NCBI GenBank assembly: GCA_000990355.1
Contig: LBSX01000003.1
Span: 21,489-85,488, forward strand
From: Candidatus Magasanikbacteria bacterium GW2011_GWC2_37_14
GTDB taxonomy: Bacteria > Patescibacteriota > Patescibacteriia > Magasanikbacterales > UBA922
Direction of reading: 5' to 3'
DNA: 64,000 bases
The notes beneath the pieces are model-generated. The model had not been told where the DNA came from. It ran no database searches and saw only the letters and a list, made by a program, of their open reading frames with translations. Position 1 is the stretch's first letter. Each line of letters opens with the position of its first letter. Of this stretch, positions 1-64,000 are shown one piece after another. The translations under genes and the position numbers were made by a program.

Positions 1-940
1 TTATTTTTATAAAAGTAAAAAAGGTTCTTCTTCTACTATTAGCACCAAAAATCTAGAAATGTTTGCCGTGGATTTAACAGCTCAAGCAAAACTTGGCAAA
101 ATTGATCCAGTTGTGGGGCGTCAAGAAGAAATTGATCGAGCCACACAAATTCTCACTCGCCGAACCAAAAATAATGTAATTTTGGTTGGTGCCCCTGGGG
201 TAGGCAAGACCGCGGTTGTGGAAGGTTTGGCTGGACGCATTGCCACTGGTGATGTTCCCGAAGTTTTATTAAACAAACGCGTTTTACTTTTACAAGTTGC
301 GGAATTATTGGCTGGCACCAAATATCGTGGAGAATTTGAACAGCGGATAAAAGGTATTGTGCAAGAAATTAAAAATTCCAATCGCACAATTATTTTGTTT
401 ATCGACGAAATCCACACTATTACCGAAACCAAAGGTACCGAAGGTGCAGTTAATTTATCCGACATTCTCAAACCAGCTTTGGCTCGGGGTGATTTACAAT
501 TAATTGGCGCGACCACGCAAAAAGAATACGAACAATATATTCAGCCCGATGAAAGTTGGGATCGTCGTTTTCAAGTAGTGTTGGTAGATGAGCCAAGTGC
601 AGAAGAATCAGTAAATATTTTACAAGGTATAAAGAAAAATTATGAAGATTATCATAAAGTAAAAATTAGTGATGAAGCAATTTCGGCAGCTGTCCGCTTA
701 TCACAAGAATATATCAAAAATCGTCGTTTGCCCGACAAAGCCATTGACATTATGGATGAGGCTTCGGCCATGGTAAATGTAGAAAAAGGTTCACGCCATC
801 ATTCGGCAGCTGCTTTGTTACATTTGGCTTCCAAAAAAGCTTGTGAAAATTGTCAAGAAGAATATCCTGTGGTTGATGTTGATCATGTAAAAGATGTCGT
901 TGCTGATTGGGTAGGTATGAAAAAAGAAGAAATACATTAA
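1..940 (+). CDS. ClpC/ClpB-like AAA+ ATPase, first nucleotide-binding module (D1) only; the 5' end lies outside the window; the ORF stops after the D1 small domain and no D2 follows
   Basis: Walker A GAPGVGKT, Walker B ILFIDEIH, sensor/arginine-finger region RGDLQLIGATT and the D1 small domain DKAIDIMDEA. The reading frame is open back to base 2. A stop at 938-940 comes right after a weak WTGIPVSKL-like remnant (ADWVGMKKEEIH). Confidence 0.8.
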   Translation, partial: YFYKSKKGSSSTISTKNLEMFAVDLTAQAKLGKIDPVVGRQEEIDRATQILTRRTKNNVILVGAPGVGKTAVVEGLAGRIATGDVPEVLLNKRVLLLQVAELLAGTKYRGEFEQRIKGIVQEIKNSNRTIILFIDEIHTITETKGTEGAVNLSDILKPALARGDLQLIGATTQKEYEQYIQPDESWDRRFQVVLVDEPSAEESVNILQGIKKNYEDYHKVKISDEAISAAVRLSQEYIKNRRLPDKAIDIMDEASAMVNVEKGSRHHSAAALLHLASKKACENCQEEYPVVDVDHVKDVVADWVGMKKEEIH

Positions 941-963
941 TAATTTTTATGTTTAAAAAAATT

Positions 964-2073
964 ATGGATACTTTATCTTCTACCAGTACAAAAGTAATTA
1001 GTGGTACTAAGTTATTAGTTGCGGTGTTTGTCATGTTTGGTGCTGGAGCAATTGCTTTGGCTAGTGTACCAGTAAATCAGAACAGCTGGGGTTGTTATCT
1101 TTCTGTTAATGGCACAAAAATCAAAATTGCCAACACCTTCAATGAATGTCATGATTATTATTTGGCACGAGAGTACGCAGGCAGAAGAGATTTTTATAAA
1201 TTATTAAAAAATGATGGTAGAGTAATTAGTGAAGATAAAATAACTAATGCCGATAATGTTGTAGATGTTTTTTATAAAAACGAAGATGACAATAAAATAG
1301 TAACTGGGATTAAATTGGGCAATAATAATATTATTTCTTCAAATAAATGTCAAAAAAATACTTTTTTTGGTATAGAATTATATTGTTTTAATGAATTGGC
1401 AGCTAGTGCCGCAGAACACACAAGTGGTAATTTTATTAAACCAGATAATTATGCGGCAGTTATTAAGTATCTTACTTTCATGAAGTACACCAGTAGGCCA
1501 TTAAAAAATTATCTTACTAATCAGACTATCGCTCCTTTTACTGAATTAGTAAATTACAAAACCAAGATTGCCGATGCTTCAAAAATTTCTTATTTGGAAG
1601 GTATCTACAATGGTTTTGGAGATCATTGTTCGGACGGCAAAGCTGGCGCTTACACTGGACGTAAAACTCTCGATGATCCAATGGTCAATAAAGTATTTTT
1701 TATTTGTCCAAAAAATTTAAATATAGAGCAAGTTAGCACTGATGAAAAATTAAAATTGCAAATTCATATGGCAGGGGTGATGTATCACGAAGCTTTACAT
1801 TTTAGCGCAACAGGCCAGGGGCATAAATATATTATGGAAAATGACAAATGTGTAGTAGACCCTACTAATCAAGGTAATGCTGATTTAGATGCTAATCGTG
1901 TTTATGGCGGACAAATTAGATATTTATTAGATATTTCTAAAAATGATTTAGTTGATTGTTCTAGTGTTCGTAAATATGCCTATGAAAAGGCTGAATTAGA
2001 GATTGCTAAAAGTATTTGTAGTCCATTAAAAAAATTATTGTTAGATACAACCAAAGCTCCAGTTTGTAATTAA
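964..2073 (+). CDS. N-terminally anchored secreted protein with an HExxH motif (putative zinc metallopeptidase); start chosen at MDTLSS
   Basis: Hydrophobic N-terminal anchor LLVAVFVMFGAGAIALA; motif MYHEALHF; no recognisable cytoplasmic domains. Confidence 0.4.
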   Translation: MDTLSSTSTKVISGTKLLVAVFVMFGAGAIALASVPVNQNSWGCYLSVNGTKIKIANTFNECHDYYLAREYAGRRDFYKLLKNDGRVISEDKITNADNVVDVFYKNEDDNKIVTGIKLGNNNIISSNKCQKNTFFGIELYCFNELAASAAEHTSGNFIKPDNYAAVIKYLTFMKYTSRPLKNYLTNQTIAPFTELVNYKTKIADASKISYLEGIYNGFGDHCSDGKAGAYTGRKTLDDPMVNKVFFICPKNLNIEQVSTDEKLKLQIHMAGVMYHEALHFSATGQGHKYIMENDKCVVDPTNQGNADLDANRVYGGQIRYLLDISKNDLVDCSSVRKYAYEKAELEIAKSICSPLKKLLLDTTKAPVCN

Positions 2074-2097
2074 TATATATTAAATTATAAATTATTT

Positions 2098-4236
2098 ATG
2101 CCTAAAATTAATTTTAAAAAACCTATGGAAACAACAACCAAAACCGCCACCAAAGTGGTGTCTAATACAGCGTTAATTGTGGCCACTTTTGTTGCCTTTG
2201 GTGCGGGCATGATTGCTTTCGCCGCCGCTCCCGTAACCAAGGCCGTTACTAGTGGTTCTAGCAATAACAAAGTTTATAGTTGTCGATCGGCTAAAAATGG
2301 TGTAACCATTAGAACTTCTGCAAAAGTTAGATCAACAGCTTTAATTAATGGTTGTAAAACTACTAATAAAGTAAAGAAAAGTTATACTTATACTTGTGTT
2401 TCCAATAAATTATACAAAAAAGCTTGGGGTCCTTGTGTGCCAAAAGTTACCACAATTTTACCGGACTTAATTGTTAAAGATTTTAGTTTTACAGCTGCAG
2501 ATGCTGGATATGGCCCAAATGCCAGGTTGGTAAATATTACAATTAAAAATATTGGTACAGCCAAAGCTACTAGTACTTCGGCAATAGGTTTTACAGTGCA
2601 ATCCTATGGTATTAAGGCCGATGGCACAGTTGTAGAGGGAGAAATGTATGATACATTAAATACACCTACTCTCACAGAAATAAATTCTGATCAAGAAGTT
2701 TCTTTTTCTTTTCCTTCGGACATACCCTCAAGTGGCTTGGCTGATGCAGTAAAAGTAAAAATGGTGGCAGATATGAGTTTTGGCCAAAGTTATCTTAAAG
2801 AAAGTAATGAAGATAATAATGAATTGACAAAAGATTTTAGTTTTACGGCTACCGAAGAAGGTTTGTCAGATTTGGTTATTGAAGATGTAAAATTTACAGC
2901 TGATTATGGGGAATTAACACTAAATGTAGTTAACAAAGGTACTGCGGCGAGTCCAGAAATAACAGTAGACGCCAATGCTAGTCCTGCCGATGAATCGGGC
3001 TTAAGAGTTATTTGGCAAGATGCAGATGGTAAACAATTATCCGCTTTTGGTAGTTATCTTGTTGCTTTAAAACCAGGAGAAAAGAAAGCCTTTACTATTT
3101 CTGCTGCAGGTGGAAATACTGTCAAATTAAATCATATAGTTATCTTTGTTGATAAAACCAATAAAGTTAAAGAGATTATTGAAGAGGATAATAATGCTTT
3201 TGTGGAAGAACTAAAAGTTCCTTTGGTAGTTGCCAACTGTGTTGATTCTGATGCTAAAACTTTTTCTGATCTCAATCAATTATTTATTAAATCAACTACA
3301 AAAGTTAAAGGTGTAGATCAAAAGGCTGACGTTTGTGTTGGTAACTATGTTTTTGAAGGCGCCTGCAACAAAGATGTTTTTGTTGTCTGGCACAAAAATT
3401 GTGCTGAGCTTAATGGTAGCAAATCAACTAATGATTATAAATGTGTGGAAGGAATTTGTGTAAATAAATATGTAGATCCTACTGTAGTACTGTCTGATTT
3501 AGATCTAGTTTTTCGTAATATTGGCACCAATGGTGGCATAGAAATACCAGTGGCTGCCAGCCCCAAAGTTGTTCGAGCTGTGTATGGTTTTGATGGCAGT
3601 ACTACCAATGCCAAACTTAATGTTCCAAAAGATACTAATATTTTTCCAGCTTATTTTATTAATGCAGGAAATGTATATGTACAGAACGGTGTAAAAATTT
3701 CTTTTCTTGATGAAGGTAAAAATGAGCTAGGTTCATATTTGGTTGATTTGGACGCCACTGCTGCTGCTAAAGCTTCTAGTATTAATTTGCCAAACAATCC
3801 TGATATTAAATTTGTTAGAGTTTACTTGGATGTAGACAATAAAATTGCCGAAACCAATGAAAACAATAATGTTTCCGAGCGTGCGGTTGATCCTAGTTTG
3901 TTTAGTTTGCCAGATATTACTTTTTCGGGTGCTATTGCTATTCCTACTTCGGCCAATCCAAAAATAGTGCAAGCATTTTATACTAATTCTGGCACAGCTG
4001 ATTCTGTTTGGACACGGAACGGTGTAAAATTTTCTTTTTTGGATGTTAACAAAAATGAAATTGCTAGTTTATTGGCAAATATGGACGTAGTAAGTGCTAA
4101 TAATTTACAAACCAAAGTGGCAGCAGTAAATTTACCTGTTATTCCGGAAATTAAATATATAAGAGTGTATTTAGATGCTTTTGCCGATAATTACGAATCC
4201 AATGAAGCTAATAATGTTTTGGAAAGAGCAATATAA
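2098..4236 (+). CDS. surface protein with repeated CARDB-like domains
   Basis: The N-terminal anchor is paralogous to the previous ORF (ALIVATFVAFGAGMIAFA). Repeated modules end in E.NE.NN / ETNENNN / SNEANN, typical of CARDB domains. Further internal repeats: DFSFTA..., NLP..P(D/E)IK(F/Y)(V/I)RVYLD. Confidence 0.5.
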   Translation: MPKINFKKPMETTTKTATKVVSNTALIVATFVAFGAGMIAFAAAPVTKAVTSGSSNNKVYSCRSAKNGVTIRTSAKVRSTALINGCKTTNKVKKSYTYTCVSNKLYKKAWGPCVPKVTTILPDLIVKDFSFTAADAGYGPNARLVNITIKNIGTAKATSTSAIGFTVQSYGIKADGTVVEGEMYDTLNTPTLTEINSDQEVSFSFPSDIPSSGLADAVKVKMVADMSFGQSYLKESNEDNNELTKDFSFTATEEGLSDLVIEDVKFTADYGELTLNVVNKGTAASPEITVDANASPADESGLRVIWQDADGKQLSAFGSYLVALKPGEKKAFTISAAGGNTVKLNHIVIFVDKTNKVKEIIEEDNNAFVEELKVPLVVANCVDSDAKTFSDLNQLFIKSTTKVKGVDQKADVCVGNYVFEGACNKDVFVVWHKNCAELNGSKSTNDYKCVEGICVNKYVDPTVVLSDLDLVFRNIGTNGGIEIPVAASPKVVRAVYGFDGSTTNAKLNVPKDTNIFPAYFINAGNVYVQNGVKISFLDEGKNELGSYLVDLDATAAAKASSINLPNNPDIKFVRVYLDVDNKIAETNENNNVSERAVDPSLFSLPDITFSGAIAIPTSANPKIVQAFYTNSGTADSVWTRNGVKFSFLDVNKNEIASLLANMDVVSANNLQTKVAAVNLPVIPEIKYIRVYLDAFADNYESNEANNVLERAI

Positions 4237-4328
4237 TTGTTGGCTCTTGACTCTTCTGTTCATCAGAGTCAACCCTGTCTTCGACTCCGAGGTCGTTCAG
4301 ACTCGAGGAGAGCACACAGCCGAAGGGG

Positions 4329-4357
4329 TTGACAGAATCTTTAATCTGTAGTATAAT
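4329..4357 (+). promoter_or_regulatory. sigma70-type promoter, TTGACA-17 nt-TATAAT, upstream of nusA
   Basis: Exact consensus hexamers with a 17-nt spacer: ttgaca gaatctttaatctgtag tataat. Confidence 0.55.
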
Positions 4358-4363
4358 TGACAT

Positions 4364-4395
4364 AAGACAACATAATTAATATGTTGTCTTTTTTA
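4364..4395 (+). promoter_or_regulatory. leader hairpin (10-bp perfect stem aagacaacat / atgttgtctt, 7-nt loop) followed by TTTTTT, starting at the predicted +1 of the nusA promoter; candidate attenuator or 5' stabiliser
   Basis: Perfect inverted repeat 4364-4373 / 4381-4390, followed by a T-run 4389-4394, 14 nt before the nusA ATG. Confidence 0.4.
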
Positions 4396-4408
4396 ATACT
4401 AATTTTAT

Positions 4409-5689
4409 ATGAGTGAAATAACAAAAGCAATCCAGGCGATTTGCACGGAAAAAGGCCTTTCTTATGAGGCTGTTTTGGAGTCCATTGAAGCAGCTTTGGC
4501 CGCAGCTTATCGCAAGGATTTTGGTAATCGTCAACAAAACATTAAGGTAAAATTTGACCCCGATACTGCCGAGATGAAAGCTTGGGATATTAAAGAAGTG
4601 GTAAAAGATATGGATTTGGAACAGTTGGAAAAAGACCAAGAAGAAATGGCCGTTCGTCGGGAAAAAGCTTATCAAGAAAATCGGGAATTGACTGAAGAAG
4701 AAACCGCTGATTTGTTACACTTTAACCCTAAGACTCAATTAATGTTGACTCCAGCTAAAGAAATAAATAAAAAAGCCAAAGTTGGCGAGACTTTGGAAAT
4801 AGTTTTGGAAGTGCCAGGTGAATTTGGCCGCATGGCAGCCCAAACCGCCAAGCAAGTAATTATTCAACGTTTGCGGGAAGCAGAACGCAATACTGTGTAT
4901 GATGAATTAAAGACCGAAGAAGGGCAATTAATTCAAGGTTTGGTACAACGTCGTGACAAAACTGGCGCCGTAATTATTGATTTAGGAAAAACTACTGGTA
5001 TTGTGCCAATTTCCGAACAAATTCCTCGTGAACAATATCGCACTGGTGTGCGTTTGCGTTTTTATATTGTTTCGGTAAACATGGGTAACCGTGGATTGGA
5101 AATTGTTTTATCGCGTTCGCATGCCAAAATGGTAGAGGCCGTTTTTGTCCAAGAGATTCCCGAAATTACTTCTGGCGTGGTAGTAGTTAAAGGAGTGGCT
5201 CGTGATGCTGGCAATCGTTCCAAAGTAGCAGTATTTACCGAAGATCAGAGTATTGATCCAGTTGGTTCTTGTATTGGCCAGCGTGGCAGTCGCATCAATA
5301 CAATTATCGAAGAATTGGGTGGAGAAAAAATAGATATTATTCAATATAGTGATAAACCAGAAGAATATTTAAAACAAGCCTTATCTCCAGCCAAAATAGA
5401 TAATGTAGAATTGAATGAAAAAACAATGGAAGCCACAGTGAATGTTTCTTCCGAACAATTTTCTTTGGCCATTGGCCGTGGTGGGGTAAATGTACGTTTA
5501 GCCGCCACCCTTACTGGTTGGAAAATAAATGTCGTGGATAATGGCAACGAAGAAAAAGTTGTGAGTAGTGAAGATGACGTCGAAGTGATTGAAGACCTCG
5601 TAAAGGACTCTGGAGAGTCCCACGAGGCAGGAAAAGTTGCTAGTGTGGAAGAAAAAGTAGAGGAAGTTGAAGAGAAAAAAGAGGAATAA
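4409..5689 (+). CDS. nusA: transcription termination/antitermination factor NusA
   Basis: N-terminal domain, S1 and two KH domains (GSCIGQRGSRINTIIEELGGEKIDII; AIGRGGVNVRLAATLTGWKINV); acidic C-terminal tail. Confidence 0.9.
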   Translation: MSEITKAIQAICTEKGLSYEAVLESIEAALAAAYRKDFGNRQQNIKVKFDPDTAEMKAWDIKEVVKDMDLEQLEKDQEEMAVRREKAYQENRELTEEETADLLHFNPKTQLMLTPAKEINKKAKVGETLEIVLEVPGEFGRMAAQTAKQVIIQRLREAERNTVYDELKTEEGQLIQGLVQRRDKTGAVIIDLGKTTGIVPISEQIPREQYRTGVRLRFYIVSVNMGNRGLEIVLSRSHAKMVEAVFVQEIPEITSGVVVVKGVARDAGNRSKVAVFTEDQSIDPVGSCIGQRGSRINTIIEELGGEKIDIIQYSDKPEEYLKQALSPAKIDNVELNEKTMEATVNVSSEQFSLAIGRGGVNVRLAATLTGWKINVVDNGNEEKVVSSEDDVEVIEDLVKDSGESHEAGKVASVEEKVEEVEEKKEE

Positions 5690-5726
5690 TTGTTTAATGG
5701 TTACATTGTTATATTGCTATATTGTT

Positions 5727-5756
5727 AGGAACGCCAAAAAGGCGTTCCTTTTATTA
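5727..5756 (+). terminator. rho-independent terminator of nusA
   Basis: aggaacgcc aaaaa ggcgttcct followed by tttatt. Confidence 0.7.
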
Positions 5757-5835
5757 TTCTCTTTAAATTTTGAATTATCCAAATTTAAAGGGAATTGGCG
5801 ACACGGGAGGAGTCGTCAATTCCCGGGTGTCGCCG

Positions 5836-6381
5836 CTAAAGAGCAGTAGAAGTTTTTTTGTACACGAGAAAGTCATAGAATGTTCCTATATCATTCCTGC
5901 TGGAATCAAGCATTCCAATATGTGTACATTGGACACGACGTCTATGACGGAAGAAGGTGAGATCAAGTACTGGTGCCACCCGGTAAGAATCTGGATCATT
6001 GGTCTTCCACAATGTCCCCAAAAGAATTATTTGGCGTCCGGGTTTTAGACATTTTGGATGCGCCTGCACATAACGCATGCCTTGTTTCCAGCCGACGAGT
6101 CCATAGTGGTTGTCCAGAAAGTACAACAACGCTTCCGTACTTCTAACTGGTTTGGGAAACGTGTGAACAAAGACATCGTCAAGTTCAAAACTTTCATCTT
6201 CATCAACCTTGTAGGCTCGATGAGAAATCCAACCTTCATCAATAAAGAATCCACATTCCTTGGCCACTTGCCGAATCGCACTTTCTTCTTCAGCAAAAAT
6301 ATTGTTTTCCTCCTCAACCTTCTTTAACCAAACACGGAATTCGCCATGGGTCATCTCATTGAGCTCGTCCTGTGTTGTCAT
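5836..6381 (-). CDS. hypothetical protein (181 aa); higher GC than its surroundings
   Basis: Strong Shine-Dalgarno AAAGGAGA 6 nt upstream of the ATG; no family recognised (motifs DNHYGLVGWKQGMRY, LLGTLWKTNDPDSYR). Confidence 0.5.
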   Translation of the reverse strand: MTTQDELNEMTHGEFRVWLKKVEEENNIFAEEESAIRQVAKECGFFIDEGWISHRAYKVDEDESFELDDVFVHTFPKPVRSTEALLYFLDNHYGLVGWKQGMRYVQAHPKCLKPGRQIILLGTLWKTNDPDSYRVAPVLDLTFFRHRRRVQCTHIGMLDSSRNDIGTFYDFLVYKKTSTAL

Positions 6382-6492
6382 CGCAGTTCTCCTTTGTAAA
6401 GGTACGTCTTTTGTCCAGCACCTACTGGACAGGGAAGTATAAGGTTTTTTGTGAATATTGTCGTTATTTAAGTCTATTTGTTATCCACAACC

Positions 6493-6521
6493 TTGATAAA
6501 ATGGCTAATGTATGCTATAAT
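6493..6521 (+). promoter_or_regulatory. candidate promoter TTGATA-17-TATAAT facing the tnpA unit
   Basis: ttgata aaatggctaatgtatgc tataat. Confidence 0.35.
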
Positions 6522-6574
6522 TTTAATATAAAAATGACGTCGGTTTTACCGACAAAATTGTTCACAATTGTTTA

Positions 6575-7209
6575 GCCCTGTAGGGGCATCAGAATAATAG
6601 CCAGGCACTTTAGTGCCTGGAAAGAGATTATTATTTATAATTTAGTCCCGTAGGGACGGCACAAATATGCCAAATACCTTTTCTAATTTATTATTTCACA
6701 TTGTTTTTAGTACCAAAGAAAGAAGAAAATTATTGTCAAAAGAATTGAGAGTTCGATTATTCAAATACATGTCTGGAATAGCCGACAAAAGTAATTTTAA
6801 AATAATAAAATTAGGCGGAATTGATGATCATATCCATTTATTATTTTCATTGAGTCCTGATATGCCTGTAGCAAAAGCAGTACAATTAATAAAAGGCAAC
6901 TCATCTAAATGGTTACGTGAAAATTTTACAGATTTGGATATATTTTCTTGGCAAGTAGGTTATGGCGCGTTTACTGTCAGTAAATCACAGATTGATATTG
7001 TTCAAAAATATATTGCTAACCAAGAAGAGCATCATAAAAAAATGAGTTTTGAAGAAGAATTCGTTGAATTATTAAAAAGGAACAAAATTGATTTTGATTA
7101 TAAATATTTATTTTAGAAATGTGTCGTCCCTATTGGGACTTTTTAAAATAATAAATACATTTTCCAGGCAATAAATTGCCTGGCTACTATCTATCGTCCC
7201 TAACGGGAC
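6575..7209 (+). mobile_element. IS200/IS605-family (or REP/RAYT-like) unit: Y1 HUH transposase gene with three hairpin palindromes on each side
   Basis: Left hairpins: gccctgtaggggc (6575-6587), ccaggcac-ttta-gtgcctgg (6601-6620), gtcccgtagggac (6645-6657). Right hairpins: gtccctattgggac (7126-7139), ccaggcaa-taaa-ttgcctgg (7164-7183), gtccctaacgggac (7196-7209). The middle hairpin carries a compensatory double change (c..g to a..t) that preserves pairing. Confidence 0.6.
6667..7116 (+). CDS. tnpA: IS200-like Y1 (HUH) tyrosine transposase TnpA/RAYT
   Basis: HUH motif HIHLL; N-terminus LLFHIVFSTKERRKLL (cf. YHVVFCTKYRR); catalytic Tyr region SWQVGYGAFTVSKSQIDIVQKYIANQEEHH; 149 aa. Confidence 0.75.
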   Translation: MPNTFSNLLFHIVFSTKERRKLLSKELRVRLFKYMSGIADKSNFKIIKLGGIDDHIHLLFSLSPDMPVAKAVQLIKGNSSKWLRENFTDLDIFSWQVGYGAFTVSKSQIDIVQKYIANQEEHHKKMSFEEEFVELLKRNKIDFDYKYLF

Positions 7210-7229
7210 TTAAATAATGATTTTAAATT

Positions 7230-7952
7230 ATGAACCTCTCAAAAATTTTTCAAGCTTATGGTCTAACCGAAAAACAAGCCAAAGTATATTTGGCTTGTTT
7301 GGAATTGGGTTCGGCCCCCGTGCAAAAGATTGCCGAGAAAGCTGTAGCACCTCGCTCTACGGTTTACGAAGTTTTGGAACATTTAGTACACCTTGGTTTT
7401 ATTAGTACTTTTAATAAAAAGAAAATAAAATATTTTTCTGCCGAAGATCCCCAGCAAATTATTCGTTTGGCAGAAAGCAAAGTTAATACCTTAAAAGATG
7501 CTTTGCCAGAAATGAACGCGATTGTTGGAAAAAGCAGAAAGCGTCCGACTGTGCGTTTTTATCAAGGCAAAGAACAAATGAAAATGGTTTTAGAAGAAAT
7601 GCTTGCCGAGGCTGATGAACTTTTAAGTTTTGCTGCACCTGAGGATTTATTTAGAGAATTAGGCGATTGGTATTTGGATTTTGTAAAAAGAAGAATTAAA
7701 CAAAAAGTTTCTGTGCGTTTGATTGCCACAGATTCCCCGCGGGCGCGTGAACGACAGAAAATTGGTATTGGTGAATTACGCACTGTTAGAATTGTCCCAA
7801 ATATTTTTCCTTATCACAGTAATAAGTGGCTTTGGCAAAACAAAATTGCCATGTTTTCTTTTGCTGGCGACTTAGTTTGTGTGGTAACCGAGAGTAAAGA
7901 ACTGGCCGATATGGAAAGAGCAATGTTTGAGCATTTGTGGAACCGTTGTTAG
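7230..7952 (+). CDS. TrmB-family HTH transcriptional regulator
   Basis: N-terminus LTEKQAKVYLACLELGSAPVQKIAEKAVAPRSTVYEVLEHLVHLGFI, typical of the TrmB winged helix. Confidence 0.6.
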   Translation: MNLSKIFQAYGLTEKQAKVYLACLELGSAPVQKIAEKAVAPRSTVYEVLEHLVHLGFISTFNKKKIKYFSAEDPQQIIRLAESKVNTLKDALPEMNAIVGKSRKRPTVRFYQGKEQMKMVLEEMLAEADELLSFAAPEDLFRELGDWYLDFVKRRIKQKVSVRLIATDSPRARERQKIGIGELRTVRIVPNIFPYHSNKWLWQNKIAMFSFAGDLVCVVTESKELADMERAMFEHLWNRC

Positions 7953-8086
7953 TTTGTAAGTGTATAGGTTTATTAAGTGTACAAGTAAATTTGTAACTTT
8001 AGTTGGATATTGATTTATTTAGATAATATTGTTATAATTGTTTAACTTACAGACTTACTAACTTATTTACTTACAAACTTACAATT

Positions 8087-8851
8087 ATGTCCCAATTTTT
8101 TACCACTATACTCTATCAACCAATATTTAATGGTTTTGTGGCTTTGTACAACCTTATTCCCGATGTGGGCGTGGTAATTTTGATTGTTACAGTTATCACC
8201 AAACTTATTCTTTATCCACTTAATTCCAAATCAATTAAGTCGCAAAAGGCTTTGAATGATTTGCAACCAAAAATGGAAGAAATTAAGAAAAAGTTTGCTG
8301 GCAATCAACAAACTATCGCGGCCGAAACCATGAAGCTTTACAAAGAAAACAAAGTAAATCCCATGGCTTCGTGTTTACCTCTTTTGGTGCAATTACCAAT
8401 TTTTATTGCCCTTTACTATGTACTCCGTAATGGTTTAACCGATAATAATTTTGAGTTGCTTTATTCTTTTGTAAAAAATCCAGGAACAATCAATACTCTA
8501 AGTTTGGGATTTTTTGATCTTAAGACCAAGAGTATTGTGTTGGCAATTTTGGCCGGTGCAGCTCAGTTTTGGCAAACCAAAATGATGATGCGTCGTCAAC
8601 CACCAAAATCAGCGGGGGCTGGTGGTAAAGATGAGGGTATGATGGCCATGATGAACAAACAAATGTTGTATTTTATGCCGTTTATGACCGTGTTGATTGG
8701 TTTTCAATTACCAGCTGGTTTGTCGTTATATTGGTTTTTGTCTACAGTTTTAACTGCTCTTCAACAAGTGCTGGTGTTTAAAAAACATGATTTAGGTGGT
8801 CCTTCGGCGAATGTTCCTGGTAAAGGAATAATTGAAGGAAAAGTGGAATAA
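8087..8851 (+). CDS. yidC: membrane protein insertase YidC (short Oxa1-like form)
   Basis: Conserved YidC core LYPL..KS..S...L..LQPKMEEIKKKF...Q...ETMKLYKENKVNP...CLPLLVQLPIFIALYYVL; five TM segments. Confidence 0.85.
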   Translation: MSQFFTTILYQPIFNGFVALYNLIPDVGVVILIVTVITKLILYPLNSKSIKSQKALNDLQPKMEEIKKKFAGNQQTIAAETMKLYKENKVNPMASCLPLLVQLPIFIALYYVLRNGLTDNNFELLYSFVKNPGTINTLSLGFFDLKTKSIVLAILAGAAQFWQTKMMMRRQPPKSAGAGGKDEGMMAMMNKQMLYFMPFMTVLIGFQLPAGLSLYWFLSTVLTALQQVLVFKKHDLGGPSANVPGKGIIEGKVE

Positions 8852-8879
8852 AAATGTGAGTTTATAAAGTTTGTAAAGT

Positions 8880-8907
8880 AGAGACGTGGCAAGCCACGTC
8901 TTTTTTA
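8880..8907 (+). terminator. rho-independent terminator of yidC
   Basis: agacgtggc aa gccacgtct followed by ttttttat. Confidence 0.7.
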
Positions 8908-9152
8908 TATTGACAGTTTATAATTTTTATGTTATTTTTATTATGAATTACATCGCCAACGGAGGCCGTTGAGGATGAGAAAACGCAGCTGGAAGGGACG
9001 GGCTAATTCGTTGTTGGTTGACTGCTGCAACCAACACGGGGTGTCAACTTTCACTTGCAAAGAATTGCCCCCGCGGTTGCGGAAAAAAAGGAGGCAATGG
9101 CTCGCGCAGTGTGCTCGAGGCGCTAAACAACAGGATACGAGGAGGGAGGAAC

Positions 9153-9335
9153 ATGGGTCGCGGTGAACAGACCAACAAGAACCGTCGCAAGAAGGCACAG
9201 CGAGCCAAGAAGGCTCGCGAGGAACGTCGGAAGACGGGTACGCTCGGGCCGAGTAAGACTGGCACCAAGGTACGCCCATGCCCTGGGTGTGGGCAGATCG
9301 GTGGTAGCCATAAGTGGAACTGTCGTTATCGTTAG
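9153..9335 (+). CDS. small basic zinc-ribbon-like protein (60 aa) in a GC-rich island; start supported by GAGGAGGGAGG 5 nt upstream
   Basis: Sequence MGRGEQTNKNRRKKAQRAKKAREERRKT...RPCPGCGQIGGSHKWNC, with a strong SD. The upstream 210 nt are GC-rich with hairpins (gttggttg-N8-caaccaac, ccgcggttgcgg). Confidence 0.45.
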   Translation: MGRGEQTNKNRRKKAQRAKKAREERRKTGTLGPSKTGTKVRPCPGCGQIGGSHKWNCRYR

Positions 9336-9417
9336 GAGGGCAAAATGCGACAAGCACGACCACCACCTCCCTGTGTATCATAGGGGAAGGTGGAATGATA
9401 AATGGCCACAATGCATC

Positions 9418-9452
9418 ACCTTCTTTCTTTTTAAGAATATTAAAAAGAAAGA
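9418..9452 (+). terminator. 13-bp perfect hairpin (cttctttcttttt / aaaaagaaagaag) followed by a G/T-rich tract; putative terminator of the small island gene
   Basis: Perfect palindrome seen in sequence; it is followed by gtggttttttgtttttg. A similar G/T tract (ggagttttttgtttttttg) follows the next island gene. Confidence 0.4.
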
Positions 9453-9554
9453 AGGGAGAATTTGCATTGTGGTTTTTTGTTTTTGACAAGTGACTTTTTA
9501 TATGGTTAAATTATTTTAAGATTTTGCCCCACAACGGGGTTTGGGAGAATTGCT

Positions 9555-10157
9555 ATGAAGTCTGTGCTGCCTCAGAAAAGACTTGCGCCAGGAACAGGAG
9601 CTATTCTTGCTGACGGCAACTGGCGTTGCCGTTGCTTGAGCAAGAACGTTCATCACGACCTGTTCGGCTACTGCAAGCTCTGCCGTACTACCAAGCCCCC
9701 TCCGGGGAAAGTGAAAGGAGGCATTGGCACAGCCTTGGATCACTGGCGTTGGCAGTGCTCGTGCACCAACAAGGTGCACGACTGGGACATAACCAAGTGT
9801 CCTATCTGCACCTACACCAGGCCGAAAGGTCGTCCGGAGGAAGTGAAGCAGTTCGGTCAATGGCATACCCACTACACTTGGCGCTGCAAGTGTGGCAAGA
9901 AACACTGCCAGCACAATGCCTCGGTGCCTAGTTGTCAGCACTGCCACTGCTGTCGTCCCGACGAATCCAGCCAGCCACCGGAGAAGATAAAACAAGAAGA
10001 GCCTCGCGCTAGTTCGACGTCCAAGAATCAGTGGCTGGATCGCTACTCTTGGGAGTGTGCCCAAGGGCACGTAAACAGCTCTTCAGAACCAGAGTGTTGG
10101 TGCCACAGAGGGGGAAGTCGTCCTCCTTTGGCCGACAGGCCAGATCCACAGTTCTAG
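9555..10157 (+). CDS. Cys-rich protein with four tandem RanBP2-like zinc-finger motifs (W-x-C-x-C-x3-N-x7-8-C-x2-C), GC-rich
   Basis: Repeats GNWRCRCLSKNVHHDLFGYCKLC / DHWRWQCSCTNKVHDWDITKCPIC / YTWRCKCGKKHCQHNASVPSCQHC / YSWECAQGHVNSSSEPECWC. The periodic Cys pattern argues against a spurious ORF. Confidence 0.5.
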   Translation: MKSVLPQKRLAPGTGAILADGNWRCRCLSKNVHHDLFGYCKLCRTTKPPPGKVKGGIGTALDHWRWQCSCTNKVHDWDITKCPICTYTRPKGRPEEVKQFGQWHTHYTWRCKCGKKHCQHNASVPSCQHCHCCRPDESSQPPEKIKQEEPRASSTSKNQWLDRYSWECAQGHVNSSSEPECWCHRGGSRPPLADRPDPQF

Positions 10158-10323
10158 CAGCTGAGAAGGATGGTCAACATGCATAAGTCACGTTCTCCGC
10201 CCTAATCTGGGGGAGGGCGCGCAAGAAACTTCAACGTGTCGCCTTCTTTATTTCTCAATTTGGGAAGTAGAGAAGGGAGATTTTACACGTTGGAGTTTTT
10301 TGTTTTTTTGTTGTACACTAATA

Positions 10324-10394
10324 CTGTCATGCTGAATTTATTTCAGCATCTCTCTTAAAATAAAAAAGATCCTGAAATAAATTCAGGATGACAG
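10324..10394. repeat. repeat family A: double hairpin tgtcatgctgaa-ttta-tttcagcat ... atcctgaa-ataaa-ttcaggatgaca
   Basis: Five copies or arrays in the window (also 43150, 43312, 51286, 51788), always intergenic and immediately upstream of a gene start. Confidence 0.7.
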
Positions 10395-10400
10395 ATTGTT

Positions 10401-11369
10401 ATGATTGACGGTTTAAAAAAATCAATTCTAAAAACCCTCGCCTATTTTGATATTTTTAATCATCCCTTAACCAAAGAGGAACTGTTTAGATACTTACTGA
10501 TTACGGATAATTCTGATTTACGGATAAAATATACTGATTTTATAAAACAGTTAGATGGCTTGCCCGGCGAAGTCCGCCCATGGCGGACGAAGTCGGGGTT
10601 TTATTTTTTACCTGGGCAGGAAAAAAATGTAGCTACACGACAAGCGCGGGTGAAAATTTCAGAACAAAAAATGAAAATTGCCGTACGAGGAATAAAAAAA
10701 ATTGCTTGGGTGCCTTTTGTCCGAGCGGTGTTTGTTTGCAATACTATTGCCATGGGTGTGGCCGAAGAAAATAGTGACATTGATGTTTTTATAATTGTAA
10801 AAAAGAATCGAATTTTTTTGGCACGTGCTTTGGCGACGCTAATCTTAAGTTTGTTTAGAATACGTCGGACTAAAAATAAAATTAATAACAGAATTTGCTT
10901 GAGTTTTTATGTAGCCGATGACCAACTTAATTTAGAAAAAGTCGGGATAAAAGATGACGTGTATTTGATCTATTGGTTAAACAATTTAATTCCAGTGTAC
11001 GACCCAGAAGGTTTACACAAGAGTGTTGTAAAAGCCAACAAATGGGTAGAAAGATATTTAATAAATAGTCTACAGTTATTTGTAACCAGTAGACAGTGGA
11101 AAGTGGACAATGGAAAAGTTGGTAAGTTTTTTAAGAAAATTTTAGAAAAAGTTTGGGGTGCAAAGTATGGTGATTTAATAGAAGCCCAGGCCAAAGGCGC
11201 GCAATTAGCCAAAATGAAAATGAATTATAATAGTGCACAAAATATTCCTGATACTCGAGTGATTGTCTCTGATTCAATGCTTAAATTTCATGAAAATGAT
11301 CGGAGAGAAGAATATAGAGAGAAGTGGTTGGAGAAATGTAGAGAAATTTCTAATTCACCTAATTTCTAA
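10401..11369 (+). CDS. hypothetical protein, possible polymerase-beta-like nucleotidyltransferase fold
   Basis: Motif GVAEENSDIDVFIIV (G[GS]-x-D-h-D-h pattern). Contains an in-frame GC hairpin gtccgcccatggcggac (about 10573-10589). Confidence 0.4.
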   Translation: MIDGLKKSILKTLAYFDIFNHPLTKEELFRYLLITDNSDLRIKYTDFIKQLDGLPGEVRPWRTKSGFYFLPGQEKNVATRQARVKISEQKMKIAVRGIKKIAWVPFVRAVFVCNTIAMGVAEENSDIDVFIIVKKNRIFLARALATLILSLFRIRRTKNKINNRICLSFYVADDQLNLEKVGIKDDVYLIYWLNNLIPVYDPEGLHKSVVKANKWVERYLINSLQLFVTSRQWKVDNGKVGKFFKKILEKVWGAKYGDLIEAQAKGAQLAKMKMNYNSAQNIPDTRVIVSDSMLKFHENDRREEYREKWLEKCREISNSPNF

Positions 11370-11375
11370 TGTCAA

Positions 11376-12797
11376 ATGAAATTTTCAATATCTAATATTT
11401 TGAATATTTTGTTAAAAGTTTTTCTTTTTCTCTTGCCTTGGCAAACGATTTGGATTTATCGTGAGTCTTTTTTGGGTGGTGTAAAATGGGAATATGGCAC
11501 GTTAGGGTTTTATGCTACAGAAATTTTGTTATGGATTATTGTGGTGGTATTTATGATTTGGTATATAAAAAAGTTTAGAGTTCAGAGTTCAAAGTTCAAA
11601 GTTCGTGTGACTAAAGATAGAGTATTTTTGTTTTCAGTCTTATGTCTTATATCTTATGCCATTATTTCTGCTTTCTGGGCGTCGGATAGAGATTTGGCTT
11701 GGCAACAGGGTTTACGAATTTTGGAAATGTTTTTATTATTTTTTGTTTTATATTTAGGACCAGTGGATTTTAAATTAACAGTAAAATGGTTGGTCTTAGG
11801 AGCAATAATCCCTAGTCTTTTGGGTATTTGGCAATTTTTAACGCAGACAACTTTTGCTTCTACTTTGTTTGGTTTAGCCGTTCATCCTGCTTGGCAATCA
11901 GGCACCTCAATTATTGCTAGTGAAACTATTGGCCGATGGCTTCGGGCTTATGGACCTTTTAGTCATCCCAATGTTTTTGGGGGGTATTTAGTGATTGTTT
12001 TGTGGCTGTCATTGCGAGGAGGAGCTCGCGCGACAACGAAGCAATCCCCTGGTGATTTAGAAAAAATAAAAAATATTAATTTACTTGGGATTGCTTCGTC
12101 AGCCGATGCGAATCGGCTTCCTCGCAATGACATGTTTTTCTATCTTACATCTTATGTCCTATGTCTTACATCTTTGTTTTTTACTTTTAGCCGTTCGGCT
12201 TGGTTGGCACTGTTAATTGGATTAGTTGTTTTATGTTGGCGAAACCTCTCCCAACCAGGGAAAGCCTGCCTGCCGGCGAGGCAGGGGTGGGGTCTGTTTT
12301 TAATTATGCCAGTGGTTTTATTTTCTTTGTTGTCCTTTATTTTTTTTCCACTTCTCCAAACTCGTACTAGTAATTCTACTATTTCCGAAACACGTTCAAT
12401 AACCGAAAGAACTACTGGCTATAGAGAAGCTTGGCAAATGATTAAACAAAATCCTGTTTTGGGAGTAGGAGCAGGTAATTACACGGTTGCCTTGTGGAGA
12501 ATGGATAAGTGGCGACCAGTTTGGGAATTACAGCCAGTACACAATGTGCTGTTATTATTTATTGCAGAGTTAGGTTTTGTAGGTGTTGGGTTGTTTTTGT
12601 TAGTAATATTAACATTTTTCAGTTTTCAGTTAACAGATAGCAAATATCAACTACGTTGTTATCTGTTATCTGTTATCTGCATTTTGCCCTTACTGTTATT
12701 TGATCACTACCTCTATTCCTCTTACTTTGGTTTGATGTTAAGTACAGTATTTTTTGCTTTATTTTTAAAAAGTGACACACAGTCTCTCCCCAGTTAA
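11376..12797 (+). CDS. O-antigen ligase (Wzy_C) family polytopic membrane protein
   Basis: At least 10 TM segments; Wzy_C-like motif HNVLLLFIAELGFVGVGLFLL. Carries two GC-rich in-frame insertions and three 7-nt tandem repeat tracts. Confidence 0.6.
   Translation: MKFSISNILNILLKVFLFLLPWQTIWIYRESFLGGVKWEYGTLGFYATEILLWIIVVVFMIWYIKKFRVQSSKFKVRVTKDRVFLFSVLCLISYAIISAFWASDRDLAWQQGLRILEMFLLFFVLYLGPVDFKLTVKWLVLGAIIPSLLGIWQFLTQTTFASTLFGLAVHPAWQSGTSIIASETIGRWLRAYGPFSHPNVFGGYLVIVLWLSLRGGARATTKQSPGDLEKIKNINLLGIASSADANRLPRNDMFFYLTSYVLCLTSLFFTFSRSAWLALLIGLVVLCWRNLSQPGKACLPARQGWGLFLIMPVVLFSLLSFIFFPLLQTRTSNSTISETRSITERTTGYREAWQMIKQNPVLGVGAGNYTVALWRMDKWRPVWELQPVHNVLLLFIAELGFVGVGLFLLVILTFFSFQLTDSKYQLRCYLLSVICILPLLLFDHYLYSSYFGLMLSTVFFALFLKSDTQSLPS
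12008..12131. repeat. in-frame GC-rich palindromic element (gtcattgcgagg ... cctcgcaatgac) inside the O-antigen ligase gene
   Basis: Its right arm cttgggattgcttcgtcagccgatgcgaatcggcttcctcgcaatgac is the exact reverse complement of the left arm of the copies in tsaC and ksgA. Translated as LRGGARATTKQSPGDLEKIKNINLLGIASSADANRLPRND. Confidence 0.7.
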
Positions 12798-12915
12798 TGC
12801 ACATTTTATACACTATTTTGCCTTCCTGCCGGTAGGCAGGGCTAAAATTAGCCATTTTTTTTATTTAGAATAACTTTGACAGTATCTTAAAATTAGGATA
12901 TACTTACTTTATTAA

Positions 12916-13035
12916 GAGCTTAGAGTAGGTAACAAGCTCGCATTGTTCGCCAGCGATTTCGTGTTACTGACAGGCATCATGAAATCATATCTGGACGGCA
13001 TATTGGGCTTGTTACCTACCCTGGGTTTTTATAAA
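12916..13035 (+). promoter_or_regulatory. candidate structured leader: 16-nt arms agagtaggtaacaagc / gcttgttacctaccct enclosing about 70 nt, followed by gggttttt, upstream of the giant gene
   Basis: Long-range complementarity seen directly (12921-12936 with 13008-13023); arms pair except for one G.T wobble at the outer end. Confidence 0.3.
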
Positions 13036-13104
13036 CAGCTTAAACTATAGGCTGTTTTATTTTTTTATGCTATAATTAATTTGTAAAATTTAATTTATTT
13101 ATCT

Positions 13105-16100
13105 ATGTCTTCTAGCCAGAAAATTTTTTTAGGTTATTTTCAAAAAATAACTTTGGTTTTTGTTTTTGTCTTAATAGGAGTTTTGTTTCCACAGGTTTTT
13201 GGTTTAAAAATAAGTGAATCCAAGGCCGTTACTTTTAGTAGTTCGGCTTTAATTAGTGAAGATTCTCCAGGAGTCAAAGACATGGTAAAACTAAAAAAGA
13301 TTAATGGCATATATTATTTAATTAATAAACCAAGTGGGTCTGGACCACTCAAAATGGCCACTTCTTCCGATGGAATAAACTGGAGTTCTTTTTCTAACAT
13401 TGCCAATGGAATTAATTCTGATTATGATTTTGGTTATTATGCCAATGGCGGATATTTTTATGCTGTTTTTTCCAATTTTAACTATACTGATGGGGCTAGC
13501 AGTGAAATAGTAATTACTACTTCATCGGATGCAATTACCTGGTCGGCCACTTCTACTGCTGTTAGTGTTATTGGCGATGGTGGCCCAATTTATTTATCAG
13601 TTTTATCGTCTAGTAATTATTTAACTTTGGCTTATACCAGAGACTTCCCTTTGTCAAAAAATTATGAGTTTCTTTTGGCGACATCTACTAATGGTATTAG
13701 TTGGAGTACATCAACAATTGCTACAGAATTGGAATTAATGGTAGAGGGATTTGTGGCAGATAGTGACGGTAGTATGCATGCTCTTTACAGCTATATATCA
13801 GATGAAAATTATAACACCAGCACTGAAGTATATTTAGAATACGCTAAATCAACTGATGGGGGTGTTACCTGGAGTACTAGTACTTTTGGTAGAACTGATT
13901 ATCAGTTTTACTCTTCAGATCGTACTGCTGCCATTGCCATTGACAGTAATGGTAATCCTGGGGTAGTTTATTACACCATTGATGAGATTGACGAACCAAA
14001 TAGCTGCACTTGGGATGTTGAAGGTGAAGAATGGACGGGGGACTGTAATGTTACTACTTCTATTCGTTATGCTAAATATTCTGGCTCTGCCTGGGCTTCT
14101 TCTACTGTGGTTACCTTTCCATTATTAATTGCTGATACAAGTTATGGTTTAGGTATAAAACCAAGCCTAACTTTTGCCGAAAATAATGAAGCGTTATTTG
14201 TTGGTGCTGGCTCTAATTTTTATCCTTATTTAATTACTAATACTAATACTTTAGATATCAACCAATTTACTATTACTCAAATTGATAGTAAGGCGATGGA
14301 TGGTTATTCACCATGGGATTCGGGTGTAAGTATGATTTTTAATACTAATACTTTGGGAGTTGATATTGCATTTATTGGTGATGACGGGTCGAGTACTGAT
14401 CGAGATGTTTTTTATACCACCAGCACAGCAGTAGTAGCACCTGTATCTCCTACTGGTCTCACTGCCACTCCAAGCACCACTACCCAGATTGATCTAACTT
14501 GGAATTCTACCGGTGGCGCCACTAGTTATATTTTATATGGCAGTGAAGATAATTTTTCTACCACTTCAACTGTAACTACTACTGCTTCAACAAGTTACAG
14601 TGACACTGGTTTGACTGCTAGCATTACTTATTATTATAAAATTGCGGCGATAAATGAGATTGGCACGGGTGTGGCGTCAGCATCGGTTAATACGACCACA
14701 TTGGCAGATGCTCCTGCTTATGATGGCAACCTTCCTTTGGTCAGCAATGATGCTAAAACCAAGTTACTTTGGGTTAATGATGTCTATTATTATGCTTTTT
14801 CTAGTTCTACCGGTAGTGATTATAATGTTTATCTTACTACTTCTACCAATGGTGGGACTGGCACTTGGAGCGAACCCCAATTAATTTTTGCCAGTGTAAA
14901 ACCCACAGTTGGTGGTTCACAAAGTGACAATGGCTTATTTGCCTTTGAATACAATTCATTTGGTAACTATTTTGGTGTTGCTGCTTTTGCTTCTTCTACA
15001 TTCGGTGCGGGTGGTACCTATGAAGTTTGGTTTAGTTCTTCCACAAATGGTTCATCTTGGTCTGCTACTAGTACTGTAGCGAGTGGTTTACCTAGTTCGG
15101 ATGCCGAAAGGCAAATTTATATGGATTTTTCTAGTCAGGAGGAATTTGTTGGTGTTTTTGTAAAATCTACGTTTGGGACTAACTACAAAGTTTATTATTC
15201 TACGAGCACAGGTTCGTCTTGGGACAATAGCGGAGCTTTGACATTTGAAACAGATACTTACCCTGTTTCACTTGGTTTTGGTATATCCGGCACTGGTGTC
15301 TCTCGTCAATTTCATACGGCTTATTATGGTACAAGTGGGAATTTTGATATTATTTATGCTTCTTCTACGGATAATGTTGGTACAAGTTGGACGACCACCA
15401 CAGTTGCTAGTAATGTTTCTATTAGTTTGCCTGGTATTGGAGATGTTCGTTTTTCATATCTAAATAGTTTTACTTTGGATGATAATGGTTTACCGGGTTT
15501 AATATATTATGACATTACTACCAGCACTCCTGATTATCACACAACTTCTAGCCTTATTTATGCCAAGAGAGATGGTAATAGTGTCTGGACGTCTGAGACA
15601 ATAGCTGATGATATAAGCATCACTCTCGTTAGTCATTATTATTTTGAACCAGCCAATCTGACTTTTTACGACACTGACAAGCCGATTATTTTTACTAGTG
15701 AGAGTAATTTATATCCAATGGCTATTGTTAATACCAGTTCGCAGTGGAGTAGTCTTTTTGAAGGTGGATCTGCCATGGGGGATTTTACAGAATTGTCTTC
15801 GGCTTATAATACTACGAGTGAATTTTGGGCGGGATCATATGTAACAGCCGATGGTCAATTATATTTTGTGACGAGTAGCTTGACCTCGTTAGTAGTTATC
15901 CCAGATACTCCTACTGGTCTCACTGCCACCCCAGTTTCTTCAGTACAAATAGATTTAACTTGGAACAGCTCTGCTGGGGCAACTAGCTATGTTTTATATA
16001 GTGCCACAACTAGTGGTTTTGTTGTTACAACCACTGTTACTACCACCGCTTTGACGAGTTTTAGCAATACTGGTTTAACTGCTTCTGCACAATATTATTA

Positions 16101-19100
16101 TAAAGTGGCGGCCGCGAACGCCATTGGTACAAGTATTTCATCAATGGCGGTTAACACTACAACTTTAGCTGGGGCGCCCGCTTATGGTGGTAATCTTCCT
16201 GTTCTGCCTGCCAATTCAATACAGAAATTAGTTTATGCCAACAGTTTATATTATTTAGCCTTTACAAGCAGTACTGGTGGTCTCTGGGATATATATATAA
16301 CCACTTCAACCAATGGTGTGTCTGGAACATGGAGCGAACCAATATTAATAAGTCCAGAAATAGTTAAAATTGACGATAATGGCCCTCAATTTTTTGATTT
16401 TATATTTAATACCACAGCCAATAATCTTGGCTTGGTCTATATCGCCAGTACAACAGGAATAACATATTTTACCACTTCAACCAATGCTATTTCCTGGTCT
16501 ACAGGAGTAAATACTATGTCACCCGTTGGTGGTTATTTCAATTTTGATTATAAAGGTGACAATGTTTTAGTCGTTTCAAAGAATAATACACTAAATGTTC
16601 ATAGTTCACAGTCTTCTTATTCTACTGATGGTGGTTCTAGTTGGGTGACTTCAGCAGTATTTTCCAGAGATGTGAGTGGGGCTGGTGACCCTAGTGGTGC
16701 AATTTTAGGTGCTCAAATTGGTGGTGATGGGAGCGTTCACATGCTGTATTTTAGTAGTGGCGACGGCGGGGCTACTCCCCACCAACTCATTTATGCTTCA
16801 TCCACTGACAATGGTGTTAGTTGGGTAGATACTACGGTTGGTACAGAAATTGGAAATGATGGCCTTGGCTTGGAATGGGGTACATTGAGCTTGGATTCTA
16901 ATGATGATCCGGGTGTATTGTATGCAGAGGCGAATGATTTTGATGGTAGTAACATCACCACTACCATCAGACTGGCCAAACGTTCTACCCTTGGAGTATG
17001 GGCAACCTCAACGATATATTATCCGGCATCGGCAACTGGTGTTTCTGGTTTTCCAAAATATCCAAAATTAGAATTTATCGGTAGTGATTATCCTTTGGCT
17101 TTTCATTTTGGTAATAACTATAACCCAGTTTGGTCTGTAAGCACTACTACTGATCCGTATGTATATACTAATAATACACTAAATGAAGATGTAGTTGGTA
17201 ATAACACTTCACTTGGTTTGGTTTATACTACCAGTACAGAGATAGTGGGCATGTCATATATTGATAATGCAGGGCAGTTATATTTTGCGACCAGTAGTTT
17301 AACATTGCCAGCAGGCATTCCTGCTACACCAACTGGACTTACCGCCACTCCAATTTCCGCTACTCAAATTGATGTGGCTTGGGATAGTTCTGTTGGGGCG
17401 ACTAGCTATAATCTTTATGCTAGTTCGGATAATTTTGTGGCTGATAATAATTTGGTTACAACCACTGTGTTAACTAGTTATAGTCATACGGGTATTCCTG
17501 CGAATTTTACTGTATATTATAAAATTTCAGCTGTAAATGCGTATGGAGAAAGCGCTAGTTCAACTGCTGTTAGCACTACTACTTTATCGGATATTATAGC
17601 CTTTGATGGTAATCTTCCTGCTGTTCCCGGCAATCTTTCTAACACAAAATTATTATACGTAGATAATTTGTATTATTTGTTTTTTACCAGTACCACTGTT
17701 ACCAGTAGTTTTGATCTTTACTTAACTACATCTACTAACGGTGTAGCTGGCACTTGGAGCGAACCGCAGATTATTTTTTCTGAAATGCCGGTCTTTGAAA
17801 TGGATCAGGCAATTGCTACGTTTGGTGCGGAATACAATTCAACTGCCGGCTATCTAGCTTTTTCAGCCATTTCTTCTAGTACAGGGCATATCATTGTGGC
17901 CACTTCTACTAATGGTGTGACTTGGGGTCAAGTGGATACTGGATTAGTGGGGACTTATGGCAATATTATCAACGGCATGAGTTTTGCTTCTGGTACTAAT
18001 TTTGGAGTGGTAGCTTATGATTTTACTAGTTATTTATATTCAACGGATAATTGGCAGACAATTAATACAAGTACAATACCGGTTAATTATGATGATGGTG
18101 GTTTTGTGAGTGGAATTAATGCTTACTACCCTGGTAGTGGTTCGGTGATTGTACAAGCTGTCTATGGTACGACAGCCACTACGACAGACTATATTTTTGT
18201 AACCACTACCAATCATGTAGATTTTGGTACCACCACTTTGGTAACTGGTTTGGATGGAGGCATATGGAATAATAGTTTTGCTGTTGATAGCAGTGGCAAC
18301 GCTGGGTTTGTTTATGTAACTAGTACTGTTGCTAAATTTTTGTATCACAACACAGATGGTTCTTGGAGTACTAGTAATTTGGGTGTGGGGCATCAAGTAG
18401 GTAAGTTTGATTTACAGTTTTTTAACGGTGCACCCTTCGCGGTTTATGCAGGAGCTTACGATTTAGCCGTCTTTGCTTATAGCACAAGTTCACCATATGT
18501 TTTTACAGAAATTACAGATATTGGTGCTGGTAAGACAGTGGGGTCAAATACTAAGATGTCCACAGTGTATGATGATGCCACCAACATTGTAACCGCAGTT
18601 TTTGCTACTGCCAGCAATACATTAATGTTTGTAACTACGAGTTTAGACTTGGCTGTAAGTAGTGGTAGTGCCCCCATCGCTCCTTCCGGACTTGGTACGG
18701 TGGTAGCTACTTCTAGCATAACTATATCTTGGGCTGACAATTCCAGTGATGAAGATGGTTTTGTTATCCAACAATCACTAAATGGCGTTGAATATTCTAC
18801 AATCGCAACCGTATCAGCCAATATTACTTCCACAGTTATAAGTTCACTATACCCTAATACTCGTTATTGGGAGAAAGTGGCGTCCTATAATACTTCTGGT
18901 ACTTCCACCTATACAGCCAGTAATGATGACTACACCAATCCAGTAGCTCCTGGCACACCGACTATTTCCAATGTTTCCACCTCAACACTAACAGCCACTT
19001 GGTCAGATAATTCCAATGGTTCCGGTACTGTCTATTATGTTAATTATACTGGTGGTTTCGTCACTACCTCAGCTACCACCACTAATATTACTGGTCTTAC

Positions 19101-22100
19101 CCCTAATACTGAATATACTTTTGCTGTCCGAACTCAATATTTAAGTAGTTCAACTTTGTATACTAGTTATTCGGCTTCTAGCACACCCACGACAACATTA
19201 TCTGCTGGTTCTGTTCCGAATGCCCCTACTGACATTGTCGTTACCAACATCACCACTTCCACCATGGATATATTATGGACAGATAATTCTTCTGATGAAG
19301 ATGGATTTACTTTAGATTATTCTATCGATGGTGTGTCAAGTTGGATCAGTGGTACGACCACAGAATACACAGTTGTTGTTGACTCTCTTTTACTCAATAC
19401 TCAATACTGGTTTAGAGTGGCGGCCTATAATTCATTTGGTACTTCTACGTTTGTGACAAGTACTGGTGATTATACCAACCCGGTAACTCCTGGCACACCA
19501 ACTATTTCCAACGTTTCAACATCTTCTGTCACCGCCACTTGGTCAGATAGTAGTAACTACGCCGGCACAGTATATTATGTTAATTACGCTGGTGGTTTCG
19601 TCACAACCTCAGCTACTACTACTAATATTATTGGTTTAACACCCAACACTGAGTATACTTTTGCTGTCCGCGCGCAATATTTAAGTAGTTCAACTTTGTA
19701 CACAGAATATTCTGCCTCTAGTACTCCACCAACCACCACTTTAAATGTGGTAGCACCAGAAGCCAGTTTTGATCTTACTATTGGTCAATATGACAACTTG
19801 TTTGCTGCAGCCAGTGGTACTAGTTGGACTTTTGACGTAACTTTTGATTCAGCTCTAGATGAAGGGGATGTAATTCAGTTTATTTGGCCCTGGATGGAAA
19901 ACAGTGATAATTTTAATTTGGATAACACCAGTGTCTCAGCCACAGACGTAACTCTTTATCGTCATTATGATCCGTTTGGTGGCGGTCAAGATGAAGGTGT
20001 GGAACGTTATCATGACGAAGGTACTAACGAAGAAAAATTTTATGGTTATTTGAACAGTAGTCTAAGTGCTGGTTCTAGTATTAGTATTACTTTTGCTGAT
20101 GTGATAAATCCTTACCCATTTAGTGGTAATGGTGGTAGTGGTTTTAGCAATTTACCAATTTATGTAAAAGCTGGTACTCCAGAAGAAATGATGCCAGGTG
20201 GTTCTTTGACAGTAGAAAAATTCTCCACTAGTACCGCAATTTCTCTTGTTAAGGGTGGTGGAGTGATCGTGTCTGATTATAATTCGGGTATTTCTGCTTC
20301 TTCTTATGCTACCAGTACTGAAGCCTCTTATACTTTTGCTTTTACAGCTACTAGCAGTATTCCCAATGGCGGTAATATTGTAGTAGTGATGCCAACGGGA
20401 TTTGATATTTCTGGAGCTTATTTAAGCGGTGATCAAAATATTAATGGGGCCGGAGCGACCGTTTCGAGTACTGCTATTACTACTTCTACTTATCACGATA
20501 TGCAAAGAATTTTTTTGGCGATAAGTAATACTTCCACCAGTCCGGGAGATACCATTACGGTAACTATTGATGGTCTTATCAATCCTAGCAGTAAGGGGGT
20601 TTATCGTGGACTTTATGTCTATACTGCGGAGGGTAATGACGGTTTAATTGACGGTAGTATTGGTGGTTTTGATCCTAGTGAATATGATGGACCACCACCA
20701 GTGGATACCATACATATTGGCGGAGACAATGATATTAGTGTTACTGTTTATAAAGACAATGGTGGCGTTATAACTTTACTTAGTGAAGAGGAAGCGGCTT
20801 TGCTAAAAATTGGTATGGATTGTCCAGATCGGAAGTTTTATGTTGGTAGTCGTTATTTGAATGCTTCAGCTACTGCTAGTTTCCAGAATTTATTGGATTG
20901 TAATTATGCTGTTTGGGTAGAACCAATCAACGAGGATCAAGAAACTATGGCAAGTTTTATGATGAGTTATTTGCCACCAGCTAGAAAGATGATTCAGGCA
21001 ACAGATGGAGCGTCTGTTTCTAGCACTCTTACTTTTGGTCTTCCCGATGCAGTGCTTACCTTGTCACTTAGTAATTTACCGGCAAATTATGATAGTTGGA
21101 TTAGCGCCTATGCTTATTCTGACAAATACATGGGTTTTTCGCCAGTATTTACTGACACCAGTTATACTACTCCAGGTACCAATGGTAGCGGAGTAGGTTA
21201 TGTGAGAATAAATGTTAAACAAGGTGAAAATTGGAAAGTAGGAATTGAAGGTGAAAGTGTTTCTTATAGTGGAAATAATTATTGGCCACCAACTTTTTCC
21301 TCTGCTTATATTGGTAGTTCCACAGTCGCTCTAGGTGATTTTCCTTATATATTAGCAGACAAGACTTTGACAGTGTCTTTGTTGGATAGTGGTAATGATA
21401 ATCCAGTAACGGACGCTTGTGTATCAGTCACACAGTCTAATAGTGGTGGATTTTTTGGGAAATCACAAGGAAATATCTGCCAACCTAACAGTGGTAATAA
21501 TTATGTATTCAAAGTGCCTCAAGGTTCAGTGGTGGTAAATGTTGAGAGATTTGGTAGTAAGATGCAGCAATATCCAGTGTCAGTAGGAGCTTTGGGAGCA
21601 ACTAAGGAAATATATATGGAGGCGCCAGATAATTATATAGCTGTGACCGTGGAAGATAGTGATGGCAACCCTGTAAATGGTGCTGGTGTTTTTGCTTATG
21701 GCCAAGGTGGTCATGCCGAGGGTATGACTGGCACTGCTGGAACTACCACCCTTTATCTTAACTCAGGTATTTATTCAGTAGAAGCTTTTGTACCAGGGTT
21801 TGGACAGCTTACTCGTCAAACGAATATTACTGTTTCAGAAGAAATTAACCCTGCAGTAACTTTTACTTTAAATTCTGGAAGCTTTGAACAAATTTCTGGT
21901 AGAATATATTATGATCTAAACAGTAATGATCAATATGACGATGGTATAGATACGCCAGTAAGCCAAATGAAAATGGGGGCCGGAAGTGATGATGGAACAA
22001 ATAATGGCGGTGGAGCAGAAACTGCTGATGATGGTACTTATACTATTTATGTGCCAAGCACTGGCAACTATAATGTTAGTGGTTGGTCAAAAAATACTGG

Positions 22101-24993
22101 TGGATTAGAATCTCAACCAGTAGTAGTAGGCGATAGTGGAGTGAGCGATGTAGATTGGGCATTGGGCGAAAGTGGTACTTTGGAAATAACTTTACAAAAT
22201 GCTTCAACAATTAGTAAGCTTTTTGCTGGAGTATTTAATCCAACAACTCAGCGTGGTTCGCATACTGGTTCTTGGCTTATTGATGGCACTAGTAAAAAAG
22301 CTAGTATTACTTTGCCAGCCGGTAGTTACCGATTGGATATAGGTTCGCCAGCTTATGGTCCGATTGTAGAAGGCCAAAATGTTACGGTAACTGGAGGTGT
22401 TACAACTCAGCTTACTTACAATGCCGCAGCCTCAGCCACTTGGGTTACTATTAGCGGTACAGTGACTTCCGATGGTAGTCCCGTATCAGGAGTAAATGTT
22501 TGGGCAGCGCGTTTAGCTGGACCTGGACATTATTCCGATCAAACCGACAGTAGTGGTAATTATTCTTTAACAGTACCAGGTAATCGAGCTTATTTTGCTG
22601 GAGTAGAGTATAGTGGTTATATTGCTGATGAGGGAGAAGTATCAATAAGCGTTACGACTGAAAATGTTGATCAAGATTTTACTTTAGCTAGCGCCCCATA
22701 TACGATTAGTGGTAAATTGATTAATCTTTCTGCTACAGCTTTGACTGAAGGTTGGGTATCGGCCAAGAAAACAATTGGCGATCGTGAAGTGTGGAAAGGT
22801 AGTCCGGTAGATGGAGCTGGTAATTACAGTATTAGTGTTAATGCCGGTGATTGGACTCTTTATGGTGAAGCCCCTTGTTATTATCGTAGTTCTGGAACAT
22901 CCTCGGTGGTTGTTGGTAGCAATGCTACTACCAATATTGCTTTAACCGCACGAGCTGGATGTAGTGTTGACAATGGTAAAATTTTTACAGTTATTGATAC
23001 GACTGGCGGACAGATTGTTACCGATGATGCTGTTATAAATATTCCAGCCAATGCTTTGGGCAGAACTGGCAATGCTGTAAACATCCGCATCTCACGTTCC
23101 AATTTGGCAGTTGGTTCTTCCAATGCTACTCCAATTGTACCAATTACTATTACTGCCACCGATAGTAGTGGTTCGTCTATTACCACTTTGAATAGCGCTG
23201 TAGAAATTAAATATAATTATGATGTGACCAAACTACCGGTAGGTTTTGATGAAAGTGATCTTTCATTTGGTTACTTTAGCGATTCTACTGGTCAGTGGGA
23301 AAGTGTGGCTGGCGTGGTGGATACCACCAATAATACTGTGACTGTAGAAGTGGAACACTTTACAGACTTTGGACCACTATTACCTGGTGTTCCTTCAGCC
23401 CCAGAAAATTTAGTAGCTACCGCCGCATCGACTAGCCAGATTGATCTTACTTGGAATACTGCTGCCAATGCGGATTCGTATATTATTTATGCTACGACAA
23501 CTAATTCTGGTGGTACATTTTATGCTGGTGATCAAATAGCTACTGGCGTTACTGAGACTAGTTATAGCCATACTACTTTGGATGCAGAAACGACTTGGTA
23601 TTATGAAGTAGCCGGGTACAATGAAAATGGCGAAGGTGCAAATTCTGATGTAGATAGTGCAACTACTGAAGCTGGTATTGATGGAATAACAGTTAGCCAA
23701 ACTACTCGAACAGTAGCCGAAGATAGCGGTACTGCTACTTACACTGTGGTTTTAGATTCAGTCCCTGGTGCTAGTGTGGTAATAACAGCGTCTGAAAGTA
23801 GTGCTGATTTTTCTGTGTCTCCCTCTACACTCACTTTTACCGTTGGTAATTGGAATACACCACAAACAGTTACGATTACTGCCACTAGTGATACTGATGT
23901 AGAAGGATCGGAAACTGCTGATATTGTTCACACAGCCGTAAGTGTGGTTGAAGATTATAATGGTATCAGTATTAGTAATGTCACTGTGACTGTTACGGAT
24001 AATGATTCAAATGGTAGTAGTGGCAGTAGTTCCTCCGACACCACTCCTCCAACCAACACCTCAATCAAGATTAATGAAAACGCTGTTACTGCACAATCCA
24101 ACCAAGTAATCCTGACTTTAGTAGCCAATGAAGCCACCCAAATGATCTTAAGCAATACTTCAGACTTTGCTGGTGCTACTTGGGAAGCATATGTTTCTAG
24201 TAAAATCTGGCTCTTAACCACTGGCGCTGGTACCAAGACTGTCTATGTTAAATTTAGAGATTCTAGCTTTAATGTTAGTTCAGTTGTTTCTGACAGCATT
24301 GATTACCTTTCGGCCACAGTCGTAGAAATTCCAGCCCCTGTAGTAGTAGTTACTCCACCAACCACTTGTGCTCTTACTACCAAATCTGCTTACAAACTGG
24401 CCACCTCTCCTGCTGTTTACTACATTACTCCTGAATGTACCAAACGAGCCTTTAACAAGTCTAATGTCTTCTTTACTTACTTCACATCATGGAATGATGT
24501 TCAAATCACCACTAAAGAAAAACTAGACTCCATCCCCAACGACACCCTTGGTTTTATGCCCTGGGGCCCTAAGTATGATCCTAAATATGGTGCTCTAGTA
24601 AAGATTGTCACTGATCCTAAGGTTTATTTACTCTTAGGTACAGAAAAGTACTGGATTACTTCCGAAGCAGTCTTTAACACGCTTAAATACTCTTGGAACT
24701 GGATCGAAGACATTGACCCAGACTTACTCAACAAATACACCACTGGTAGTGAAATAACCAACACCACTGTCCACCCTAATTACACCCTAATTAAGTACGC
24801 CAACAATTCTAAGGTTTACCGTCTAGACCCCGGCTCCGCTGAAGCTACGCCGGGCAAGCCAGAATTATATGGTAAACAAGTTAAACGTTGGATACCAAAC
24901 GAAACAATCTTTAATTCTCTTAACTTTAGATTGGATAGAATAGTTACCATACCTGATACAGAAGTTTACGAGATGGGTGAGAATTTAAAGTAA
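13105..24993 (+). CDS. giant (3962 aa) extracytoplasmic protein with three FN3 + BNR/Asp-box beta-propeller-like modules, further FN3 units, carboxypeptidase-regulatory-like and Calx-beta-like domains
   Basis: N-terminal signal/anchor. Threefold repeat PTGLTATP...IDLTWNS..GATSY.LY at about aa 450, 940 and 1420. Repeated S-x-D-x-G-x-(T/S)-W motifs (STDGGVTW, STDGGSSW, STDNGVSW). Ser/Thr-rich throughout. Confidence 0.7.
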   Translation: MSSSQKIFLGYFQKITLVFVFVLIGVLFPQVFGLKISESKAVTFSSSALISEDSPGVKDMVKLKKINGIYYLINKPSGSGPLKMATSSDGINWSSFSNIANGINSDYDFGYYANGGYFYAVFSNFNYTDGASSEIVITTSSDAITWSATSTAVSVIGDGGPIYLSVLSSSNYLTLAYTRDFPLSKNYEFLLATSTNGISWSTSTIATELELMVEGFVADSDGSMHALYSYISDENYNTSTEVYLEYAKSTDGGVTWSTSTFGRTDYQFYSSDRTAAIAIDSNGNPGVVYYTIDEIDEPNSCTWDVEGEEWTGDCNVTTSIRYAKYSGSAWASSTVVTFPLLIADTSYGLGIKPSLTFAENNEALFVGAGSNFYPYLITNTNTLDINQFTITQIDSKAMDGYSPWDSGVSMIFNTNTLGVDIAFIGDDGSSTDRDVFYTTSTAVVAPVSPTGLTATPSTTTQIDLTWNSTGGATSYILYGSEDNFSTTSTVTTTASTSYSDTGLTASITYYYKIAAINEIGTGVASASVNTTTLADAPAYDGNLPLVSNDAKTKLLWVNDVYYYAFSSSTGSDYNVYLTTSTNGGTGTWSEPQLIFASVKPTVGGSQSDNGLFAFEYNSFGNYFGVAAFASSTFGAGGTYEVWFSSSTNGSSWSATSTVASGLPSSDAERQIYMDFSSQEEFVGVFVKSTFGTNYKVYYSTSTGSSWDNSGALTFETDTYPVSLGFGISGTGVSRQFHTAYYGTSGNFDIIYASSTDNVGTSWTTTTVASNVSISLPGIGDVRFSYLNSFTLDDNGLPGLIYYDITTSTPDYHTTSSLIYAKRDGNSVWTSETIADDISITLVSHYYFEPANLTFYDTDKPIIFTSESNLYPMAIVNTSSQWSSLFEGGSAMGDFTELSSAYNTTSEFWAGSYVTADGQLYFVTSSLTSLVVIPDTPTGLTATPVSSVQIDLTWNSSAGATSYVLYSATTSGFVVTTTVTTTALTSFSNTGLTASAQYYYKVAAANAIGTSISSMAVNTTTLAGAPAYGGNLPVLPANSIQKLVYANSLYYLAFTSSTGGLWDIYITTSTNGVSGTWSEPILISPEIVKIDDNGPQFFDFIFNTTANNLGLVYIASTTGITYFTTSTNAISWSTGVNTMSPVGGYFNFDYKGDNVLVVSKNNTLNVHSSQSSYSTDGGSSWVTSAVFSRDVSGAGDPSGAILGAQIGGDGSVHMLYFSSGDGGATPHQLIYASSTDNGVSWVDTTVGTEIGNDGLGLEWGTLSLDSNDDPGVLYAEANDFDGSNITTTIRLAKRSTLGVWATSTIYYPASATGVSGFPKYPKLEFIGSDYPLAFHFGNNYNPVWSVSTTTDPYVYTNNTLNEDVVGNNTSLGLVYTTSTEIVGMSYIDNAGQLYFATSSLTLPAGIPATPTGLTATPISATQIDVAWDSSVGATSYNLYASSDNFVADNNLVTTTVLTSYSHTGIPANFTVYYKISAVNAYGESASSTAVSTTTLSDIIAFDGNLPAVPGNLSNTKLLYVDNLYYLFFTSTTVTSSFDLYLTTSTNGVAGTWSEPQIIFSEMPVFEMDQAIATFGAEYNSTAGYLAFSAISSSTGHIIVATSTNGVTWGQVDTGLVGTYGNIINGMSFASGTNFGVVAYDFTSYLYSTDNWQTINTSTIPVNYDDGGFVSGINAYYPGSGSVIVQAVYGTTATTTDYIFVTTTNHVDFGTTTLVTGLDGGIWNNSFAVDSSGNAGFVYVTSTVAKFLYHNTDGSWSTSNLGVGHQVGKFDLQFFNGAPFAVYAGAYDLAVFAYSTSSPYVFTEITDIGAGKTVGSNTKMSTVYDDATNIVTAVFATASNTLMFVTTSLDLAVSSGSAPIAPSGLGTVVATSSITISWADNSSDEDGFVIQQSLNGVEYSTIATVSANITSTVISSLYPNTRYWEKVASYNTSGTSTYTASNDDYTNPVAPGTPTISNVSTSTLTATWSDNSNGSGTVYYVNYTGGFVTTSATTTNITGLTPNTEYTFAVRTQYLSSSTLYTSYSASSTPTTTLSAGSVPNAPTDIVVTNITTSTMDILWTDNSSDEDGFTLDYSIDGVSSWISGTTTEYTVVVDSLLLNTQYWFRVAAYNSFGTSTFVTSTGDYTNPVTPGTPTISNVSTSSVTATWSDSSNYAGTVYYVNYAGGFVTTSATTTNIIGLTPNTEYTFAVRAQYLSSSTLYTEYSASSTPPTTTLNVVAPEASFDLTIGQYDNLFAAASGTSWTFDVTFDSALDEGDVIQFIWPWMENSDNFNLDNTSVSATDVTLYRHYDPFGGGQDEGVERYHDEGTNEEKFYGYLNSSLSAGSSISITFADVINPYPFSGNGGSGFSNLPIYVKAGTPEEMMPGGSLTVEKFSTSTAISLVKGGGVIVSDYNSGISASSYATSTEASYTFAFTATSSIPNGGNIVVVMPTGFDISGAYLSGDQNINGAGATVSSTAITTSTYHDMQRIFLAISNTSTSPGDTITVTIDGLINPSSKGVYRGLYVYTAEGNDGLIDGSIGGFDPSEYDGPPPVDTIHIGGDNDISVTVYKDNGGVITLLSEEEAALLKIGMDCPDRKFYVGSRYLNASATASFQNLLDCNYAVWVEPINEDQETMASFMMSYLPPARKMIQATDGASVSSTLTFGLPDAVLTLSLSNLPANYDSWISAYAYSDKYMGFSPVFTDTSYTTPGTNGSGVGYVRINVKQGENWKVGIEGESVSYSGNNYWPPTFSSAYIGSSTVALGDFPYILADKTLTVSLLDSGNDNPVTDACVSVTQSNSGGFFGKSQGNICQPNSGNNYVFKVPQGSVVVNVERFGSKMQQYPVSVGALGATKEIYMEAPDNYIAVTVEDSDGNPVNGAGVFAYGQGGHAEGMTGTAGTTTLYLNSGIYSVEAFVPGFGQLTRQTNITVSEEINPAVTFTLNSGSFEQISGRIYYDLNSNDQYDDGIDTPVSQMKMGAGSDDGTNNGGGAETADDGTYTIYVPSTGNYNVSGWSKNTGGLESQPVVVGDSGVSDVDWALGESGTLEITLQNASTISKLFAGVFNPTTQRGSHTGSWLIDGTSKKASITLPAGSYRLDIGSPAYGPIVEGQNVTVTGGVTTQLTYNAAASATWVTISGTVTSDGSPVSGVNVWAARLAGPGHYSDQTDSSGNYSLTVPGNRAYFAGVEYSGYIADEGEVSISVTTENVDQDFTLASAPYTISGKLINLSATALTEGWVSAKKTIGDREVWKGSPVDGAGNYSISVNAGDWTLYGEAPCYYRSSGTSSVVVGSNATTNIALTARAGCSVDNGKIFTVIDTTGGQIVTDDAVINIPANALGRTGNAVNIRISRSNLAVGSSNATPIVPITITATDSSGSSITTLNSAVEIKYNYDVTKLPVGFDESDLSFGYFSDSTGQWESVAGVVDTTNNTVTVEVEHFTDFGPLLPGVPSAPENLVATAASTSQIDLTWNTAANADSYIIYATTTNSGGTFYAGDQIATGVTETSYSHTTLDAETTWYYEVAGYNENGEGANSDVDSATTEAGIDGITVSQTTRTVAEDSGTATYTVVLDSVPGASVVITASESSADFSVSPSTLTFTVGNWNTPQTVTITATSDTDVEGSETADIVHTAVSVVEDYNGISISNVTVTVTDNDSNGSSGSSSSDTTPPTNTSIKINENAVTAQSNQVILTLVANEATQMILSNTSDFAGATWEAYVSSKIWLLTTGAGTKTVYVKFRDSSFNVSSVVSDSIDYLSATVVEIPAPVVVVTPPTTCALTTKSAYKLATSPAVYYITPECTKRAFNKSNVFFTYFTSWNDVQITTKEKLDSIPNDTLGFMPWGPKYDPKYGALVKIVTDPKVYLLLGTEKYWITSEAVFNTLKYSWNWIEDIDPDLLNKYTTGSEITNTTVHPNYTLIKYANNSKVYRLDPGSAEATPGKPELYGKQVKRWIPNETIFNSLNFRLDRIVTIPDTEVYEMGENLK

Positions 24994-25003
24994 TAAAATA
25001 AAA

Positions 25004-25037
25004 ATCCCTCGTAAGAACGAGGGATTTTGTTTGACAT
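25004..25037 (+). terminator. rho-independent terminator of the giant gene
   Basis: aaatccctcgt aagaa cgagggattt followed by tgtttg. Confidence 0.65.
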
Positions 25038-25058
25038 AATTATCGTGTTTGTTATACT
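25031..25058 (+). promoter_or_regulatory. candidate promoter TTGACA-16-TATACT
   Basis: ttgaca taattatcgtgtttgt tatact, about 25 nt upstream of ORF 25084. Confidence 0.35.
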
Positions 25059-25083
25059 AAATATATATTCTTAATATTATTTT

Positions 25084-25368
25084 ATGGGAGAAGGTTTTAG
25101 AAAATTTATTAGAGATGCTGGTAAGATTGGTTTAGTTCTCGGTGCATTACATGGTTCACCAGACAAGGCCGAAGCCAAGCCGATTGTTCCACCCGAGAAT
25201 AATCGTCTTGCGGAGATTATTGATGGTGATAAAAAAGTTGCCGAACGTGATCCAGCACTTATACCGGCTGATGTTATGGAACATTATAGAGAACATAGTA
25301 AAGATGATGATACTGATGCTCGCGATGATGGTGGAGACGAAGCATACAGACCAGAAAAAAGAAAATAA
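25084..25368 (+). CDS. small hypothetical protein with an acidic C-terminus
   Basis: ORF only; somewhat higher GC than neighbours. Confidence 0.3.
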   Translation: MGEGFRKFIRDAGKIGLVLGALHGSPDKAEAKPIVPPENNRLAEIIDGDKKVAERDPALIPADVMEHYREHSKDDDTDARDDGGDEAYRPEKRK

Positions 25369-25385
25369 TTTTTTAATTTTATATT

Positions 25386-25751
25386 ATGGAAGAACAAAAT
25401 CAAACACCGCAATCTGTGTTACCAATACAAATGAAATCTGGGCCAGGTGACGTGCAGGAAAATAAAATTTTAGCTATTATTGGCTATTTGGGTATACTTT
25501 GTCTTATCCCTTTACTTTTAAAAAGAGACAGTCAATTTGCTCAGTATCATGGTAAACAAGGTGTAATGCTTTTGATTGGCTGGGTGGTTATAAATGTGGT
25601 AATGGTGGTGCCAATTTTGGGCTGGATTGTTGGTTTTGTGGGTAATATTGCTTGTTTGGTGCTAATGATTGTAGGTATTGTGAATGCTGCCCAAGGACAA
25701 ATGAAAGAATTGCCTTGGATTGGAAAGTACGCTGGCAAAATAAATCTTTAA
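25386..25751 (+). CDS. DUF4870-like small membrane protein
   Basis: KILAIIGYLGILCLIPLLLKRDSQFAQYHGKQGVMLLI, the characteristic DUF4870/TM2-like core; three TM segments. Confidence 0.55.
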   Translation: MEEQNQTPQSVLPIQMKSGPGDVQENKILAIIGYLGILCLIPLLLKRDSQFAQYHGKQGVMLLIGWVVINVVMVVPILGWIVGFVGNIACLVLMIVGIVNAAQGQMKELPWIGKYAGKINL

Positions 25752-25762
25752 CAGGGTTTATT

Positions 25763-25801
25763 AACACTGGTAGATGAGAGTTTGCCAGTGTTTTATTTTT
25801 T
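25763..25801 (+). terminator. rho-independent terminator
   Basis: aacactgg tagatgagagtttg ccagtgtt followed by ttatttttt. Confidence 0.7.
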
Positions 25802-25837
25802 AAATGTTTTTGATGTAGGATTTAAGACATAGGTTAT

Positions 25838-26194
25838 ATGAGTGATATTGAAAAATGGAGAAAATTAGATGTCTGGTTGAAAGCACATAAATTAGTTGTT
25901 GAAGTTTATAGAATTACAGAAATTTTTCCTAATCATGAACTATATTGTTTGGTCTCGCAGATAAGACGCGCTGCTATTTCTATAGTTGCTAATATTGTGG
26001 AAGGTACAAAAAGGCAAACGTCAAAAGATAGAGTACATTTTTATGTAATGTCAGACACTTCTCTTGAAGAGTTGAAATATTACTTCATTTTAAGTTATAA
26101 TCTACATTATATAGATTTGCAGAAAGCTAGCCTTCTAACTGAGAAGGCTAGAACTGTTGGCCGAATGCTGAACGGACTAATTAAGTGTCAATAA
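25838..26194 (+). CDS. four-helix-bundle protein (23S rRNA-IVS / S23 ribosomal protein family)
   Basis: LDVWLKAHKLVVEVYRITEIFPNHELYCLVSQIRRAAISIVANIVEG; family signature. Confidence 0.7.
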   Translation: MSDIEKWRKLDVWLKAHKLVVEVYRITEIFPNHELYCLVSQIRRAAISIVANIVEGTKRQTSKDRVHFYVMSDTSLEELKYYFILSYNLHYIDLQKASLLTEKARTVGRMLNGLIKCQ

Positions 26195-26234
26195 AATCTT
26201 ATATCCTAGGCCATATATCTTAAACCCGTATAAT

Positions 26235-27386
26235 ATGGAAATACATGAGTTGGTACAAAGTTTAGTAGAATTAAATAAAAAACTTGTAAATTTACAAGTG
26301 ATGTTAAAGTTATCGGAAAAAGAAAAAGAAATAAAAATTTTAGCAGAAAAAATGAATGAAAATGGTTTTTGGAACAACCAAGAAGAAGCAACCAAAGTAA
26401 GCAAACGTTTAAGTTATTTGCAAAATGAACAAACAGAATGGAAAAAATTATCTAGTCAAGTTGTTGATTTGTTGGAAATGGCCAAACTAGATGAAGAAGA
26501 TAAAGATGTAAATTTACGTGAGGAATTGGAAAAACAATACAAAATTATAAATAAAGCAATCAATCATTTGGAATTTAATACTCTAATGAGTGAAAAATAT
26601 GATGACCACAATGCGATTGTGGCCATTCACTCGGGAAGTGGTGGAACCGAAGCACAAGACTGGGCCGAAATATTACTTCGCATGTATTTAAAATATTCAG
26701 AAAACAAGAATTGGAAAATAATGATGATTGATGAAACACGCGGGCAAGAGGCGGGAATAAAATCAGCAGTGTTTAGAGTTGAAGGTGACCCTTCGGCTAG
26801 TGCTCCCCTCGGCGTGAGCTCGGGCCGAACGCAGGGCGGGTTTGTTTATGGACATTTAAAATCCGAACACGGTACTCATCGCTTAGTTAGAATTTCTCCA
26901 TTTGACGCAGAAAAAATGCGTCATACTTCTTTTGCTTTAGTAGAAGTAATTCCGGAGCTGGAGGAAAGCGAAAGTTTACAAATTGATGCTAAAGATTTGC
27001 GTGTAGATACTTTTATGTCTGGTGGTAAGGGTGGACAATCTGTTAATACTACTTATTCCGCAGTACGTATAGTTCATATTCCCACAGGTACCACTGTACA
27101 ATGTCAAAATGAACGCAGTCAACAACAAAACAAAGAAATGGCATTAAAAATTTTACAATCCAAACTACAAAAAATAAAAGATGAGGAAGAAGATAAAGAA
27201 AAACAAAAATTACGTGGAGAATACAAGAGCCCAGAGTGGGGTAGTCAAATTCGTTCTTATGTACTCCACCCATATCACCTAGTAAAAGATTTGCGTACAG
27301 ATTATGAGACGACCGATGACAAAAGTGTTTTGGAAGGGAATTTGGATGAGTTTGTGGAGAGTTATTTAAGGTGGAAAAAGAAATAA
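26235..27386 (+). CDS. prfB: peptide chain release factor 2, encoded without the programmed +1 frameshift
   Basis: SPF tripeptide (RISPFD), GGQ (SGGKGGQSVN), single uninterrupted ORF. Contains an in-frame GC-rich insertion (D PSASAPLGVSSGRTQGG F) at 26788-26840. Confidence 0.85.
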   Translation: MEIHELVQSLVELNKKLVNLQVMLKLSEKEKEIKILAEKMNENGFWNNQEEATKVSKRLSYLQNEQTEWKKLSSQVVDLLEMAKLDEEDKDVNLREELEKQYKIINKAINHLEFNTLMSEKYDDHNAIVAIHSGSGGTEAQDWAEILLRMYLKYSENKNWKIMMIDETRGQEAGIKSAVFRVEGDPSASAPLGVSSGRTQGGFVYGHLKSEHGTHRLVRISPFDAEKMRHTSFALVEVIPELEESESLQIDAKDLRVDTFMSGGKGGQSVNTTYSAVRIVHIPTGTTVQCQNERSQQQNKEMALKILQSKLQKIKDEEEDKEKQKLRGEYKSPEWGSQIRSYVLHPYHLVKDLRTDYETTDDKSVLEGNLDEFVESYLRWKKK

Positions 27387-27387
27387 A

Positions 27388-27500
27388 ATTTTCAATGATC
27401 AATTTACAATTTACAATAAATTATCAATTTTCAATTACCATTAGTGATTGAAAATTGTGTCATTGTAAATTTATTGAAAATTGAAAAATGAAAATTGGTA
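27388..27500. repeat. repeat family C: ~110-bp AT-rich palindromic element (arms tcaatttacaatttacaataaatt... / ...aatttattgtaaattg...)
   Basis: Copies at 27388, 31151, 49590/50005 (split by a gene) and 55201; all intergenic and just upstream of gene starts. Confidence 0.65.
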
Positions 27501-27503
27501 ATT

Positions 27504-28196
27504 ATGAACATTATTGAAAAAGAAAAAGCATTGGATTACTTGCGATCTGGTAAAATAATTATTTTTCCTACCGAAACCTCGTACGGTCTTGGTTGTGATG
27601 CGACCAATCAACAAGCAGTAGATAAAATTTTTAAAATAAAAGGCCGTCGTGGTGACAAACCTCTTTTAGTAATAGTGCCGACAATAGAAATGGCCAAAGA
27701 ATATTTGGAGTGGAATGATTTGTTGGAAAAGATTGCGACAAAATATTGGTTTACCCGCCGAAGCCCTAGCGAAGGCGGGCCTGGTCCACTGACTGTGGTG
27801 GGCATGTCATTGCGAGGAAGCCGGTTCGCATCGGCTGACGAAGCAATCCCAATGGGATCGCCACACCCCTTACTGCGTGGGGTTCGCGATGACAGACTCG
27901 CCAGTGGCGTGGTGTCTAAAGATAAAACTATTGCCGTTCGTGTTACTAATGCCGAGATACCAAAATATTTATCCGAACAATTAGGCAGGCCAGTAGTAGC
28001 GACTTCGGCAAATTTGGCAGATCTAGGTGATGTTTACAGTGGCGAAGAGCTAATAAAAATGTATGAAGGACGAGAAATTCAACCAGATGCAATTATTAAT
28101 GCTGGAATTTTACCATCAAATCCACCAACGACGATTGTAAGTGTAGTTGGGGGAGAGTTGAAAGTATTACGGCAGGGTGAAGTGAAAGTCGTTTAA
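27504..28196 (+). CDS. tsaC: L-threonylcarbamoyladenylate synthase TsaC (YrdC/Sua5 family); ATG at 27504 preferred over the TTG at 27495
   Basis: LRSGKIIIFPTETSYGLGCDATN...KIFKIKGRRGDKPLLV...GPGPLTVV; carries the in-frame palindromic insertion. Confidence 0.75.
   Translation: MNIIEKEKALDYLRSGKIIIFPTETSYGLGCDATNQQAVDKIFKIKGRRGDKPLLVIVPTIEMAKEYLEWNDLLEKIATKYWFTRRSPSEGGPGPLTVVGMSLRGSRFASADEAIPMGSPHPLLRGVRDDRLASGVVSKDKTIAVRVTNAEIPKYLSEQLGRPVVATSANLADLGDVYSGEELIKMYEGREIQPDAIINAGILPSNPPTTIVSVVGGELKVLRQGEVKVV
27806..27893. repeat. in-frame GC-rich palindromic element (gtcattgcgaggaagccggttcgcatcggctgacgaagcaatccca ... cgcgatgac) inside tsaC
   Basis: Near-identical to 31577-31681; encodes MSLRGSRFASADEAIPMGSPHPLLRGVRDD between the conserved PGPLTVV and IAVRV segments. 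Confidence 0.65.
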
Positions 28197-28199
28197 CTG

Positions 28200-28320
28200 A
28201 ATCCTCCTGGAGTTTATCCCGTACCAGGTTACGGGGAAGGAGGAGTACCCCGACTGCGACGTCGGGGGCAGAAGGCGTTCGTTTTCCTCCCCTTTATAAG
28301 GGGAGGATTAAGGAGGGGTA
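28200..28320. repeat. cluster of GC-rich hairpins (ccccgactgcgacgtcgggg; cctcccc-tttataa-ggggagg) upstream of the DUF559 gene
   Basis: Palindromes seen directly; mirrored by a similar cluster downstream of the gene. Confidence 0.5.
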
Positions 28321-28322
28321 GT

Positions 28323-28688
28323 ATGACAGATTTATACAACAAAAAAGAATATACATTCATTAGACGTAAACTAAGAAAAGAAACACCTAAAGGGGAACAA
28401 ATACTCTGGCAGAAATTAAGACGTAAAACATTGGGTTGTAAATTCCGTCGTCAGTATGGTATTGGTAAGTATGTAGTGGACTTTTACTGTCAAGAATTAC
28501 GTTTAGCAATAGAAGTAGATGGTATTACGCACGAAGATAAAGCAGACTACGAAAAAGAAAGAAATCAATTTTTAAAATGTAAAAACATAAAAGTATTACA
28601 TTTTCGTAGTGAAGAAATATTTTACAATTTAGATAACCTTGTTGAAGGCTTGTATAATCTCTGTGAAGAACTTAAAACTAAACTTTAA
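28323..28688 (+). CDS. DUF559 (Vsr-like endonuclease fold) protein
   Basis: ILWQKLRRKTLGCKFRRQYGIGKYVVDFYCQELRLAIEVDGITH matches the DUF559 core; strong SD AAGGAGGGG. Confidence 0.7.
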   Translation: MTDLYNKKEYTFIRRKLRKETPKGEQILWQKLRRKTLGCKFRRQYGIGKYVVDFYCQELRLAIEVDGITHEDKADYEKERNQFLKCKNIKVLHFRSEEIFYNLDNLVEGLYNLCEELKTKL

Positions 28689-28689
28689 A

Positions 28690-28795
28690 CCTTACCCCCA
28701 CCTAGCCTCCCCCTTATAAAGGGGGAGGAAACCACCCCGTCTCCGACCTGCGAAGGTCGGAGACACCCCTCCTTACGAAGGAGGGGTCAGACACT
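28690..28795. repeat. cluster of GC-rich hairpins (cctccccc-ttataaa-gggggagg; gtctccgacc-tgcgaa-ggtcggagac; cccctcctt-acgaa-ggaggggt) downstream of the DUF559 gene
   Basis: Three perfect or near-perfect palindromes at 28706-28728, 28739-28764 and 28766-28786. Confidence 0.5.
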
Positions 28796-30040
28796 GTGTG
28801 TGATTTATTACACTATAAAAATGTAAACCTTGTGTTAGAAAATAGAACACAAAATTTAAAAAAAAACTTTGGTCGCATGTTTTGGATGCAAGCTTTGCAA
28901 AATATTAGTGCTTCTAATTTGATAATTACTTTATTTTATTTGCACCGTGGGTTATCTTTGGCCCAGGTTTTTTATTTATCCATTATTTGGTCTATTACCA
29001 ATTTAGTATTTGAAGTTCCTTCTAGTTATTTAGCAGATTATTGGGGTCGTAAAAAAACTCTTATTTTGGGTATTGTTTTAGGCGGTTTTGGTGATCTTTT
29101 GCTTATTTTTTCACATAGTTTTGCTTTGTTTGCCATTGCCATGTTTTTTATTTCTTTGTGCTTTGCCATGTTTTCGGGAACAGACGAAGCATTGGTTTAT
29201 GATACTGCCAAAGAATTAGGTAGTGAAGAGAAAACTTTAGGTCATTTGGGAAGATATTTTTCTGCACGTACTTTTTTAAAAATTGGTATGCCACTATTAG
29301 CGGCTTTTTTGGCTAAAGATTTATTTGATTGGCAGTTTGTTTCGTTGATTTTGGTTGATTTGACAGCGGGTATTTTATCTTTATTGTTTGCTTGGTTTTT
29401 AGTAGAACCAAAACATTATTTTAAGGTAGAAGAACATGAAGGTCATATCTTAAAAGATGCAGTTAAATTAATTAAAACAGATACAGTGTTGGTGAAAGCT
29501 TTGTTAACTCGCACTGTATTTTTTATTGCCATGTTCATTCTTTGGCGTTTTCATTTACCTTACCTGTTAAGTATTGGTATTACGATATTGCCAATTGGCA
29601 TTATGTGGTCAACAGTACATTTAGTTAATTTTTTGATTAATGTATTTATAATTAAAAAAATTGCTCATAAAAAAGTAATGTCCCGAATAAATAATATTAA
29701 TTTTATAGTTGTTTTAGTAATTTTGCTTGAAGTGGTCTTTATATATTTTGGATTTAATAAATGGTGTATACTATTGGGGTTGGGTTTAGTTTTCTTTTTT
29801 GAATCTTCTCGTTGGCCACTATATTCTCAATTGTACAATGAAAGAAGCTATTCTTTTAATCGTGCTACCACACTTTCATTGGCTAATTTTTTGAAAAGTG
29901 TTTTGGATATACCAGTGTTGTTTGTTGGTTCGATTCTAGTGGGTGTTAGTCCTTTTTATCCTTTTGTATTTTCTTTTATTTTAGTTTTGATGTTTTATGT
30001 TGGAGCAAGATTTTCCAAAAATGATATCCGCACTGTCTAA
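28796..30040 (+). CDS. MFS-type transporter-like polytopic membrane protein (true start probably the internal ATG near 28877)
   Basis: About 12 hydrophobic segments; motif YLADYWGRKKTLILG (MFS loop 2-3-like). Confidence 0.45.
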   Translation: MCDLLHYKNVNLVLENRTQNLKKNFGRMFWMQALQNISASNLIITLFYLHRGLSLAQVFYLSIIWSITNLVFEVPSSYLADYWGRKKTLILGIVLGGFGDLLLIFSHSFALFAIAMFFISLCFAMFSGTDEALVYDTAKELGSEEKTLGHLGRYFSARTFLKIGMPLLAAFLAKDLFDWQFVSLILVDLTAGILSLLFAWFLVEPKHYFKVEEHEGHILKDAVKLIKTDTVLVKALLTRTVFFIAMFILWRFHLPYLLSIGITILPIGIMWSTVHLVNFLINVFIIKKIAHKKVMSRINNINFIVVLVILLEVVFIYFGFNKWCILLGLGLVFFFESSRWPLYSQLYNERSYSFNRATTLSLANFLKSVLDIPVLFVGSILVGVSPFYPFVFSFILVLMFYVGARFSKNDIRTV

Positions 30041-31151
30041 AAACATATATCTAATAATTTTTTTGGTTATTTCATTAATGGCTGGATTTTTGATAACTTG
30101 GCAGTGGCTAGAAACAAGCACTGCTCAGTCATTGGCCATATTATCTTTAGAAGAAATCAAGTCACCACTCCGAGCCAAGGCAGATTTGAAAACTGTAAAA
30201 GCATTATATTTAACAGCTTATTCTGCTGGTAACCCAAAGAAATTAGCTGAGATTATTGATTTAATAAACAAAACCGAGTTGAATGCGGTAGTAATTGATA
30301 TAAAAGATTATTCGGGAAAAGTATTATACAATAGTAATTTGGAATGGGTAAAAAGGTTTGAAGCTAGAGAAAACCGTTTGGGAAATGTACGGGAAGTAAT
30401 TCAAAAATTACATGATAATAAAATATATGTAATTGCTCGTCTTACTGTTTTTCAAGACCCACTATTGGCAAGTAAAAAACCTGAGTGGGCCATAAAATCC
30501 AAAAACGATGGATTGTGGCAAGATAACAAAGGTTTAAATTGGGTAGATCCTACCCGTGTAGAAGTTTGGAATTATAATTTGGCCATTGCCAAAGAAGCTA
30601 TTGGTTTTGGTTTTGATGAAATTAATTTTGATTATGTGCGTTTTCCTTCGGATGGAGATATGAGTTTGGTAGTTTATAATAATGGCGATGAACCAAAATA
30701 TCAAACAATGAAGCGTTTTTATACTTTTTTACGTGAGCATCTAAATAATTATCCAGCTTGGATTTCACTAGATATGTTTGGTTATGTTATGGAACGTACT
30801 GATGATTTGCGTATTGGTCAACGCTTGGTAGACGCGGTAGATTCGGCAGATTTTATTTGTCCAATGATGTACCCTTCACACTATTCTAGAAATTCTTTTG
30901 GGGTAGAAAAACCCGCCGAAATTCCTGGAATAATTATTGATAATGGTATGAAAAAGGGAATGCCGACTTTTGTTAATAAGCGCGCCAAGGTACGTCCTTG
31001 GTTACAAGCTTTTGATTTGGGGGCAGTGTATAGCGATGGCATAAAGATTCGCGAGCAAATTGATGCAGTAGAAAAATATAGTGATGCGGGGTGGCTTTTG
31101 TGGAATGCCAGTAATAGATATACGTCAGCTGGATTAAAGATAGAGTGGTAA
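30021..31151 (+). CDS. putative TIM-barrel glycoside-hydrolase-like protein (GHL/DUF4015-like) with an N-terminal anchor
   Basis: N-terminal TM; NAVVIDIKDYSGKV..., GLNWVDP, FGFDEINFDYVRFP are reminiscent of GHL15-type proteins. This is recall-based and the confidence is low. Confidence 0.35.
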   Translation: MISALSKNIYLIIFLVISLMAGFLITWQWLETSTAQSLAILSLEEIKSPLRAKADLKTVKALYLTAYSAGNPKKLAEIIDLINKTELNAVVIDIKDYSGKVLYNSNLEWVKRFEARENRLGNVREVIQKLHDNKIYVIARLTVFQDPLLASKKPEWAIKSKNDGLWQDNKGLNWVDPTRVEVWNYNLAIAKEAIGFGFDEINFDYVRFPSDGDMSLVVYNNGDEPKYQTMKRFYTFLREHLNNYPAWISLDMFGYVMERTDDLRIGQRLVDAVDSADFICPMMYPSHYSRNSFGVEKPAEIPGIIIDNGMKKGMPTFVNKRAKVRPWLQAFDLGAVYSDGIKIREQIDAVEKYSDAGWLLWNASNRYTSAGLKIEW

Positions 31152-31260
31152 TTTTCAATAATCAATTTACAATTTACAACAAATTTTCATTTAGATAATT
31201 TTCAATGTCAATGATAATTGAAAATTGGTTATTGATTGAAAATTGTGAATTGTAAATTGA
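31151..31260. repeat. repeat family C copy
   Basis: taattttcaataatcaatttacaatttacaacaaatt ... aattgtgaattgtaaattga. Confidence 0.65.
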
Positions 31261-31277
31261 TAATTATTTATTATTTT

Positions 31278-32264
31278 ATGCGTCTTACTCCAACAAAATT
31301 AAAAGAGCTTTGTGAGCAATATGATCTTTCTCCAAGCAAAAAATATGGTCAAAATTTTTTGATTCAAGAACATCCAATTAAAAAAATGTTTGAAGCGGCA
31401 GAAATAAATAAAAACGACCTAGTAGTTGAAATTGGACCAGGTTTTGGAATATTAACTTTTGCTTTGGCAGAAAAAGCCAAAAAAGTAATTGCTTTTGAAA
31501 TTGAAAAAAAGATTGAAAATTATTGGCAAGAAAATAAACCAGAAAATGTGGAAATTATTTGGGGGAATGCGCTCATGTCATTGCGAGGAAGCCGATTCGC
31601 ATCGGCTGACGAAGCAATCCCAAGTTTAGTGAAGAGTGCAAAGGGATTGCCACACCTCGCTCGGGCGGGGTTCGCAATGACAGGTTACAAAGTAATCGCC
31701 AATGTACCGTATCAAATTACTTCGGATTTAATTAGAACTTTATTGGAATTAGAAAATAAGCCTGAGAGCATTACGATTATGGTGCAAAAAGAAGTTGCTG
31801 AGCGTATTTGTGCCCAAGCTGGAGAAATGAGTTTGTTGGCAATTTCAGTACAATATTATGGCGAAGTAAAAACTGTGGCAATTGTAACACGAGGAAATTT
31901 TTGGCCAGAACCAAAGGTGGATTCGGCAATATTGCACATTAAAGTGAGACAACAACCCCCTTGTTCCCCCTTTATTAAGGGGGAAACCAACAAACCCTGT
32001 TTAATTCCCCCCTTGGTAAAGGGGGGTAGGGGGGATATTGACCAAGAACAATTTTTTAAGATTGTTAAAACTGGTTTTTCACAAAAGCGTAAACAATTGT
32101 GGAGCAATCTAAGCAAAGGTCTTAAAATAGAGGGTGAAATGGTAAAAAAAGTGCTTTTGGAAGTGGTTGGCAATGATAAAGTAAGAGCAGAGGAATTGGG
32201 AGTAGAGGAGTGGAAAGAAATTACCACGCGGTTATCCACAACGTCAAAAGAAAAATTGCTGTAA
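31278..32264 (+). CDS. rsmA: 16S rRNA (adenine1518/1519-N6)-dimethyltransferase RsmA/KsgA with two in-frame GC-rich insertions
   Basis: YGQNFL, VVEIGPGFGILT, ANVPYQITS, PKVDSAIL, FSQKRKQL. Confidence 0.8.
   Translation: MRLTPTKLKELCEQYDLSPSKKYGQNFLIQEHPIKKMFEAAEINKNDLVVEIGPGFGILTFALAEKAKKVIAFEIEKKIENYWQENKPENVEIIWGNALMSLRGSRFASADEAIPSLVKSAKGLPHLARAGFAMTGYKVIANVPYQITSDLIRTLLELENKPESITIMVQKEVAERICAQAGEMSLLAISVQYYGEVKTVAIVTRGNFWPEPKVDSAILHIKVRQQPPCSPFIKGETNKPCLIPPLVKGGRGDIDQEQFFKIVKTGFSQKRKQLWSNLSKGLKIEGEMVKKVLLEVVGNDKVRAEELGVEEWKEITTRLSTTSKEKLL
31577..31681. repeat. in-frame 105-bp GC-rich palindromic element (gtcattgcgaggaagccgattcgc ... ggttcgcaatgac) inside rsmA
   Basis: Terminal inverted repeats gtcattgcg / cgcaatgac; the length is exactly 35 codons; inserted between the GNAL and ANVPY segments, where homologues have about 15-20 aa. 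Confidence 0.7.
31955..32036. repeat. second in-frame GC-rich insertion in rsmA containing hairpins ccccc-tttatta-aggggg and cccccc-ttggtaaa-gggggg
   Basis: Encodes PPCSPFIKGETNKPCLIPPLVKGGRG; the hairpin motif resembles those flanking the DUF559 gene. Confidence 0.5.
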
Positions 32265-32309
32265 AGCAATTTTTTTGTTATAATAAGGCCATTAAACGGT
32301 TTAGGTTTT

Positions 32310-33014
32310 ATGCCTGAAAACCAAGAAAAAAAAAGTCTTACCAAAACACAAAAGACAGGGTTTGTCTTATTGTTAATTTTTGCTGTTTTAACAATTGGAT
32401 TAGGTGGTTTACAATTGCGTAATACAATCTACAGTCCTTTTGTCTTAAAACTTTCTGGCCCTGATTCTAGTTTACAATTATTAAATGACGAACAAACTCG
32501 TTTGCAAAGTATAGACACAGATCACGATGGTTTAAATGATTGGGAAGAATTAAATTATTACGAAACTAGTCCTTATTTACCAGACACAGATTCTGATGGC
32601 ATAAATGATAAGACAGAAATAGATAATGGCGATAATCCTCTTTGCGCCAAAGGAGAAGCTTGTGAATCCAGTACTGCCGAATCAGTTGTTGGTGAAGAAC
32701 CAATTACTTCGGCAATTGCTGCTACTGGTGTTACGCCAACCGATGTTATAAATTCTTCTGGTCTTTCTGGCTTTACGGAAGGTGGCGAAGAATTTTCTGC
32801 TTTATTGGCTGCCCTAGAAGATCCACCAAAATTGCGTGAATTATTATTAAAGTCTGGTAGTATTACAGTCGAGCAATTATCAAAAGTAGATGATGCTACT
32901 TTGGTAAAAACTGCCAAAGAATTATTACAAAATCAAATGCAACCTAATAATGAGGTTGTAAATACACCAAGTTCAAATACTTCCACTTTAAATACCACTT
33001 CTACTTTGCCGTAA
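32310..33014 (+). CDS. membrane-anchored protein with thrombospondin-type-3/dockerin-like Ca-binding repeats
   Basis: N-terminal TM; DTDHDGLNDWEE, DTDSDGINDKTEIDNGDNP. Confidence 0.45.
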   Translation: MPENQEKKSLTKTQKTGFVLLLIFAVLTIGLGGLQLRNTIYSPFVLKLSGPDSSLQLLNDEQTRLQSIDTDHDGLNDWEELNYYETSPYLPDTDSDGINDKTEIDNGDNPLCAKGEACESSTAESVVGEEPITSAIAATGVTPTDVINSSGLSGFTEGGEEFSALLAALEDPPKLRELLLKSGSITVEQLSKVDDATLVKTAKELLQNQMQPNNEVVNTPSSNTSTLNTTSTLP

Positions 33015-33017
33015 TTT

Positions 33018-36000
33018 ATGTTTATTTTACACAAAACAAAAAAGTCCCTGTTAGTTATCTTAATAAGTATTTTTATTTGTGTACAACTGTTTGGAGTTTT
33101 GGCTTTTGCCAAACCGGCCAATGCCCAAATGGATTCGGCCATTACTGCAGCTTTTAGTGGCAAATGGACTTGGGAACAAGTTGGTAATTCTTTGTTGGCA
33201 GCTTCATTAGGTGCTTTGGTAAATGGCATGTCTTATTTTATGCGTAAAATGGCTTATGATACTGCCATGTATGTGTCTTCTGGTGGTAAAGGAAAAGGGG
33301 CTTTGGCTTTTAAACAAGGTCCAGCAAAATATTTTGAAAATGTAGCCAAAGATGCTGCAGCTAGTGCCATTGAAGTTTTTGGTGAACCATTTGGTTTAAA
33401 TTTATGTCAAACTCCAGATTTAAGAGTACAAGTTTATTTGCAAGTAGGTTTGCGTAACATGTATGGAGATGGTGGTGGTGGCCAAACCGGCCCACAACCA
33501 AGATGCGATTGGAATAAATTAAGCAATTCTTGGTCTGGTGAAGCTTTTGAAAGTAAATATGGCCCAGGTGGCAGAAAGTTTTTGGCCGAAACTTTTTCTA
33601 ATTCCTTAAGAGTAGAAGACACTGATTTTGGTATAGCTCTTGGAGCTATGGGTAAAATAGACAGAATTAAAGCCAATGCCGAAGCTGGAGCTGCTACTGA
33701 AAGAATTGAAGGTCAGGGCTACAAAGCTTTAACTGGTTTAATTACTGGTAATGTTAAGACTCCAGCTCAAATAATTAAAACTGAAACCGAGGCAATTACT
33801 GCCAAAAATCAAACAGATTTAAGTGCCAAACAAATTGCTGGCATCTATGGTTCTGGAGCTTTACAAATAATTCCCATGGGTGCTTCGGTTTTTATCAACA
33901 CCCTAACTGGTCAACTTTTAAATAAATTAATGAGTGCGGCACAAGGTTTGTTTAGTGACGACAGTGGAGAAGAAAGTACCGACGGTGGCACAACTAATTT
34001 TTTTGCTCAATATGTGCAAGATACTCGTAAAGCCGCAGCCCAAGCTTTTAATTTTTTGTATACAGCAGTACCGCAAAAACAATTAAATACTTACGATATT
34101 ATTTCAGAATTTGCGGCTTGCCCAGATAGTCCCTCTCTAAATAATTGTGTAATTGACACCCAATTACAACAAGCCATTGAGCGCGCCAAAAGCAACAAAC
34201 CTCTAACAATCAAAGAAGCCATGAGTGATACAGAAAAGTTATTAAATAAAAAAGGGTTTTTAATTTCTCCTCGTCGCGAAGTAGATAATACTAATTTTAA
34301 TTGTTATAAAAAAGGCTATTGTTATTCCAATTTACAAAAATTAAGAAAAGCCAGAATTTTGCCAATTGGTTTTGAGTTGGCCGCTTTAAAATCCGATCCC
34401 GATAATCCTTGGACTTTGGAACAAGTGGTAAATGGTTTTGAAGATTGCAAACGAGATGAAAATGGAGAGGCTATACCAGACGTAGGACATCCTTTTTGTC
34501 ATTTAATAGATCCTAATTGGATTATTCGTTCTCCAGAGGCTCATTGCGAGGCCAAAGTAAATGGCCCAATACTCGAAAGTCCAGATACTGCTCGCAGGCA
34601 AACAGAATGTGTAGATATTTCTACTTGTTTGGCAGAAAATGAAAATGGTACTTGTGCTTCACCGTTTAGTTATTGTTTGCGAGAAAAAAATATTTGGCAG
34701 ATTGGCGGGCAATCTTGTAATGATTATTATAGTACTTGTGACACTTATTTCGATAGTACAGGCAAAGCCGTGTCTTATCTTTCTCGTACTTTAGACTTTG
34801 GTGAGTGTAATTTGGATGCTGTTGGTTGTCGGGCTTACAGTTTGGAGCAAGGCGCTGGTGGTGTTTGGCAAAATAGTGAACAAATTATTTTTAATAATAA
34901 ATATTTAAGTCGTCCTCAAACCATATTCTTTAATAAAAATATTGATAATTATAGATGTGCCAATGCCAATGATGAAGGCTGTAGTGCTTTTAATGCCGTG
35001 GGTGCAGATAATTCTCGCGGTAGTTTAACTTATCTTAAAAAAGCTCCAGATTATTTAGGTTGTTACGATATAAATACTTCTACTGGTTCCGCAGTAATTA
35101 ATTGGCCAAAAACCAAAGTAGAATTAAGTTATTTAAATGATCGCTCCGAAAGTTGTAAAAATTTTGCCGGAGTTTGTTTGCCAGACGAATTAGGTTGTGA
35201 AAGTTATACTTCGGGCGATGGCGGGGTAGCTATACCAGGCATAATTGGCTCCAATTATTGTCGTCCTGAATGTGTAGGTTATGACACATACAAACAAGAA
35301 GCAACCAATTTTTCTTCCTCAACTTTTCCATTACATTTTATTCCTGGCAAGGGCACCAAATGTTTGCCACAAGAAGCTGGTTGTGAAGAATTTACCAATA
35401 TAGATACAGTAACCAAGGGTGGTGAAGGTTTGGAATATTATACAGATTTGCGTTATTGCGAAAGACCCGCGGCCAACAATCAAGAAACTTATTATTCTTG
35501 GCAAGGTTCGGCTACCGAGGGTTATGTTTTACGTACTCACAAACTTTTGCCAATAGACCCAGTAGAAGCTGGAATAATTAGCGGGTTGTCTGGTTTTGTG
35601 AGTTCTACTGTTGGTGCCAATGTTAAAAGCACTTTTGTCTCGAGTTCTCCAGCTTATGTAGATGATAGTGTAGAAGCATTAGAAAAAAATTATAATTTAT
35701 GCAATGCCACAAGTTACAATGTTTTAATTAATAATCCTTATAGTAAAGAAGCCAAGAGTGCCGACTGTCGAGCTTTGTACAATAAAAAAGGGGATGTTTA
35801 TTATCGTTTATTAGCCGAAACCGTTACTATTTCCGAAGCTTGCCATCCTTTGCGCAAGACCGAAAGTGAATTATATGTAGACCAAAATATTAGTGTTGCT
35901 AATTGTACTGCCAAAGGTGGCAAGGTAGAGAATAGCCAATGTTTGCGCTGTTATCGTGGTGGAAAACTAGATAGTACTGGTAATGCTTGTATTTATTGGA

Positions 36001-39000
36001 CAATTTCTAAGTCTGGTGAATCTGTTTCTTGTACACCAACAGCCAAAAGTTGTCGGGCCTATACTGGTAATACGGGCAATAATATAAAAGAAATATTATT
36101 TAATGGCGAAGATATTGTTACTTTTGAACCCACGAGTACCGACCCTGGAGCTTTGACTGCGGCAGCCGCTGGTTGGCTTGGTACCAAACAAGTGCGACCA
36201 GAATCAATTCAAGTTGGTCAATATTCTTTGGGTGTACAAGGAGAAATAAAATATGAATTTGCAAGTAACGTAATAGAAAGTAATTCTTGGTATGAATTAA
36301 GTTTTTGGGCCAAAGGTAATACCCAAAATTTAAATATTAGATTTTATGGCAAAAATGCCACTGGTGGTTTTGAAGAGAAGGGTGAATTTACTTATAACCC
36401 CTACGTCCAAGTAAGTGTACCGGCAACTGTGGGTGCTGAATGGCAAGAATATAGTTTGGGCCCAATTTTGTTTAAGGGGAATGGTGAAAAGGAAGTACGT
36501 TTGTCTTTTTCTAGCAATGTTACCAACAAAGAATATTATTTAGACAATATTCGTCTAACCAAAATACAAGATCATACCTATTTAATAAAAAATTCCTGGA
36601 AAACTGTAGAAGGTTACGATGTACCGTTAACCTGTGACAATGAACCTGCCGATGGTTTGCCGGGCGTGGCTTTGGGTTGTAAGGCTTATCGCGATTCACA
36701 GGGTACACCAATTAGCGCCACTGGTTTTGAAAAATTATGTCGCCCCGAAGCTGTAGGGTGTCAAGAATTTTATGATACCTTCAACACTCCCAATGAAATT
36801 ACCACTAGTAGTTATAATGTGTGGTGTAATGGAAATGTCCAAGGTGTGTGTAAATTAACTTCTAGTACTGTTGAACTTGGCAAATGTGAAGTGCCAGTAG
36901 GGCAAACAGGTTGTTTGGTAGACAAAATTGTGGTGCCCGAGGGTGTGGCTTTTCCTAGTGGTATTACCAATGCTTCGGTAGTTACTTCTACTATTATTAT
37001 TCCTGCCGATACTCCTATTGGCCAACAGATTTATTTAACCAACCGCAGGTCTTTTAAATGTTCGGAAAGCGCTCTTGGTTGTACCAAAGTAGCTTTGGAA
37101 TCTCGTACAGTATTGGGCTTAAATAATTCACCTTCACTCTATGATTTTTCCGAAACTTACCTAAAAAATAATCCTGCGAATTATAGTGAAACTCTTTGTG
37201 CTGATTCTTTGGTAGGTTGTCAAGAATTTAAATCAGGAAGTGATATTACTTATTTTAAAAATCCCGAAATTTTGGGCAGTGTGCAGTGTAATTATAAAAC
37301 TTTGGTAGACATTGCTGGTACCAAATATTCTGGCTGGTTTAGAGATGGTGTGGGCACTTGTATCAATAATGCCGATAAATTTTGTCGGGCAGATAAAGAT
37401 TGTGGCACAGGCACCGAAGCCAAATGTAATACCAAAGATCCAGTACCTTGCTATGAAAATTATGTACAAGCTGGCTCAAATTATGGTGTTTGGTCCAATA
37501 GTTCAGACAATTACAAAGGATTGGTGGGTATGTGCCCGGCCGCACAAAATGGTTGTACCGAATTAATTGATCCAGCCGATACTTCACAAAACAATCCCGA
37601 AGGCAAACCTTATTATATTATTTTTAATCGTGACGTAGAAAAGCGCACTGGTGAGTGCGAAGGTAAGGTAAGCTTAAAAGATGGCTGTGTGTTGTTTGAT
37701 CGTACCGATCTCCCCAACAAAATTTATAATGTTGCTGAAACATATAAAAATAGTGAAAATTTAACAGATAATAAATATGGTTCGGTAACTCCTTCGACTA
37801 CAGTGTCGGCTTTGGAACCAAAATTAAAAGCCAATTTAATTTTAAAAGTAGAACGTGACCGTCAATGCAGTGAATGGCTACAGTGTAAGAGTTATGCTGT
37901 AAATTATAACGAAAAAGGCCAACCAACCAATTTGTGTGAAGAATTCAAAAGATGTACACAGTTAAATGATCGTGGTGAATGTATTTCTTGGGTACCAGAA
38001 AATGATGAGTTATATTCTCAAACACTTACCGAAGATTTTTATGTGGGTCGTTCTACAAATTGGTATGCTGAAGATTTTTCGGGGTATAGTTTGCTCAACA
38101 AATATCAAATTGGCAGTTATGTATATTTAAAAATGGGTTTGCCAAATGAACCAACATTTTTGGCACACACGGTTGATGATCGAACAAGACCAGAAGGTGC
38201 TGCTGGTTGTACTGTAGCCTTGGGGGCACAGCCCGACAGCAAAGATGGAGATATTTGTGGTTTGGCCAATGGTGGGCGTTGTTGGCAAGGAAATTGTGTT
38301 TATCCACTTGAGGGATCTTTTACAGAAGAAGCAGTTAAAGCAACTTTTGCTAGTTATTTAGAACAAGGTTCTTGTAAAGCTTATCCCGAAAAAGAAAGTC
38401 CTTTTGAAGTTTATCAAGCTACAGAAGATTTTGGTGATACAGGTGCACCAAAACAATTATTTGGTGTAACAAGTACTATTAGTGGATCTAAGTTTAGATG
38501 GAATTACCCTGGTAGAAAAGATAGTTTTGGTAAAGTTAATATTTGTCAGGATTATAAAGATACAGATGGTAATAATTATAAGTGTTCTTGTGGTTATGTT
38601 AAAGTAACTTATAAAAATAATGTAACTGATTACTGGCCAGCAACCAACAAAATAGAAAGTATTTTACCAAAGGGTGTCTGTAGTGGTGGGTCTTTGGATG
38701 GCATTCCTTGTGATCCAGATTATGGTGACAAAAATCAATGTGGTGATGTTCTAGAAAATCCGGGTCAATGTAGTCGGATTACCGAAAGAACCCAAAGAAA
38801 TGGGCAAACTGGTTTTTGTTTGGAATATGATTTAAGTAGACCACTAGGCAAAGCAAACACAGATTTTAAAAAACAAACCTATGCTTGTCTCACTTGGTTG
38901 CCAGTAGAAGTTTCGGCTTCGGGAATAGACACTTACAATTATTATGAAAAAGCTGGTTATCACCCCGGCATAGACGCCAACGCTTCTCTTGGACAAGTTT

Positions 39001-41765
39001 TTTGTACCGAGTCTACTGCCAATGGCCAGTTTACTTATGACACAACACAATATCAGAATTTGGGTGGAATTGTAGAGTCTAAATGCAGTTATTTATTTAA
39101 TGAATTTGGACAAAGTAGAATAAATACTTCTGACCTTACTGGTGCCTGCGGTCCTAGTGGCGCTGTAACATCAAATTATAGCGGTGATCAATTTGGATTA
39201 AATATGTATACAACACTGTCAAAATTATTAATATATTTTGATACGGGTCTTGAAAATTTTCAAACTAGTTTTGCCTGGCTAGGTGATAAAAATAACTATG
39301 ATAGTGGTTATGTAACCAACAAAAATGTTTATACTTTTATGCAGCTTTTTGGCTGGCATGGAGTGGATAAATTTTTAACTCAAAAAGATGTAATGTCTAC
39401 TAATGGCGCAATATCTGCGCCAGACGTGGTAGTTTGGTATATAAAAGATCCAACTTGGTGGGTAGACACTTTGTTAAGATTGTCTAATACGGGTTGGGAT
39501 TTATCAAGTGATTATTTTACTACAAGAATTCCACATAGTTATAGCTATGATATAAATAAAACAATTTATTTAAATGAAGTACGAAGAATTTATTTGCCAT
39601 CTTTTGCTTTTATTGTGGACGATGGTACTCTGCATGGAGATGCTGGTGATGATATGGTTTTTACCGATGATATTTATATAGATTTTGAAAGATTAAGAAC
39701 CAATGGTTCTCTTTATGATAGATTTCAGAACCCTTGTGTTAAAGGAGGGTCATTAACCTGTATATCGGTAGATGGCCCACGAAATGCTGCTTATAGTAGA
39801 AAAGAAGTTTATGAACCTGGTGCAAGCCATTTTGTAGGCTATGAAGACGATGAAACATTTCCTTATTATACTTTTTATGGTGTAAGGGATGATGGTACAG
39901 AAGTGTATGGTATTTATTTGTTAACTCAAGAATTTTTGGATAAATATCCTGGTGCAACTAATATTTATAAAGCCATGGTCTGGAATATAGATAGAAATAA
40001 TAACGGAGATATTTGGCCAAATCAGCTGGCTGGACGTTATATTCTTACTTGGGAAAATAAAAATGGTGTTTTAACTAAGCCAGGTGAAGGTTATCCCAGT
40101 GTTGAAACCAGTCTAGCAGCAGGCAACGCTTTGTGTGAAAAGATAGTTAATGGTGTTCCAAAATGTGAAATAAACAAAGTTAGTTATCTAGGGGCTTTAA
40201 TAGAATTTATGCCTCGTTGTACAACTTTTAATTTGGTACATAAAAATCAATCTAATGATGATTATGACACCAAGAACAAAGCTTGGACCAATAGAGTTTG
40301 GATCAATGGTGCAGAAAAATATACATTTGACCGAGCAGGGAATGAATATTTTAAACGTGATGGTGCTGGGACTTCGGCTCCTTATGGCGCTACGGCTTTG
40401 TCTGAAACAGACTTTACTGATAAAACGGTTTTAAGAAAATATTGGTATCAAAATTTAGTTTTTGCTGGAGGCTTTCCTTTTGCTTGTTATGACAAGATTT
40501 TTTCTGGTGCTAATTTTGATGTTGTGCCTGTAATCGGTTTATATTTTAGTGGTAATTGGGGAGAAAAAGCGTATTGCAGTGGTTTGCTCGGGCATATTTC
40601 AGAATTAAGAACTTTTAAGCCAATTATAGAAAAGTTTTCTAGCCAAGTAAATATAAATAGTAGTCCATGGGAAAAAGGCTTTGATGGAGAAGATGCTTTG
40701 GCACGTCTTTTTGCGAAAAGTTTTGAAATAAAATTTCGTAGTCCAACTAGTACAGATGAAACAAATTTTGTTAGAGTTGTTGATGGTACTGACAATGCCG
40801 GTGATTTAGGTATTGCTAATAAATATTATAGCGATACCGAATCAGAAGTAACTCTCTTTCCACCACGCATATATTCCTTAAACCCCAACACTTGTAAAAC
40901 TGGTTTATCTAGTGTGCCGTGTACTTATGGCGAAGAAAACAATGTAACTGTGGGCAATAAAAATGGCACCAAAACAGATTATAACAAAGACGGTTCTATT
41001 GATGAAGATTTAACTGGCGACCAAATACCAGAATATAATTATGGGTTAACTAGCTTTTTGGCTTCGGTAAAGTTTTATGCTTTGGCCGACGAAAATCGCA
41101 TGCCAATCAAACGGGTGTTGGTAGAATGGGGAGACGGAAGTATAAAAGATGAGAGAGTTGGCATGTATAGAAATCATTTACCATTTTGTTCGGATGATGC
41201 CGAAACCGCTAATCGCAATTTCTGTTTTGCCAATGGTGTAAACACTCAATTAACTTGTACTACTCCCGAGGATTGCCCTGTTGAGCCTGGCACTGATTAT
41301 TATTGTCACGCTAGTGTTCCAGCAGAACCTCACTTTGGCGTAGCCAAACGCGCTTGTGAAACAAATATTTTTGAACGTGTTCATAATTATACTTGTACAG
41401 ATTTGGATGCTGGTGAAGTTTGGACTTCTACAACAGAACAACTTTCTTCAGATATTAAACAAAAATTACAGCGAATGGGTGTGGCAAATGTTCCTTTTGT
41501 TTGTATTTTTCAGCCCAAAGTTCAAGTTTTGGATAACTGGGGTTGGTGTAATGGAACATGTGGAGATTTAACTGATTATGGTGGAAATAATAATGGAATA
41601 ATAGATGGTAGTGAGTTTGAAGGTTGTTATAATAATACTGACCCAGCTTCTGGCTCTTTAGATTGCGATCCGGGAGTTTCACCTGTCACTAATGAAAAAC
41701 ATTGGACACAATATCAGGGACAAATTATTGTAGTGCCAACTAGTACTGCATCGGGGGGATATTAA
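33018..41765 (+). CDS. giant (2915 aa) Cys-rich secreted protein
   Basis: Signal peptide ending AFAKPANAQ; more than 150 Cys residues in recurring C-x-C / CxxC contexts; no cytoplasmic enzyme motifs. Confidence 0.65.
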   Translation: MFILHKTKKSLLVILISIFICVQLFGVLAFAKPANAQMDSAITAAFSGKWTWEQVGNSLLAASLGALVNGMSYFMRKMAYDTAMYVSSGGKGKGALAFKQGPAKYFENVAKDAAASAIEVFGEPFGLNLCQTPDLRVQVYLQVGLRNMYGDGGGGQTGPQPRCDWNKLSNSWSGEAFESKYGPGGRKFLAETFSNSLRVEDTDFGIALGAMGKIDRIKANAEAGAATERIEGQGYKALTGLITGNVKTPAQIIKTETEAITAKNQTDLSAKQIAGIYGSGALQIIPMGASVFINTLTGQLLNKLMSAAQGLFSDDSGEESTDGGTTNFFAQYVQDTRKAAAQAFNFLYTAVPQKQLNTYDIISEFAACPDSPSLNNCVIDTQLQQAIERAKSNKPLTIKEAMSDTEKLLNKKGFLISPRREVDNTNFNCYKKGYCYSNLQKLRKARILPIGFELAALKSDPDNPWTLEQVVNGFEDCKRDENGEAIPDVGHPFCHLIDPNWIIRSPEAHCEAKVNGPILESPDTARRQTECVDISTCLAENENGTCASPFSYCLREKNIWQIGGQSCNDYYSTCDTYFDSTGKAVSYLSRTLDFGECNLDAVGCRAYSLEQGAGGVWQNSEQIIFNNKYLSRPQTIFFNKNIDNYRCANANDEGCSAFNAVGADNSRGSLTYLKKAPDYLGCYDINTSTGSAVINWPKTKVELSYLNDRSESCKNFAGVCLPDELGCESYTSGDGGVAIPGIIGSNYCRPECVGYDTYKQEATNFSSSTFPLHFIPGKGTKCLPQEAGCEEFTNIDTVTKGGEGLEYYTDLRYCERPAANNQETYYSWQGSATEGYVLRTHKLLPIDPVEAGIISGLSGFVSSTVGANVKSTFVSSSPAYVDDSVEALEKNYNLCNATSYNVLINNPYSKEAKSADCRALYNKKGDVYYRLLAETVTISEACHPLRKTESELYVDQNISVANCTAKGGKVENSQCLRCYRGGKLDSTGNACIYWTISKSGESVSCTPTAKSCRAYTGNTGNNIKEILFNGEDIVTFEPTSTDPGALTAAAAGWLGTKQVRPESIQVGQYSLGVQGEIKYEFASNVIESNSWYELSFWAKGNTQNLNIRFYGKNATGGFEEKGEFTYNPYVQVSVPATVGAEWQEYSLGPILFKGNGEKEVRLSFSSNVTNKEYYLDNIRLTKIQDHTYLIKNSWKTVEGYDVPLTCDNEPADGLPGVALGCKAYRDSQGTPISATGFEKLCRPEAVGCQEFYDTFNTPNEITTSSYNVWCNGNVQGVCKLTSSTVELGKCEVPVGQTGCLVDKIVVPEGVAFPSGITNASVVTSTIIIPADTPIGQQIYLTNRRSFKCSESALGCTKVALESRTVLGLNNSPSLYDFSETYLKNNPANYSETLCADSLVGCQEFKSGSDITYFKNPEILGSVQCNYKTLVDIAGTKYSGWFRDGVGTCINNADKFCRADKDCGTGTEAKCNTKDPVPCYENYVQAGSNYGVWSNSSDNYKGLVGMCPAAQNGCTELIDPADTSQNNPEGKPYYIIFNRDVEKRTGECEGKVSLKDGCVLFDRTDLPNKIYNVAETYKNSENLTDNKYGSVTPSTTVSALEPKLKANLILKVERDRQCSEWLQCKSYAVNYNEKGQPTNLCEEFKRCTQLNDRGECISWVPENDELYSQTLTEDFYVGRSTNWYAEDFSGYSLLNKYQIGSYVYLKMGLPNEPTFLAHTVDDRTRPEGAAGCTVALGAQPDSKDGDICGLANGGRCWQGNCVYPLEGSFTEEAVKATFASYLEQGSCKAYPEKESPFEVYQATEDFGDTGAPKQLFGVTSTISGSKFRWNYPGRKDSFGKVNICQDYKDTDGNNYKCSCGYVKVTYKNNVTDYWPATNKIESILPKGVCSGGSLDGIPCDPDYGDKNQCGDVLENPGQCSRITERTQRNGQTGFCLEYDLSRPLGKANTDFKKQTYACLTWLPVEVSASGIDTYNYYEKAGYHPGIDANASLGQVFCTESTANGQFTYDTTQYQNLGGIVESKCSYLFNEFGQSRINTSDLTGACGPSGAVTSNYSGDQFGLNMYTTLSKLLIYFDTGLENFQTSFAWLGDKNNYDSGYVTNKNVYTFMQLFGWHGVDKFLTQKDVMSTNGAISAPDVVVWYIKDPTWWVDTLLRLSNTGWDLSSDYFTTRIPHSYSYDINKTIYLNEVRRIYLPSFAFIVDDGTLHGDAGDDMVFTDDIYIDFERLRTNGSLYDRFQNPCVKGGSLTCISVDGPRNAAYSRKEVYEPGASHFVGYEDDETFPYYTFYGVRDDGTEVYGIYLLTQEFLDKYPGATNIYKAMVWNIDRNNNGDIWPNQLAGRYILTWENKNGVLTKPGEGYPSVETSLAAGNALCEKIVNGVPKCEINKVSYLGALIEFMPRCTTFNLVHKNQSNDDYDTKNKAWTNRVWINGAEKYTFDRAGNEYFKRDGAGTSAPYGATALSETDFTDKTVLRKYWYQNLVFAGGFPFACYDKIFSGANFDVVPVIGLYFSGNWGEKAYCSGLLGHISELRTFKPIIEKFSSQVNINSSPWEKGFDGEDALARLFAKSFEIKFRSPTSTDETNFVRVVDGTDNAGDLGIANKYYSDTESEVTLFPPRIYSLNPNTCKTGLSSVPCTYGEENNVTVGNKNGTKTDYNKDGSIDEDLTGDQIPEYNYGLTSFLASVKFYALADENRMPIKRVLVEWGDGSIKDERVGMYRNHLPFCSDDAETANRNFCFANGVNTQLTCTTPEDCPVEPGTDYYCHASVPAEPHFGVAKRACETNIFERVHNYTCTDLDAGEVWTSTTEQLSSDIKQKLQRMGVANVPFVCIFQPKVQVLDNWGWCNGTCGDLTDYGGNNNGIIDGSEFEGCYNNTDPASGSLDCDPGVSPVTNEKHWTQYQGQIIVVPTSTASGGY

Positions 41766-41838
41766 TTTTATAACTCATAGAACAGATAGCATGAAGCATT
41801 ATTGACAAAAGTGAAATTGTAAACTATAATCATTATAT

Positions 41839-42102
41839 ATGAACGAAGAATTATTAATACAAAAAGTGATAGGTCTAGAGGCAGATATGAAAGAAGTGAA
41901 ACAAACACTTGGAGAAATTAATGGTAAAATTTCTTTGTTTGATGATTTGTTGTCTGGTCAAGATAAGATGATTCAGCTTTTAACTAGAGTTGATCAAGAG
42001 AGTGTTTTTTTTAATAATAGAATAAGAAGACTGGAAGAAGACAGAGTACAAAAGTTGGAAACAGATATGAAAATAGTAAAACAGCATTTGCAACTTGTAT
42101 AA
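41839..42102 (+). CDS. small coiled-coil protein with an internal duplication (EADMKEVKQTL / ETDMKIVKQHL)
   Basis: ORF with heptad-like periodicity. Confidence 0.4.
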   Translation: MNEELLIQKVIGLEADMKEVKQTLGEINGKISLFDDLLSGQDKMIQLLTRVDQESVFFNNRIRRLEEDRVQKLETDMKIVKQHLQLV

Positions 42103-42116
42103 CAACCACCATTAAG

Positions 42117-42156
42117 AGATCCCTCGACTTCGCTTCGCTACGCTCGGGATGACAGT
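42117..42156. repeat. repeat family B (gtcatcccgagcgtagcgaagcgaagtcgagggatctc, minus orientation)
   Basis: Copies at 54526-54564 (degenerate) and 54580-54618; shares the gtcatcc ... ggatctc termini with family A. Confidence 0.6.
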
Positions 42157-42162
42157 GTAAAA

Positions 42163-42196
42163 TAAAAAATTCACCTTTTGGGTGAATTTTTTATTT
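42163..42196. terminator. bidirectional rho-independent terminator shared by the convergent genes 41839 (+) and 42310 (-)
   Basis: aaaaaattcacc ttttg ggtgaatttttt. Confidence 0.65.
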
Positions 42197-42309
42197 GCTT
42201 TGAATAAAATTATTTTCATTCAAAGTGTGAGTGGTGGAGAGGCCGACCATCCACACCTCCGCGTATCGAGGACGCAGAGAGAGAGGAAGGGAGAGAACGA
42301 GACCGGAGG

Positions 42310-42888
42310 TCACGGGCGCTGGAGGACGATGGGGGTGTCGCCGATGTAGGAGCCCCAGAGCTTGAGCTTGATGACTTCTTCGAGCGAGGCGAAGATCTTC
42401 GGGTTGTTGAGTGGCCCTTGGAGGACCTCCCATTCGCCCTTCTTCGCGAAGAAGTAGACACCGAAGTTCTCGGTGCTGGCGTAGCAGTAGCTGGGGTCCT
42501 TCTCGTAGTCGACGAACTGGTTGATGGTGTAGACGTTGCCGTCGTCATCCACCCAGTTGCCTTCTCGCGACGCCAGCGGCGCGCAGTCGGTCGTCGTGAC
42601 CTCGTCGGTGAGCACCTCTTCGGCGCTCGTGGCGTCCGGCGAGTCGTCCGGGGGGTTGGCGATGCAGGAGTCGCCGCTCTTGATCATGTGCCCGGGGCAC
42701 GTGAACGGGAGCTGGTTGTCCTGCGAGACGTCGTCCTCGAGAATCGAGGTGTCGCCGCCGATGGTGTCGGCGGTGTTGATGACGTCGCCGTCGTAGCTGT
42801 CGCCACCACCACAGGCGGGGACGAAGAGGGCCACCATGAGAGTGACCCAGAAGGAGAGAACCAGCGAGTTGCGGGTCGTCGTGAGCAT
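42310..42888 (-). CDS. GC-rich (~60%) lipoprotein; start at the internal ATG with SD AGGAGG
   Basis: MLTTTRNSLVLSFWVTLMVALFVPAC: signal plus lipobox Cys; SD taggaggcgcacc immediately before the ATG; base composition is atypical for the window. Confidence 0.55.
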   Translation of the reverse strand: MLTTTRNSLVLSFWVTLMVALFVPACGGGDSYDGDVINTADTIGGDTSILEDDVSQDNQLPFTCPGHMIKSGDSCIANPPDDSPDATSAEEVLTDEVTTTDCAPLASREGNWVDDDGNVYTINQFVDYEKDPSYCYASTENFGVYFFAKKGEWEVLQGPLNNPKIFASLEEVIKLKLWGSYIGDTPIVLQRP

Positions 42889-43149
42889 GGTGCGCCTCCT
42901 AGCGCGTTGTTGTTGCCCAGAATAGGGATTTAGTAAATCCACATTCTGGGCAAGCACTAGCAAGGCATAACCATGGGCCTCTTAATTCCACCACACCCTA
43001 AACCACAAGGGTTCAGGGTAAAATTTTTAAAGAGCATTATCCATTTATAGTATAGAACATTAAAACCTTGTCTGTCAAGACAAGGGAAACGATTATAGCA
43101 TATTTTAGCCTTTTTGTCAAGGGTATGCGGTGGATAAACTGTGCACCGT

Positions 43150-43227
43150 TGTCATGCTGAACTCGTTTCAGCATCCCTTACTTATTTAATATTGCCAGGG
43201 GATCCTGAAATAAATTCAGGATGACAG
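43150..43227. repeat. repeat family A copy
   Basis: tgtcatgctgaactcgtttcagcat ... gatcctgaaataaattcaggatgaca. Confidence 0.7.
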
Positions 43228-43311
43228 ACAATGTGGATATCTATATTTTTTCTTTAAACAAACAAAAAAATGTGTTATAATGTTTGTAGTTTAGCATGTA
43301 GTGTAAATCAA

Positions 43312-43406
43312 CTGTCATGCTGAATGTAATTGTCATGCTGAACTTGTTTCAGCATCCCGTGAGATCCTGAAATAAATTCAGGATGACAGCCAAGTTCAGG
43401 ATGACA
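43312..43406. repeat. repeat family A copy with extra half-sites (ctgtcatgctgaa; ttcaggatgaca x2)
   Basis: Immediately upstream of ORF 43420, whose ATG lies in a degenerate half-site (gtcATGctcaaattc). Confidence 0.7.
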
Positions 43407-43419
43407 TTTAAAAAAAGTC

Positions 43420-46400
43420 ATGCTCAAATTCTTTAAACAAAAAAATAAGCAGAAATATCTTTTTGTGCTAAGCGCGGCATTTTTGCTTACGCTAGTTTTG
43501 GTTTTGCCTGTCTCTGCTCAATGGGATCCTGCTGGTTTTCAAAATAGTGTCATGAGTATAATTTCGGATTTGTTTTTGGGCTTTGGTAAATTTTTTATTG
43601 GTAGTGCAATTTTCTTTTTAAAGTTTTTTATTGCCCTAGCGCAATACAACAATTATTTAGATGTACCCACAGTACAGATTGGTTGGGTAATGGTTCGCGA
43701 TGTGGCCAATATGTTTTTTGTGGTTGCTTTGCTCGTGATTGCTTTTGGCACAATTTTGGGGTTAGAACAATATCAATGGAATAAAACTTTGGTCAAACTT
43801 ATTTTGGCCGCTGTGTTTATTAATTTTAGTAATTTAATTTGTGGAATTTTTATCGACATTGCCCATGTCTTTACCATTACTTTTGTAAATGCGATTGCTG
43901 GGGCCGCGGGTGGCAATTTAATCAACATGTTTAAATTGTCCGAGATTTACAAAATGGTTACTGGTGGTGCTACACCACAACCTGGTACTAATTTATCTTT
44001 AGAAGTTTTGATTGGTTCTTTTGCGGCTTTTATTTTTTCTTTAATGGTCGCCTTAATTATGGGTTTTTATGCCCTAATTATGCTTTTCCGTGTAGTAGCT
44101 TTGTGGGTCTTAATTATTCTTTCGCCTTTGGCTTTTATTTTTCAAGTTTTACCCGAAACAGAGGCCCGAGCCAAAGAATGGTGGAAACAATTTGGTAATT
44201 ATGTGTTGGTCGCACCAGTAATGGTTTTCTTTATGTGGTTGGCTTTTGCTACTCTGGGTACTGGTGATGTAGTCACCACACTAGATTTAAAATTAAATGA
44301 ACAAACATTATCCGATGTAGTGGCTTCGCAAGCAACGAACAAAGCCGAAGGTCAGGCCGAATATTCTGGCCCCAATGCTTTGTCCCTAAATGCTGTTACT
44401 ACTTGGGAAAATCTTGCCAGCTTTTTAATCCCTATGGTTTTGCTCTATGTAGGCATACAAAAAGTTCAAGAACTTTCGGTGGCAGGTGGCAGTATGTTGG
44501 CTGGGGCACTTGATACAGTCAAGAAAGTAGCCACTGTGGCTTCGGGTTTTGCTGCCGGCCGGTGGTTGGTTGGCAAAGGTGCTGAAGGTGCCAAAGCCGT
44601 GGCCGGTGGGGTTGGTTTGGGCTTGGTAAAAGGCGCGGGCTATGTGGTTGGTGCCGAAAGAATTGGTAATTACTTTAAACGACAATTACAAGGTTTTCAT
44701 GCTTGGCGGCAAGATTCTGGTTTAAGACCTATACAAAAAGAAGTAGATGAAGAAGTAGCGAAAAAAGATGCCGATGGCAAGGTGATGACAGATGCAGATG
44801 GAAAAGTCATAATGGAAAAAACTGGACGCAAACGTATGATTTACGAACAAGAAGACTTTTTAAATACAGAAACTGGTCAAATGGAAAAGCGTTTCAAAAT
44901 GGAAAAAGTGGCTCCAAAATTTGCTCCTTTACAAAAAATATTTTTTGCTGGAGCAGCCAGAGACACTGCTTCTCGTAAAAAATTAGAAAAAACTACAAAC
45001 TTTGCCAAAAATCGTACCGAATTGTTGGACAAATTAACCAGTGGTGTGCCAACTGCTTGGATGATGGGTGGTACAGAAAAGATCGATGCCTTAGACAGAA
45101 TTGAACAAGGTATGGTTTTGGGTATGAAAGCTCGTTCTGCTGCCAAAACCGAAGAATTTCATGCTATGGGCGAGGCCATGGTTTTGCAAGCGCCACGTTA
45201 CAAAGTAGAAGGTTGGGGTAAAATGACTGGTAAAGATCCAACAATTGCCGAACAAGCAGCCAAGCATTCACAAGCCGCAGTAGTCAACAAAGCCATGGTA
45301 GAAGCCATTAAATCTGGGGCCAAAGCCAGATATATCAAAGGCGCTTTTTCTTTTGGTCCATTTGATCCGGGGAAAGCAACCGGTGTTGATGCTCAAGGCA
45401 ATGCTGTGTATGACCAAGGCCGGAATTTAATACATCAAGCCAATATTTTGGAACACCGAAAAGAAGAAAGTGAATCAATTGTTAGTAATATTAAATTATT
45501 AGATGTTGCCGAAGAATCTGTAGAAGGCAAAGAAGAGCTTGAAAAAGCATTAAAGCGTTTGAAAGCAGAAGGTAGAAGTAAATTACCAGAAATATTACAA
45601 GCAATGCATAATCCTGCTGCCAGGGCGGCTTTTGCCAAAGAGGTTGAAGAATATACCAAAGAAAAAGTTACTGGCGCAGCTCATAATAAATTGTCTGACC
45701 AAGCGGGTAGTATGCATAATTGGGCAGTAAATGGTTTTGATACACCAAGCACAGCTATCAAAAAAGTAGTCGCAGCAGCTGGTGAACCTTGGAAAGGAGA
45801 AGAAAAAGAAAAGGCTGCTTCTATGAGTACAGACGCTTTCCAACATTTATTGTCAGTAGCCATGAATGGCAAACTAGATGATGGACAACGTGGCACAACT
45901 ATGGCTTTAACCGAATTTTTGGTAAAGAATGGCTGGTTAGATGATATGTTGTCGCGGATGGTTAATAAAACTAGAGAACTAGTTGCTGGTAATATTACCA
46001 ATCCAGATGAAGCTAAAGAAGTAGAGGAAATGGCCAAGTGGATGTGTGATGAAAATGGTTGGGGTACATTACAAAGAGACAAGGATACGGGTAAAATTAC
46101 TGGGGTAGACATTGTGAATGAATCTTCCAAAGAAAGAACCAATGATTTACAAAGATTTTTTGCTTCGGGAATGGACAAAACTTCTTTTCAATCAGAAAGT
46201 GCAGTTTTATTGCATAAAAAAATTATGGAAGATAAAAGTGGTGAAGCAGTTGATATAGAAGATGCGGCCAAAGATTTAGCCGAAAGAATGAGAGGCGACA
46301 ATGGCAAGAGTATGGCAGAATATGAAACTGATTACCAGACATATGGAGTAGAAACTTTAAATTGGACACCAGAACGTATTAAACAACAATTTTCTACTTT

Positions 46401-47283
46401 TGAAGATGCTTTTGTAAAAGGTGCAAAAGATGCTCAAACTGCAGTAACTGGTTTTGTAGAAAGATTGAATGAACATGCTGAAGAACAAGAGTACTTAACA
46501 GAATTAAAACCATTGGGTATCGATACTACTCATATTGATGACACTGGTCATACTTTTCATAATCAACGTCGTGGTTATGCTCATGGTCTTTTGGCGCCCG
46601 ATGCCATGGCCAATATGGAAGGTGACATGGTAAAACAAGATGGCGCTACCAAAATGAGAAAACACAAGAGTCATGCCATTGGTTATATGGAAGAAGATAC
46701 TGGTACTTTGCACCGTTTAGAAGGTGATCGGGTGGCAACCATGTATTCGGGTGTAGACAGTAAACAAAAAAATGAGCTTCAGGATGTTCGTATTCAGCGT
46801 CATTTGTTAAAGAACGCGGCTGATGAAGAATTTATCAAGGAAAGTGGAAATTTGATTGTTGGTTCAGCTGATTCTGTTTTGGTTAAAAAGAAATTTAAAG
46901 GTGATAAAGAGGCCGCGGCTATTGATACAGCGCGTGATTGGGCCGTGTTATTAAATAATGGTGGTGAAAAAGCTTTGATGGGATTTTTGGGTACTCACTC
47001 GGGAACTGGCTACGAGGGCGGGGTAAGTGGCAAATTTAATTTAAAACTTTTTGGGGAAGATATTACCAGCGCTGATCAGTTGGTTGAGTGGATTAATAAG
47101 ACTATGGCAGAAGAAGAAAAAAAGAGAGCGGCTGGAGTTTCCAAGAGAGATAAAAGAGATCATCGTAAAATAAAACAAGTTGATTTAGCCTCGATAATTA
47201 GGGGTGTCAAAGCCGCAGCTGCTCAAGCTGTTGCCACTCCAGAAGGAAATGTGGTAGATGAAACCTTGGGTGATGGAGTATAG
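43420..47283 (+). CDS. large polytopic membrane protein, VirB6/TrbL-like N-terminal domain plus a long hydrophilic C-terminal region (putative T4SS component)
   Basis: Signal plus at least 7 TM segments in the first 330 aa; lies in a cluster with VirB3-like and VirB4; assignment by architecture only. Confidence 0.45.
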   Translation: MLKFFKQKNKQKYLFVLSAAFLLTLVLVLPVSAQWDPAGFQNSVMSIISDLFLGFGKFFIGSAIFFLKFFIALAQYNNYLDVPTVQIGWVMVRDVANMFFVVALLVIAFGTILGLEQYQWNKTLVKLILAAVFINFSNLICGIFIDIAHVFTITFVNAIAGAAGGNLINMFKLSEIYKMVTGGATPQPGTNLSLEVLIGSFAAFIFSLMVALIMGFYALIMLFRVVALWVLIILSPLAFIFQVLPETEARAKEWWKQFGNYVLVAPVMVFFMWLAFATLGTGDVVTTLDLKLNEQTLSDVVASQATNKAEGQAEYSGPNALSLNAVTTWENLASFLIPMVLLYVGIQKVQELSVAGGSMLAGALDTVKKVATVASGFAAGRWLVGKGAEGAKAVAGGVGLGLVKGAGYVVGAERIGNYFKRQLQGFHAWRQDSGLRPIQKEVDEEVAKKDADGKVMTDADGKVIMEKTGRKRMIYEQEDFLNTETGQMEKRFKMEKVAPKFAPLQKIFFAGAARDTASRKKLEKTTNFAKNRTELLDKLTSGVPTAWMMGGTEKIDALDRIEQGMVLGMKARSAAKTEEFHAMGEAMVLQAPRYKVEGWGKMTGKDPTIAEQAAKHSQAAVVNKAMVEAIKSGAKARYIKGAFSFGPFDPGKATGVDAQGNAVYDQGRNLIHQANILEHRKEESESIVSNIKLLDVAEESVEGKEELEKALKRLKAEGRSKLPEILQAMHNPAARAAFAKEVEEYTKEKVTGAAHNKLSDQAGSMHNWAVNGFDTPSTAIKKVVAAAGEPWKGEEKEKAASMSTDAFQHLLSVAMNGKLDDGQRGTTMALTEFLVKNGWLDDMLSRMVNKTRELVAGNITNPDEAKEVEEMAKWMCDENGWGTLQRDKDTGKITGVDIVNESSKERTNDLQRFFASGMDKTSFQSESAVLLHKKIMEDKSGEAVDIEDAAKDLAERMRGDNGKSMAEYETDYQTYGVETLNWTPERIKQQFSTFEDAFVKGAKDAQTAVTGFVERLNEHAEEQEYLTELKPLGIDTTHIDDTGHTFHNQRRGYAHGLLAPDAMANMEGDMVKQDGATKMRKHKSHAIGYMEEDTGTLHRLEGDRVATMYSGVDSKQKNELQDVRIQRHLLKNAADEEFIKESGNLIVGSADSVLVKKKFKGDKEAAAIDTARDWAVLLNNGGEKALMGFLGTHSGTGYEGGVSGKFNLKLFGEDITSADQLVEWINKTMAEEEKKRAAGVSKRDKRDHRKIKQVDLASIIRGVKAAAAQAVATPEGNVVDETLGDGV

Positions 47284-47301
47284 TTTTGTAAATACTAGCT
47301 T

Positions 47302-48648
47302 ATGTTGGATAAAAATAATTTAAAAGTAAAAAATTGGTTGCAAAATAAAGAAGCTTTAAAAGAAACTGTTGATTTGGCCAATGTTTTTTTTGTTGGCAAA
47401 TGGCAAGAAGAAAGTGTTTTGGACTGGCTTAATAAATTAAATCAGCATTTAGAAGATTATAATCCCCTAAAAATTGCTAGTGATCTGGATACGGCTTTTG
47501 TAAATACAGTTTTAAATCTTTTAGATTATAATTTACTCAGCGAAATTAAAGATGTCTTAACAAAATTAATTGCCAACAAAACCGAGGCTGAGGCGCAAAA
47601 ATTAGATGAGTTAATTAAACAATTTGAACCAGATTTTTCCAATATTGCCGCTGTTTTACTTTGTTCCTTGCCAACCGATACTAGCGTGGCTTTAGAAGAA
47701 ATAGACTCAAAAGATCTCACCCCTGGTTTTTATCGGTTTTTGGGTCAATCAGTATTGGGCCACGAACATCAAGTAAGTTTTGAAGCTTTTAAAATTTTGG
47801 AAAGTAGTGTTTTTAACAATCAAAAAAACACTACCAAAGACAAATTGATTTTTATTGCAGTGATATTTTTGGCATATAACCAATTTAAAAGTTTAAGTTA
47901 TACCCAACAAATAGAATTATTACTCAGTTATTTTTGGTCAGCAATTGAGGTTGGTGTGCCTGTTGCCGAAATTTTTGCAGAGCAACTGCTTACTGAAAAT
48001 TCTTTGGTTGAATATATTAATACGAGTATTTTGTGGGGCAAGACAATTTTGGAAAGTAAAGAAGTAATTTTTATAGATAAAAATAAGCAAAACTTTTTAG
48101 TGGGGGATCTGGTGATTAAATATCTAATAATGGCGGGCAATGACATTTTGCTTGAAGATAAACAAAATAGTTATTTAGAAAAAATTATTAAAGAAAATAA
48201 TTTAAATAGTGATAAAAAAGAAAAATTAATTAGTTTACTTTCTTTTTATTTGCGTTTAAGCACCTGTAGTTTAGTAGACTATAATGGTTTGTTGCACGAG
48301 CAAGGCCTGGTAAAAACACCTTTTGATTGGCAAGAATTAATTAATAATGGTATCTCTGATTTACAAGCAGAAGAAATAAAAAAATACTTTTCACAGTTAC
48401 ACCAATCTTTGAGCATTAAAATTGAAATAGTTAATTCTTTACAAACCATGTCAAACTGGCGCGAGGAGCCTTATTTTGAAAGAATGCTTGCCCTTAGCCA
48501 ATCATATGAAGATGTTTGCGGGTTGTATTTTGGTCCTTTGGTTTATTTTGATGGCGAAAAAGATAAATGGGATTTTTATGTAGAATTACCCAATGGTTTA
48601 AAAGAAAAGTTTGAAGAATCATTTAAAAAATATGGAATTAAAGAATAA
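47302..48648 (+). CDS. hypothetical protein, paralogous to the next ORF
   Basis: Shared segment LLSYFWSAIEVGVPVAEIFAEQLL vs LLKNYFYTAIVAGVPVKIILDRFL. Confidence 0.5.
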   Translation: MLDKNNLKVKNWLQNKEALKETVDLANVFFVGKWQEESVLDWLNKLNQHLEDYNPLKIASDLDTAFVNTVLNLLDYNLLSEIKDVLTKLIANKTEAEAQKLDELIKQFEPDFSNIAAVLLCSLPTDTSVALEEIDSKDLTPGFYRFLGQSVLGHEHQVSFEAFKILESSVFNNQKNTTKDKLIFIAVIFLAYNQFKSLSYTQQIELLLSYFWSAIEVGVPVAEIFAEQLLTENSLVEYINTSILWGKTILESKEVIFIDKNKQNFLVGDLVIKYLIMAGNDILLEDKQNSYLEKIIKENNLNSDKKEKLISLLSFYLRLSTCSLVDYNGLLHEQGLVKTPFDWQELINNGISDLQAEEIKKYFSQLHQSLSIKIEIVNSLQTMSNWREEPYFERMLALSQSYEDVCGLYFGPLVYFDGEKDKWDFYVELPNGLKEKFEESFKKYGIKE

Positions 48649-49585
48649 TTTTTGGTTTAATTATCAGTTACAAAATTACCACGAAGTTGTTGATTCTTTT
48701 GGTTTGTTAGAAAACAAACGTTTGGAAATTATTTCAAAAATTGGCAAGTTGGGTGAAAGGATTTTTTTATATGTTGATTTTATTTCTAAAAAAATATTAC
48801 AACACCAAATTAAACCCGAAGTAAGTTTTGAAACCAATCTTATTAAATATTTGGATTTAGGATTATTAAATAATTTTATTAACGATCCTTTAAACAAAGA
48901 AAATCGCGATTTGTTTTCCGAACAGCTTTTGCTGGTTTATTCGGCTTTGGGCGGGGCTTTGCCTATAAATGCTTATTCGGTAGAAGAAATGTTACAAATC
49001 AAATCAGCCGAATATTTATATTATGATGATAATATTTTTGTGGGTACTTTACGTTATATTTTTAGTGATTTGGATGTATTTTATAAATATTTACCAAGTA
49101 TTAGCGACTATTTGTTTAGAGATGGCCAAAATTCTATTAAACAAAACTTTGATTGGCACACAGCTTTTATTTATTCGGCTTTAATTAATTTTTGCTGGTC
49201 AAGTTTTTGGTTTTTAAAAAGTGAAGAACAAGAAAATTTGCTTAAAAATTATTTTTATACGGCCATTGTTGCCGGAGTGCCGGTAAAAATTATTTTAGAT
49301 CGTTTTTTGGCTGTGGGCACTGCAGAAGAAAAAGTACGTTGTCAACAATTGTTTGCCAATGGTCTTGAAAATAATTTAGAAGAAGTTCCTTTGAATGGAG
49401 ATTTTACCGAGTGGAAAAAATTATTAGCTATTATCCGTGGTTTTTCGGTGCGAATTAAGGGTTCAAATTCTGGTTTTGAACAAGAAGAATTTTTAAAGGA
49501 ATTTTATCAAAATCAACCAGGGAGAGACGTTTATCGCGGTTGGCTACGAGAAGTTTTGAATATAGTGTTTAGTTTGGAAAAGTAG
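48611..49585 (+). CDS. hypothetical protein, paralogue of 47302..48648
   Basis: See previous entry; overlaps it by 38 nt (the start may be the ATG at 48632). Confidence 0.5.
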   Translation: MKNHLKNMELKNNFWFNYQLQNYHEVVDSFGLLENKRLEIISKIGKLGERIFLYVDFISKKILQHQIKPEVSFETNLIKYLDLGLLNNFINDPLNKENRDLFSEQLLLVYSALGGALPINAYSVEEMLQIKSAEYLYYDDNIFVGTLRYIFSDLDVFYKYLPSISDYLFRDGQNSIKQNFDWHTAFIYSALINFCWSSFWFLKSEEQENLLKNYFYTAIVAGVPVKIILDRFLAVGTAEEKVRCQQLFANGLENNLEEVPLNGDFTEWKKLLAIIRGFSVRIKGSNSGFEQEEFLKEFYQNQPGRDVYRGWLREVLNIVFSLEK

Positions 49586-49589
49586 TACA

Positions 49590-50062
49590 ATTATCAGTTT
49601 TCAATTTACAATTTACAATAAATTTTCAATTAAATAATTTTCAATGAATAAAAGTTCTAACAACTATGATTTGGAAGAACGTACAGCAGTATTTAGTGGA
49701 GAGATAATTAAATTTTGTAGAAGTCTAAAAGAAGATAATGTTACTAGACCGTTGATAAATCAGTTAGTGCGTTCTGGAACTAGTATCGGGGCAAATTATT
49801 GTGAAGCTAATAACGCGAGTTCAAAAAAGGATTTTCAAAATAAAATATTTATTTGTAAAAAAGAGGCACAAGAGACCAAATATTGGTTAAGGACACTTTC
49901 TACCTGTTGTCCAGAAGAAGTAGAAAATTTAAGGAAACTTTGGAAGGAAACACAAGAATTATTGATGATATTTCAAAAAATTGTGAATACTTTAAGAAGT
50001 AAATGATAATTGATAAATTGAAAATTTATTGTAAATTGTAAAATGGTTATTGTAAATTAAAC
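49590..50062. repeat. family C palindromic element split by a four-helix-bundle gene (left arm 49590-49646, right arm 50005-50062)
   Basis: The arms match the empty copies C1, C2 and C4; the 4HB ATG sits in the conserved centre aattttcaATG. Confidence 0.6.
49644..50006 (+). CDS. four-helix-bundle protein (23S rRNA-IVS protein family)
   Basis: LVRSGTSIGANYCEANNASSKKDFQNKIFICKKEAQETKYWLRTL. Confidence 0.7.
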   Translation: MNKSSNNYDLEERTAVFSGEIIKFCRSLKEDNVTRPLINQLVRSGTSIGANYCEANNASSKKDFQNKIFICKKEAQETKYWLRTLSTCCPEEVENLRKLWKETQELLMIFQKIVNTLRSK

Positions 50063-50066
50063 AATT

Positions 50067-51281
50067 ATGAGTAATTCTCCCACAATTCTAGTAAAGAAAG
50101 CTGACGGCACCCAGGTTCGCATGACCATGGAGGAGTTTAAGGTATACAAAAGTGGCGTTAATTCAGATAACAAAAAGCAAATAGCCTTCGTCCCGAGCTC
50201 AGGCCGAGGGGCAGATAGCATAAAAAAAATTGAGACAGCGGTTAAGACAGAAATAAAACATGAAGAGAAATTAGAAAATTTAGAAACTGAGAAATTAGTT
50301 GTTAACGACTTGCCAATGGTGTTGAATACCGAAGCTTTAACAACTACTGCACCAGTAAAAGAGGTGTTTGTAAATGAAGCGGAATATAAATCATTAAACC
50401 ATGAAAACATTAAAGCTTTAAAACAAGTTGAGCCTGTAAAAATAAAACAGCCAGTAATAAAGCCAGAAATAGTAAAAATAAAAAATTGGAAAGAGGATGA
50501 TTATAAATCTTTGCTGGATAGCCCAGAAACAGAAAAAGTGGCTCCAGTTGCTAGTGCGCCAGTAAACAAAAATGAACAATTAGCAGAAAAGATTATTTCG
50601 GCTCTGCCTTTTAAAGTTAATAATGACATTTTAGGTCGTTTGCGTTCTTTGGTACTGTCTCGAGTAAAAGAAATTCGTGATGATGACCAAGTAGTAAGTT
50701 ATGCCACTCGTGCCAAAGAAAATGGGGGACTGGGTTTGGCCGAATTAGCTGCTAGTGATTTGGTTGCTTTAATTAATAAATATTTACCAAGCAAATCAAA
50801 ATTAACCAAGACTGTTTTAGACGACGAAGAATCAGAAGCACCGCAAACTGCTACCAAAATGGCACCCGCCAAAGTCTATTTTCCCCAAACAGAAACCAAA
50901 AAGCCAGAAGTTGTGGGCAAACCAATAATGCAAGATGTAACGCCTCCACCGCCGGTAGAAAAGAGAAGTATGGGCCCTGTAGAAGAGTTTAAATTTATCA
51001 CTGTGGTAGATTTTCGTCGTTTGGCTACTAAACCAGAAGAGTGTACCAGAATTTTAAATGAAAAATTAATTGCTTTAAAAGCAGAATCATATTTAATTTA
51101 TAGCCAAGCAGTGGCTGGCTGGTTTGCTAGTCCATTGTATAGTAAATATTGCGAAGTTTTTAAAAGAAGTTTAAACGAAAAACAAAAAATAAGTGATTTA
51201 TTGTTAATTAAAAATAAAGAAGAATTAACTTTGGAAGAATTTAAAGCCCTATTGGAATTTAGTAGGGGGTTGAATGGTTAG
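50067..51281 (+). CDS. Lys-rich hypothetical protein
   Basis: ORF only; contains the 20-mer cccgagctcaggccgagggg (50192-50211), the reverse complement of a motif in prfB. Confidence 0.45.
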   Translation: MSNSPTILVKKADGTQVRMTMEEFKVYKSGVNSDNKKQIAFVPSSGRGADSIKKIETAVKTEIKHEEKLENLETEKLVVNDLPMVLNTEALTTTAPVKEVFVNEAEYKSLNHENIKALKQVEPVKIKQPVIKPEIVKIKNWKEDDYKSLLDSPETEKVAPVASAPVNKNEQLAEKIISALPFKVNNDILGRLRSLVLSRVKEIRDDDQVVSYATRAKENGGLGLAELAASDLVALINKYLPSKSKLTKTVLDDEESEAPQTATKMAPAKVYFPQTETKKPEVVGKPIMQDVTPPPPVEKRSMGPVEEFKFITVVDFRRLATKPEECTRILNEKLIALKAESYLIYSQAVAGWFASPLYSKYCEVFKRSLNEKQKISDLLLIKNKEELTLEEFKALLEFSRGLNG

Positions 51282-51285
51282 TGTC

Positions 51286-51342
51286 TGTCATGCTGAACTA
51301 GTTTCAGCATCCCAGGAGATCCTGAAATAAATTCAGGATGAC
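51286..51342. repeat. repeat family A copy
   Basis: ctgtcatgctgaactagtttcagcatcccaggagatcctgaaataaattcaggatgaca. Confidence 0.65.
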
Positions 51343-51350
51343 AAAACAAT

Positions 51351-51782
51351 ATGCAACAATTTGTAGTACCACAATTTATTGATGTTGAAGATAAAATTTT
51401 TGGGCCGATTACTACCCGTCAATTTTTAATTTTGTTGGCAGCAGGCTTGCTGATTTTTGTATTCTATAAATTAACAGATTTTGCTTTGTTTGTAACTCTT
51501 ACGGCAGTGTTGGGCGGGTTGGCACTGGTATTTGCTTTTGTAAAAATAAATGGCCAGCCTTTTCATTATTTTTTGTTAAATTTATTACAAACTTTGCGCA
51601 AACCCTCTTTAAGGGTCTGGAAGAAAAATTTGTCTGATGAAGAATTAAATTTTTTACGTAAATTAAATACCGAGAAAGCACCTGAAAAAATTGCTAGAAA
51701 AGAAGTAAAATCTGGGCATATCCATGATTTAGCATTACTCGTTAATACTGGTGGTTTTTATAAACCAGAGGATGAATTGTAA
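51351..51782 (+). CDS. PrgI/VirB3-like small membrane protein of type IV secretion systems
   Basis: MQQFVVPQFIDVEDKIFGPITTRQFLILL followed by 2 TM segments; directly upstream of VirB4. Confidence 0.5.
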   Translation: MQQFVVPQFIDVEDKIFGPITTRQFLILLAAGLLIFVFYKLTDFALFVTLTAVLGGLALVFAFVKINGQPFHYFLLNLLQTLRKPSLRVWKKNLSDEELNFLRKLNTEKAPEKIARKEVKSGHIHDLALLVNTGGFYKPEDEL

Positions 51783-51787
51783 TTATC

Positions 51788-51925
51788 TGTCATCCTGAAT
51801 TTATTTCAGGATCTCCTGTTAGCATTAAAAGTGTTGGGGATGCTGAAATGGTACTTGTCCTGAATTTATTTCAGGATTCAGCATGACAATTGCATTCAGG
51901 ATGACAACCAAGTTCAGCATGACAA
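51788..51925. repeat. array of family A half-sites (tgtcatcctgaa-tttat-ttcaggat; atgctgaa; gtcctgaatttatttcaggat; ttcagcatgaca x2; ttcaggatgaca)
   Basis: Six or more copies of the 12-nt half-site TGTCATSCTGAA or its reverse complement within 140 bp, upstream of the VirB4 genes. Confidence 0.65.
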
Positions 51926-51959
51926 ATAGAACGTTTTGTGTTAAAATGACAAGTGTAAT

Positions 51960-52649
51960 ATGGCCAAGAAACAAGAAATGAAAGGAAGAGTAAATAATAA
52001 GCCTTCGACCCAGGCTTATTTGCCTATTGCCGAAATTAGAGACGGGGTAGTTATCTTAAAAGATGGCACTTTGCGTAGTGTGCTAATGGTTTCTAGTATA
52101 AATTTTGCTTTAAAATCCGAAGATGAACAAAATGCTTTGGTATCGGCTTATGTGGGTTTTTTAAATTCATTGGATTTTCCTTTACAAATATTAATGCAGT
52201 CGCGACGTTTGCAAATAAAACCATATTTAGAAAAATTAGCCAAAATAGAACGTGAACAAACCAATGAATTGTTGCAAGTTCAAGTAGCCGATTACAAGGC
52301 TTTTATCGAAGAATTTGTAGAAATTGGGCAAATTATGACCAAGAGATTTTATGTAGTAGTGCCTTATGACCCCTTATCCAACAACAAAAAAAGCTTTTGG
52401 TCTAGATTTAAAGAAGTTTTAAAACCCGCAATTACTTTGCGCCTAAAAGATGAAAGGTTTAAAAAAAGAATAGAAGATTTGGAAATGCGTTTGCGTCAAG
52501 TAAGGAGCGGCTTAGAAAGTATGGGTTTGCAAATTGTACAACTAGACACCCAATCATTAATAGAATTATTTTATTCCACTTACAACCCCGATACTGCTTT
52601 TAGTGAGCAGTTGGGCAAAATAGGTGATATCCAAATAGAAAATATTTAA
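51960..52649 (+). CDS. VirB4/TraE-family N-terminal domain, encoded as a separate ORF
   Basis: YLPIAEIRDGVVILKDGTLRSVLMVSSINFALKSEDEQ, typical of the VirB4 N-terminus; stop TAA at 52647-52649 followed by ATG at 52651. Confidence 0.55.
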   Translation: MAKKQEMKGRVNNKPSTQAYLPIAEIRDGVVILKDGTLRSVLMVSSINFALKSEDEQNALVSAYVGFLNSLDFPLQILMQSRRLQIKPYLEKLAKIEREQTNELLQVQVADYKAFIEEFVEIGQIMTKRFYVVVPYDPLSNNKKSFWSRFKEVLKPAITLRLKDERFKKRIEDLEMRLRQVRSGLESMGLQIVQLDTQSLIELFYSTYNPDTAFSEQLGKIGDIQIENI

Positions 52650-52650
52650 T

Positions 52651-54519
52651 ATGGCCTTTAAGCCAATGCAAAATTTAAAGATTGATAATACTTTGAGTGG
52701 AGAATCAGTAAAAGAAAAAGCAAAAAAACAAATTGCCGAGGAAATTGTAAGTTTGGAAGAAGAAAAAGTTTATCGTCGCGGTACCGTGGCAATTCGGGAT
52801 TTAATTTCTCCTGCTGGTTTGCGCATCGAAAATAATTATATTCAATTGGGTGATGTATTTTTGCGCACTATTTTTGTAATCACTTATCCACGTTATATTG
52901 CCGTAGGTTGGGGCATGCCGATTTTAAATTTAAACATTACCATGGATGTTTCCATGTTTTTTTATCCAGTGCCTTCACCAATTATTTTAAAACAACTAAA
53001 GAAAAAAGTAGGTGCTTTGGAAGCACAAATTACTGGTGATGCCGAAAAAGGCGCTGCTCGCGACCCAATTCACGAAACTGCCCTTCGCGATATTGAACAA
53101 TTGCGTGATGATTTGACCCAAGGAGTGGAACATTTTTTTCAATTTTCTTTTTATGTAACTGTTTATGCCAAAGATTTAGACGAACTTAACCGGACTACCG
53201 AAGATGTAGAAAATATTTTTGGTTCCAAATTAATTTATAGTAAGCACGTGTTGTATCAAGCCGAACAAGGTTTTACTTCTACTTTGCCCCTCGGCATCGA
53301 CGAATTATCGATTGCTTTCAACATGAATTCTTCGCCAATTGCGGCTTCTTTTCCTTTTATTTCTTCGGAATTAACTTCGGATGATGGAATTTTGTATGGC
53401 ATTAATCGTCATAATAATAGTTTGATTATCTTTGATCGTTTTAGTTTACAAAATGCCAATATGGCAGTGTTTGCTACATCGGGTGCTGGCAAATCTTATA
53501 CCGTAAAGCTAGAAGTATTGCGCAGTTTAATGATGGGTGTGGATATTATTATTATTGATCCGGAAATGGAATATCAGCATTTGTGCGAAGCAGTGGGAGG
53601 TACTTATGTAAATATTTCTTTGGCTGCCGAAAGCAAGGTTAATCCTTTTGATTTACCACGACCAGTGGGTCAGCAGATTTCTACCGAAGATGTAATTCGT
53701 AGTGCCATTATTACCTTAAAAGGCTTAATCCGCATAATGTTCGGCAGTCTCAATGTTACTGAAGATTCCATTATGGATCGGGCTTTAAAAGAAACTTATG
53801 CCAAAAAAGATATTACGCCAGATTCTGATTTGGGTAGTATTGAACCGCCAATTATGCAGGATTTGCTAGAAGTTTTAGAAGGCATGCAAGGGGCAGAAAA
53901 TTTGGTGCTACGTTTAAGAAAATTTACCGAGGGTACTTTTTCGGGATTGTTCAATTCGCCCACCAATGTAAATATGAATAATCAGTTGGTGGTATTTTCG
54001 GTGCGTGATTTGGAAGACGAACTTCGCGCTATGGCAATTTACAATCTTATCAACTATGTTTGGAATATAGTTCGCAGTGAGCGCAAAAAAAGAATTTTAA
54101 TAATTGATGAAGCTTGGTGGTTAATGACTCACGAAGATAGTGCCAAATTTATTTATGCTTTGGTAAAACGTTGTCGCAAATATTATTTGGGGGTTACCAC
54201 TATTACCCAAGATGTGAGCGACTTTTTGCGTTCTCCCTATGGTCAGTCTATTGTAACCAATTCGGCTTTACAACTTTTATTGCGTCAAACACCAGCGGCA
54301 ATTGATATTGTACAAAAAACTTTTATGCTTACCGAAGGCGAAAAATATTTATTATTGGAAAGTGCAGTGGGTGAAGGAATATTTTTTGCTGGTTTAAAAC
54401 ATGCCGCGATTAAAGTAATTGCTTCTTATACCGAAGATCAGTTGGTAACTTCGGATCCCAAGCAATTAATGGAAATAGAAAAAGCTAAAAAAGAATACGA
54501 AGAACAAATGCTTAAATAA
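52651..54519 (+). CDS. VirB4/TrsE-family type IV secretion ATPase (C-terminal part, Walker A/B)
   Basis: Walker A ATSGAGKSYTV, Walker B ILIIDEAWWL, ITQDVSDF; the upstream part RGTVAIRDLISPAGLRIENNYIQLGDVFLRTIFVITYPRYI is typical. Confidence 0.75.
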   Translation: MAFKPMQNLKIDNTLSGESVKEKAKKQIAEEIVSLEEEKVYRRGTVAIRDLISPAGLRIENNYIQLGDVFLRTIFVITYPRYIAVGWGMPILNLNITMDVSMFFYPVPSPIILKQLKKKVGALEAQITGDAEKGAARDPIHETALRDIEQLRDDLTQGVEHFFQFSFYVTVYAKDLDELNRTTEDVENIFGSKLIYSKHVLYQAEQGFTSTLPLGIDELSIAFNMNSSPIAASFPFISSELTSDDGILYGINRHNNSLIIFDRFSLQNANMAVFATSGAGKSYTVKLEVLRSLMMGVDIIIIDPEMEYQHLCEAVGGTYVNISLAAESKVNPFDLPRPVGQQISTEDVIRSAIITLKGLIRIMFGSLNVTEDSIMDRALKETYAKKDITPDSDLGSIEPPIMQDLLEVLEGMQGAENLVLRLRKFTEGTFSGLFNSPTNVNMNNQLVVFSVRDLEDELRAMAIYNLINYVWNIVRSERKKRILIIDEAWWLMTHEDSAKFIYALVKRCRKYYLGVTTITQDVSDFLRSPYGQSIVTNSALQLLLRQTPAAIDIVQKTFMLTEGEKYLLLESAVGEGIFFAGLKHAAIKVIASYTEDQLVTSDPKQLMEIEKAKKEYEEQMLK

Positions 54520-54525
54520 CTAACT

Positions 54526-54618
54526 GTCATCCTGACCGAGTGTAGCAACGAGTGGAGGGATCTCTTAAACAATGTACAAGAGATTCCTCGACTTCGCTTC
54601 GCTACGCTCGGAATGACA
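54526..54618. repeat. inverted pair of family B repeats (gtcatcctgaccgag ... ggagggatctc and gagattcctcgacttcgcttcgctacgctcggaatgaca)
   Basis: The two copies face each other across a 15-nt spacer. Confidence 0.6.
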
Positions 54619-54623
54619 AATTT

Positions 54624-55199
54624 ATGTATATGCTTACACTACGTCAAAGAATTTTTGCTTACATTGGTATTTTTGTTGGTTTGGTGGTGGTTTTTTTGTT
54701 GGCTTATTTATTTATCAACAATAGTGGCGGGGTACGTGATTATGTAACAGAAAAAGGCACAAAAATTTTAAATATTAAACCCACAGGAGAGCAAACACCG
54801 GTGGCTACTACTACTCCAAACGTGGTAAAAGCCGACCCGCTTACTCCCGAGATTTATACCAAACAATTGTCACGAATTTTTGTCGAGCGTTTTAGTAGTT
54901 ATTCCAACCAAAATGATAATCTTCATATTAGCGAAGTAATTCCACTTTGTACCGAAACAATGGTTGCTTGGCTAAAGACACAAAATTTAACTAGTAGTTT
55001 GGATTATGCGGGGGTAACTACCAGAGTAATTGCCAGTAATGTTAGTAAAATTACTGCTACCTCGGCTACCGTGGAAATTCAAGTACAACAAGAAATAGAA
55101 AATAAAGCGGGAAAACAAGTGGTACAAAAAGATGGGCGTGTGGAACTTTTAAAAGTAGGCAATGATTGGAAAATAGATGGGTTGTATTGGCAAAAATAG
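54624..55199 (+). CDS. membrane-anchored hypothetical protein (start chosen downstream of the repeat)
   Basis: N-terminal TM IFAYIGIFVGLVVVFLLAYLFI; last gene of the T4SS-like cluster. Confidence 0.45.
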   Translation: MYMLTLRQRIFAYIGIFVGLVVVFLLAYLFINNSGGVRDYVTEKGTKILNIKPTGEQTPVATTTPNVVKADPLTPEIYTKQLSRIFVERFSSYSNQNDNLHISEVIPLCTETMVAWLKTQNLTSSLDYAGVTTRVIASNVSKITATSATVEIQVQQEIENKAGKQVVQKDGRVELLKVGNDWKIDGLYWQK

Positions 55200-55200
55200 T

Positions 55201-55312
55201 TTAATTTTCAGTAATCAATTTTCAATTTACAAAAAATTTTCAATTAAATAATTTTCAATGTTATTGATAATTGAACATTGTAAATTTATTGAAAATTGTG
55301 AATTGTAAATTG
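55201..55312. repeat. repeat family C copy
   Basis: tttaattttcagtaatcaattttcaatttacaaaaaatt ... aattgtgaattgtaaattgg. Confidence 0.65.
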
Positions 55313-55319
55313 GCAATTT

Positions 55320-55967
55320 ATGCTACATGGATTAATTAGTTTAATTAAAGATTATATTTTTCCCGTATATTGTCTAGGTTGCCAAACAGAAGGTGAGTGG
55401 GTTTGTAAAAATTGTTATAACAACATAAACGCGCAGAGCGTTTTTTGTTTTACAAATTTAGAGGATAATTTTGTTAATTTATTAATTTCGCCTTATCTTT
55501 ATCAAGAAAATGAACTGATCGGCAAAATTATTCAATATTTTAAATATCATTATGCAGAAGAATTAGAGCAGGTAATCTTTAATTTAATAAATAAATTTTT
55601 ATTAGAAAATAAAAATTTATTTGCAGAGATTGATTGTGTTATACCTGTGCCATTACATGCTCGGCGTTTGGCAGAGCGGGGATTTAACCAAGCCGAAGTT
55701 ATTGCTAAAATTTTAGGTGCTATTTTGAATAAGCCAGTTTTAAATAATTTGGGGCGTGTTCGATATACCAAGCAACAAGCCAAACTAAACAAATTGGCTA
55801 GGCAAGAAAATGTGGCTAGTGCTTTTGTGGTTAATGGTAAAATAAGCAATAATATTTTAATTGTTGATGATGTGTTTACTACAGGTGCGACTACAAAAGA
55901 ATGTGCCAAAGTGCTAAAACAAGCCGGAGCTAAAAAAATTATTGCCTTTACTTTGGCACGAGGTTAA
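55320..55967 (+). CDS. comFC: ComFC-family phosphoribosyltransferase-domain protein
   Basis: N-terminal C-x2-C...C-x2-C zinc motif; PRTase motif ILIVDDVFTTGAT. Confidence 0.75.
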   Translation: MLHGLISLIKDYIFPVYCLGCQTEGEWVCKNCYNNINAQSVFCFTNLEDNFVNLLISPYLYQENELIGKIIQYFKYHYAEELEQVIFNLINKFLLENKNLFAEIDCVIPVPLHARRLAERGFNQAEVIAKILGAILNKPVLNNLGRVRYTKQQAKLNKLARQENVASAFVVNGKISNNILIVDDVFTTGATTKECAKVLKQAGAKKIIAFTLARG

Positions 55968-55975
55968 AATTATTA

Positions 55976-56004
55976 TTGACAGAGAATTAATTTTGAGGTA
56001 AGAT
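55976..56004 (+). promoter_or_regulatory. candidate promoter TTGACA-17-TAAGAT upstream of the tRNA pair
   Basis: ttgaca gagaattaattttgagg taagat, about 15 nt before tRNA 1. Confidence 0.35.
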
Positions 56005-56018
56005 AAATTGCAACTTAT

Positions 56019-56105
56019 GGAGAGATGGCTGAGTGGTCGATAGCAGCAGTTTACTAAACTGCAGTCCCCGTAAGGGGACCTAGGGTTCGAATCCCTATCT
56101 CTCCG
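56019..56105 (+). tRNA. type-II tRNA, Ser-like (G73, long variable arm) with anticodon loop TTACTAA, i.e. anticodon ACU by canonical numbering; no encoded CCA
   Basis: Hand-folded: acceptor GGAGAGA / TCTCTCC, D-stem GCT / AGC with an 11-nt loop, anticodon stem GCAGT / ACTGC, 18-nt variable hairpin GTCCCCGTAAGGGGAC, T-arm TAGGG-TTCGAAT-CCCTA. Confidence 0.7.
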
Positions 56106-56158
56106 CCTTCGCGCGCCGAAGCGCGCTTCGGCGGACAAAGTCCGCTAAATTAGACTTT

Positions 56159-56246
56159 GGAGAGGTGTCAGAGCGGTCTATCGTCCAGCTTTGCTAAAGC
56201 TGCAGGGGGCAACCCCTCGCGGGTTCGAATCCCGCCCTCTCCGCCA
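56159..56246 (+). tRNA. tRNA-Ser (anticodon GCU), CCA encoded
   Basis: Acceptor GGAGAGG / CCTCTCC, anticodon stem CAGCT / AGCTG with loop TTGCTAA, variable hairpin GGGGGCAACCCC, T-loop GGTTCGAATCC, then G-CCA. Confidence 0.85.
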
Positions 56247-56407
56247 GGACAATTTAGTATCGGATAGATTCATCTAGCCGAGACTGAAGGGCGACCCTAG
56301 TGTATGATTATTCCTTTTGGTAGAATAAAAGTCGGTATAAAAAGCCGTCTTTTATTTATCCCAAACAAGTGGTACAATATATTCAATGTATTTAAATAAA
56401 TGATAAT

Positions 56408-56605
56408 ATGTCGACGATTGGTAAAAATATAAAAAATTTTAGAGAATTGAAAAAAATATCGCAGGATCGTCTTTCTAAACTTGCTGATATTTCATCTAAT
56501 ACAGTGGCGAAGCTAGAGTTAGATGATAGTACCAATCCAACTATTGATACTTTACAAAAGATAGCTGAAGCACTTGGTGTTAAGGTAGAAGATCTCATAA
56601 AATAA
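56408..56605 (+). CDS. XRE-family (Cro/CI-type) HTH transcriptional regulator
   Basis: IKNFRELKKISQDRLSKLADISSNTVAKLE...IDTLQKIAEALGV. Confidence 0.7.
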   Translation: MSTIGKNIKNFRELKKISQDRLSKLADISSNTVAKLELDDSTNPTIDTLQKIAEALGVKVEDLIK

Positions 56606-56608
56606 TTT

Positions 56609-59305
56609 ATGATCAATTTAGTAACCTTACAAGAAAATCTTGAAAATCTCAGTCAAAACTTTTCTAAAGAATCGTTTATTTTTGATTTGCTTTCTGTGTA
56701 TGAGTTACCCAAAAGCACTATTTCTTTATTGTCGAAAAGTCCTTCAAAATTATCTGGCAAAGAAGATCAGATTATTTTAAAAAACAAAGTACTTTTCCAC
56801 ATAACTACCCTTGAGGAAGATGAGCATGTTGCGATTGATGCACTACAAAAAGATAAGTCTTCATACAAGTTCAACCCGCGATTTATTATCGTTACAGACT
56901 TCGTAACCTTTTTAGCAATTGATACAAAAACAAAAGAAACACTTGATATTCAAATTGAGGATCTTGGCAAGCACTACGCTTTTTTCTTGCCATGGTGTGG
57001 TATGGAAAAATCTCAGCATGTAAATGAGAACCCTGCTGATATTCGTGCCGCCTACAAAATGGATAAGTTGTATCAAGCAATTGTGAACGACAATACTGAA
57101 TACTATAAAAACAACAGCCATGATCTAAATATATTTCTTTCACGCCTTTTGTTCTGTTTCTTTGCTGAGGATACTGGAATATTCCCTAAAACAGGAATGT
57201 TTACTAACTCTGTGACATCACACACCCATGAAAATGGCAACGAAATGGGTATTTATTTTTCAACTTTTTTTGATGTTTTAAATACTAAAGATTCTGAACG
57301 ATCAAAATATGCTTCACATTTCTTAGAATTTCCATATGTAAACGGAGGTCTTTTTGAAAGTAAGATTAAATTACCTACATTTACGGCAAGTTCACGAAAA
57401 CTGATTATTGAATGTGGAAAGTTGGACTGGAGTTCAATTAACCCAGATATTTTTGGATCTATGATTCAAGCTGTTGTTCATCCTGGCCAGAGAGAGAACC
57501 TTGGGATGCACTACACATCCGTTCCAAATATAATGAAAGTTATTGAACCTCTCTTTTTAAATAATCTCTATGAGGAAGTAAAAAATTCAAAGAATGATAC
57601 TAAAAAACTTGTAAAGCTCCGTGAACGAATCGCAAAAATTAAGATATTTGACCCCGCTTGTGGATCAGGTAATTTTCTTATTATTTCTTACAAAGAATTA
57701 TGTAAATTAGAGATTGAAATAATTAGATTACTAAATTTACAAAATTCATTTGCTACACAAGAAGGTTGGAATAGTACAATGTCAGGTATTACCTTAAATA
57801 ATTTTTATGGTATAGAGATAGACGATTTTGCACATGAAATAGCAAAGCTGTCTCTATATTTAGCTCAGCATCAAATAAACATTAAATTCCAAGAAGAGTT
57901 CGGAAAACTTAAACCAACCCTTCCTCTTAAAGAGAGCGGTAGAATCGTATATGCAAATGCAACTAGAATTGACTGGGATGAGGTTTGTCTTAAGAAAGAC
58001 CGTTTTGGGAATGAATATGAAATATATATTATCGGGAACCCACCATATTTAGGTTCAAAAAATCAGGATATTGAGCAAAAAAATGATATGGCTATTACTT
58101 TTAAGGGGGTGGAAGATTATAAAAAGTTAGATTATGTTGCTTGTTGGTTTTACATTGCATCTTCGTATATTCAAAATACAAATGTACAGTATGCTTTTGT
58201 GACTACCAACTCTATTACACAAGGTGAACAAGTATCCCTACTTTGGAACCTTATTTTAAGCAGAAATCAAGAAATTTTTCTTGCGCACCAATCATTCAAA
58301 TGGACAAATAATGCTAAGGGAAATGCAGGAGTTGCTGTTGTGGTTATTGGAATTAGAAATATTAATGATTCTGAAAAGTATCTTTATAACCAGGATCACA
58401 GACAGCTAGTAAAAAACATAAGTCCATATTTAACCAATACTTCAAACATTTTTATTTTACCACGAAACAATTCTTTAGGAAATTTTCCCTTAATGATTAC
58501 AGGTAGTGGTCCTGGTGATGACGGAAATTTGATTTTAGATATAGATGAAAAAGAAAAACTGATTATACAAAATAATAAGATTGAAAGTTTCTTAAAAAAA
58601 TATATTGGAGCGCAAGAATTTATTGGTAATACATATAGATATTGTATTTATATTACACAAGAAAATGTGAGTGCGGCTTATAAAATAACTCAATTAGTAC
58701 AACGATTTGAAAAAGTAAAAGCATTCAGATTGGCAAGTAAAAAAGAAGGAACCAAAAAAAAGGCCGTTACACCACATTTTTTTGATGAAGATCGATACAG
58801 GGATGATGAATTTATTTTAGTTCCTAAGGTAGGTTCTGAAAGACGAGAATATCTCCCAATTGGGTATTTTGATGGAACATTTCTTCCTTCTAACACGACA
58901 AAAGTTATTTATAATGCTAAACCTTGGCTTTTCGGTATCTTGTCTTCTAAAATGCACATTGTTTGGGTAAGAGCAGTTGCCGGAAGGTTAAAAACAGATA
59001 TGCAATATTCAAACACACTATGCTATAACACTTTCCCATTTCCGAATGTAACAGAAAAGCAAAAAGAGTCTCTCTCAAGTCATGTGTACAATATTTTAGA
59101 AGAACGAGAGAGGTATCCAGAAAAATCAATGGCAGAACTGTATGATCCAGATAAGATGCCTAATGGTTTAAGAGAAGCTCATAGATACTTAGATCAAGCC
59201 ATAGATCAGATATACCGAGGTAAACCGTTTGAAAGTGACGATGACCGACTAGCTCACTTGTTCAAACTTTACGAAGAGATGATTATTAGAAAAAATAACG
59301 AATAA
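56609..59305 (+). CDS. MmeI-family type IIL restriction-modification enzyme (N-terminal endonuclease, gamma-class N6-adenine methyltransferase, C-terminal TRD in one polypeptide)
   Basis: Motif order FDPACGSGNFL (I) then IIGNPPYLG (IV). Long colinear similarity to MmeI as recalled: LLFCFFAEDT, FPYVNGGLF, YGIEIDDFAHEIAKLSLYLAQHQ, VTTNSITQGEQVSLLW, FKWTN. Size 898 aa (MmeI is 919 aa). Confidence 0.75.
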   Translation: MINLVTLQENLENLSQNFSKESFIFDLLSVYELPKSTISLLSKSPSKLSGKEDQIILKNKVLFHITTLEEDEHVAIDALQKDKSSYKFNPRFIIVTDFVTFLAIDTKTKETLDIQIEDLGKHYAFFLPWCGMEKSQHVNENPADIRAAYKMDKLYQAIVNDNTEYYKNNSHDLNIFLSRLLFCFFAEDTGIFPKTGMFTNSVTSHTHENGNEMGIYFSTFFDVLNTKDSERSKYASHFLEFPYVNGGLFESKIKLPTFTASSRKLIIECGKLDWSSINPDIFGSMIQAVVHPGQRENLGMHYTSVPNIMKVIEPLFLNNLYEEVKNSKNDTKKLVKLRERIAKIKIFDPACGSGNFLIISYKELCKLEIEIIRLLNLQNSFATQEGWNSTMSGITLNNFYGIEIDDFAHEIAKLSLYLAQHQINIKFQEEFGKLKPTLPLKESGRIVYANATRIDWDEVCLKKDRFGNEYEIYIIGNPPYLGSKNQDIEQKNDMAITFKGVEDYKKLDYVACWFYIASSYIQNTNVQYAFVTTNSITQGEQVSLLWNLILSRNQEIFLAHQSFKWTNNAKGNAGVAVVVIGIRNINDSEKYLYNQDHRQLVKNISPYLTNTSNIFILPRNNSLGNFPLMITGSGPGDDGNLILDIDEKEKLIIQNNKIESFLKKYIGAQEFIGNTYRYCIYITQENVSAAYKITQLVQRFEKVKAFRLASKKEGTKKKAVTPHFFDEDRYRDDEFILVPKVGSERREYLPIGYFDGTFLPSNTTKVIYNAKPWLFGILSSKMHIVWVRAVAGRLKTDMQYSNTLCYNTFPFPNVTEKQKESLSSHVYNILEERERYPEKSMAELYDPDKMPNGLREAHRYLDQAIDQIYRGKPFESDDDRLAHLFKLYEEMIIRKNNE

Positions 59306-59309
59306 TTTT

Positions 59310-61247
59310 ATGAAAACCATTCAAGTCGCAGAAGCAACATACGCACAAACTGGAGAAAGTACCAAAATCAATAGTTTTGGTATGCGTGAAATGCAGGCAA
59401 AAGCATTCGAAAAAAGAACTGCGCAGTACCTCCTTTTGAAAGCTCCTCCAGCATCAGGAAAATCTCGAGCTTTAATGTTCCTTGCTTTGGACAAGCTCAC
59501 TAATCAAGGTATCAAGAAAGTAATTGTAGCTGTTCCTGAAAAATCAATCGGCGGATCTTTCAGCGAAACTAATTTAACTGATAGTGGATTTTTCGCAGAC
59601 TGGAAACCAAATGATAATTATAATCTTTGTACCCCTGGCCTTGATAATGCCAAAGGAAAGGTTGAAGCGTTTAAGAACTTTATGGAAAACAATGAGAAGA
59701 TTCTTATCTGTACCCACGCTACATTTCGTTTTGCTTGTGAACAAATTGAAGATACAAAATTTAATGACATACTCATTGCTATAGATGAATTCCACCATGT
59801 TTCTGCTGATAAAGAGAGTAGTATTTTAGGACGTGTATTGCATGGGATAATGACTAACTCAAATGCTCACGTTATTGCGATGACTGGATCATATTTCCGA
59901 GGTGACGGTGTCGCTGTTTTGTTACCAGAAGACGAGGCTAAATTTCAGAAAGTAACATATAACTATTATCAACAATTGAATGGTTACACCTATTTAAAGA
60001 CTTTGGGCATCGGATATCACTTTTATCAAGGCAGGTACACATCAGCAATCGCTGAGGTTTTGGATACGAATAAGAAAACGATTTTACATATTCCAAACGT
60101 AAATTCTGGGGAATCTACAAAAGACAAACTTAATGAGGTTGATTTGATTTTAGATATTATTGGTGAAGTAGATCATCAAGATCATGAGACTGGAGTTATT
60201 TATGTGAAGCGTGATGGTGATGGGAAAATTCTAAAAGTAGCAAACCTTGTTGATGATTCAGTAGATCGAGATAAAATTTCAAACTATCTTCGTACTATGA
60301 GAAAAGAAGATGACATGGATATTATTATTGCTCTTGGTATGGCAAAAGAAGGTTTTGACTGGCCATATTGTGAACATGCTTTAACTGTTGGTTACCGTAG
60401 TTCACTTACTGAAATTATTCAGATCATTGGTCGCTGTACTCGTGATAGTGCAAATAAGACTCATTCACAGTTTACAAACCTTATCGCACAGCCCGATGCA
60501 AAAGATGGTGAAGTTAAGGTGTCTGTAAACAATATGCTTAAAGCAATAACTTGTTCTTTGCTTATGGAGCAAGTCATGGCCCCTCACTATAACTTCAAAC
60601 CACGCTTTCCAAATGATGATACTGCATTTACTCCAGGTGAAATTAAAATAAATGGTTTTAAAGCACCAAGCACTGATCGTGTACGAGAGATTATTGAATC
60701 TGATATCAACGACCTTAAAGCTTCAATTCTTCAAGATGACCAGATGATTAAGGCATTGCCTGGAAATGTTGACCCAGAGGTAATAAACAAGGTAATGATT
60801 CCAAAGATTATTCAAATCAAATATCCTGATCTCACAGATCTTGAAGTTGAAGAAGTTCGTCAGCATGTAGTAGTTGATTCTGTAATTAAAAATGGAGAAA
60901 TAAAAGAAGTTGGAGATAAGAAATTTGTTCGTATGGCAGGTCAATTTGTTAATATTGACGATCTTAATATCGACCTTATCGACCGCATTAATCCATTTCA
61001 AGAAGCTTTTGAGATTCTTTCAAAGTCAGTTACATCAAATATTCTTAAGGTTATACAAGATACAATTGATTCATCACGAATTGAAATGACACCTGAAGAG
61101 GTTAAGATTCTATGGCCTAAAGCCAAGGAGTTCACCATACAAACGGGTCGAAAGCCCGACATTTCATCATCTGATCCTCTTGAGAAGCGTTTGGCAGAAG
61201 CCGTTCTTTATTTGAAGAAACTTAAGGCTGAACAAATTCAAAATTAA
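59310..61247 (+). CDS. SF2 (DEAH-type) helicase/ATPase, co-operonic with the MmeI-like gene
   Basis: Motif I APPASGKSRA, motif II IDEFHH, motif III MTGSYF, motif VI QIIGRCTR; 4-nt gap to the upstream gene. Confidence 0.7.
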   Translation: MKTIQVAEATYAQTGESTKINSFGMREMQAKAFEKRTAQYLLLKAPPASGKSRALMFLALDKLTNQGIKKVIVAVPEKSIGGSFSETNLTDSGFFADWKPNDNYNLCTPGLDNAKGKVEAFKNFMENNEKILICTHATFRFACEQIEDTKFNDILIAIDEFHHVSADKESSILGRVLHGIMTNSNAHVIAMTGSYFRGDGVAVLLPEDEAKFQKVTYNYYQQLNGYTYLKTLGIGYHFYQGRYTSAIAEVLDTNKKTILHIPNVNSGESTKDKLNEVDLILDIIGEVDHQDHETGVIYVKRDGDGKILKVANLVDDSVDRDKISNYLRTMRKEDDMDIIIALGMAKEGFDWPYCEHALTVGYRSSLTEIIQIIGRCTRDSANKTHSQFTNLIAQPDAKDGEVKVSVNNMLKAITCSLLMEQVMAPHYNFKPRFPNDDTAFTPGEIKINGFKAPSTDRVREIIESDINDLKASILQDDQMIKALPGNVDPEVINKVMIPKIIQIKYPDLTDLEVEEVRQHVVVDSVIKNGEIKEVGDKKFVRMAGQFVNIDDLNIDLIDRINPFQEAFEILSKSVTSNILKVIQDTIDSSRIEMTPEEVKILWPKAKEFTIQTGRKPDISSSDPLEKRLAEAVLYLKKLKAEQIQN

Positions 61248-61248
61248 T

Positions 61249-62403
61249 ATGGATAAAAAAGATTTACTAGATTTAATAGATGATGATGATTTAGGACTTC
61301 TTGATATAGAGAAGAAAACTGTTTCGGTTACGCCGGATGATCGATTATCAGAATCATTTATGGAAATAAATGAGTTCTTTTCATTACATAATATCGAGCC
61401 AAAAAGTGGTGGAGACATTCATGAACATAAACTAGCATCACGTCTCAAACATATTAGAGAAAACAAAGAACAAAGAGACTTTCTTAGTAAGTACGATACT
61501 CATGGTCTGTTAAAAATCGAGAATAAAGACATCGATACAGTAAATGATATTTTTGAAGACGATGATTTAGATCTTCTTTCAATTGAAGATAGTTCTGTTT
61601 TTAATATAAAGAATGTGCCAGAAATAAAACAAGATCGTTCTGATCCTGACTTTGTTGCACAGAGAAAGATTTGTGCTGATTTTGATCAGTATGAACATTT
61701 GTTCGCACAGGTTCAAAGAGATTTGAAAAATGGCACAAAAAATCTCGCGACTTTTGTAGAAAATGAAATGAAACAGGGGGATTTCTTTGTTCTTAGTGGT
61801 GTTTTAATATATCTAGAAAAAATCTATGATCCATACCGAGGTAATAGTCAAAAAATAAATAGAAGAACTCGCTGTATATATGAGAATGGTACCGAATCAA
61901 GTGTACTTTTACGTTCGCTAGGAAAGAGATTGTCTGATGTAGGTTACGCCATAAAAGATAATGTAAATGTTGTAAGTGTTGAAGATGGCGATTCAGAAAC
62001 CGGTTATATTTATGTTCTCAAGTCACTAAGTAACAATCCTAGAATTGCTAGCACAAAAAACCTTTTTAAAATTGGCTTCTCAACCACTAGTGTTGAAGAA
62101 CGTATAAAGAACGCGCAACAGGATCCTACTTATCTTATGTCCCCAGTTTCTATTGTTGCTACCTACAGATGTTTTAATATGAATCCTCAAAGATTTGAGA
62201 GATTAGTACATCGTTTCTTTGGTGATTCATGTCTAGATATTGAGATCACTGACAACAACGGAAAAAACTACAATCCAAAAGAGTGGTTTATTGCCCCAAT
62301 TAGGGTGATTGGGAATGTTATTGAATTAATTATCAAAGGAGAGATTGTTAATTACTTTTATGATAAAAACGCAGAATCAATTATAAAGATTTCTAATCCT
62401 TAA
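61249..62403 (+). CDS. T5orf172/MUG113 (GIY-YIG-related) domain protein with an acidic repeat N-terminus
   Basis: GYIYVLKS...LFKIGFSTTSVEERIKN...PVSIVATY matches the T5orf172 core; N-terminal acidic repeats DLLDLIDDDDLGLLDIE / IFEDDDLDLLSIED; 1-nt gap after the helicase gene. Confidence 0.6.
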   Translation: MDKKDLLDLIDDDDLGLLDIEKKTVSVTPDDRLSESFMEINEFFSLHNIEPKSGGDIHEHKLASRLKHIRENKEQRDFLSKYDTHGLLKIENKDIDTVNDIFEDDDLDLLSIEDSSVFNIKNVPEIKQDRSDPDFVAQRKICADFDQYEHLFAQVQRDLKNGTKNLATFVENEMKQGDFFVLSGVLIYLEKIYDPYRGNSQKINRRTRCIYENGTESSVLLRSLGKRLSDVGYAIKDNVNVVSVEDGDSETGYIYVLKSLSNNPRIASTKNLFKIGFSTTSVEERIKNAQQDPTYLMSPVSIVATYRCFNMNPQRFERLVHRFFGDSCLDIEITDNNGKNYNPKEWFIAPIRVIGNVIELIIKGEIVNYFYDKNAESIIKISNP

Positions 62404-63718
62404 GTAGTGTTAATATTTTATCTTTATAAACAATTCTTGATCTCAAATTTCCAAGCAGTTCTCTCTTCTCGCTAACCGATCCCTCCTTTAAAATATACTT
62501 AGCATAGTTCCGTATATCTGTGTCTTCTCTATTCTTCATTTTATCAGTACTACCAAGTACTGACCTTTGAAATATATTAAATCTGGCAATTTCATTTTCT
62601 AGCTTTTGTCGCATTCCAAGTTCGTTAATATTTACTTTATCCAATATCTTTAATAGCTCAATTATTAAATCTTCCTCTCGTATATACTTATTTTTACAAT
62701 TTCTGTCTCTCGCTCTTGAACATGAATAGTAAATATATCTTGCATGTGTGCCATCTTTTAATTGTTTATATTTTTCTTCAGCAGAAATTCCACTGCCACA
62801 ATACCCACAGGTAAATAACTTAGTAAATGAGAACTCGTGATTTTCTCGAACTATCTGGTCTCTTTTTAATTGGGCTCTAGCTTTTTCAAATAATTCTTGG
62901 GTTATTAGTGGTTCATGTTTTCCTGTATACCAATTTCCACTTCCTCTTGGACTTTCAAATACTCCATAATAAAAACTGTTATTAATTATTCTATATACCC
63001 CAGCCAATGTCAGCGGTTTATTGCCACGAGTATAAAAATTTAGTTCATGCTTTAGCCAATTATATATTTTTCTGCCCGAATAATGTTCATTAGCAACTTT
63101 TTCAAACATTTTTTTAATTGCTGGAGCACGCAGTGGATCAACTATCACTTGGCATTTCTTATCCATTAGTTTTTGATTTAGATATCCAAGTGGTGCCACA
63201 CCTGGCCACAATCCCATTTCTACTCTAGTTCTTAAACCTCGTTTTACATTTATTCCTCTATTATCATTTTCAAGTTTGGCTTGCGATCCCAATATCATCA
63301 ACAGGAACTTTTCGTTTGGATTATTACCAAATCTCTGTCCGAACGTCCTTATTTCTACAAGAGCGCCCGAATCCATTAAATCTACTATTTTCCCTAAGTC
63401 CCCAGCATTTCTGGAAATTCTGTCTGGTGCCCAAGTCAAAATACCATTGAATTTACCTTGTTTTAATTCCTCTATGATTTCATTGAAAATTGGCCTTTGA
63501 CCAGTTTCTTTGGCCGAGTGGGATTCTCTTTTCATTGTAACCACATCTAAATTCTCCTTTTCTGCCAGCTGAAGCATCTCCTTAATTTGGCTATCTATGG
63601 AGAGAACCTGCCTTTCCTCTGATTCTGTTGATTTTCTTGCGTAAAGGCAGTATTTTACCTTAATTTGGGTCGTTATTTTGCCCGTAGACCCCGTGGGCAT
63701 TAGTGCGATATTCATCAT
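62393..63718 (-). CDS. large serine recombinase (resolvase catalytic domain + recombinase domain + zinc ribbon)
   Basis: YARKSTESEERQVLSIDSQ (catalytic Ser region), GILTWAPDRISRN, C-terminal CGYCGSGISAEE ... YYSC. Confidence 0.8.
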   Translation of the reverse strand: MMNIALMPTGSTGKITTQIKVKYCLYARKSTESEERQVLSIDSQIKEMLQLAEKENLDVVTMKRESHSAKETGQRPIFNEIIEELKQGKFNGILTWAPDRISRNAGDLGKIVDLMDSGALVEIRTFGQRFGNNPNEKFLLMILGSQAKLENDNRGINVKRGLRTRVEMGLWPGVAPLGYLNQKLMDKKCQVIVDPLRAPAIKKMFEKVANEHYSGRKIYNWLKHELNFYTRGNKPLTLAGVYRIINNSFYYGVFESPRGSGNWYTGKHEPLITQELFEKARAQLKRDQIVRENHEFSFTKLFTCGYCGSGISAEEKYKQLKDGTHARYIYYSCSRARDRNCKNKYIREEDLIIELLKILDKVNINELGMRQKLENEIARFNIFQRSVLGSTDKMKNREDTDIRNYAKYILKEGSVSEKRELLGNLRSRIVYKDKILTLLKD

Positions 63719-63854
63719 ATACCTAATTAATGACGCTAACTCCCGAAGGAGTCCAGAGCGTCCCGAGTCCTAGCTGTTGGTAACTTTTACAAGCTTTACA
63801 TTTATAGTTAAAGTGGTAAAATCAGTGTATTATTAAGAGTTTTATAATAAAAGT

Positions 63855-64000
63855 ATGCCGCATCTCATCCCGATTGAATTGATTGAAAAAATATCAAAAG
63901 GTCCTTCTGACACAAAAATAGAAAGTGTTTCAAATTTACAAAATTACATCCAAGATCTTCTGGGTGATAGTCATCACACTTTTTTGCAAGGTTCTTATAG
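63855..64000 (+). CDS. 5' part of a hypothetical ORF running off the window
   Basis: Open frame only (MPHLIPIELIEKISKGPSD...). Confidence 0.2.
   Translation, partial: MPHLIPIELIEKISKGPSDTKIESVSNLQNYIQDLLGDSHHTFLQGSY

Follow-up and report, generated by a model that had tools for sequence, protein, structure and literature searches.

The 16S rRNA dimethyladenosine transferase gene (rsmA/ksgA) of this Patescibacteria genome, a published MAG of an uncultured Candidatus Magasanikbacteria, contains, within its open reading frame, a palindromic segment that recurs in two further genes of the 64-kb stretch of DNA analyzed here (the window), raising the question of what this segment is and how it came to reside in protein-coding sequence. 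A sequence-only reading had placed three copies at 12008-12131, 27806-27893 and 31577-31681, each in a different ORF, and had likened them to the palindromic elements of Rickettsia (RPEs). All three copies were found in the window sequence at these positions, and Pfam confirmed the identity of the host genes. The copies and their hosts are as follows.

31577..31681, + strand: ATTGC-type element in rsmA, a tags-outward dimer (105 nt; from sequence, folds and orthologue comparison)
27806..27893, + strand: ATTGC-type element in the tsaC-like gene (88 nt; its left arm differs at one A/G position and its right terminus is CGCGATGAC)
12008..12131, - strand: ATTGC-type element in the O-antigen-ligase-like gene (124 nt; orientation opposite to that of the other copies; AT-rich central loop)
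31278..32264 (ORF also from 31236), + strand: rsmA/ksgA, 16S rRNA dimethyladenosine transferase (328 aa, counted from the ATG of the public annotation; KKQ27985.1; Pfam RrnaAD, 6.7e-43)
27495..28196, + strand: Sua5/YciO/YrdC (TsaC-like) gene (230-233 aa; KKQ27981.1; Pfam Sua5_yciO_yrdC, 1.3e-38)
11376..12797, + strand: O-antigen-ligase-related membrane protein (473 aa; KKQ27975.1; Pfam Wzy_C, 1.2e-21)

The rsmA copy is exactly 105 bp long, as had been claimed, and is the only one whose length is a multiple of three. Between copies, the left arms (50-52 nt, including a common CAT before GTC) are 98-100% identical, with the ligase copy matching the rsmA left arm over 52 nt without a difference, and in a stretch of 64 kb chance cannot explain such identity. 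Exact matches to the 12-mer GTCATTGCGAGG number four in the window, every one within one of these elements. A candidate fourth copy at position 34540, with one mismatch to the terminus, was rejected as no element is present there. The GC content of the element DNA is 46-60%, compared to 37% for the genome. An independent ENA assembly (L122), 99.989% identical to the window over 17.5 kb, carries both the rsmA and the tsaC copies, so these are not assembly artefacts; the one SNP between the two sequences lies at the terminus of the rsmA element. In a JGI assembly the ligase gene is split into separate ORFs, and this split was considered as a possible effect of the element and dismissed, since the break lies downstream of the element and is unrelated to it.

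All three copies are free of stop codons in the frame of their host gene. The frame G|TCA TTG CGA GG, which reads SLRG ... PRND, is the sole frame that is stop-free on both strands in each of the three copies, and it is the frame used by all three host genes. The ligase copy does lie in the opposite orientation, as the sequence-only reading had noted, but its proposed translation in another frame proved wrong: because the termini are palindromic, the inverted copy is read in the equivalent SLRG frame, as LSLRGGARATTKQSPGDLEKIKNINLLGIASSADANRLPRNDM, ahead of the Wzy_C domain with its start at residue 260. From these open frames, the elements are probably translated as part of their host proteins. 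An example of a peptide encoded across the element is SLRGSRFASADEAIPSLVK. The peptides vary from one host to another, and disorder is predicted for them. A protein search with the 44-aa insert yielded no candidate matches.

Comparison with orthologues shows that the segments are foreign to two of the three host genes. RsmA homologues are typically about 270-295 aa long, and at the site of the element the window protein has a loop of 37 aa where sixteen homologues have 11-12 aa. TsaC-like homologues, mostly about 200-207 aa long, match the window protein in two stretches that skip residues 86-132, with a loop of ~31 aa in the window protein against 8-12 aa in seventeen homologues. Homologues in the PDB confirmed the positions of these gaps. 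The RsmA and TsaC orthologues lack the segments, which are therefore secondary insertions into variable loops, in agreement with the earlier claim that both peptides sit where homologues are shorter. The part of that claim describing in-frame insertion needs to be amended for rsmA. In the closest RsmA relative (L121; 83% aa identity), the native loop comprises 33 nt of AT-rich DNA compared to 108 nt in the window, and by this alignment the rsmA element has taken the place of about 30 nt of the native loop and is not a clean insertion. AlphaFold models of RsmA and the TsaC-like protein are confident everywhere but in the inserts, the only regions of low confidence: the element falls within a low-pLDDT loop at residues 108-133 of RsmA, and in the TsaC-like protein pLDDT drops to 45-55 only across about residues 106-135, with values <50 at 122-130. 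The same loops of RsmA and TsaC hold other inserts in other lineages (P0021, P0034, P0245). A DUF559 gene adjoining tsaC was considered as an indel relative to L121 and rejected; it is present in both genomes and is silent on mobility.

The anatomy of the element is best described on the rsmA copy, where the following parts were delimited on the + strand from the sequence.

31577-31588: left terminus
31591-31606: nested hairpin
31608-31621: box GACGAAGCAATCCC
31622-31642: loop
31643-31650: box GGGATTGC
about 31654-31671: second nested hairpin
31672-31681: right terminus

The copies terminate in (T)GTCATTGCGAGG / CTCGCAATGAC(A), and the terminal inverted repeats of the element are perfect (TGTCATTGCGAGG / CCTCGCAATGACA). 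The termini GTCATTGCG / CGCAATGAC given previously hold in general, except that the tsaC copy ends in CGCGATGAC and not in CGCAATGAC. Each copy consists of two inverted arms, Y-GTC-ATTGCGAGG-(nested hairpin)-GAC-GAAGCAAT-CCC, around a short variable loop, and in all three copies the arms form a dimer with the tags outward. We write units of this ATTGC type as YGTCATTGCGAG. In each arm the outer stem has 5 continuous bp (ATTGC/GCAAT); the left-arm interior spans 21-22 nt with a nested hairpin, and the right-arm interior differs. Every copy has the pattern GTC-ATTGC...GCAAT-C in its left (nested-hairpin) arm and also in its right arm, where the tsaC copy has a single-base change (ATCGC/GCGAT). 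A T precedes GTC in all six arms (TGTC), and CCC(A) follows GCAAT in the left arms. As single-stranded DNA (ssDNA), a whole copy is predicted to fold into an outer stem of 10-12 bp, an inner stem of 8-13 bp and two small hairpins; for the rsmA copy the predicted ssDNA fold has a free energy of -29.3 kcal/mol (z -6.2), and a single arm alone folds weakly (-9 kcal/mol, z -1.7).

As RNA, the elements are predicted to be very stable within the ORFs (-43 to -63 kcal/mol; -49.8 kcal/mol and z -5.6 for the rsmA copy), which would fit segments maintained by selection, either as a regulatory RNA or translational pause site or as an adaptive protein module, and the other inserts held by the same loops in other lineages fit such a role as well. 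We consider this unlikely, as the element occurs in both orientations, searches of Rfam at gathering and permissive thresholds placed no family on the elements, and the peptides neither agree between hosts nor are predicted to be ordered. In addition, the closest RsmA relative does without the insert, and the same DNA is mostly intergenic elsewhere: the exact subfamily of the window was found in only 14 metagenome stretches, in most of them between genes.

The arms resemble a known superfamily of bacterial repeats. REPs tagged with CGTC carry this tag unpaired (TGTC or CCTC being allowed), followed by a stem of 8-9 bp that starts with A-T pairs, a loop of 4-5 nt and an unpaired 3-nt tail with the consensus CCA; they occur mostly as HH dimers with the tags outside, have no dedicated transposase, and encode about 20-40 residues where copies lie in frame within genes (Di Nocera 2013, BMC Genomics 14:522, PMC3733652). 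The window element shares with them the TGTC tag, a stem starting with AT, the C-rich tail, the tags-outward dimers and the intragenic units, and none of its copies has a transposase next to it. It differs in that each arm has a 5 bp stem with a nested-hairpin interior in place of the continuous 8-9 bp stem and 4-5 nt loop, in that all three copies are intragenic, and in its host, as the superfamily was reported in five phyla with Patescibacteria not among them (PMC3733652). Exceptions with other loops were described in Bradyrhizobium (PMC3733652). The ATTGC-type repeat also occurs in Bradyrhizobium. The window holds textbook members of the superfamily too, namely short TGTC-tagged repeats with the published stem and loop sizes, along with a single unit of a third subtype.

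10325..10393, unstranded: short TGTC-tagged REP dimer, intergenic (8-bp stems ATGCTGAA / ATCCTGAA, 5-nt loops, tails CTC/CTT)
42116..42157, - strand: lone intergenic unit of a third subtype (CTGTC-ATCCC...GGGAT-CTC; long interior)
43150..43406, unstranded: intergenic pair of dimers, with additional tags, from the short TGTC-tagged REP family, upstream of ORF 43420 (ssDNA fold z -4.6)
51286..51343, unstranded: short TGTC-tagged REP dimer that takes up the gap from the stop at 51281 to the ATG at 51351
51788..51931, unstranded: cluster of short TGTC-tagged REP units directly 3' of the stop at 51782

GC-rich islands also occur elsewhere in the window.

The likeness to the Rickettsia elements can be judged on the same basis. 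RPE-1 and its relatives, reportedly described by Ogata and colleagues in 2000 and 2002, are said to be palindromic, about 100-150 nt long and inserted in frame in genes of reduced genomes. RPEs add peptides at the protein surface and leave the fold intact. The window element is likewise palindromic, repeated and in frame in ORFs whose RsmA and TsaC homologues lack the segment, so that the RPE-like behavior first suggested from the sequence is supported both by this absence and by the features of the CGTC superfamily; the host lineage and the consensus are different. As RPE-4 and RPE-6 of R. conorii were placed in the CGTC-tagged superfamily, which also takes in the Neisseria dRS3 repeats (Di Nocera 2013, PMC3733652), the likeness is probably more than analogy, the link depending on that classification. 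This kind of element, and its occurrence within genes, has thus already been described for other phyla, and what is new here is the host and the variant. A literature search with the terminal 11-mer returned unrelated primer matches only, and no description of such elements in CPR/Patescibacteria was found in the literature searched, in line with the earlier suggestion that none existed for genomes of this kind.

A candidate partner for these repeats is provided by the GIY-YIG nucleases. CGTC-type hairpins are bound as ssDNA by SsnA (GIY-YIG, cd10448), which cuts them some nucleotides 5' of the motif, with GTC and the C after the palindrome as the critical bases, and an architecture in which Ssn-related motifs flank the gene (SRM-ssn-SRM) has been described (Chenal 2025, Nat Commun 16:2388). 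In Neisseria a role in the control of transformation, and not transposition, was proposed, and only 2% of NTS lie within genes (Chenal 2025, Nat Commun 16:2388). In the window element, GTC stands immediately 5' and C immediately 3' of the palindrome. The published SRM pattern, HGTCWYN(0-2)YYVSBRHN(0-5)WNVSBRGN(0-2)RNCYNB, had zero matches in the window, including the three elements, although it did find a canonical NTS used as a control.

A cross-phylum scan with one genome per species yielded at least 120 loci. The matches listed come from roughly 20 groups at about the rank of phylum, six Patescibacteria MAGs among them, and in 121 of the 128 units listed GTC is preceded by T or C (T in 76, C in 45). 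An inverted partner lies within 220 nt of 76 of these 128 listed units, with a median dimer length of 90 nt. Among the same listed matches, the nested hairpins have many different stems across phyla, and the internal boxes are conserved as well as the termini. Copies in frame within genes were found in LeuRS and RsmA of other Patescibacteria and in a Bacteroidetes histidine kinase, spanning ORFs being counted only for low-GC or Pfam-confirmed cases as long chance ORFs are common at high GC. At five of seven independent loci, a 95-aa single-domain GIY-YIG gene is bracketed on both sides by ATTGC-type arms with their tags outward, and one of the seven has an arm on one side only. Homologues of the flanked nuclease are ~80% identical across several phyla; the clade was assigned through Pfam PF01541 and gene architecture, and NCBIfam and the PDB placed it no finer than the GIY-YIG superfamily or UPF0213-like level. 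A motif search and tblastn detected no GIY-YIG homologue in the 64-kb window, which sets the window apart from the described SRM-ssn-SRM units. Viral contigs yielded 34 stretches with the repeat and no close homologue of the nuclease, and are uninformative on a vector.

Because the same arms, with the same outward tags, bracket the 95-aa GIY-YIG gene elsewhere, the window copies are best read as miniatures of that unit, that is, as a gene-less, non-autonomous variant of repeats of the CGTC-tagged REP/SRM kind, a reading to which we give a probability of about 0.6. The miniature would then relate to the GIY-YIG unit as a MITE does to its IS, and the window copies would either need a GIY-YIG nuclease supplied from another locus or be left over from the earlier action of one. 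Set against this reading are the lack of a GIY-YIG homologue in the 64 kb, the zero matches to the SRM pattern, the departure from the published CGTC stem and loop sizes, the weak fold of a single arm, and the small number of metagenome stretches, mostly intergenic, with this exact subfamily.

A classical MITE, derived by deletion from an IS with a DDE transposase and moved by cut-and-paste through 12-nt terminal inverted repeats, would account for the perfect terminal inverted repeats, the small size and the lack of coding capacity, and TG...CA ends such as these are common among DDE elements. This is nonetheless quite unlikely. The flanks of the three copies (CA|...|G in each) show no target-site duplication at any site and the rsmA site has lost native DNA, whereas the bacterial MITEs compared (Nezha, Correia/NEMIS and the Coxiella MITEs) have a DDE parent as well as target-site duplications. 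A transposase gene bearing these ends was seen neither in the window nor in the seven gene-carrying units, which hold the GIY-YIG gene instead, and recognition of the terminal repeats alone would not predict internal boxes conserved like the termini across phyla, as they are among the matches listed. Some REPINs and bacterial MITEs, which are likewise small, non-coding, hairpin-forming and repeated, are read through in frame. Mobilization as a REPIN by a RAYT (an IS200/IS605-like tyrosine transposase), as for GTAG-tagged REPs, has in its favor the doublet-of-hairpins architecture, the missing target duplication and a common ssDNA-hairpin logic, but we judge it very unlikely given that the tag is YGTC and not GTAG, that no RAYT flanked by CGTC repeats was found (Di Nocera 2013, PMC3733652), and that the gene between the arms encodes a GIY-YIG protein, with no Y1 transposase noticed in a non-exhaustive look at the window. 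The idea that there were no real insertions, with ancestral sequence lost in relatives or an assembly or chimera artefact, draws on the ability of MAG assemblies to collapse repeats and on the GC-rich islands elsewhere in the window, and is effectively refuted by the independent assembly, the elevated GC content, the near-identical arms in three unrelated genes and the dozens of RsmA and TsaC homologues that lack the segments.

If the copies are indeed miniatures of the GIY-YIG unit, their spread may be pictured on the model of SsnA. An arm would be bound by the nuclease only when single-stranded, and the cut would fall a few nucleotides 5' of the GTC tag; another copy would presumably serve as template for repair of the break, so that arms would spread or be homogenized with no target-site duplication. 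Copies landing in genes would survive only where the surface loop is tolerant, the SLRG frame is used and the total change in length keeps the frame, and would lengthen the protein by about 20-40 residues that are probably disordered. To our knowledge, no SRM/CGTC repeat has yet been shown to move. More tentatively, the ATTGC-type unit (arms with or without the 95-aa GIY-YIG gene) could possibly be an active IS-like element whose sole protein is an Ssn-type ssDNA nuclease, spread across many phyla and, in the gene-dense CPR, forced into the surface loops of RsmA, TsaC and LeuRS, which it remodels; if true, this would be a class of mobile element that has so far had no formal recognition.

Finally, the finding bears on both genome annotation and the biology of these very small genomes. 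Inserts of this kind lead to inflated protein lengths and to spurious "hypothetical proteins" (SLRG.., ..LAMT and ..PRND peptides) in many genomes, and a widespread subtype of the repeat escapes the current SRM pattern. The ATTGC-type arm is a new candidate recognition sequence for ssDNA-cutting tools, and, paired with a GIY-YIG clade of high conservation, it could serve to test the mobilization of repeats by Ssn-type nucleases. The range of in-gene selfish palindromes, so far Rickettsia and a small number of further bacteria, grows to include the Candidate Phyla Radiation, where they touch translation-related enzymes: RsmA, the TsaC-like protein and, in a sister lineage, LeuRS.

The palindromic element is present three times in the window, each time within a long open reading frame, at 46-60% GC against 36.9% for the window as a whole.

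Copies of the ATTGC-type element, as located on the sequence
31577-31681, plus strand, 105 nt, in rsmA
27806-27893, plus strand, 88 nt, in the tsaC-like gene
12008-12131, minus strand (inverted), 124 nt, in the O-antigen-ligase-like gene

All three positions proposed by the sequence-only reading were borne out, as was the length of the rsmA copy, a multiple of three; the other two lengths are not. The host frames carry the Pfam domains RrnaAD (RsmA/KsgA; KKQ27985.1), Sua5_yciO_yrdC (TsaC-like; KKQ27981.1) and Wzy_C (O-antigen ligase-like; KKQ27975.1), and exact protein look-up matched them to a published MAG of Candidatus Magasanikbacteria (Patescibacteria/CPR). An assembly artefact is ruled out, because an independent ENA assembly (L122), 99.989% identical to the window over 17.5 kb with two mismatches, one of them within the rsmA element terminus, contains the rsmA and tsaC elements. 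Positions 1-894 of L122 do not align with the window upstream of 24808, though the contigs are otherwise identical; this segment falls in the 3' part of a repeat-rich giant gene of 3962 aa, where strain variation or repeat mis-assembly could account for the mismatch.

Each copy is an imperfect palindrome of two inverted arms with GTC tags at their outer ends. The rsmA copy consists, in order, of GTCATTGCGAGG, AA, GCCGATTCGCATCGGC, T, GACGAAGCAATCCC, a 21-nt loop, GGGATTGC, a further small hairpin and TCGCAATGAC. Whether modelled as RNA or as ssDNA, the element is predicted to form two stems, one outer and one inner, together with two small hairpins; RNA folding energies of the copies range from -43 to -63 kcal/mol (z -3.7 to -8.7) and ssDNA folding gives z of -2.6 to -7.9, while one arm alone folds weakly (-9 kcal/mol, z -1.7). 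Left arms are 98-100% identical between copies over 50-52 nt, including a common CAT ahead of GTC. In all copies, the frame G TCA TTG CGA GG (S-L-R-G) is the sole frame free of stops on both strands, and it is used by all three host genes, so that no stop codon interrupts the host frame whichever way the element lies. The ligase copy had been thought to be translated in another frame; this was incorrect, as the inverted copy is also read as LSLRG...LPRNDM. Palindromic termini together with one doubly open frame thus allow both orientations to survive in genes.

Alignment with orthologues delimited the RsmA and TsaC inserts and confirmed that they sit in loops that are shorter in homologues, with relatives lacking these segments. 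RsmA is 328 aa here compared to ~270-295 aa in related Magasanikbacteria, and in a 16-sequence alignment the segment from GNAL to YKV is 37 aa compared to 11-12 aa, with a second insert, PPCSPFIKGETNKPCLIPPLVKGGRGD, between the two domains. At this site, the closest RsmA relative (L121, 83% amino acid identity) has GCTCTCA, a 33-nt AT-rich loop and TATAAAGTAAT, as against GCGCTCA, 108 nt and TACAAAGTAAT in the window; the element therefore substitutes for the native loop, with a net gain of 75 nt, and this DNA comparison revealed no target-site duplication. TsaC homologues, mostly ~200-207 aa, align over two blocks, with residues 86-132 left unmatched between them, and the element loop is ~31 aa here compared to 8-12 aa. 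In the preceding loop, the TsaC-like protein carries ten residues absent from homologues (FTRRSPSEGG) within the conserved YW-PGPLT motif, encoded by a 30-nt GC hairpin (cccgccgaagccctagcgaaggcggg, 27753-27780). Gap positions agree with the solved structures of B. subtilis KsgA (6ifs) and threonylcarbamoyl-AMP synthase (9d3h). The expected loop location was also recovered in AlphaFold models, in which low confidence is confined to the inserts: RsmA (mean pLDDT 81.9) falls below 50 only at residues 108-133 and 227-252, which are its two inserts, and TsaC (mean 89.5) drops to 45-55 only over ~106-135, so the element-encoded segments are predicted to be disordered. In other lineages, the same RsmA loops hold different GC-rich inserts (proteins P0021 and P0034), and one TsaC homologue (P0245) holds an independent ATTGC-type element, LSLRGPRHGGGRSNPVVKQHWIAALPRVARND. 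The element is thus repeated palindromic DNA gained secondarily in variable loops of RsmA and TsaC.

No Rfam family matched the elements. The CGTC-tagged REP superfamily is defined by an unpaired CGTC/TGTC tag, an AT-start stem, a CCA-like tail and a dimeric arrangement, mostly with tags outward; its in-frame intragenic units encode 20-30 residues, it has no dedicated transposase, and it explicitly covers R. conorii RPE-4/RPE-6 and Neisseria dRS3 (Di Nocera et al. 2013, PMC3733652). By sequence features, the cross-phylum ATTGC-type repeat matches this superfamily, which upholds the earlier comparison with Rickettsia palindromic elements; the window element, however, differs in its stem length and loop size from what has been published. 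Textbook members, with 8-bp stems and 5-nt loops, also occur in the window:

Short TGTC repeat dimers
10325-10393, intergenic
43150-43406, intergenic
51286-51343, intergenic
51788-51931, intergenic

Within the window, short-type dimers are intergenic in five of five cases whereas ATTGC-type copies are intragenic in three of three, a notable contrast in a small sample.

A scan of bacteria and archaea, with each species represented by a single genome, for GTCATTGCGAGG-N10-40-GAAGCAATCCC yielded at least 120 loci from roughly 20 phylum-level groups, the matches listed including Chloroflexota, Pseudomonadota (with Bradyrhizobium), Bacteroidota, Ignavibacteriota, Acidobacteriota, Nitrospirota, Omnitrophota, Verrucomicrobiota and six Patescibacteria MAGs. 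Among these listed matches, GTC is preceded by T or C in 121 of 128 units, 76 of 128 have an inverted partner within 220 nt (median dimer 90 nt), and the interior is usually a small hairpin with many different stem sequences. The window's exact subfamily was found in only 14 stretches of the metagenome scan, mostly intergenic. Four in-frame cases elsewhere were all Pfam-confirmed:

In-frame copies in other genomes
L049, Parcubacteria GW2011_GWB1_42_6, LeuRS: three inserts, two of ATTGC type and one like the canonical NTS (VIPAQAGIQ)
L012, a different Patescibacteria MAG, RsmA: unit in a loop other than the one occupied in the window
L123, low-GC metagenome contig, LeuRS fragment: insert MSLRGSRRTSADEAIP
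L041, Bacteroidetes, histidine kinase: dimer within HATPase_c

At two other loci (L129, 4992-5101, and L136, 941-1051; minus strand, reverse-complement coordinates), ATTGC-type dimers are enclosed by an additional palindrome, GGCCTTGCC ... GGCAAGGCC, as though they had landed in a terminator-like hairpin. In an uncultured bacterium and Chloroflexus MAGs (L101, L120, L045, L054), half units stand head-to-tail in tandem rather than as inverted dimers, with a constant spacer of ~14 nt and a period of ~48 nt.

SsnA, a 94-aa GIY-YIG protein (cd10448), binds and cuts the Neisseria CGTC-type repeat (NTS, which contains dRS3) as ssDNA only, with GTC 5' of the palindrome critical for cleavage and C 3' critical for binding; related motifs (SRM) lie near 71% of Ssn homologues, in an SRM-ssn-SRM arrangement 'identical to' an insertion sequence, and motif-rich genomes include Rickettsia and Wolbachia (Chenal et al. 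2025). The window element retains the GTC and the C but does not match the published SRM pattern. At one cross-phylum locus (L090), ATTGC-type units directly flank a 95-aa GIY-YIG gene whose homologues are ~80% identical across several phyla. Across seven independent genomic contexts, units lie on both sides of this gene with tags outward in five (16-47 nt before the ATG and 1-34 nt past the stop), upstream only in one and on neither side in one. The window elements are exactly this arm pair, with a loop of a few to ~40 nt instead of the gene, and by architecture they belong to the cross-phylum repeat whose arms bracket it elsewhere. No GIY-YIG homologue was found in the 64-kb window.

We infer an Ssn-type nuclease, with its gene either elsewhere in this genome or present only in the past, that would recognise the arms in ssDNA and nick upstream of the tag; repair from another copy would then spread or homogenise the arms. 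Such a process fits the absence of target duplication, the loss of native DNA at rsmA and the identical left arms; between the rsmA and ligase copies, left arms are 100% identical and right arms differ. All three sites have CA on the left and G on the right, host-derived at rsmA, making a target preference for CA...G flanks possible, if unproven.

The window holds further repeats. A DUF559 (Vsr-like endonuclease) gene lies between GC-rich CCCCCTT..AAGGGGG-type palindromes (28215-28296, 28323-28688, 28689-28798), with a similar arrangement at the same place in L121, and may form a second nuclease-plus-repeat pair; a palindrome of this type also makes up the second rsmA insert (SPFIKGE..PPLVKGGRGD, 31960-32046). 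Other small GC-rich hairpin islands lie within open reading frames that continue through them, in the gene for a 322-aa protein of unknown function (10545-10605), again in the ligase gene (12234-12305) and in prfB (26774-26855, GDPSASAPLGVSSGRTQGG), and GC-rich segments inserted in frame seem to be frequent in this Magasanikbacteria genome. Two islands of 56-63% GC in the 37% GC genome, 9065-10248 (a Cys-rich 200-aa ORF at 9555-10157 with repeated W-x-C-x-C motifs) and 42221-42928 (a 217-aa ORF, minus strand), could have come from foreign DNA or from a chimeric assembly. An Acido-Lenti-1 RNA match at 7164-7210 barely exceeds the Rfam gathering threshold (38.8 vs 37 bits). An AT-rich repeat, AATTTTCAATGATCAATTTACAATTTACAAT with its inverse, recurs in intergenic DNA upstream of several genes (27366-27504, 31129-31266, 49568-49704, 50004-50066, 55182-55319); it may act as a promoter or regulatory module or represent a further repeat family.

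The element had initially been considered an undescribed feature of such genomes. This holds in that the literature searched contained no description of such elements in CPR, but not for the kind of element or its intragenic habit, both of which are already known. What is new is the host lineage, a composite subtype that current search definitions overlook, and the view that the dimers are miniatures of the GIY-YIG unit without its gene.

Follow-up and report, generated by a model that had tools for sequence, protein, structure and literature searches.

The G/C-rich hairpins that flank the DUF559 gene and interrupt rsmA in the window (the whole 64-kb stretch of DNA analysed here, from a Candidatus Magasanikbacteria contig) are, to judge from the order of their parts, copies of a dispersed three-arm repeat of the BoxC/PIT/TMECO class. 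Repeats of this class have been recognised since the 1990s, with earlier accounts reportedly given by Bachellier et al. in that decade and by Hoyne et al. in 2000; they form stable triplexes and are tied to genome rearrangement, and no function or mobilising activity has been found for them. DUF559, for which a structure has been solved, is a very large family that has no known role. The observations establish a common motif with a mirror rule, an oriented association with DUF559 genes across phyla, recurrence of one gene clade in several contexts between the same ends, allele replacement in a syntenic slot, and strong constraint on the protein and the ends; the three-arm triplex class as such had already been described. 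No paper linking DUF559 or ycjD to BoxC/TMECO, or to mirror repeats or triplexes, was found in the literature covered, which is incomplete and leaves absence unproven. The explanation that we consider rather probable is a selfish partnership between the DUF559 nuclease and the repeat. The reproducible, oriented association, observed in a genome of the Candidate Phyla Radiation and as far afield as E. coli ycjD, provides a concrete hypothesis for both orphans, and makes DUF559 a testable candidate for the agent that spreads BoxC/TMECO repeats.

A check of the sequence places palindromes at 28286-28306, 28706-28728 and 31966-31983, bracketing the DUF559 gene and lying in rsmA as the first-pass annotation had described, and adds a fourth at 32007-32026 (Table 1). 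That annotation was right to recognise a real hairpin family, but these are not plain hairpins, and a third arm had been missed. Each unit consists of a pyrimidine arm, a loop, a purine arm, a spacer of about 3 nt and a second purine arm mirroring the first, which is the part order of intrastrand triplex motif class II. A scan of the 64 kb for such units finds exactly four, compared with a mean of 0.025 expected by chance (40 dinucleotide-preserving shuffles); two bracket the DUF559 gene and two constitute the doublet inside rsmA. The downstream unit (D type) is the upstream (U-type) motif in a minus-strand reading, in which its third arm is GGTGGGGG, with a T opposite an A.T pair; the purine and third arms GGGGAGG/GGAGGGG and GGGGGAGG/GGTGGGGG both fit the mirror and triplet rule. 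Measured by hairpin energies, both flanks of the DUF559 gene fold as single-stranded DNA far better than shuffled sequences; for the rsmA stretch the advantage is only modest (z = -2.25).

Table 1. Features of the DUF559 locus and of rsmA, in window coordinates
Feature	Position	Strand	Sequence or parts	Basis or remark
Companion hairpin	28248..28267	.	CCCCGAC-TGCGAC-GTCGGGG	different family from three-arm units
Stretch common to related DUF559 loci, ~450 bp	28283..28732	+	TTTCCTCCCC ... GGGGGAGGAAAC	four-way DNA alignment
Upstream three-arm unit, U type	28285..28318	+	pyrimidine arm CCTCCCC 28286-28292; loop TTTATAA 28293-28299; purine arm GGGGAGG 28300-28306; spacer ATTAA 28307-28311; mirror purine arm GGAGGGG 28312-28318	sequence; fold z = -4.2; scan vs shuffles; exact mirror arm
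DUF559 gene, 121 aa, Vsr-like PD-(D/E)xK nuclease fold family	28323..28688	+		Pfam PF04480
Downstream three-arm unit, D type	28695..28728	-	plus strand: third arm CCCCCACC 28695-28702; spacer TAG; pyrimidine arm CCTCCCCC 28706-28713; loop TTATAAA 28714-28720; purine arm GGGGGAGG 28721-28728	sequence; fold z = -7.3; scan; L087 match
Companion partner hairpin	28739-28764		GTCTCCGACC-TGCGAA-GGTCGGAGAC	
Hairpin of same arm type, without third arm	28766..28786	.	CCCCTCC-TTACGAA-GGAGGGG	sequence and hairpin scan
rsmA, 16S rRNA dimethyladenosine transferase	31278..32264	+		Pfam PF00398
Gene-less in-frame doublet in rsmA	31956..32034	+		sequence; unit scan; 15 RsmA homologues aligned; L081 DNA
D-type unit of rsmA doublet	31956-31985		CCCCC-TTGTT-CCCCC-TTTATTAA-GGGGG	
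U-type unit of rsmA doublet	32007-32034		CCCCCC-TTGGTAAA-GGGGGG-TA-GGGGGG	

The hairpins are not unique to this window. Across a comparison set of 80 DUF559 loci from many phyla, a three-arm-type hairpin lies within 100 nt of the gene in 65, against a background of 0.11 per kb at distances above 300 nt; the first-pass annotation had proposed checking whether DUF559 copies elsewhere are flanked in this way, and they generally are, in a fixed orientation. Among 141 third arms taken from these loci and the window, a mirror copy of the neighbouring purine arm gives a better match than a direct copy in 116 cases, a worse one in 7 and a tie in 18. The spacer is 3 nt long in 151 of the 217 units at DUF559 loci, with arms mostly of 7-8 nt. 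The third base opposite G is G in 96%, and opposite A it is A 192 times, T 74 times, G 4 times and C twice (114, 30, 3 and 2 with duplicates removed; T occurs in 38 loci), as predicted by the G*G.C and A*A.T / T*A.T triplets that class II forms with its antiparallel third arm.

The orientation is equally regular. The third arm of the nearest upstream unit faces the gene in 32 loci and faces away in 8, and the corresponding numbers for the nearest downstream unit are 31 and 9. Close pairs of units are arranged D-U in 32 cases vs U-D in 6, and gene-sized gaps are bounded by U..D in 30. Gene-less doublets have their third arms outward, so an origin as MITEs by internal deletion was rejected. Similarity between the two units of one gene (0.81) does not significantly exceed that between units from different loci (0.77 +/- 0.03), and the two are therefore not true terminal repeats; it is the architecture, and not the arm sequence, that the units have in common.

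Similarity among related DUF559 loci ends at the outer feet of both hairpins in a four-way DNA alignment. The same end units accompany DUF559 proteins that are 70-80% identical in three contexts, namely the window, a locus with a PilC-like neighbour (L090) and the loci L087/L091. The window U unit differs from those of L090 and L091 at only 1-2 positions, and the D unit shares 39/40 nt with its counterpart downstream of the 70%-identical L087 gene. The two companion GC hairpins, which had been counted as part of the bracketing unit, fall outside the stretch common to these loci and do not belong to it; the third-arm-less hairpin at 28766..28786 also lies outside. A near-identical copy of the upstream companion hairpin was seen upstream of gene-less U units in the metagenome contigs L099 and L110.

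The ends of the element are inverted (TTTCCTCCCC...GGGGGAGGAAA), but no target-site duplication surrounds them at the four related loci, and membership among TIR transposons or MITEs was rejected for this reason. In the syntenic relative L081, the neighbouring MFS and RsmA proteins are 85% and 82% identical to those of the window and the DUF559 protein in the same slot is 44% identical, which constitutes allele replacement in a syntenic slot. A relative without the DUF559 gene was also found (no DNA is on file), and no empty site was recovered, with the E. coli hemW-yggN slot containing yggM-ansB and REP repeats. A search for a single protein in several contexts yielded, for P0011, just the one inside the suf operon.

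The exact 33-nt upstream unit is present in 13 metagenome contigs, representing ~10 distinct contexts, and a DUF559 gene adjoins it in only 2; the alleles beside it are 45-49% identical to the window protein. Gene-less units outnumber gene-linked ones. Because the identical unit is mostly gene-less, the conserved ends could reflect a conserved repeat family rather than descent shared with the gene. Given the common gene-less units and the identical units beside divergent alleles, the earlier description of the locus as a compact selfish unit is one reading. A family of repeats accompanied by a nuclease gene, of the REP-RAYT kind, fits at least as well.

The window DUF559 protein matches Pfam PF04480 with E = 7e-29 and 100.3 bits (gathering cut-off 20.6), and is a predicted nuclease by family membership. 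It contains the conserved motif E64-x-D66-G-x3-H70, and residues E25, D53, E64, D66 and H70 are invariant in a 37-sequence alignment. Its relatives, detected by profile match, include PDB 3HRL (3.6e-27) and the homing endonuclease I-Bth0305I (2.8e-5). Synonymous sites are saturated between this gene and its close relatives (pS 0.57-0.77), and dN/dS is 0.08-0.16 in the three close pairs with estimable dS; both the protein and the end units are under strong constraint. A literature search on DUF559 proteins returned neither nuclease activity nor a substrate for any member. Carriage by phages and identity as a defence system were both rejected, since only 6 weak DUF559 matches occur among 2.9 million viral contigs and PADLOC gives only weak matches, none of them convincing.

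The gene-less doublet in rsmA is the in-frame pair that the first-pass annotation had noticed. Its third arms are outermost, with 21 nt between the hairpins, and its 79 nt are translated as PPCSPFIKGETNKPCLIPPLVKGGRGD. In an alignment of 15 RsmA homologues the doublet occupies a variable linker that is shorter in most of them, and RsmA is 328 aa long in the window vs about 275-290 aa elsewhere. The closest relative, L081, has one unit only at this spot. Compared with the units at the DUF559 gene, those of the doublet have shorter arms and different loops. A second insertion at about 31575-31690 ('SLRGSRFASADEAIP...') is unrelated to the doublet and belongs to a family that recurs in yrdC (about 27800-27900), which bears out the earlier statement that rsmA carries two unrelated insertion families. 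The case documents that essential genes of reduced genomes can take up three-arm repeats in frame.

The window units appear, on part order, to be members of class II, and their arm sequences place them outside the E. coli sequence family. The TMECO consensus, CCCTCNCCC-N3-6-GGGNGAGGG-N3-GGGNGAGGG with 9-nt arms, is absent from the window, where the arms are CCTCCCC(C) of 7-8 nt or, in rsmA, C5-6; it is present at the DUF559 loci of Enterobacter and E. coli. One unit of an Enterobacter asburiae-type locus has the DUF559 stop codon within its loop, and a canonical TMECO follows after 10 nt. In E. coli a degenerate unit covers the stop of ycjD (DUF559), and a TMECO is found about 170 nt downstream. 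Escherichia, Shigella, Enterobacter and Klebsiella are the genera named for close YcjD homologues, of which none among the best 120 comes from Salmonella, a distribution that matches the one reported for TMECO (PMC4666352). Repeat counts in E. coli by ycjD status are suggestive; they cover near-identical copies only and are confounded with phylogroup. BoxC/PIT/TMECO repeats have been characterised as purine-motif intrastrand triplex repeats of enterobacteria and cyanobacteria, and 9-nt TMECO oligonucleotides fold into a triplex (Holder et al. 2015, PMC4666352). The same 2015 survey found no mobility genes near these elements and no associated mobility function, and the earlier work it summarises saw no effect of them in vivo on polymerases, transcription or conjugation.

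In the partnership that we propose, a single strand with the three-arm order can, by folding back on itself twice, adopt a purine-motif intramolecular triplex, which may also form in the cell. The DUF559 nuclease would recognise or cut the folded or extruded repeat, and the breaks so made might set off recombination by which the unit-gene-unit module is copied or moved. The same recombination would spread gene-less units and doublets, and the rsmA doublet would be one such gene-less copy, surviving because it is in frame in a tolerant linker. In favour of this proposal count the motif and its triplet rule, the association with DUF559 and its orientation, the signs of movement, the constraint on protein and ends, the link to the published repeat in Enterobacter and E. 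coli, and the homing endonuclease I-Bth0305I among the sequence relatives of DUF559. Against it count the inability of a PD-(D/E)xK nuclease to perform transposition by itself, the absent target-site duplication and empty site, the frequency of gene-less units, the fact that same-gene unit pairs are no more alike than pairs between loci, the shorter arms and different loops in rsmA, the lack of an in vivo effect of triplex elements (PMC4666352) and the phylogeny-confounded E. coli counts. A more far-reaching version is offered tentatively, as possible rather than probable: short DUF559 proteins would be structure-specific nucleases recognising the intrastrand triplex and the missing agent that spreads and maintains BoxC/TMECO-type repeats from the CPR to E. 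coli, and the unit-gene-unit module would be a new kind of mobile element, with triplex-forming ends and a PD-(D/E)xK nuclease in place of a transposase. If the partnership itself holds, DUF559 would be the first nuclease found in nature to be linked with triplex DNA as the element it recognises.

E. coli loci with triplex repeats are more rearranged than others (PMC4666352), and about 38% of E. coli genomes have, in place of the ycjD region, an efflux operon with a boundary adjoining the TMECO. Like the identical units that lack a gene or stand beside divergent DUF559 alleles, these facts would also be expected if there were no enzymatic partnership and the three-arm repeats were recombination hot spots, beside which small genes land or are exchanged, with the nuclease employed in an unrelated task such as repair or restriction-like defence. 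We consider this unlikely, given that the association is strong, strictly oriented and two-sided, and concerns one 120-aa gene family in many phyla. Apart from those enclosing DUF559 genes, roughly 490 kb of flanking DNA contains just two inward-facing U..D pairs, and one of these (L021) encloses an unclassified 148-aa ORF with no Pfam match. The third arm is, moreover, often positioned as the DUF559 ribosome-binding site, and known defence systems offer no convincing match.

That position raises another reading. The third arm of the window U unit stops 4 nt upstream of the DUF559 ATG and also serves as a Shine-Dalgarno-like GGAGG, a third arm with GGAGG lies roughly 2-14 nt before the start codon in ~13 of the 32 loci whose upstream unit is of U type, and the downstream unit follows or overlaps the stop codon. 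The units could then be expression signals of DUF559, the 5' one a leader hairpin that carries a ribosome-binding site and the 3' one a stabiliser or terminator, and the rsmA copies unrelated linker expansions. This is improbable, as the motif also occurs inverted at the 3' end, in gene-less doublets, in clusters and in coding regions. A scan for intrinsic terminators calls none of the units and no T-tract follows any of them, so their identity as terminators was rejected. Mirror symmetry that tolerates T for A is not required of an RNA hairpin, and RNA is reported not to form purine-motif triplexes (PMC4666352). The idea that these are chance G/C-rich palindromes in an A/T-rich genome, without family relationship, has in its favour that only two loci with short arms (5-8 nt) occur in 64 kb, and is refuted by the shuffles, by the same architecture at the 65 independent DUF559 loci and by the exact metagenome copies, leaving it practically no credibility.

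The proposed partnership of DUF559 nuclease and three-arm repeat can be compared with several known systems. The repeats share with BoxC/PIT/TMECO the three-arm order, the G/C-rich, dispersed and multi-copy character and the occurrence as inverted 'palindromic' doublets. They differ in having CCTCCCC-type arms of 5-8 nt in place of the 9-nt CCCTCNCCC consensus, in a Candidate Phyla Radiation host as opposed to enterobacterial and cyanobacterial ones, and in occurring in frame in a coding region as well, whereas the published elements are reported as always intergenic. Rickettsia palindromic elements (RPE) are palindromic repeats in frame in housekeeping genes, tolerated as extra peptide, and in this they resemble the rsmA units; their sequence is unrelated, they have no third arm, and we know of no nuclease gene associated with them. 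The IS200/IS605 element of the window (Y1 transposase gene 6667-7116, GTCCC hairpins), with which the first-pass annotation had drawn an analogy, is similar in architecture, as a small gene with hairpins on both sides, and single-strand DNA structure probably matters in both cases. The analogy does not extend to the enzyme, which is a Vsr-like PD-(D/E)xK protein (PF04480) and not a Y1 transposase (PF01797), nor to the hairpin family or the known transposition chemistry, which has no DUF559 counterpart, and no target duplication was seen.

Free-standing homing endonucleases (EDxHD, I-Bth0305I, PDB 3R3P; PMC3239194) are likewise small nucleases of the same fold family, and like their genes DUF559 sits between conserved genes (e.g. 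sufD|sufS), with different alleles in one slot and mosaic sequences. DUF559 genes differ in lying outside introns and inteins, in their rarity in viral contigs and in their structured-repeat flanks, and neither a defined homing site nor an empty allele was found at the related loci or in the E. coli hemW-yggN slot. An architectural parallel is the REP / REPIN-RAYT system (REPtron), likewise composed of a dispersed, structured short repeat with frequent inverted doublets and one small gene bracketed by inverted repeat copies, with gene-less copies far commoner; this bracketing is also found at DUF559 loci. However, the enzyme there is an HUH/Y1 transposase (PF01797) and here a Vsr-like PD-(D/E)xK nuclease (PF04480), the DUF559 repeat has a third, mirror arm, and the DUF559 gene itself appears to move or be exchanged. 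As judged from their sequences, DUF559 and its repeats thus resemble REP-RAYT in architecture and are not members of it, and if the proposed partnership is real, they would represent a second repeat family kept by a dedicated enzyme, independent of REP-RAYT.

The window comes from Candidatus Magasanikbacteria, a group of the Candidate Phyla Radiation. The gene bracketed by hairpins encodes a DUF559 protein (PF04480, E = 7e-29), as the first-pass annotation had proposed; the protein has a 100% match in a GW2011 record, and the neighbors of the gene are a Sua5/YrdC gene on one side and an MFS transporter gene on the other. All of the palindromes listed in that annotation were recovered at their positions, and the hairpin family is real. 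However, these are not plain hairpins: each of them carries an overlooked third arm, which repeats the neighboring purine arm as a mirror image (the sequence reversed without complementing it). Exactly four such three-arm units are present in the 64 kb, whereas 40 dinucleotide-shuffled versions contain 0.025 on average, and a chance origin is excluded. When folded as single-stranded DNA, the intergenic flanks of the DUF559 gene are far more stable than shuffled sequence (z = -4.2 and -7.3), and the rsmA stretch is modestly so (z = -2.25). Units are designated U if the third arm stands on their 3' side in the plus strand, and D if it stands on the 5' side. At the DUF559 gene the upstream unit is U and the downstream unit D, and therefore both third arms face the gene; in rsmA the two units form a D-U doublet whose third arms lie outermost.

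Features of the window and of selected other contigs
Feature	Contig	Position	Details
Hairpins, GTCCC-loop-GGGAC	window	6645-6657, 7126-7139, 7196-7209	flank the Y1 transposase gene
IS200-like Y1 transposase gene	window	6667-7116	PF01797, E = 1.3e-32; unit to which the DUF559 gene had been likened
G+C islands	window	9000-10250, 42200-42900	52-55% G+C (genome ~36%)
Hairpin repeats, TGTCATCCTGAA-loop-TTCAGGATGACA and TGTCATGCTGAA variant	window	10368-10395, 43150-43413, 51286-51345, 51788-51931	several copies, also tandem
23S rRNA intervening sequence protein	window	25838-26194	four-helix-bundle family, PF05635; another small gene family
prfB (release factor 2)	window	26235-27386	in-frame G/C-rich stretch 26780-26846, encodes GDPSASAPLGVSSGRTQGG
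A/T-rich intergenic repeats, AATTTACAATTTACAA ... TTGTAAATTG	window	27366-27504, 31129-31266, 49568-50059, 55182-55319	inverted pairs between genes, including directly upstream of rsmA and yrdC
Second, unrelated insertion family	window	27748-27916 (yrdC), 31575-31690 (rsmA)	in frame in both; ends GTCATTGCGAGG...CGCAATGAC; translation 'MSLRGSRFASADEAIP...'
Stretch shared with DUF559 relatives	window	28283-28732	~450 bp
Upstream unit (U)	window	28285-28318	CCTCCCC-TTTATAA-GGGGAGG-ATTAA-GGAGGGG, then TAGT and the ATG of DUF559
DUF559 gene	window	28323-28688
Downstream unit (D)	window	28695-28728	minus-strand reading: CCTCCCCC-TTTATAA-GGGGGAGG-CTA-GGTGGGGG
rsmA pair (D-U)	window	31956-32034	CCCCC-TTGTT-CCCCC-TTTATTAA-GGGGG, 21-nt spacer, CCCCCC-TTGGTAAA-GGGGGG-TA-GGGGGG
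Large enzyme ORF	L002	5042-6436 (minus strand)	two in-frame three-arm units, TPSPLQGEGEGGV and IPPPLQGGGEKGV
U..D pair, arms inward	L021	3242-3957	encloses a 148-aa ORF; adjoins a DUF559 gene
DUF559 gene in suf operon	L082	3001-3318	between sufD and sufS

A sample of 80 DUF559 loci was taken from species-representative genomes of Patescibacteria, Cyanobacteria, Ignavibacteria, Chlorobi, Bacteroidota, Nitrospirota, Gammaproteobacteria, Chloroflexota, Myxococcota and other phyla. The hairpins are not unique to the window: a pyrimidine-loop-purine hairpin lies within 100 nt of the gene in 65 of the 80 loci (48 upstream, 46 downstream, 29 both), against a background of 0.11 per kb (54 in 488,656 nt) beyond 300 nt. 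Most arms measure 7-8 nt, the usual loop is TT-NNN-AA, and a 3-nt spacer is found in 151 of 217 units. The motif is also encoded in DUF559 homologues whose ends are read through (e.g. PLPNPPLIKGRE, PPCSPPLSKGGR and ISPLSKGGLRGV). For 141 third arms, a mirror image is the better fit in 116 and a direct copy in 7, with 18 ties. The third base opposite G is G in 96% of cases; opposite A it is A in 192, T in 74, G in 4 and C in 2 (114, 30, 3 and 2 once duplicate arm pairs are removed, with T in 38 loci). Ordinary mutation bias would not give this preference for A or T, which matches the pairing rule of purine-motif triplexes (G*G.C, A*A.T or T*A.T).

The nearest upstream unit is U in 32 cases and D in 8, and the nearest downstream unit is D in 31 and U in 9. 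Close pairs are D-U in 32 instances (with a gap of mostly 11-17 nt) and U-D in 6, and there are 30 U..D pairs with a gene-sized gap. The chain that recurs is thus (D-U) gene (D-U); in rsmA the doublet form occurs without the gene. Such a chain would fit a U-gene-D module that inserted within the spacer of a doublet already in place, and would equally fit gene loss between flanking doublets.

The ORF enclosed in L021 has no match in Pfam and may represent other cargo carried in this type of bracket. The placement of DUF559 between sufD and sufS recurs in 24 contigs from many samples. The contig of L081, a syntenic relative, begins (position 1) 7 nt before the DUF559 start, where an upstream unit would be expected, and many DUF559 homologues are found on contigs of about 1 kb, which suggests that assemblies break at these repeats.

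Relatives of the window DUF559 with 70-80% identity occur elsewhere, beside a PilC/GspF-like gene (L090) and among other neighbors (L087 and L091). In a four-way alignment, similarity extends from TTTCCTCCCC to GGGGGAGGAAA(C), the outer feet of both hairpins, which thus delimit the shared stretch. The DNA outside it is unrelated among the four loci, and no target duplication is visible around it in this alignment. In L081, the MFS neighbor is 85% and RsmA 82% identical, but identity drops to 44% for the DUF559 gene that occupies this slot, whose N-terminus resembles that of another allele; the allele here has been replaced. In another relative, yrdC is followed directly by the next gene. Synonymous sites are saturated among close DUF559 relatives (pS 0.57-0.77), and dN/dS is 0.08-0.16 in the three close pairs with estimable dS, which indicates purifying selection on the protein. 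Among close relatives both the U and the D unit stay near-identical, loops and spacers included, and the sole variable third-arm position alternates between A and T (CCCCCACC vs CCCCCTCC).

The exact 33-nt U unit was detected in 13 stretches of metagenome contigs, in about 10 distinct contexts. A DUF559 gene directly follows it in only two, with alleles 49% and 45% identical to the window protein; the remaining contexts are single units, clusters or doublets, all without the gene. One contig, L107, contains a D-16 nt-U doublet with units almost identical to the two ends in the window. Given the gene-less exact units and the divergent alleles, the units form a dispersed family that is conserved independently of the gene. 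The core of the earlier selfish-unit proposal is supported. Identical ends of related genes are no proof that the gene and its ends move together in every case.

The rsmA copies are in frame, and the first-pass annotation was correct in describing two unrelated insertion families in this gene. RsmA is 328 aa long in the window, compared with mostly 275-290 aa in homologues, and alignment with 15 homologues reveals two extra segments. One is the 'SLRGSRFASADEAIP...' element, unrelated to the doublet and found in yrdC too; the second is the D-U doublet, located in the variable linker joining the methyltransferase and C-terminal domains. L081, the closest relative, has a single D-type unit with other arms at the same position, and the RsmA of another relative has 'NPPLGRGG' encoded there; units have thus landed in this linker repeatedly. 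In-frame tolerance is not confined to rsmA, given the two units in an enzyme ORF of a Patescibacteria genome (L002), which by eye we take to be phosphomutase-like.

Other elements in the window include a CCCGCC...GGCGGG hairpin in yrdC, immediately before the 'MSLRGSRFASADEAIP...' insertion. The G/C-rich stretch in prfB resembles a further small insertion of palindromic type, again within an essential gene. The G+C islands could be foreign DNA or places where G/C-rich elements are densely clustered.

DUF559 has been grouped with Vsr in the PD-(D/E)xK superfamily (PMC3424549, PMC1189080). In profile comparisons the family hits PDB 3HRL (3.6e-27), a solved DUF559 structure whose function is unknown, as well as PvuRts1I restriction enzymes and the homing endonuclease I-Bth0305I in its catalytic domain (2.8e-5). 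No convincing match was found to known defence systems, and the family is almost absent from viral contigs. The best reading, which we favor with moderate confidence, pairs a triplex-type repeat with a nuclease specific for structure or sequence. The units would form triplexes in the cell, the predicted DUF559 nuclease would act on folded or extruded units, and the breaks would be repaired via recombination with other copies. This scheme would account for the spread of gene-less units and doublets, for allele exchange in one slot, for a gene set between units that face inward, and for ends held under strong constraint. It is possible, although unlikely, that the repeats are recombination hot spots with no enzymatic tie to DUF559. 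That the units are expression signals of the DUF559 gene is quite improbable: the third arm often acts as a ribosome-binding site, yet this reading leaves the inverted 3' copy, the doublets and the mirror rule without explanation.

The BoxC repeats of E. coli were later re-described as 'potential intrastrand triplex' elements, and the TMECO motif (5'-CCCTCNCCC-N3-6-GGGNGAGGG-N3-GGGNGAGGG) forms a stable triplex as an oligonucleotide by CD and NMR (Holder et al. 2015, PMC4666352). It has thousands of copies in enterobacteria, with the highest counts in Enterobacter asburiae and none in Salmonella, and many G/C-rich motifs occur in Microcystis, Anabaena and Nostoc; inverted 'palindromic' configurations were noted, and the loci were tied to rearrangements, with no transposase, integrase or other mobility function nearby and no mention of endonucleases or ycjD (PMC4666352). 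The link between DUF559 and the repeat holds in enterobacteria. At ycjD, the DUF559 gene of E. coli K-12, a degenerate unit spans the stop codon, a duplicated fragment of a DUF559 3' end is present, and a canonical TMECO lies about 170 nt downstream. In an Enterobacter asburiae-type genome, DUF559 is found in another context (hemW / DUF559 / yggN), where its stop codon is within the loop of a D unit and a canonical TMECO follows 10 nt later, forming a D-U doublet. Named close YcjD homologues are from Escherichia, Shigella, Enterobacter, Kluyvera, Klebsiella and relatives, and Salmonella is absent from the best 120. Of 5426 E. coli genomes, 3377 have ycjD; in a sample of 60, near-identical TMECO copies are fewer where the gene is absent, a comparison confounded by phylogroup. 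In the fabI-sapF region (L088 and L089), a TetR-regulated RND/MFS efflux operon replaces ycjD and its TMECO in about 38% of complete E. coli genomes, and on the fabI side the breakpoint falls just past this TMECO.

In the literature searched on DUF559, ycjD and BoxC/TMECO, no paper joins the gene and the repeat, and the oriented association seen across phyla seems not to have been described before; through it, two long-standing orphans become directly accessible to experiment. The window hairpins belong to the same known repeat class as BoxC/TMECO, with a host and arm sequences that are new to the class, and the combination of units and DUF559 resembles REP repeats and their RAYT transposase gene at least as much as it does a classical transposon.

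Follow-up and report, generated by a model that had tools for sequence, protein, structure and literature searches.

The region 43420-55199 of the 64,000-nucleotide stretch of DNA analysed here (the window) encodes, with a probability that we put at about 0.88, a chromosomal and vertically inherited T4SS of the Patescibacteria (candidate phyla radiation, CPR), a placement drawn from profile matches, synteny and genomic context. The source genome is that of the ultra-small CPR bacterium Candidatus Magasanikbacteria GW2011_GWC2_37_14, and the T4SS is of the type seen in the Magasanikbacteria/Uhrbacteria/Falkowbacteria group, taken here to be the GTDB class ABY1. The kind of system is already known, having been described in 2025 by Quinonero-Coronel et al. 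(PMC12102498). An initial annotation had proposed a T4SS-like cluster in this region, and all the ORFs that it named lie where it had put them, co-directional on the + strand (Table 1). Its gene list was incomplete, since an eighth gene (49644-50006) was left unlisted and the conserved comF was missed. The set comprises genes for an extended VirB6-like protein, the orphan proteins H1, H2 and K404, PrgI/VirB3, a TrsD-like protein, VirB4 and a VirB8-like protein, with comF directly downstream. The surroundings are housekeeping ones, with KsgA upstream and ComF and tRNA-Ser downstream, and the GC content of the cluster is similar to that of the remainder of the window.

Table 1. Features of the T4SS cluster and of its immediate neighbourhood (window coordinates).
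Feature	Position	Strand	Basis or property
Giant Cys-rich surface protein, 2915 aa, N-terminal signal/anchor	33018..41765	+	TM residues 11-29; 3.5% Cys
Extended VirB6/TrbL-like polytopic membrane protein, 1287 aa	43420..47283	+	TrbL profile, hydropathy
H1, soluble orphan protein of the H family	47302..48648	+	No TM; no Pfam or PDB match
H2, tandem paralogue of H1	48632..49585	+	HMM against H1 orthologues
Four-helix-bundle '23S rRNA intervening sequence' (IVP) protein	49644..50006	+	TIGR02436, E=3.8e-23; PF05635
K404, Lys-rich soluble orphan protein	50067..51281	+	12.4% Lys
REP-like double-hairpin intergenic repeat	51286..51343		
PrgI/VirB3-like two-TM protein	51351..51782	+	PF12666
TrsD-like protein (VirB4 N-terminal domain as separate gene), 229 aa	51960..52649	+	NF041427
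VirB4 ATPase, 622 aa, C-terminal two thirds of canonical VirB4	52651..54519	+	NF045971, PF19044
VirB8-like bitopic protein, in which a TM helix at the N-terminus and a linker precede an extracytoplasmic NTF2-like domain	54624..55199	+	
ComF (ComFC-type) competence protein	55320..55967	+	TIGR00201, E=5.1e-29

The comparative synteny that had been suggested as a check was carried out on 80 related species-level genomes, in which the order VirB6-H-K404-PrgI-TrsD-VirB4-VirB8-like-ComF is kept at the same position. TrsD was found in 76 of these loci, PrgI in 74, K404 in 72, the VirB8-like gene in 71, ComF in 68 and VirB6 in 62, and the T4SS-comF-tRNA-Ser arrangement is likewise conserved. The relatives with informative names are mostly Magasanikbacteria, Uhrbacteria, Falkowbacteria, Buchananbacteria or plain Patescibacteria/Parcubacteria group; many other names are uninformative or evidently mislabelled.

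The identification of VirB4 was correct, with 343 bits to the NCBIfam CD1110-family model NF045971 (cutoff 325), but what had been taken for a single gene is two ORFs, separated by the junction TAA-T-ATG. The downstream ORF also matches PF19044 (E=2.7e-29) and the VirB4 C-domain of PDB entry 4AG5 (E=3.8e-50), and both of its nucleotide-binding motifs are intact, Walker A (ATSGAGKS, residue 275) as well as Walker B (ILIIDE, residue 482). Among curated families it matches best CD1110 and Mbov_0397, both of MPF-FATA type; similarity to the archaeal DNA-import ATPase CedB is weak (E=1.5e-11, 43.7 bits where the cutoff is 700). The upstream ORF aligns with positions 21-197 of the 201 of the TrsD/TraD model NF041427 (E=1.5e-7), as well as with the N-terminal portions of VirB4 models. 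VirB4 is 66-85% identical to its counterparts in the 80 relatives and always split, the separate TrsD ORF measuring about 228 aa. The VirB3/PrgI assignment made earlier holds, with 39.4 bits to the Pfam family PrgI (gathering score 27) and TM helices at residues 20-38 and 46-64; the median identity of PrgI among the relatives is 59%.

The 1287-aa protein is polytopic, as had been noticed: hydropathy places a signal-like segment and at least six hydrophobic helices (about 7 TM) before residue ~350, beyond which a soluble C-terminal extension of ~900 aa, variable among relatives, is predicted by the positive-inside rule to be cytoplasmic. Its matches to Pfam TrbL (E=0.0039 at full length, E=8e-4 for the N-domain) stay under the gathering score, with 19.7 bits against 25.9 and 174 of the 215 model positions covered. 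However, TrbL is the only Pfam family that recurs among the orthologous N-domains, matching 10 out of 44 (best E=6.2e-6), and homologues of the protein carry precomputed PF04610/PF19590 matches. A profile of the N-domain matched none of the solved VirB6 structures. The homology to VirB6/TrbL proposed by the initial annotation is accepted on this combined sequence evidence, although the protein's own score lies below the curated cutoff. Both assignments whose failure would have refuted the initial annotation, VirB6 and VirB3, survive.

A membrane-anchored protein had rightly been recognised at the end of the cluster, but its start and its identity were not. Translation from the GTG at 54552 would read through a REP-like repeat; the true start is the ATG at 54624, in agreement with a 191-aa protein on record, and a structure model supports the product's identity as VirB8-like. 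The ORFs of this gene and comF, as called, overlap in 21 of 65 measured loci (by 31 nt in 17 of them), and in a further 17 the gap is 0-4 nt. Hence comF, which comes after the VirB8-like gene in every one of the 68 loci counted above, is probably co-transcribed with the cluster.

Three cluster proteins deserve their label of lineage-specific hypotheticals, neither the H family nor K404 having a match in Pfam, in PDB sequences or by fold. The two hypothetical proteins reported as paralogues are so indeed. H1 and H2 are only weakly alike by BLASTP (E=5e-5 across 61 aa), but an HMM of H1 orthologues, window sequences left out, recovers H2 with E=3.4e-27, against E=3.6e-14 in the reciprocal search. 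Two starts, 48611 and 48632, are possible for H2, the latter agreeing with the gene called on an independent contig (L001). About 47 of the related loci carry an H-family gene flanked by VirB6 and K404, and tandem duplicates occur also in L007, L008 and L077. K404, whose richness in Lys had been pointed out before, consists of three folded modules with disordered linkers between them and is a conserved cluster component, belonging to a family of about 2,550 representative clusters. In one related locus (L081) H and K404 are apparently fused into one protein.

The four-helix-bundle gene, by contrast with these conserved components, is an unrelated inserted passenger and no T4SS component. It is flanked by 55-nt inverted AT-rich repeats, has homologues in only 2 of the 80 loci, at different positions, and a second copy is present in the window at 25838-26194. 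REP-like copies other than that of Table 1 lie at 43150-43226, 43331-43388, 51788-51845 and 51858-51931, and oppositely oriented copies form perfect 31-nt inverted repeats around prgI. The initial annotation had further tied two giant proteins to the cluster. For the nearer one, which has no Pfam match, the tie stands: in 15 related loci, regions homologous to its C-terminal part immediately precede the VirB6-like gene, and we regard it as an associated gene outside the T4SS core. The farther giant (13105-24993) shows no such conserved linkage; housekeeping genes lie between it and the cluster, and only three weak matches were found in related loci.

Pfam scans of every window ORF of at least 100 aa, obviously spurious overlapping ORFs excepted, detected no relaxase, VirD4/coupling protein or VirB11 in the 64 kb, as had been claimed, nor any VirB9/10 outer-membrane core protein; VirD4-family signals had only E>0.05 and fell on the P-loop of VirB4 itself. 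Nor was a VirB1-like hydrolase, ComEC, DprA, a ComB/Ced-specific subunit or a VirB2-like pilin found in the window: no pilin Pfam match was obtained, and in a hydropathy screen of small ORFs two TM helices were seen in a DUF4870 protein and in PrgI alone. On the content of this window the T4SS is not conjugative. Of the two options in the initial annotation, a conjugation-like or a host-interaction apparatus, the second, read as non-conjugative, is in line with published work on Patescibacteria T4SS (PMC12102498, PMC12857230).

According to PMC12102498, the Patescibacteria T4SS has a monophyletic VirB4 clade nested in MPF-FATA, TrsD is abundant, PrgI and VirB6 are present, VirB8 is found mostly in ABY1, relaxases are rare, a VirB2-like pilin near virB4 is frequent but optional, and comF and ksgA occur in the neighbourhood in ABY1 and other classes. 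The cluster described here shares with that clade its chromosomal location, a VirB4 with a separate TrsD-like gene, PrgI/VirB3, a probable VirB6, a VirB8-like protein, the lack of a nearby relaxase, and comF and ksgA as neighbours. It differs from the Saccharimonadia T4SS in having neither a VirB2-like pilin array nor a peptidoglycan hydrolase beside virB4. About 50 VirB8 homologues were detected by HMM in PMC12102498, whereas here a VirB8-like protein, with the support of a structure model, is nearly constant among the relatives; the text of that paper describes neither K404 nor the H family, nor the frequent comF overlap.

Among the conjugative MPF-FATA systems the comparators are TrsC-TrsD-TrsE of pGO1/pSK41, PrgH-PrgI-PrgJ-PrgL of pCF10 and CD1110 of Clostridioides difficile CTn2. 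With them the cluster shares a monoderm architecture that lacks VirB7, VirB9 and VirB10, a VirB4 that passes the CD1110-family cutoff, a PrgI family member and a VirB8-fold bitopic protein (compare PrgL, TraM and TcpC); the split into TrsD and VirB4 is shared with pGO1. In contrast to them, the window has no relaxase, coupling protein, oriT, adhesin (PrgB) or cell-wall hydrolase (PrgK/TrsG), the cluster is chromosomally fixed throughout a whole class, and the ~900-aa VirB6 extension and the orphan subunits K404 and H are extra. The extended VirB6 proteins of the Rickettsiales and the window protein are built to one plan: a VirB6-type polytopic domain of at least five helices, and after it a hydrophilic C-terminal domain that is very large and varies in length and sequence. 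The window protein, however, comes from an unrelated lineage with a monoderm envelope and is a single copy instead of tandem virB6 paralogues, and no sequence similarity was found in its extension. Published accounts cover the 'extended VirB6' class (PMC12857230) and the very long VirB6-4 proteins of Anaplasma (PMC7648143).

By analogy with monoderm (MPF-FATA) and R388-type T4SS, we propose that VirB6, PrgI and the VirB8-like protein would form a cytoplasmic-membrane translocon. PrgI would tether a VirB4 hexamer as the motor of assembly and transport, the missing VirB4 N-domain being supplied in trans by TrsD. A cytoplasmic platform specific to the lineage may be built from the ~900-aa VirB6 tail, H and K404. 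The only sizeable extracytoplasmic part would be the NTF2 domain of the VirB8-like protein, possibly joined by the Cys-rich giant encoded upstream. Such a system would serve the transfer of macromolecules between epibiont and host cell, and nucleic-acid uptake or handling may be no less likely than the export of effectors, because comF is conserved and often overlapping.

The only genetically tested Patescibacteria T4SS is that of S. epibionticum ML1 (Wang et al. 2023, cited in PMC12857230). This bacterium is of the class Saccharimonadia, which is not the class of the organism studied here, and its T4SS genes are essential to epibiotic growth (PMC12857230, PMC11665869). Tentatively, and with odds well short of even, the cluster could be a dedicated DNA/nucleotide import machine like H. 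pylori ComB or the archaeal Ced that, together with ComF, would supply an organism unable to make nucleotides with DNA from its host or the environment. An idea of this sort was raised for Saccharibacteria (PMC11665869), and the overlap or close spacing (at most 4 nt) of comF in over half of the measured loci, the lack of a relaxase or coupling protein nearby and the similarity to CedB, far under the cutoff as it is, would fit it. Like ComB/Ced, the cluster has a VirB4-family ATPase and a minimal membrane translocon, lacks a relaxase and is linked, genetically or functionally, to a competence protein, here ComF. However, adjacency of genes is not function, neither ComEC and DprA nor the system-specific subunits were seen in the window, and the likeness to CedB is that of the generic ATPase core only. 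Moreover, deletion of comEC in S. epibionticum ends competence but not viability (PMC12857230); therefore the essential role of the T4SS there is not ComEC-dependent uptake.

Export of effectors or other proteins, injected into the host bacterium or displayed on it with the giant Cys-rich protein as adhesin or cargo, is a possibility that we also consider rather doubtful. The position of the giant gene immediately upstream, here and in the 15 relatives, and the variability of the VirB6 C-terminal extension, as expected of a lineage-specific adaptor, speak for it, and effector delivery has been speculated on for Saccharibacteria (PMC11665869). Yet the giant carries a signal/anchor sequence of its own and so probably uses Sec, the coupling protein that usually recruits effectors is not in the window, and no candidate effector-immunity pairs were seen. 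Quite unlikely, in our opinion, is a more specific proposal, in which an ABY1-type T4SS has been turned into a comF-coupled nucleic-acid import machine whose coupling protein is replaced by the platform of VirB6 tail, H and K404.

It is highly improbable that an integrative conjugative element once inserted beside tRNA-Ser and that the cluster is what remains of it, or its transfer module, even with tRNA-Ser genes (56019-56246) and a large serine recombinase (62393-63718) nearby and ICE/plasmid types as the curated families nearest to VirB4. The T4SS-comF-tRNA-Ser arrangement is conserved in the relatives, but none of the 80 loci contains anything like the MmeI/helicase/T5orf172/recombinase segment (no MmeI match), making the recombinase island, across the tRNAs from the cluster, a separate insertion. 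Relaxase and coupling protein were not found in the window, the GC content does not set the cluster apart, and no repeat of the tRNA 3' end was found in the window.

To the known Patescibacteria T4SS the locus adds a VirB8-like gene that is near-universal in the relatives examined, K404 and H as uncharacterised components of the cluster, and a Cys-rich giant surface protein that is often encoded upstream of it.

The window of this bacterium, which we take to be a member of GTDB class ABY1, has a GC content of ~36%, carries nearly every gene on the + strand and has a housekeeping backbone of NusA, YidC, a peptide-chain release factor (PCRF/RF-1 domains), Sua5, KsgA, ComF and two tRNA-Ser genes. 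Nine co-directional ORFs separated by short spacers lie between 43420 and 55199 (see table). The VirB6/TrbL-like protein and US42_C0003G0047 of Candidatus Magasanikbacteria bacterium GW2011_GWC2_37_14 share 100% identity; this organism is placed in the Patescibacteria group in the NCBI taxonomy. The initial annotation had proposed here a T4SS-like cluster of VirB6-like, VirB3-like and VirB4 proteins with lineage-specific hypothetical proteins. Profile matches, the presence of the ORFs and synteny confirm the cluster, and its T4SS-like interpretation is supported by VirB4 and PrgI, both above curated thresholds, and by a family-level TrbL signal for VirB6.

Genes of the T4SS cluster and downstream comF, with the number of the 80 related loci matched by tblastn with the window protein
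Gene product	Position	Strand	Length	Related loci matched
VirB6/TrbL-like	43420-47283	+	1287 aa	62/80
H1	47302-48648	+	448 aa	
H2	48632-49585	+	317 aa	
Four-helix-bundle protein	49644-50006	+	120 aa	
K404	50067-51281	+	404 aa	72/80
PrgI/VirB3	51351-51782	+	143 aa	74/80
TrsD-like	51960-52649	+	229 aa	76/80
VirB4	52651-54519	+	622 aa	
VirB8-like	54624-55199	+	191 aa	71/80
ComF	55320-55967			68/80

VirB4 scored 343 bits against the CD1110 family of NCBIfam (curated cutoff 325), found matches in Pfam (TraG P-loop, E=2.7e-29) and in the PDB (4AG5, a solved VirB4 C-domain, E=3.8e-50), and has both nucleotide-binding motifs intact, Walker A as ATSGAGKS and Walker B as ILIIDE. The ORF directly 5' of virB4 gave a TrsD/TraD match of near full length (NF041427, E=1.5e-7), and several VirB4 models match it through their N-terminal parts. 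Given these matches and the TAA-T-ATG junction between the two ORFs, they form a clean two-gene arrangement and not a frameshift; that virB4 might be a frameshifted pseudogene was rejected because the split is kept in 76 relatives with variable spacing. PrgI, with two TM helices, reached 39.4 bits, passing the Pfam threshold of 27.

The VirB6-like protein has a signal-like segment and ~7 hydrophobic helices in residues 1-350, followed by ~900 soluble residues that, by the positive-inside rule, should be cytoplasmic. Its own TrbL match is sub-threshold (E=8e-4, 174/215 model positions); even so, TrbL is the sole Pfam family that recurs among its orthologues (10/44, best E=6.2e-6), and database homologues carry PF04610/PF19590. 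The evidence for the VirB6 assignment is family-level, not threshold-level. Sequence and profile searches of the PDB returned nothing meaningful for the VirB6-like and TrsD-like proteins or the VirB8-like family, and a screen of the window for small two-TM ORFs of VirB2 type yielded none.

At the end of the cluster, the GTG start at 54552 runs through a REP-like repeat (..CGCTTCGCTACGCTCGGGATGACA; copies at 42114-42154 and 54578-54618), the source of a false N-terminus; the ATG at 54624 gives the VirB8-like protein as on record. An AlphaFold2 model of this protein, built from an 86-sequence alignment, is confident (pLDDT 87) and predicts a TM helix, a disordered linker and an alpha+beta cone; the VirB8 assignment is structural only.

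Scanning species-representative genomes with VirB4 provided 80 loci (VirB4 identity 66-85%); many of their names are uninformative or evidently wrong, and the informatively named relatives are mostly Magasanikbacteria, Uhrbacteria, Falkowbacteria, Buchananbacteria or simply Patescibacteria/Parcubacteria group. The gene order is invariant in the related loci, VirB6-(H)-K404-PrgI-TrsD-VirB4-VirB8-like-ComF, with TrsD (~228 aa) and VirB4 (~625 aa) always as separate genes. Median identities are 74% for VirB4, 66% for TrsD and 59% for PrgI, and 30-40% for the VirB6 N-domain, the VirB8-like protein, K404 and ComF. Upstream, the nearer giant protein (33018-41765; 2915 aa, signal anchor, 3.5% Cys) has a homologue directly 5' of VirB6 in 15 loci, and among the 45 loci whose upstream sequence is long enough, 35 have some large ORF at that position. 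Housekeeping genes lie between the cluster and the farther giant protein (13105-24993; fn3 repeats), which showed no linkage to the cluster in the 80 loci.

H1 and H2, judged by sequence, are paralogues, an HMM of H1 orthologues detecting H2 with E=3.4e-27. With an iterated profile, an H-family gene was found between VirB6 and K404 in ~47 of the 80 loci, mostly as a single copy, with a tandem duplicate like that of the window in three other loci. Such a profile could have drifted, which is argued against by the constant location of its matches: the position is the same in nearly all loci, and every H gene falls between VirB6 and K404. K404 is Lys-rich (12.4% Lys) and has no TM segment. In its model, residues 1-32 form a beta-hairpin plus helix and residues 168-240 and 300-404 form helical domains; these three modules are confident, and disordered K/E/P-rich linkers connect them. 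Its profile retrieved 2,554 clusters at E<=1e-3 from 1.84 billion representatives, and K404 is hence a sizeable unnamed family. H and K404 seem to be fused in a Falkowbacteria locus (L081, 168-1898) as a single 576-aa ORF, and Uhrbacteria-type loci (e.g. L061:4112-6010) lack the H gene and encode K404 homologues of 545-632 aa with the middle domain twice. Neither family matched Pfam, PDB sequences or solved folds; both are uncharacterised, with a linkage to virB4 as tight as that of PrgI.

The comF gene is very near the VirB8-like gene. Under a simple start-codon rule for ORF starts in the related loci, on which these figures depend, the two ORFs overlap in 21 of 65 measured loci, 17 of these by 31 nt, and lie 0-4 nt apart in 17 further loci, which suggests that they are co-transcribed. 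The two genes are 120 nt apart in the window, with an AT-rich palindromic element between them.

Palindromic elements of this AT-rich 'TTTACAATT' type occur in several spacers (49589-50058, 27389-27494, 31152-31263 and 55203-55311), one of them with arms 360 nt apart around the four-helix-bundle ('23S rRNA IVP') gene, as if the gene were inside the palindrome; a further four-helix-bundle gene lies at 25838-26194. As a T4SS part the gene within the cluster was rejected, having a homologue in only 2/80 relatives, at other positions, and inverted-repeat flanks. A REP-like double-hairpin repeat (TGTCATGCTGAAC..GTTTCAGCATCC...GATCCTGAAATAAATTCAGGATGACA), of another type than that preceding the VirB8-like gene, has spread into spacers between genes of the cluster (43150-43226, 43331-43388, 51286-51343, 51788-51931; also 10325-10393), and oppositely oriented copies bracket prgI with perfect 31-nt inverted repeats (51313-51343 and 51788-51818). 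Between the nearer giant protein and virB6, a GC island of 60-67% against 36% for the genome (42125-43224, core 42210-42960) contains a minus-strand ORF of 192 aa (42310-42888) that has no Pfam match and whose signal (..LFVPAC/GGG) is lipoprotein-like. The island recurs at 100% identity in an independent Logan contig of 1,100 nt, which on each side ends in REP-like repeats; either the island was inserted recently from a foreign source or it was joined through repeats. Elsewhere, an IS200/Y1 transposase gene (6667-7116) directly precedes an Rfam 'Acido-Lenti-1' RNA match (7164-7210; 38.8 bits, gathering score 37), and 1.5 kb at 8852-10400, in a part of the window where GC is raised (0.435 for 8001-10000), hold just overlapping ORFs on both strands, none convincing, and nothing in Rfam at the gathering threshold.

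Beyond comF, a tRNA-Ser with anticodon ACU (56019-56107; loop TT-ACT-AA, A at position 34) adjoins a normal tRNA-Ser(GCU) (56159-56246). In bacteria, tRNAs with A34 are uncommon apart from Arg(ACG); Ser(ACU) is also present in relatives L004, L007 and L031, and in most relatives comF is followed by Ser(UGA) plus Ser(GCU). Past the pair lies a probably strain-specific island (56609-63718) with genes for an MmeI-type restriction-modification enzyme, a helicase, a T5orf172 protein and a large serine recombinase on the minus strand; the window showed no att-like copy of the tRNA-Ser 3' end.

An ICE origin of the cluster, or its being an ICE remnant, was rejected, since: (i) throughout the class the arrangement stays the same, with conserved synteny; (ii) the window search bore out the earlier statement that neither a relaxase nor a VirD4-type coupling protein is present in the window, and (iii) none of the 80 relatives has a counterpart of the recombinase island, MmeI being the sole island gene used as query. 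In the T4SS described for Patescibacteria (Quinonero-Coronel et al. 2025, PMC12102498), the VirB4 proteins form a clade within the monoderm MPF-FATA class, the accessory gene found most often is TrsD, homologues of PrgI and VirB6 occur, VirB8 homologues are almost confined to ABY1, relaxases are rare, and ksgA and, in ABY1, comF lie nearby; the gene content and neighbourhood of the window locus agree point by point, and its VirB4 would belong to that clade. Epibiotic growth of the Saccharibacterium S. epibionticum requires the T4SS genes but not comEC, and the roles considered for the system are delivery of effectors and uptake of DNA or nucleotides; the Patescibacteria T4SS is the first T4SS reported as essential for the growth of its bearer (PMC12857230, PMC11665869). 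On the strength of this match and these data, we interpret the locus as a non-conjugative translocon that is inherited vertically and whose mechanism would be assigned by analogy. The comF linkage keeps alive the hypothesis of nucleic-acid uptake for ABY1.

The locus adds nothing categorical to the known Patescibacteria T4SS. The comparison yields a clean parts list for the ABY1-type system: a VirB8-fold subunit, near-universal in the related loci and mostly missed by HMM searches, K404, H and the frequent comF overlap, all of them concrete candidates for interaction modelling.
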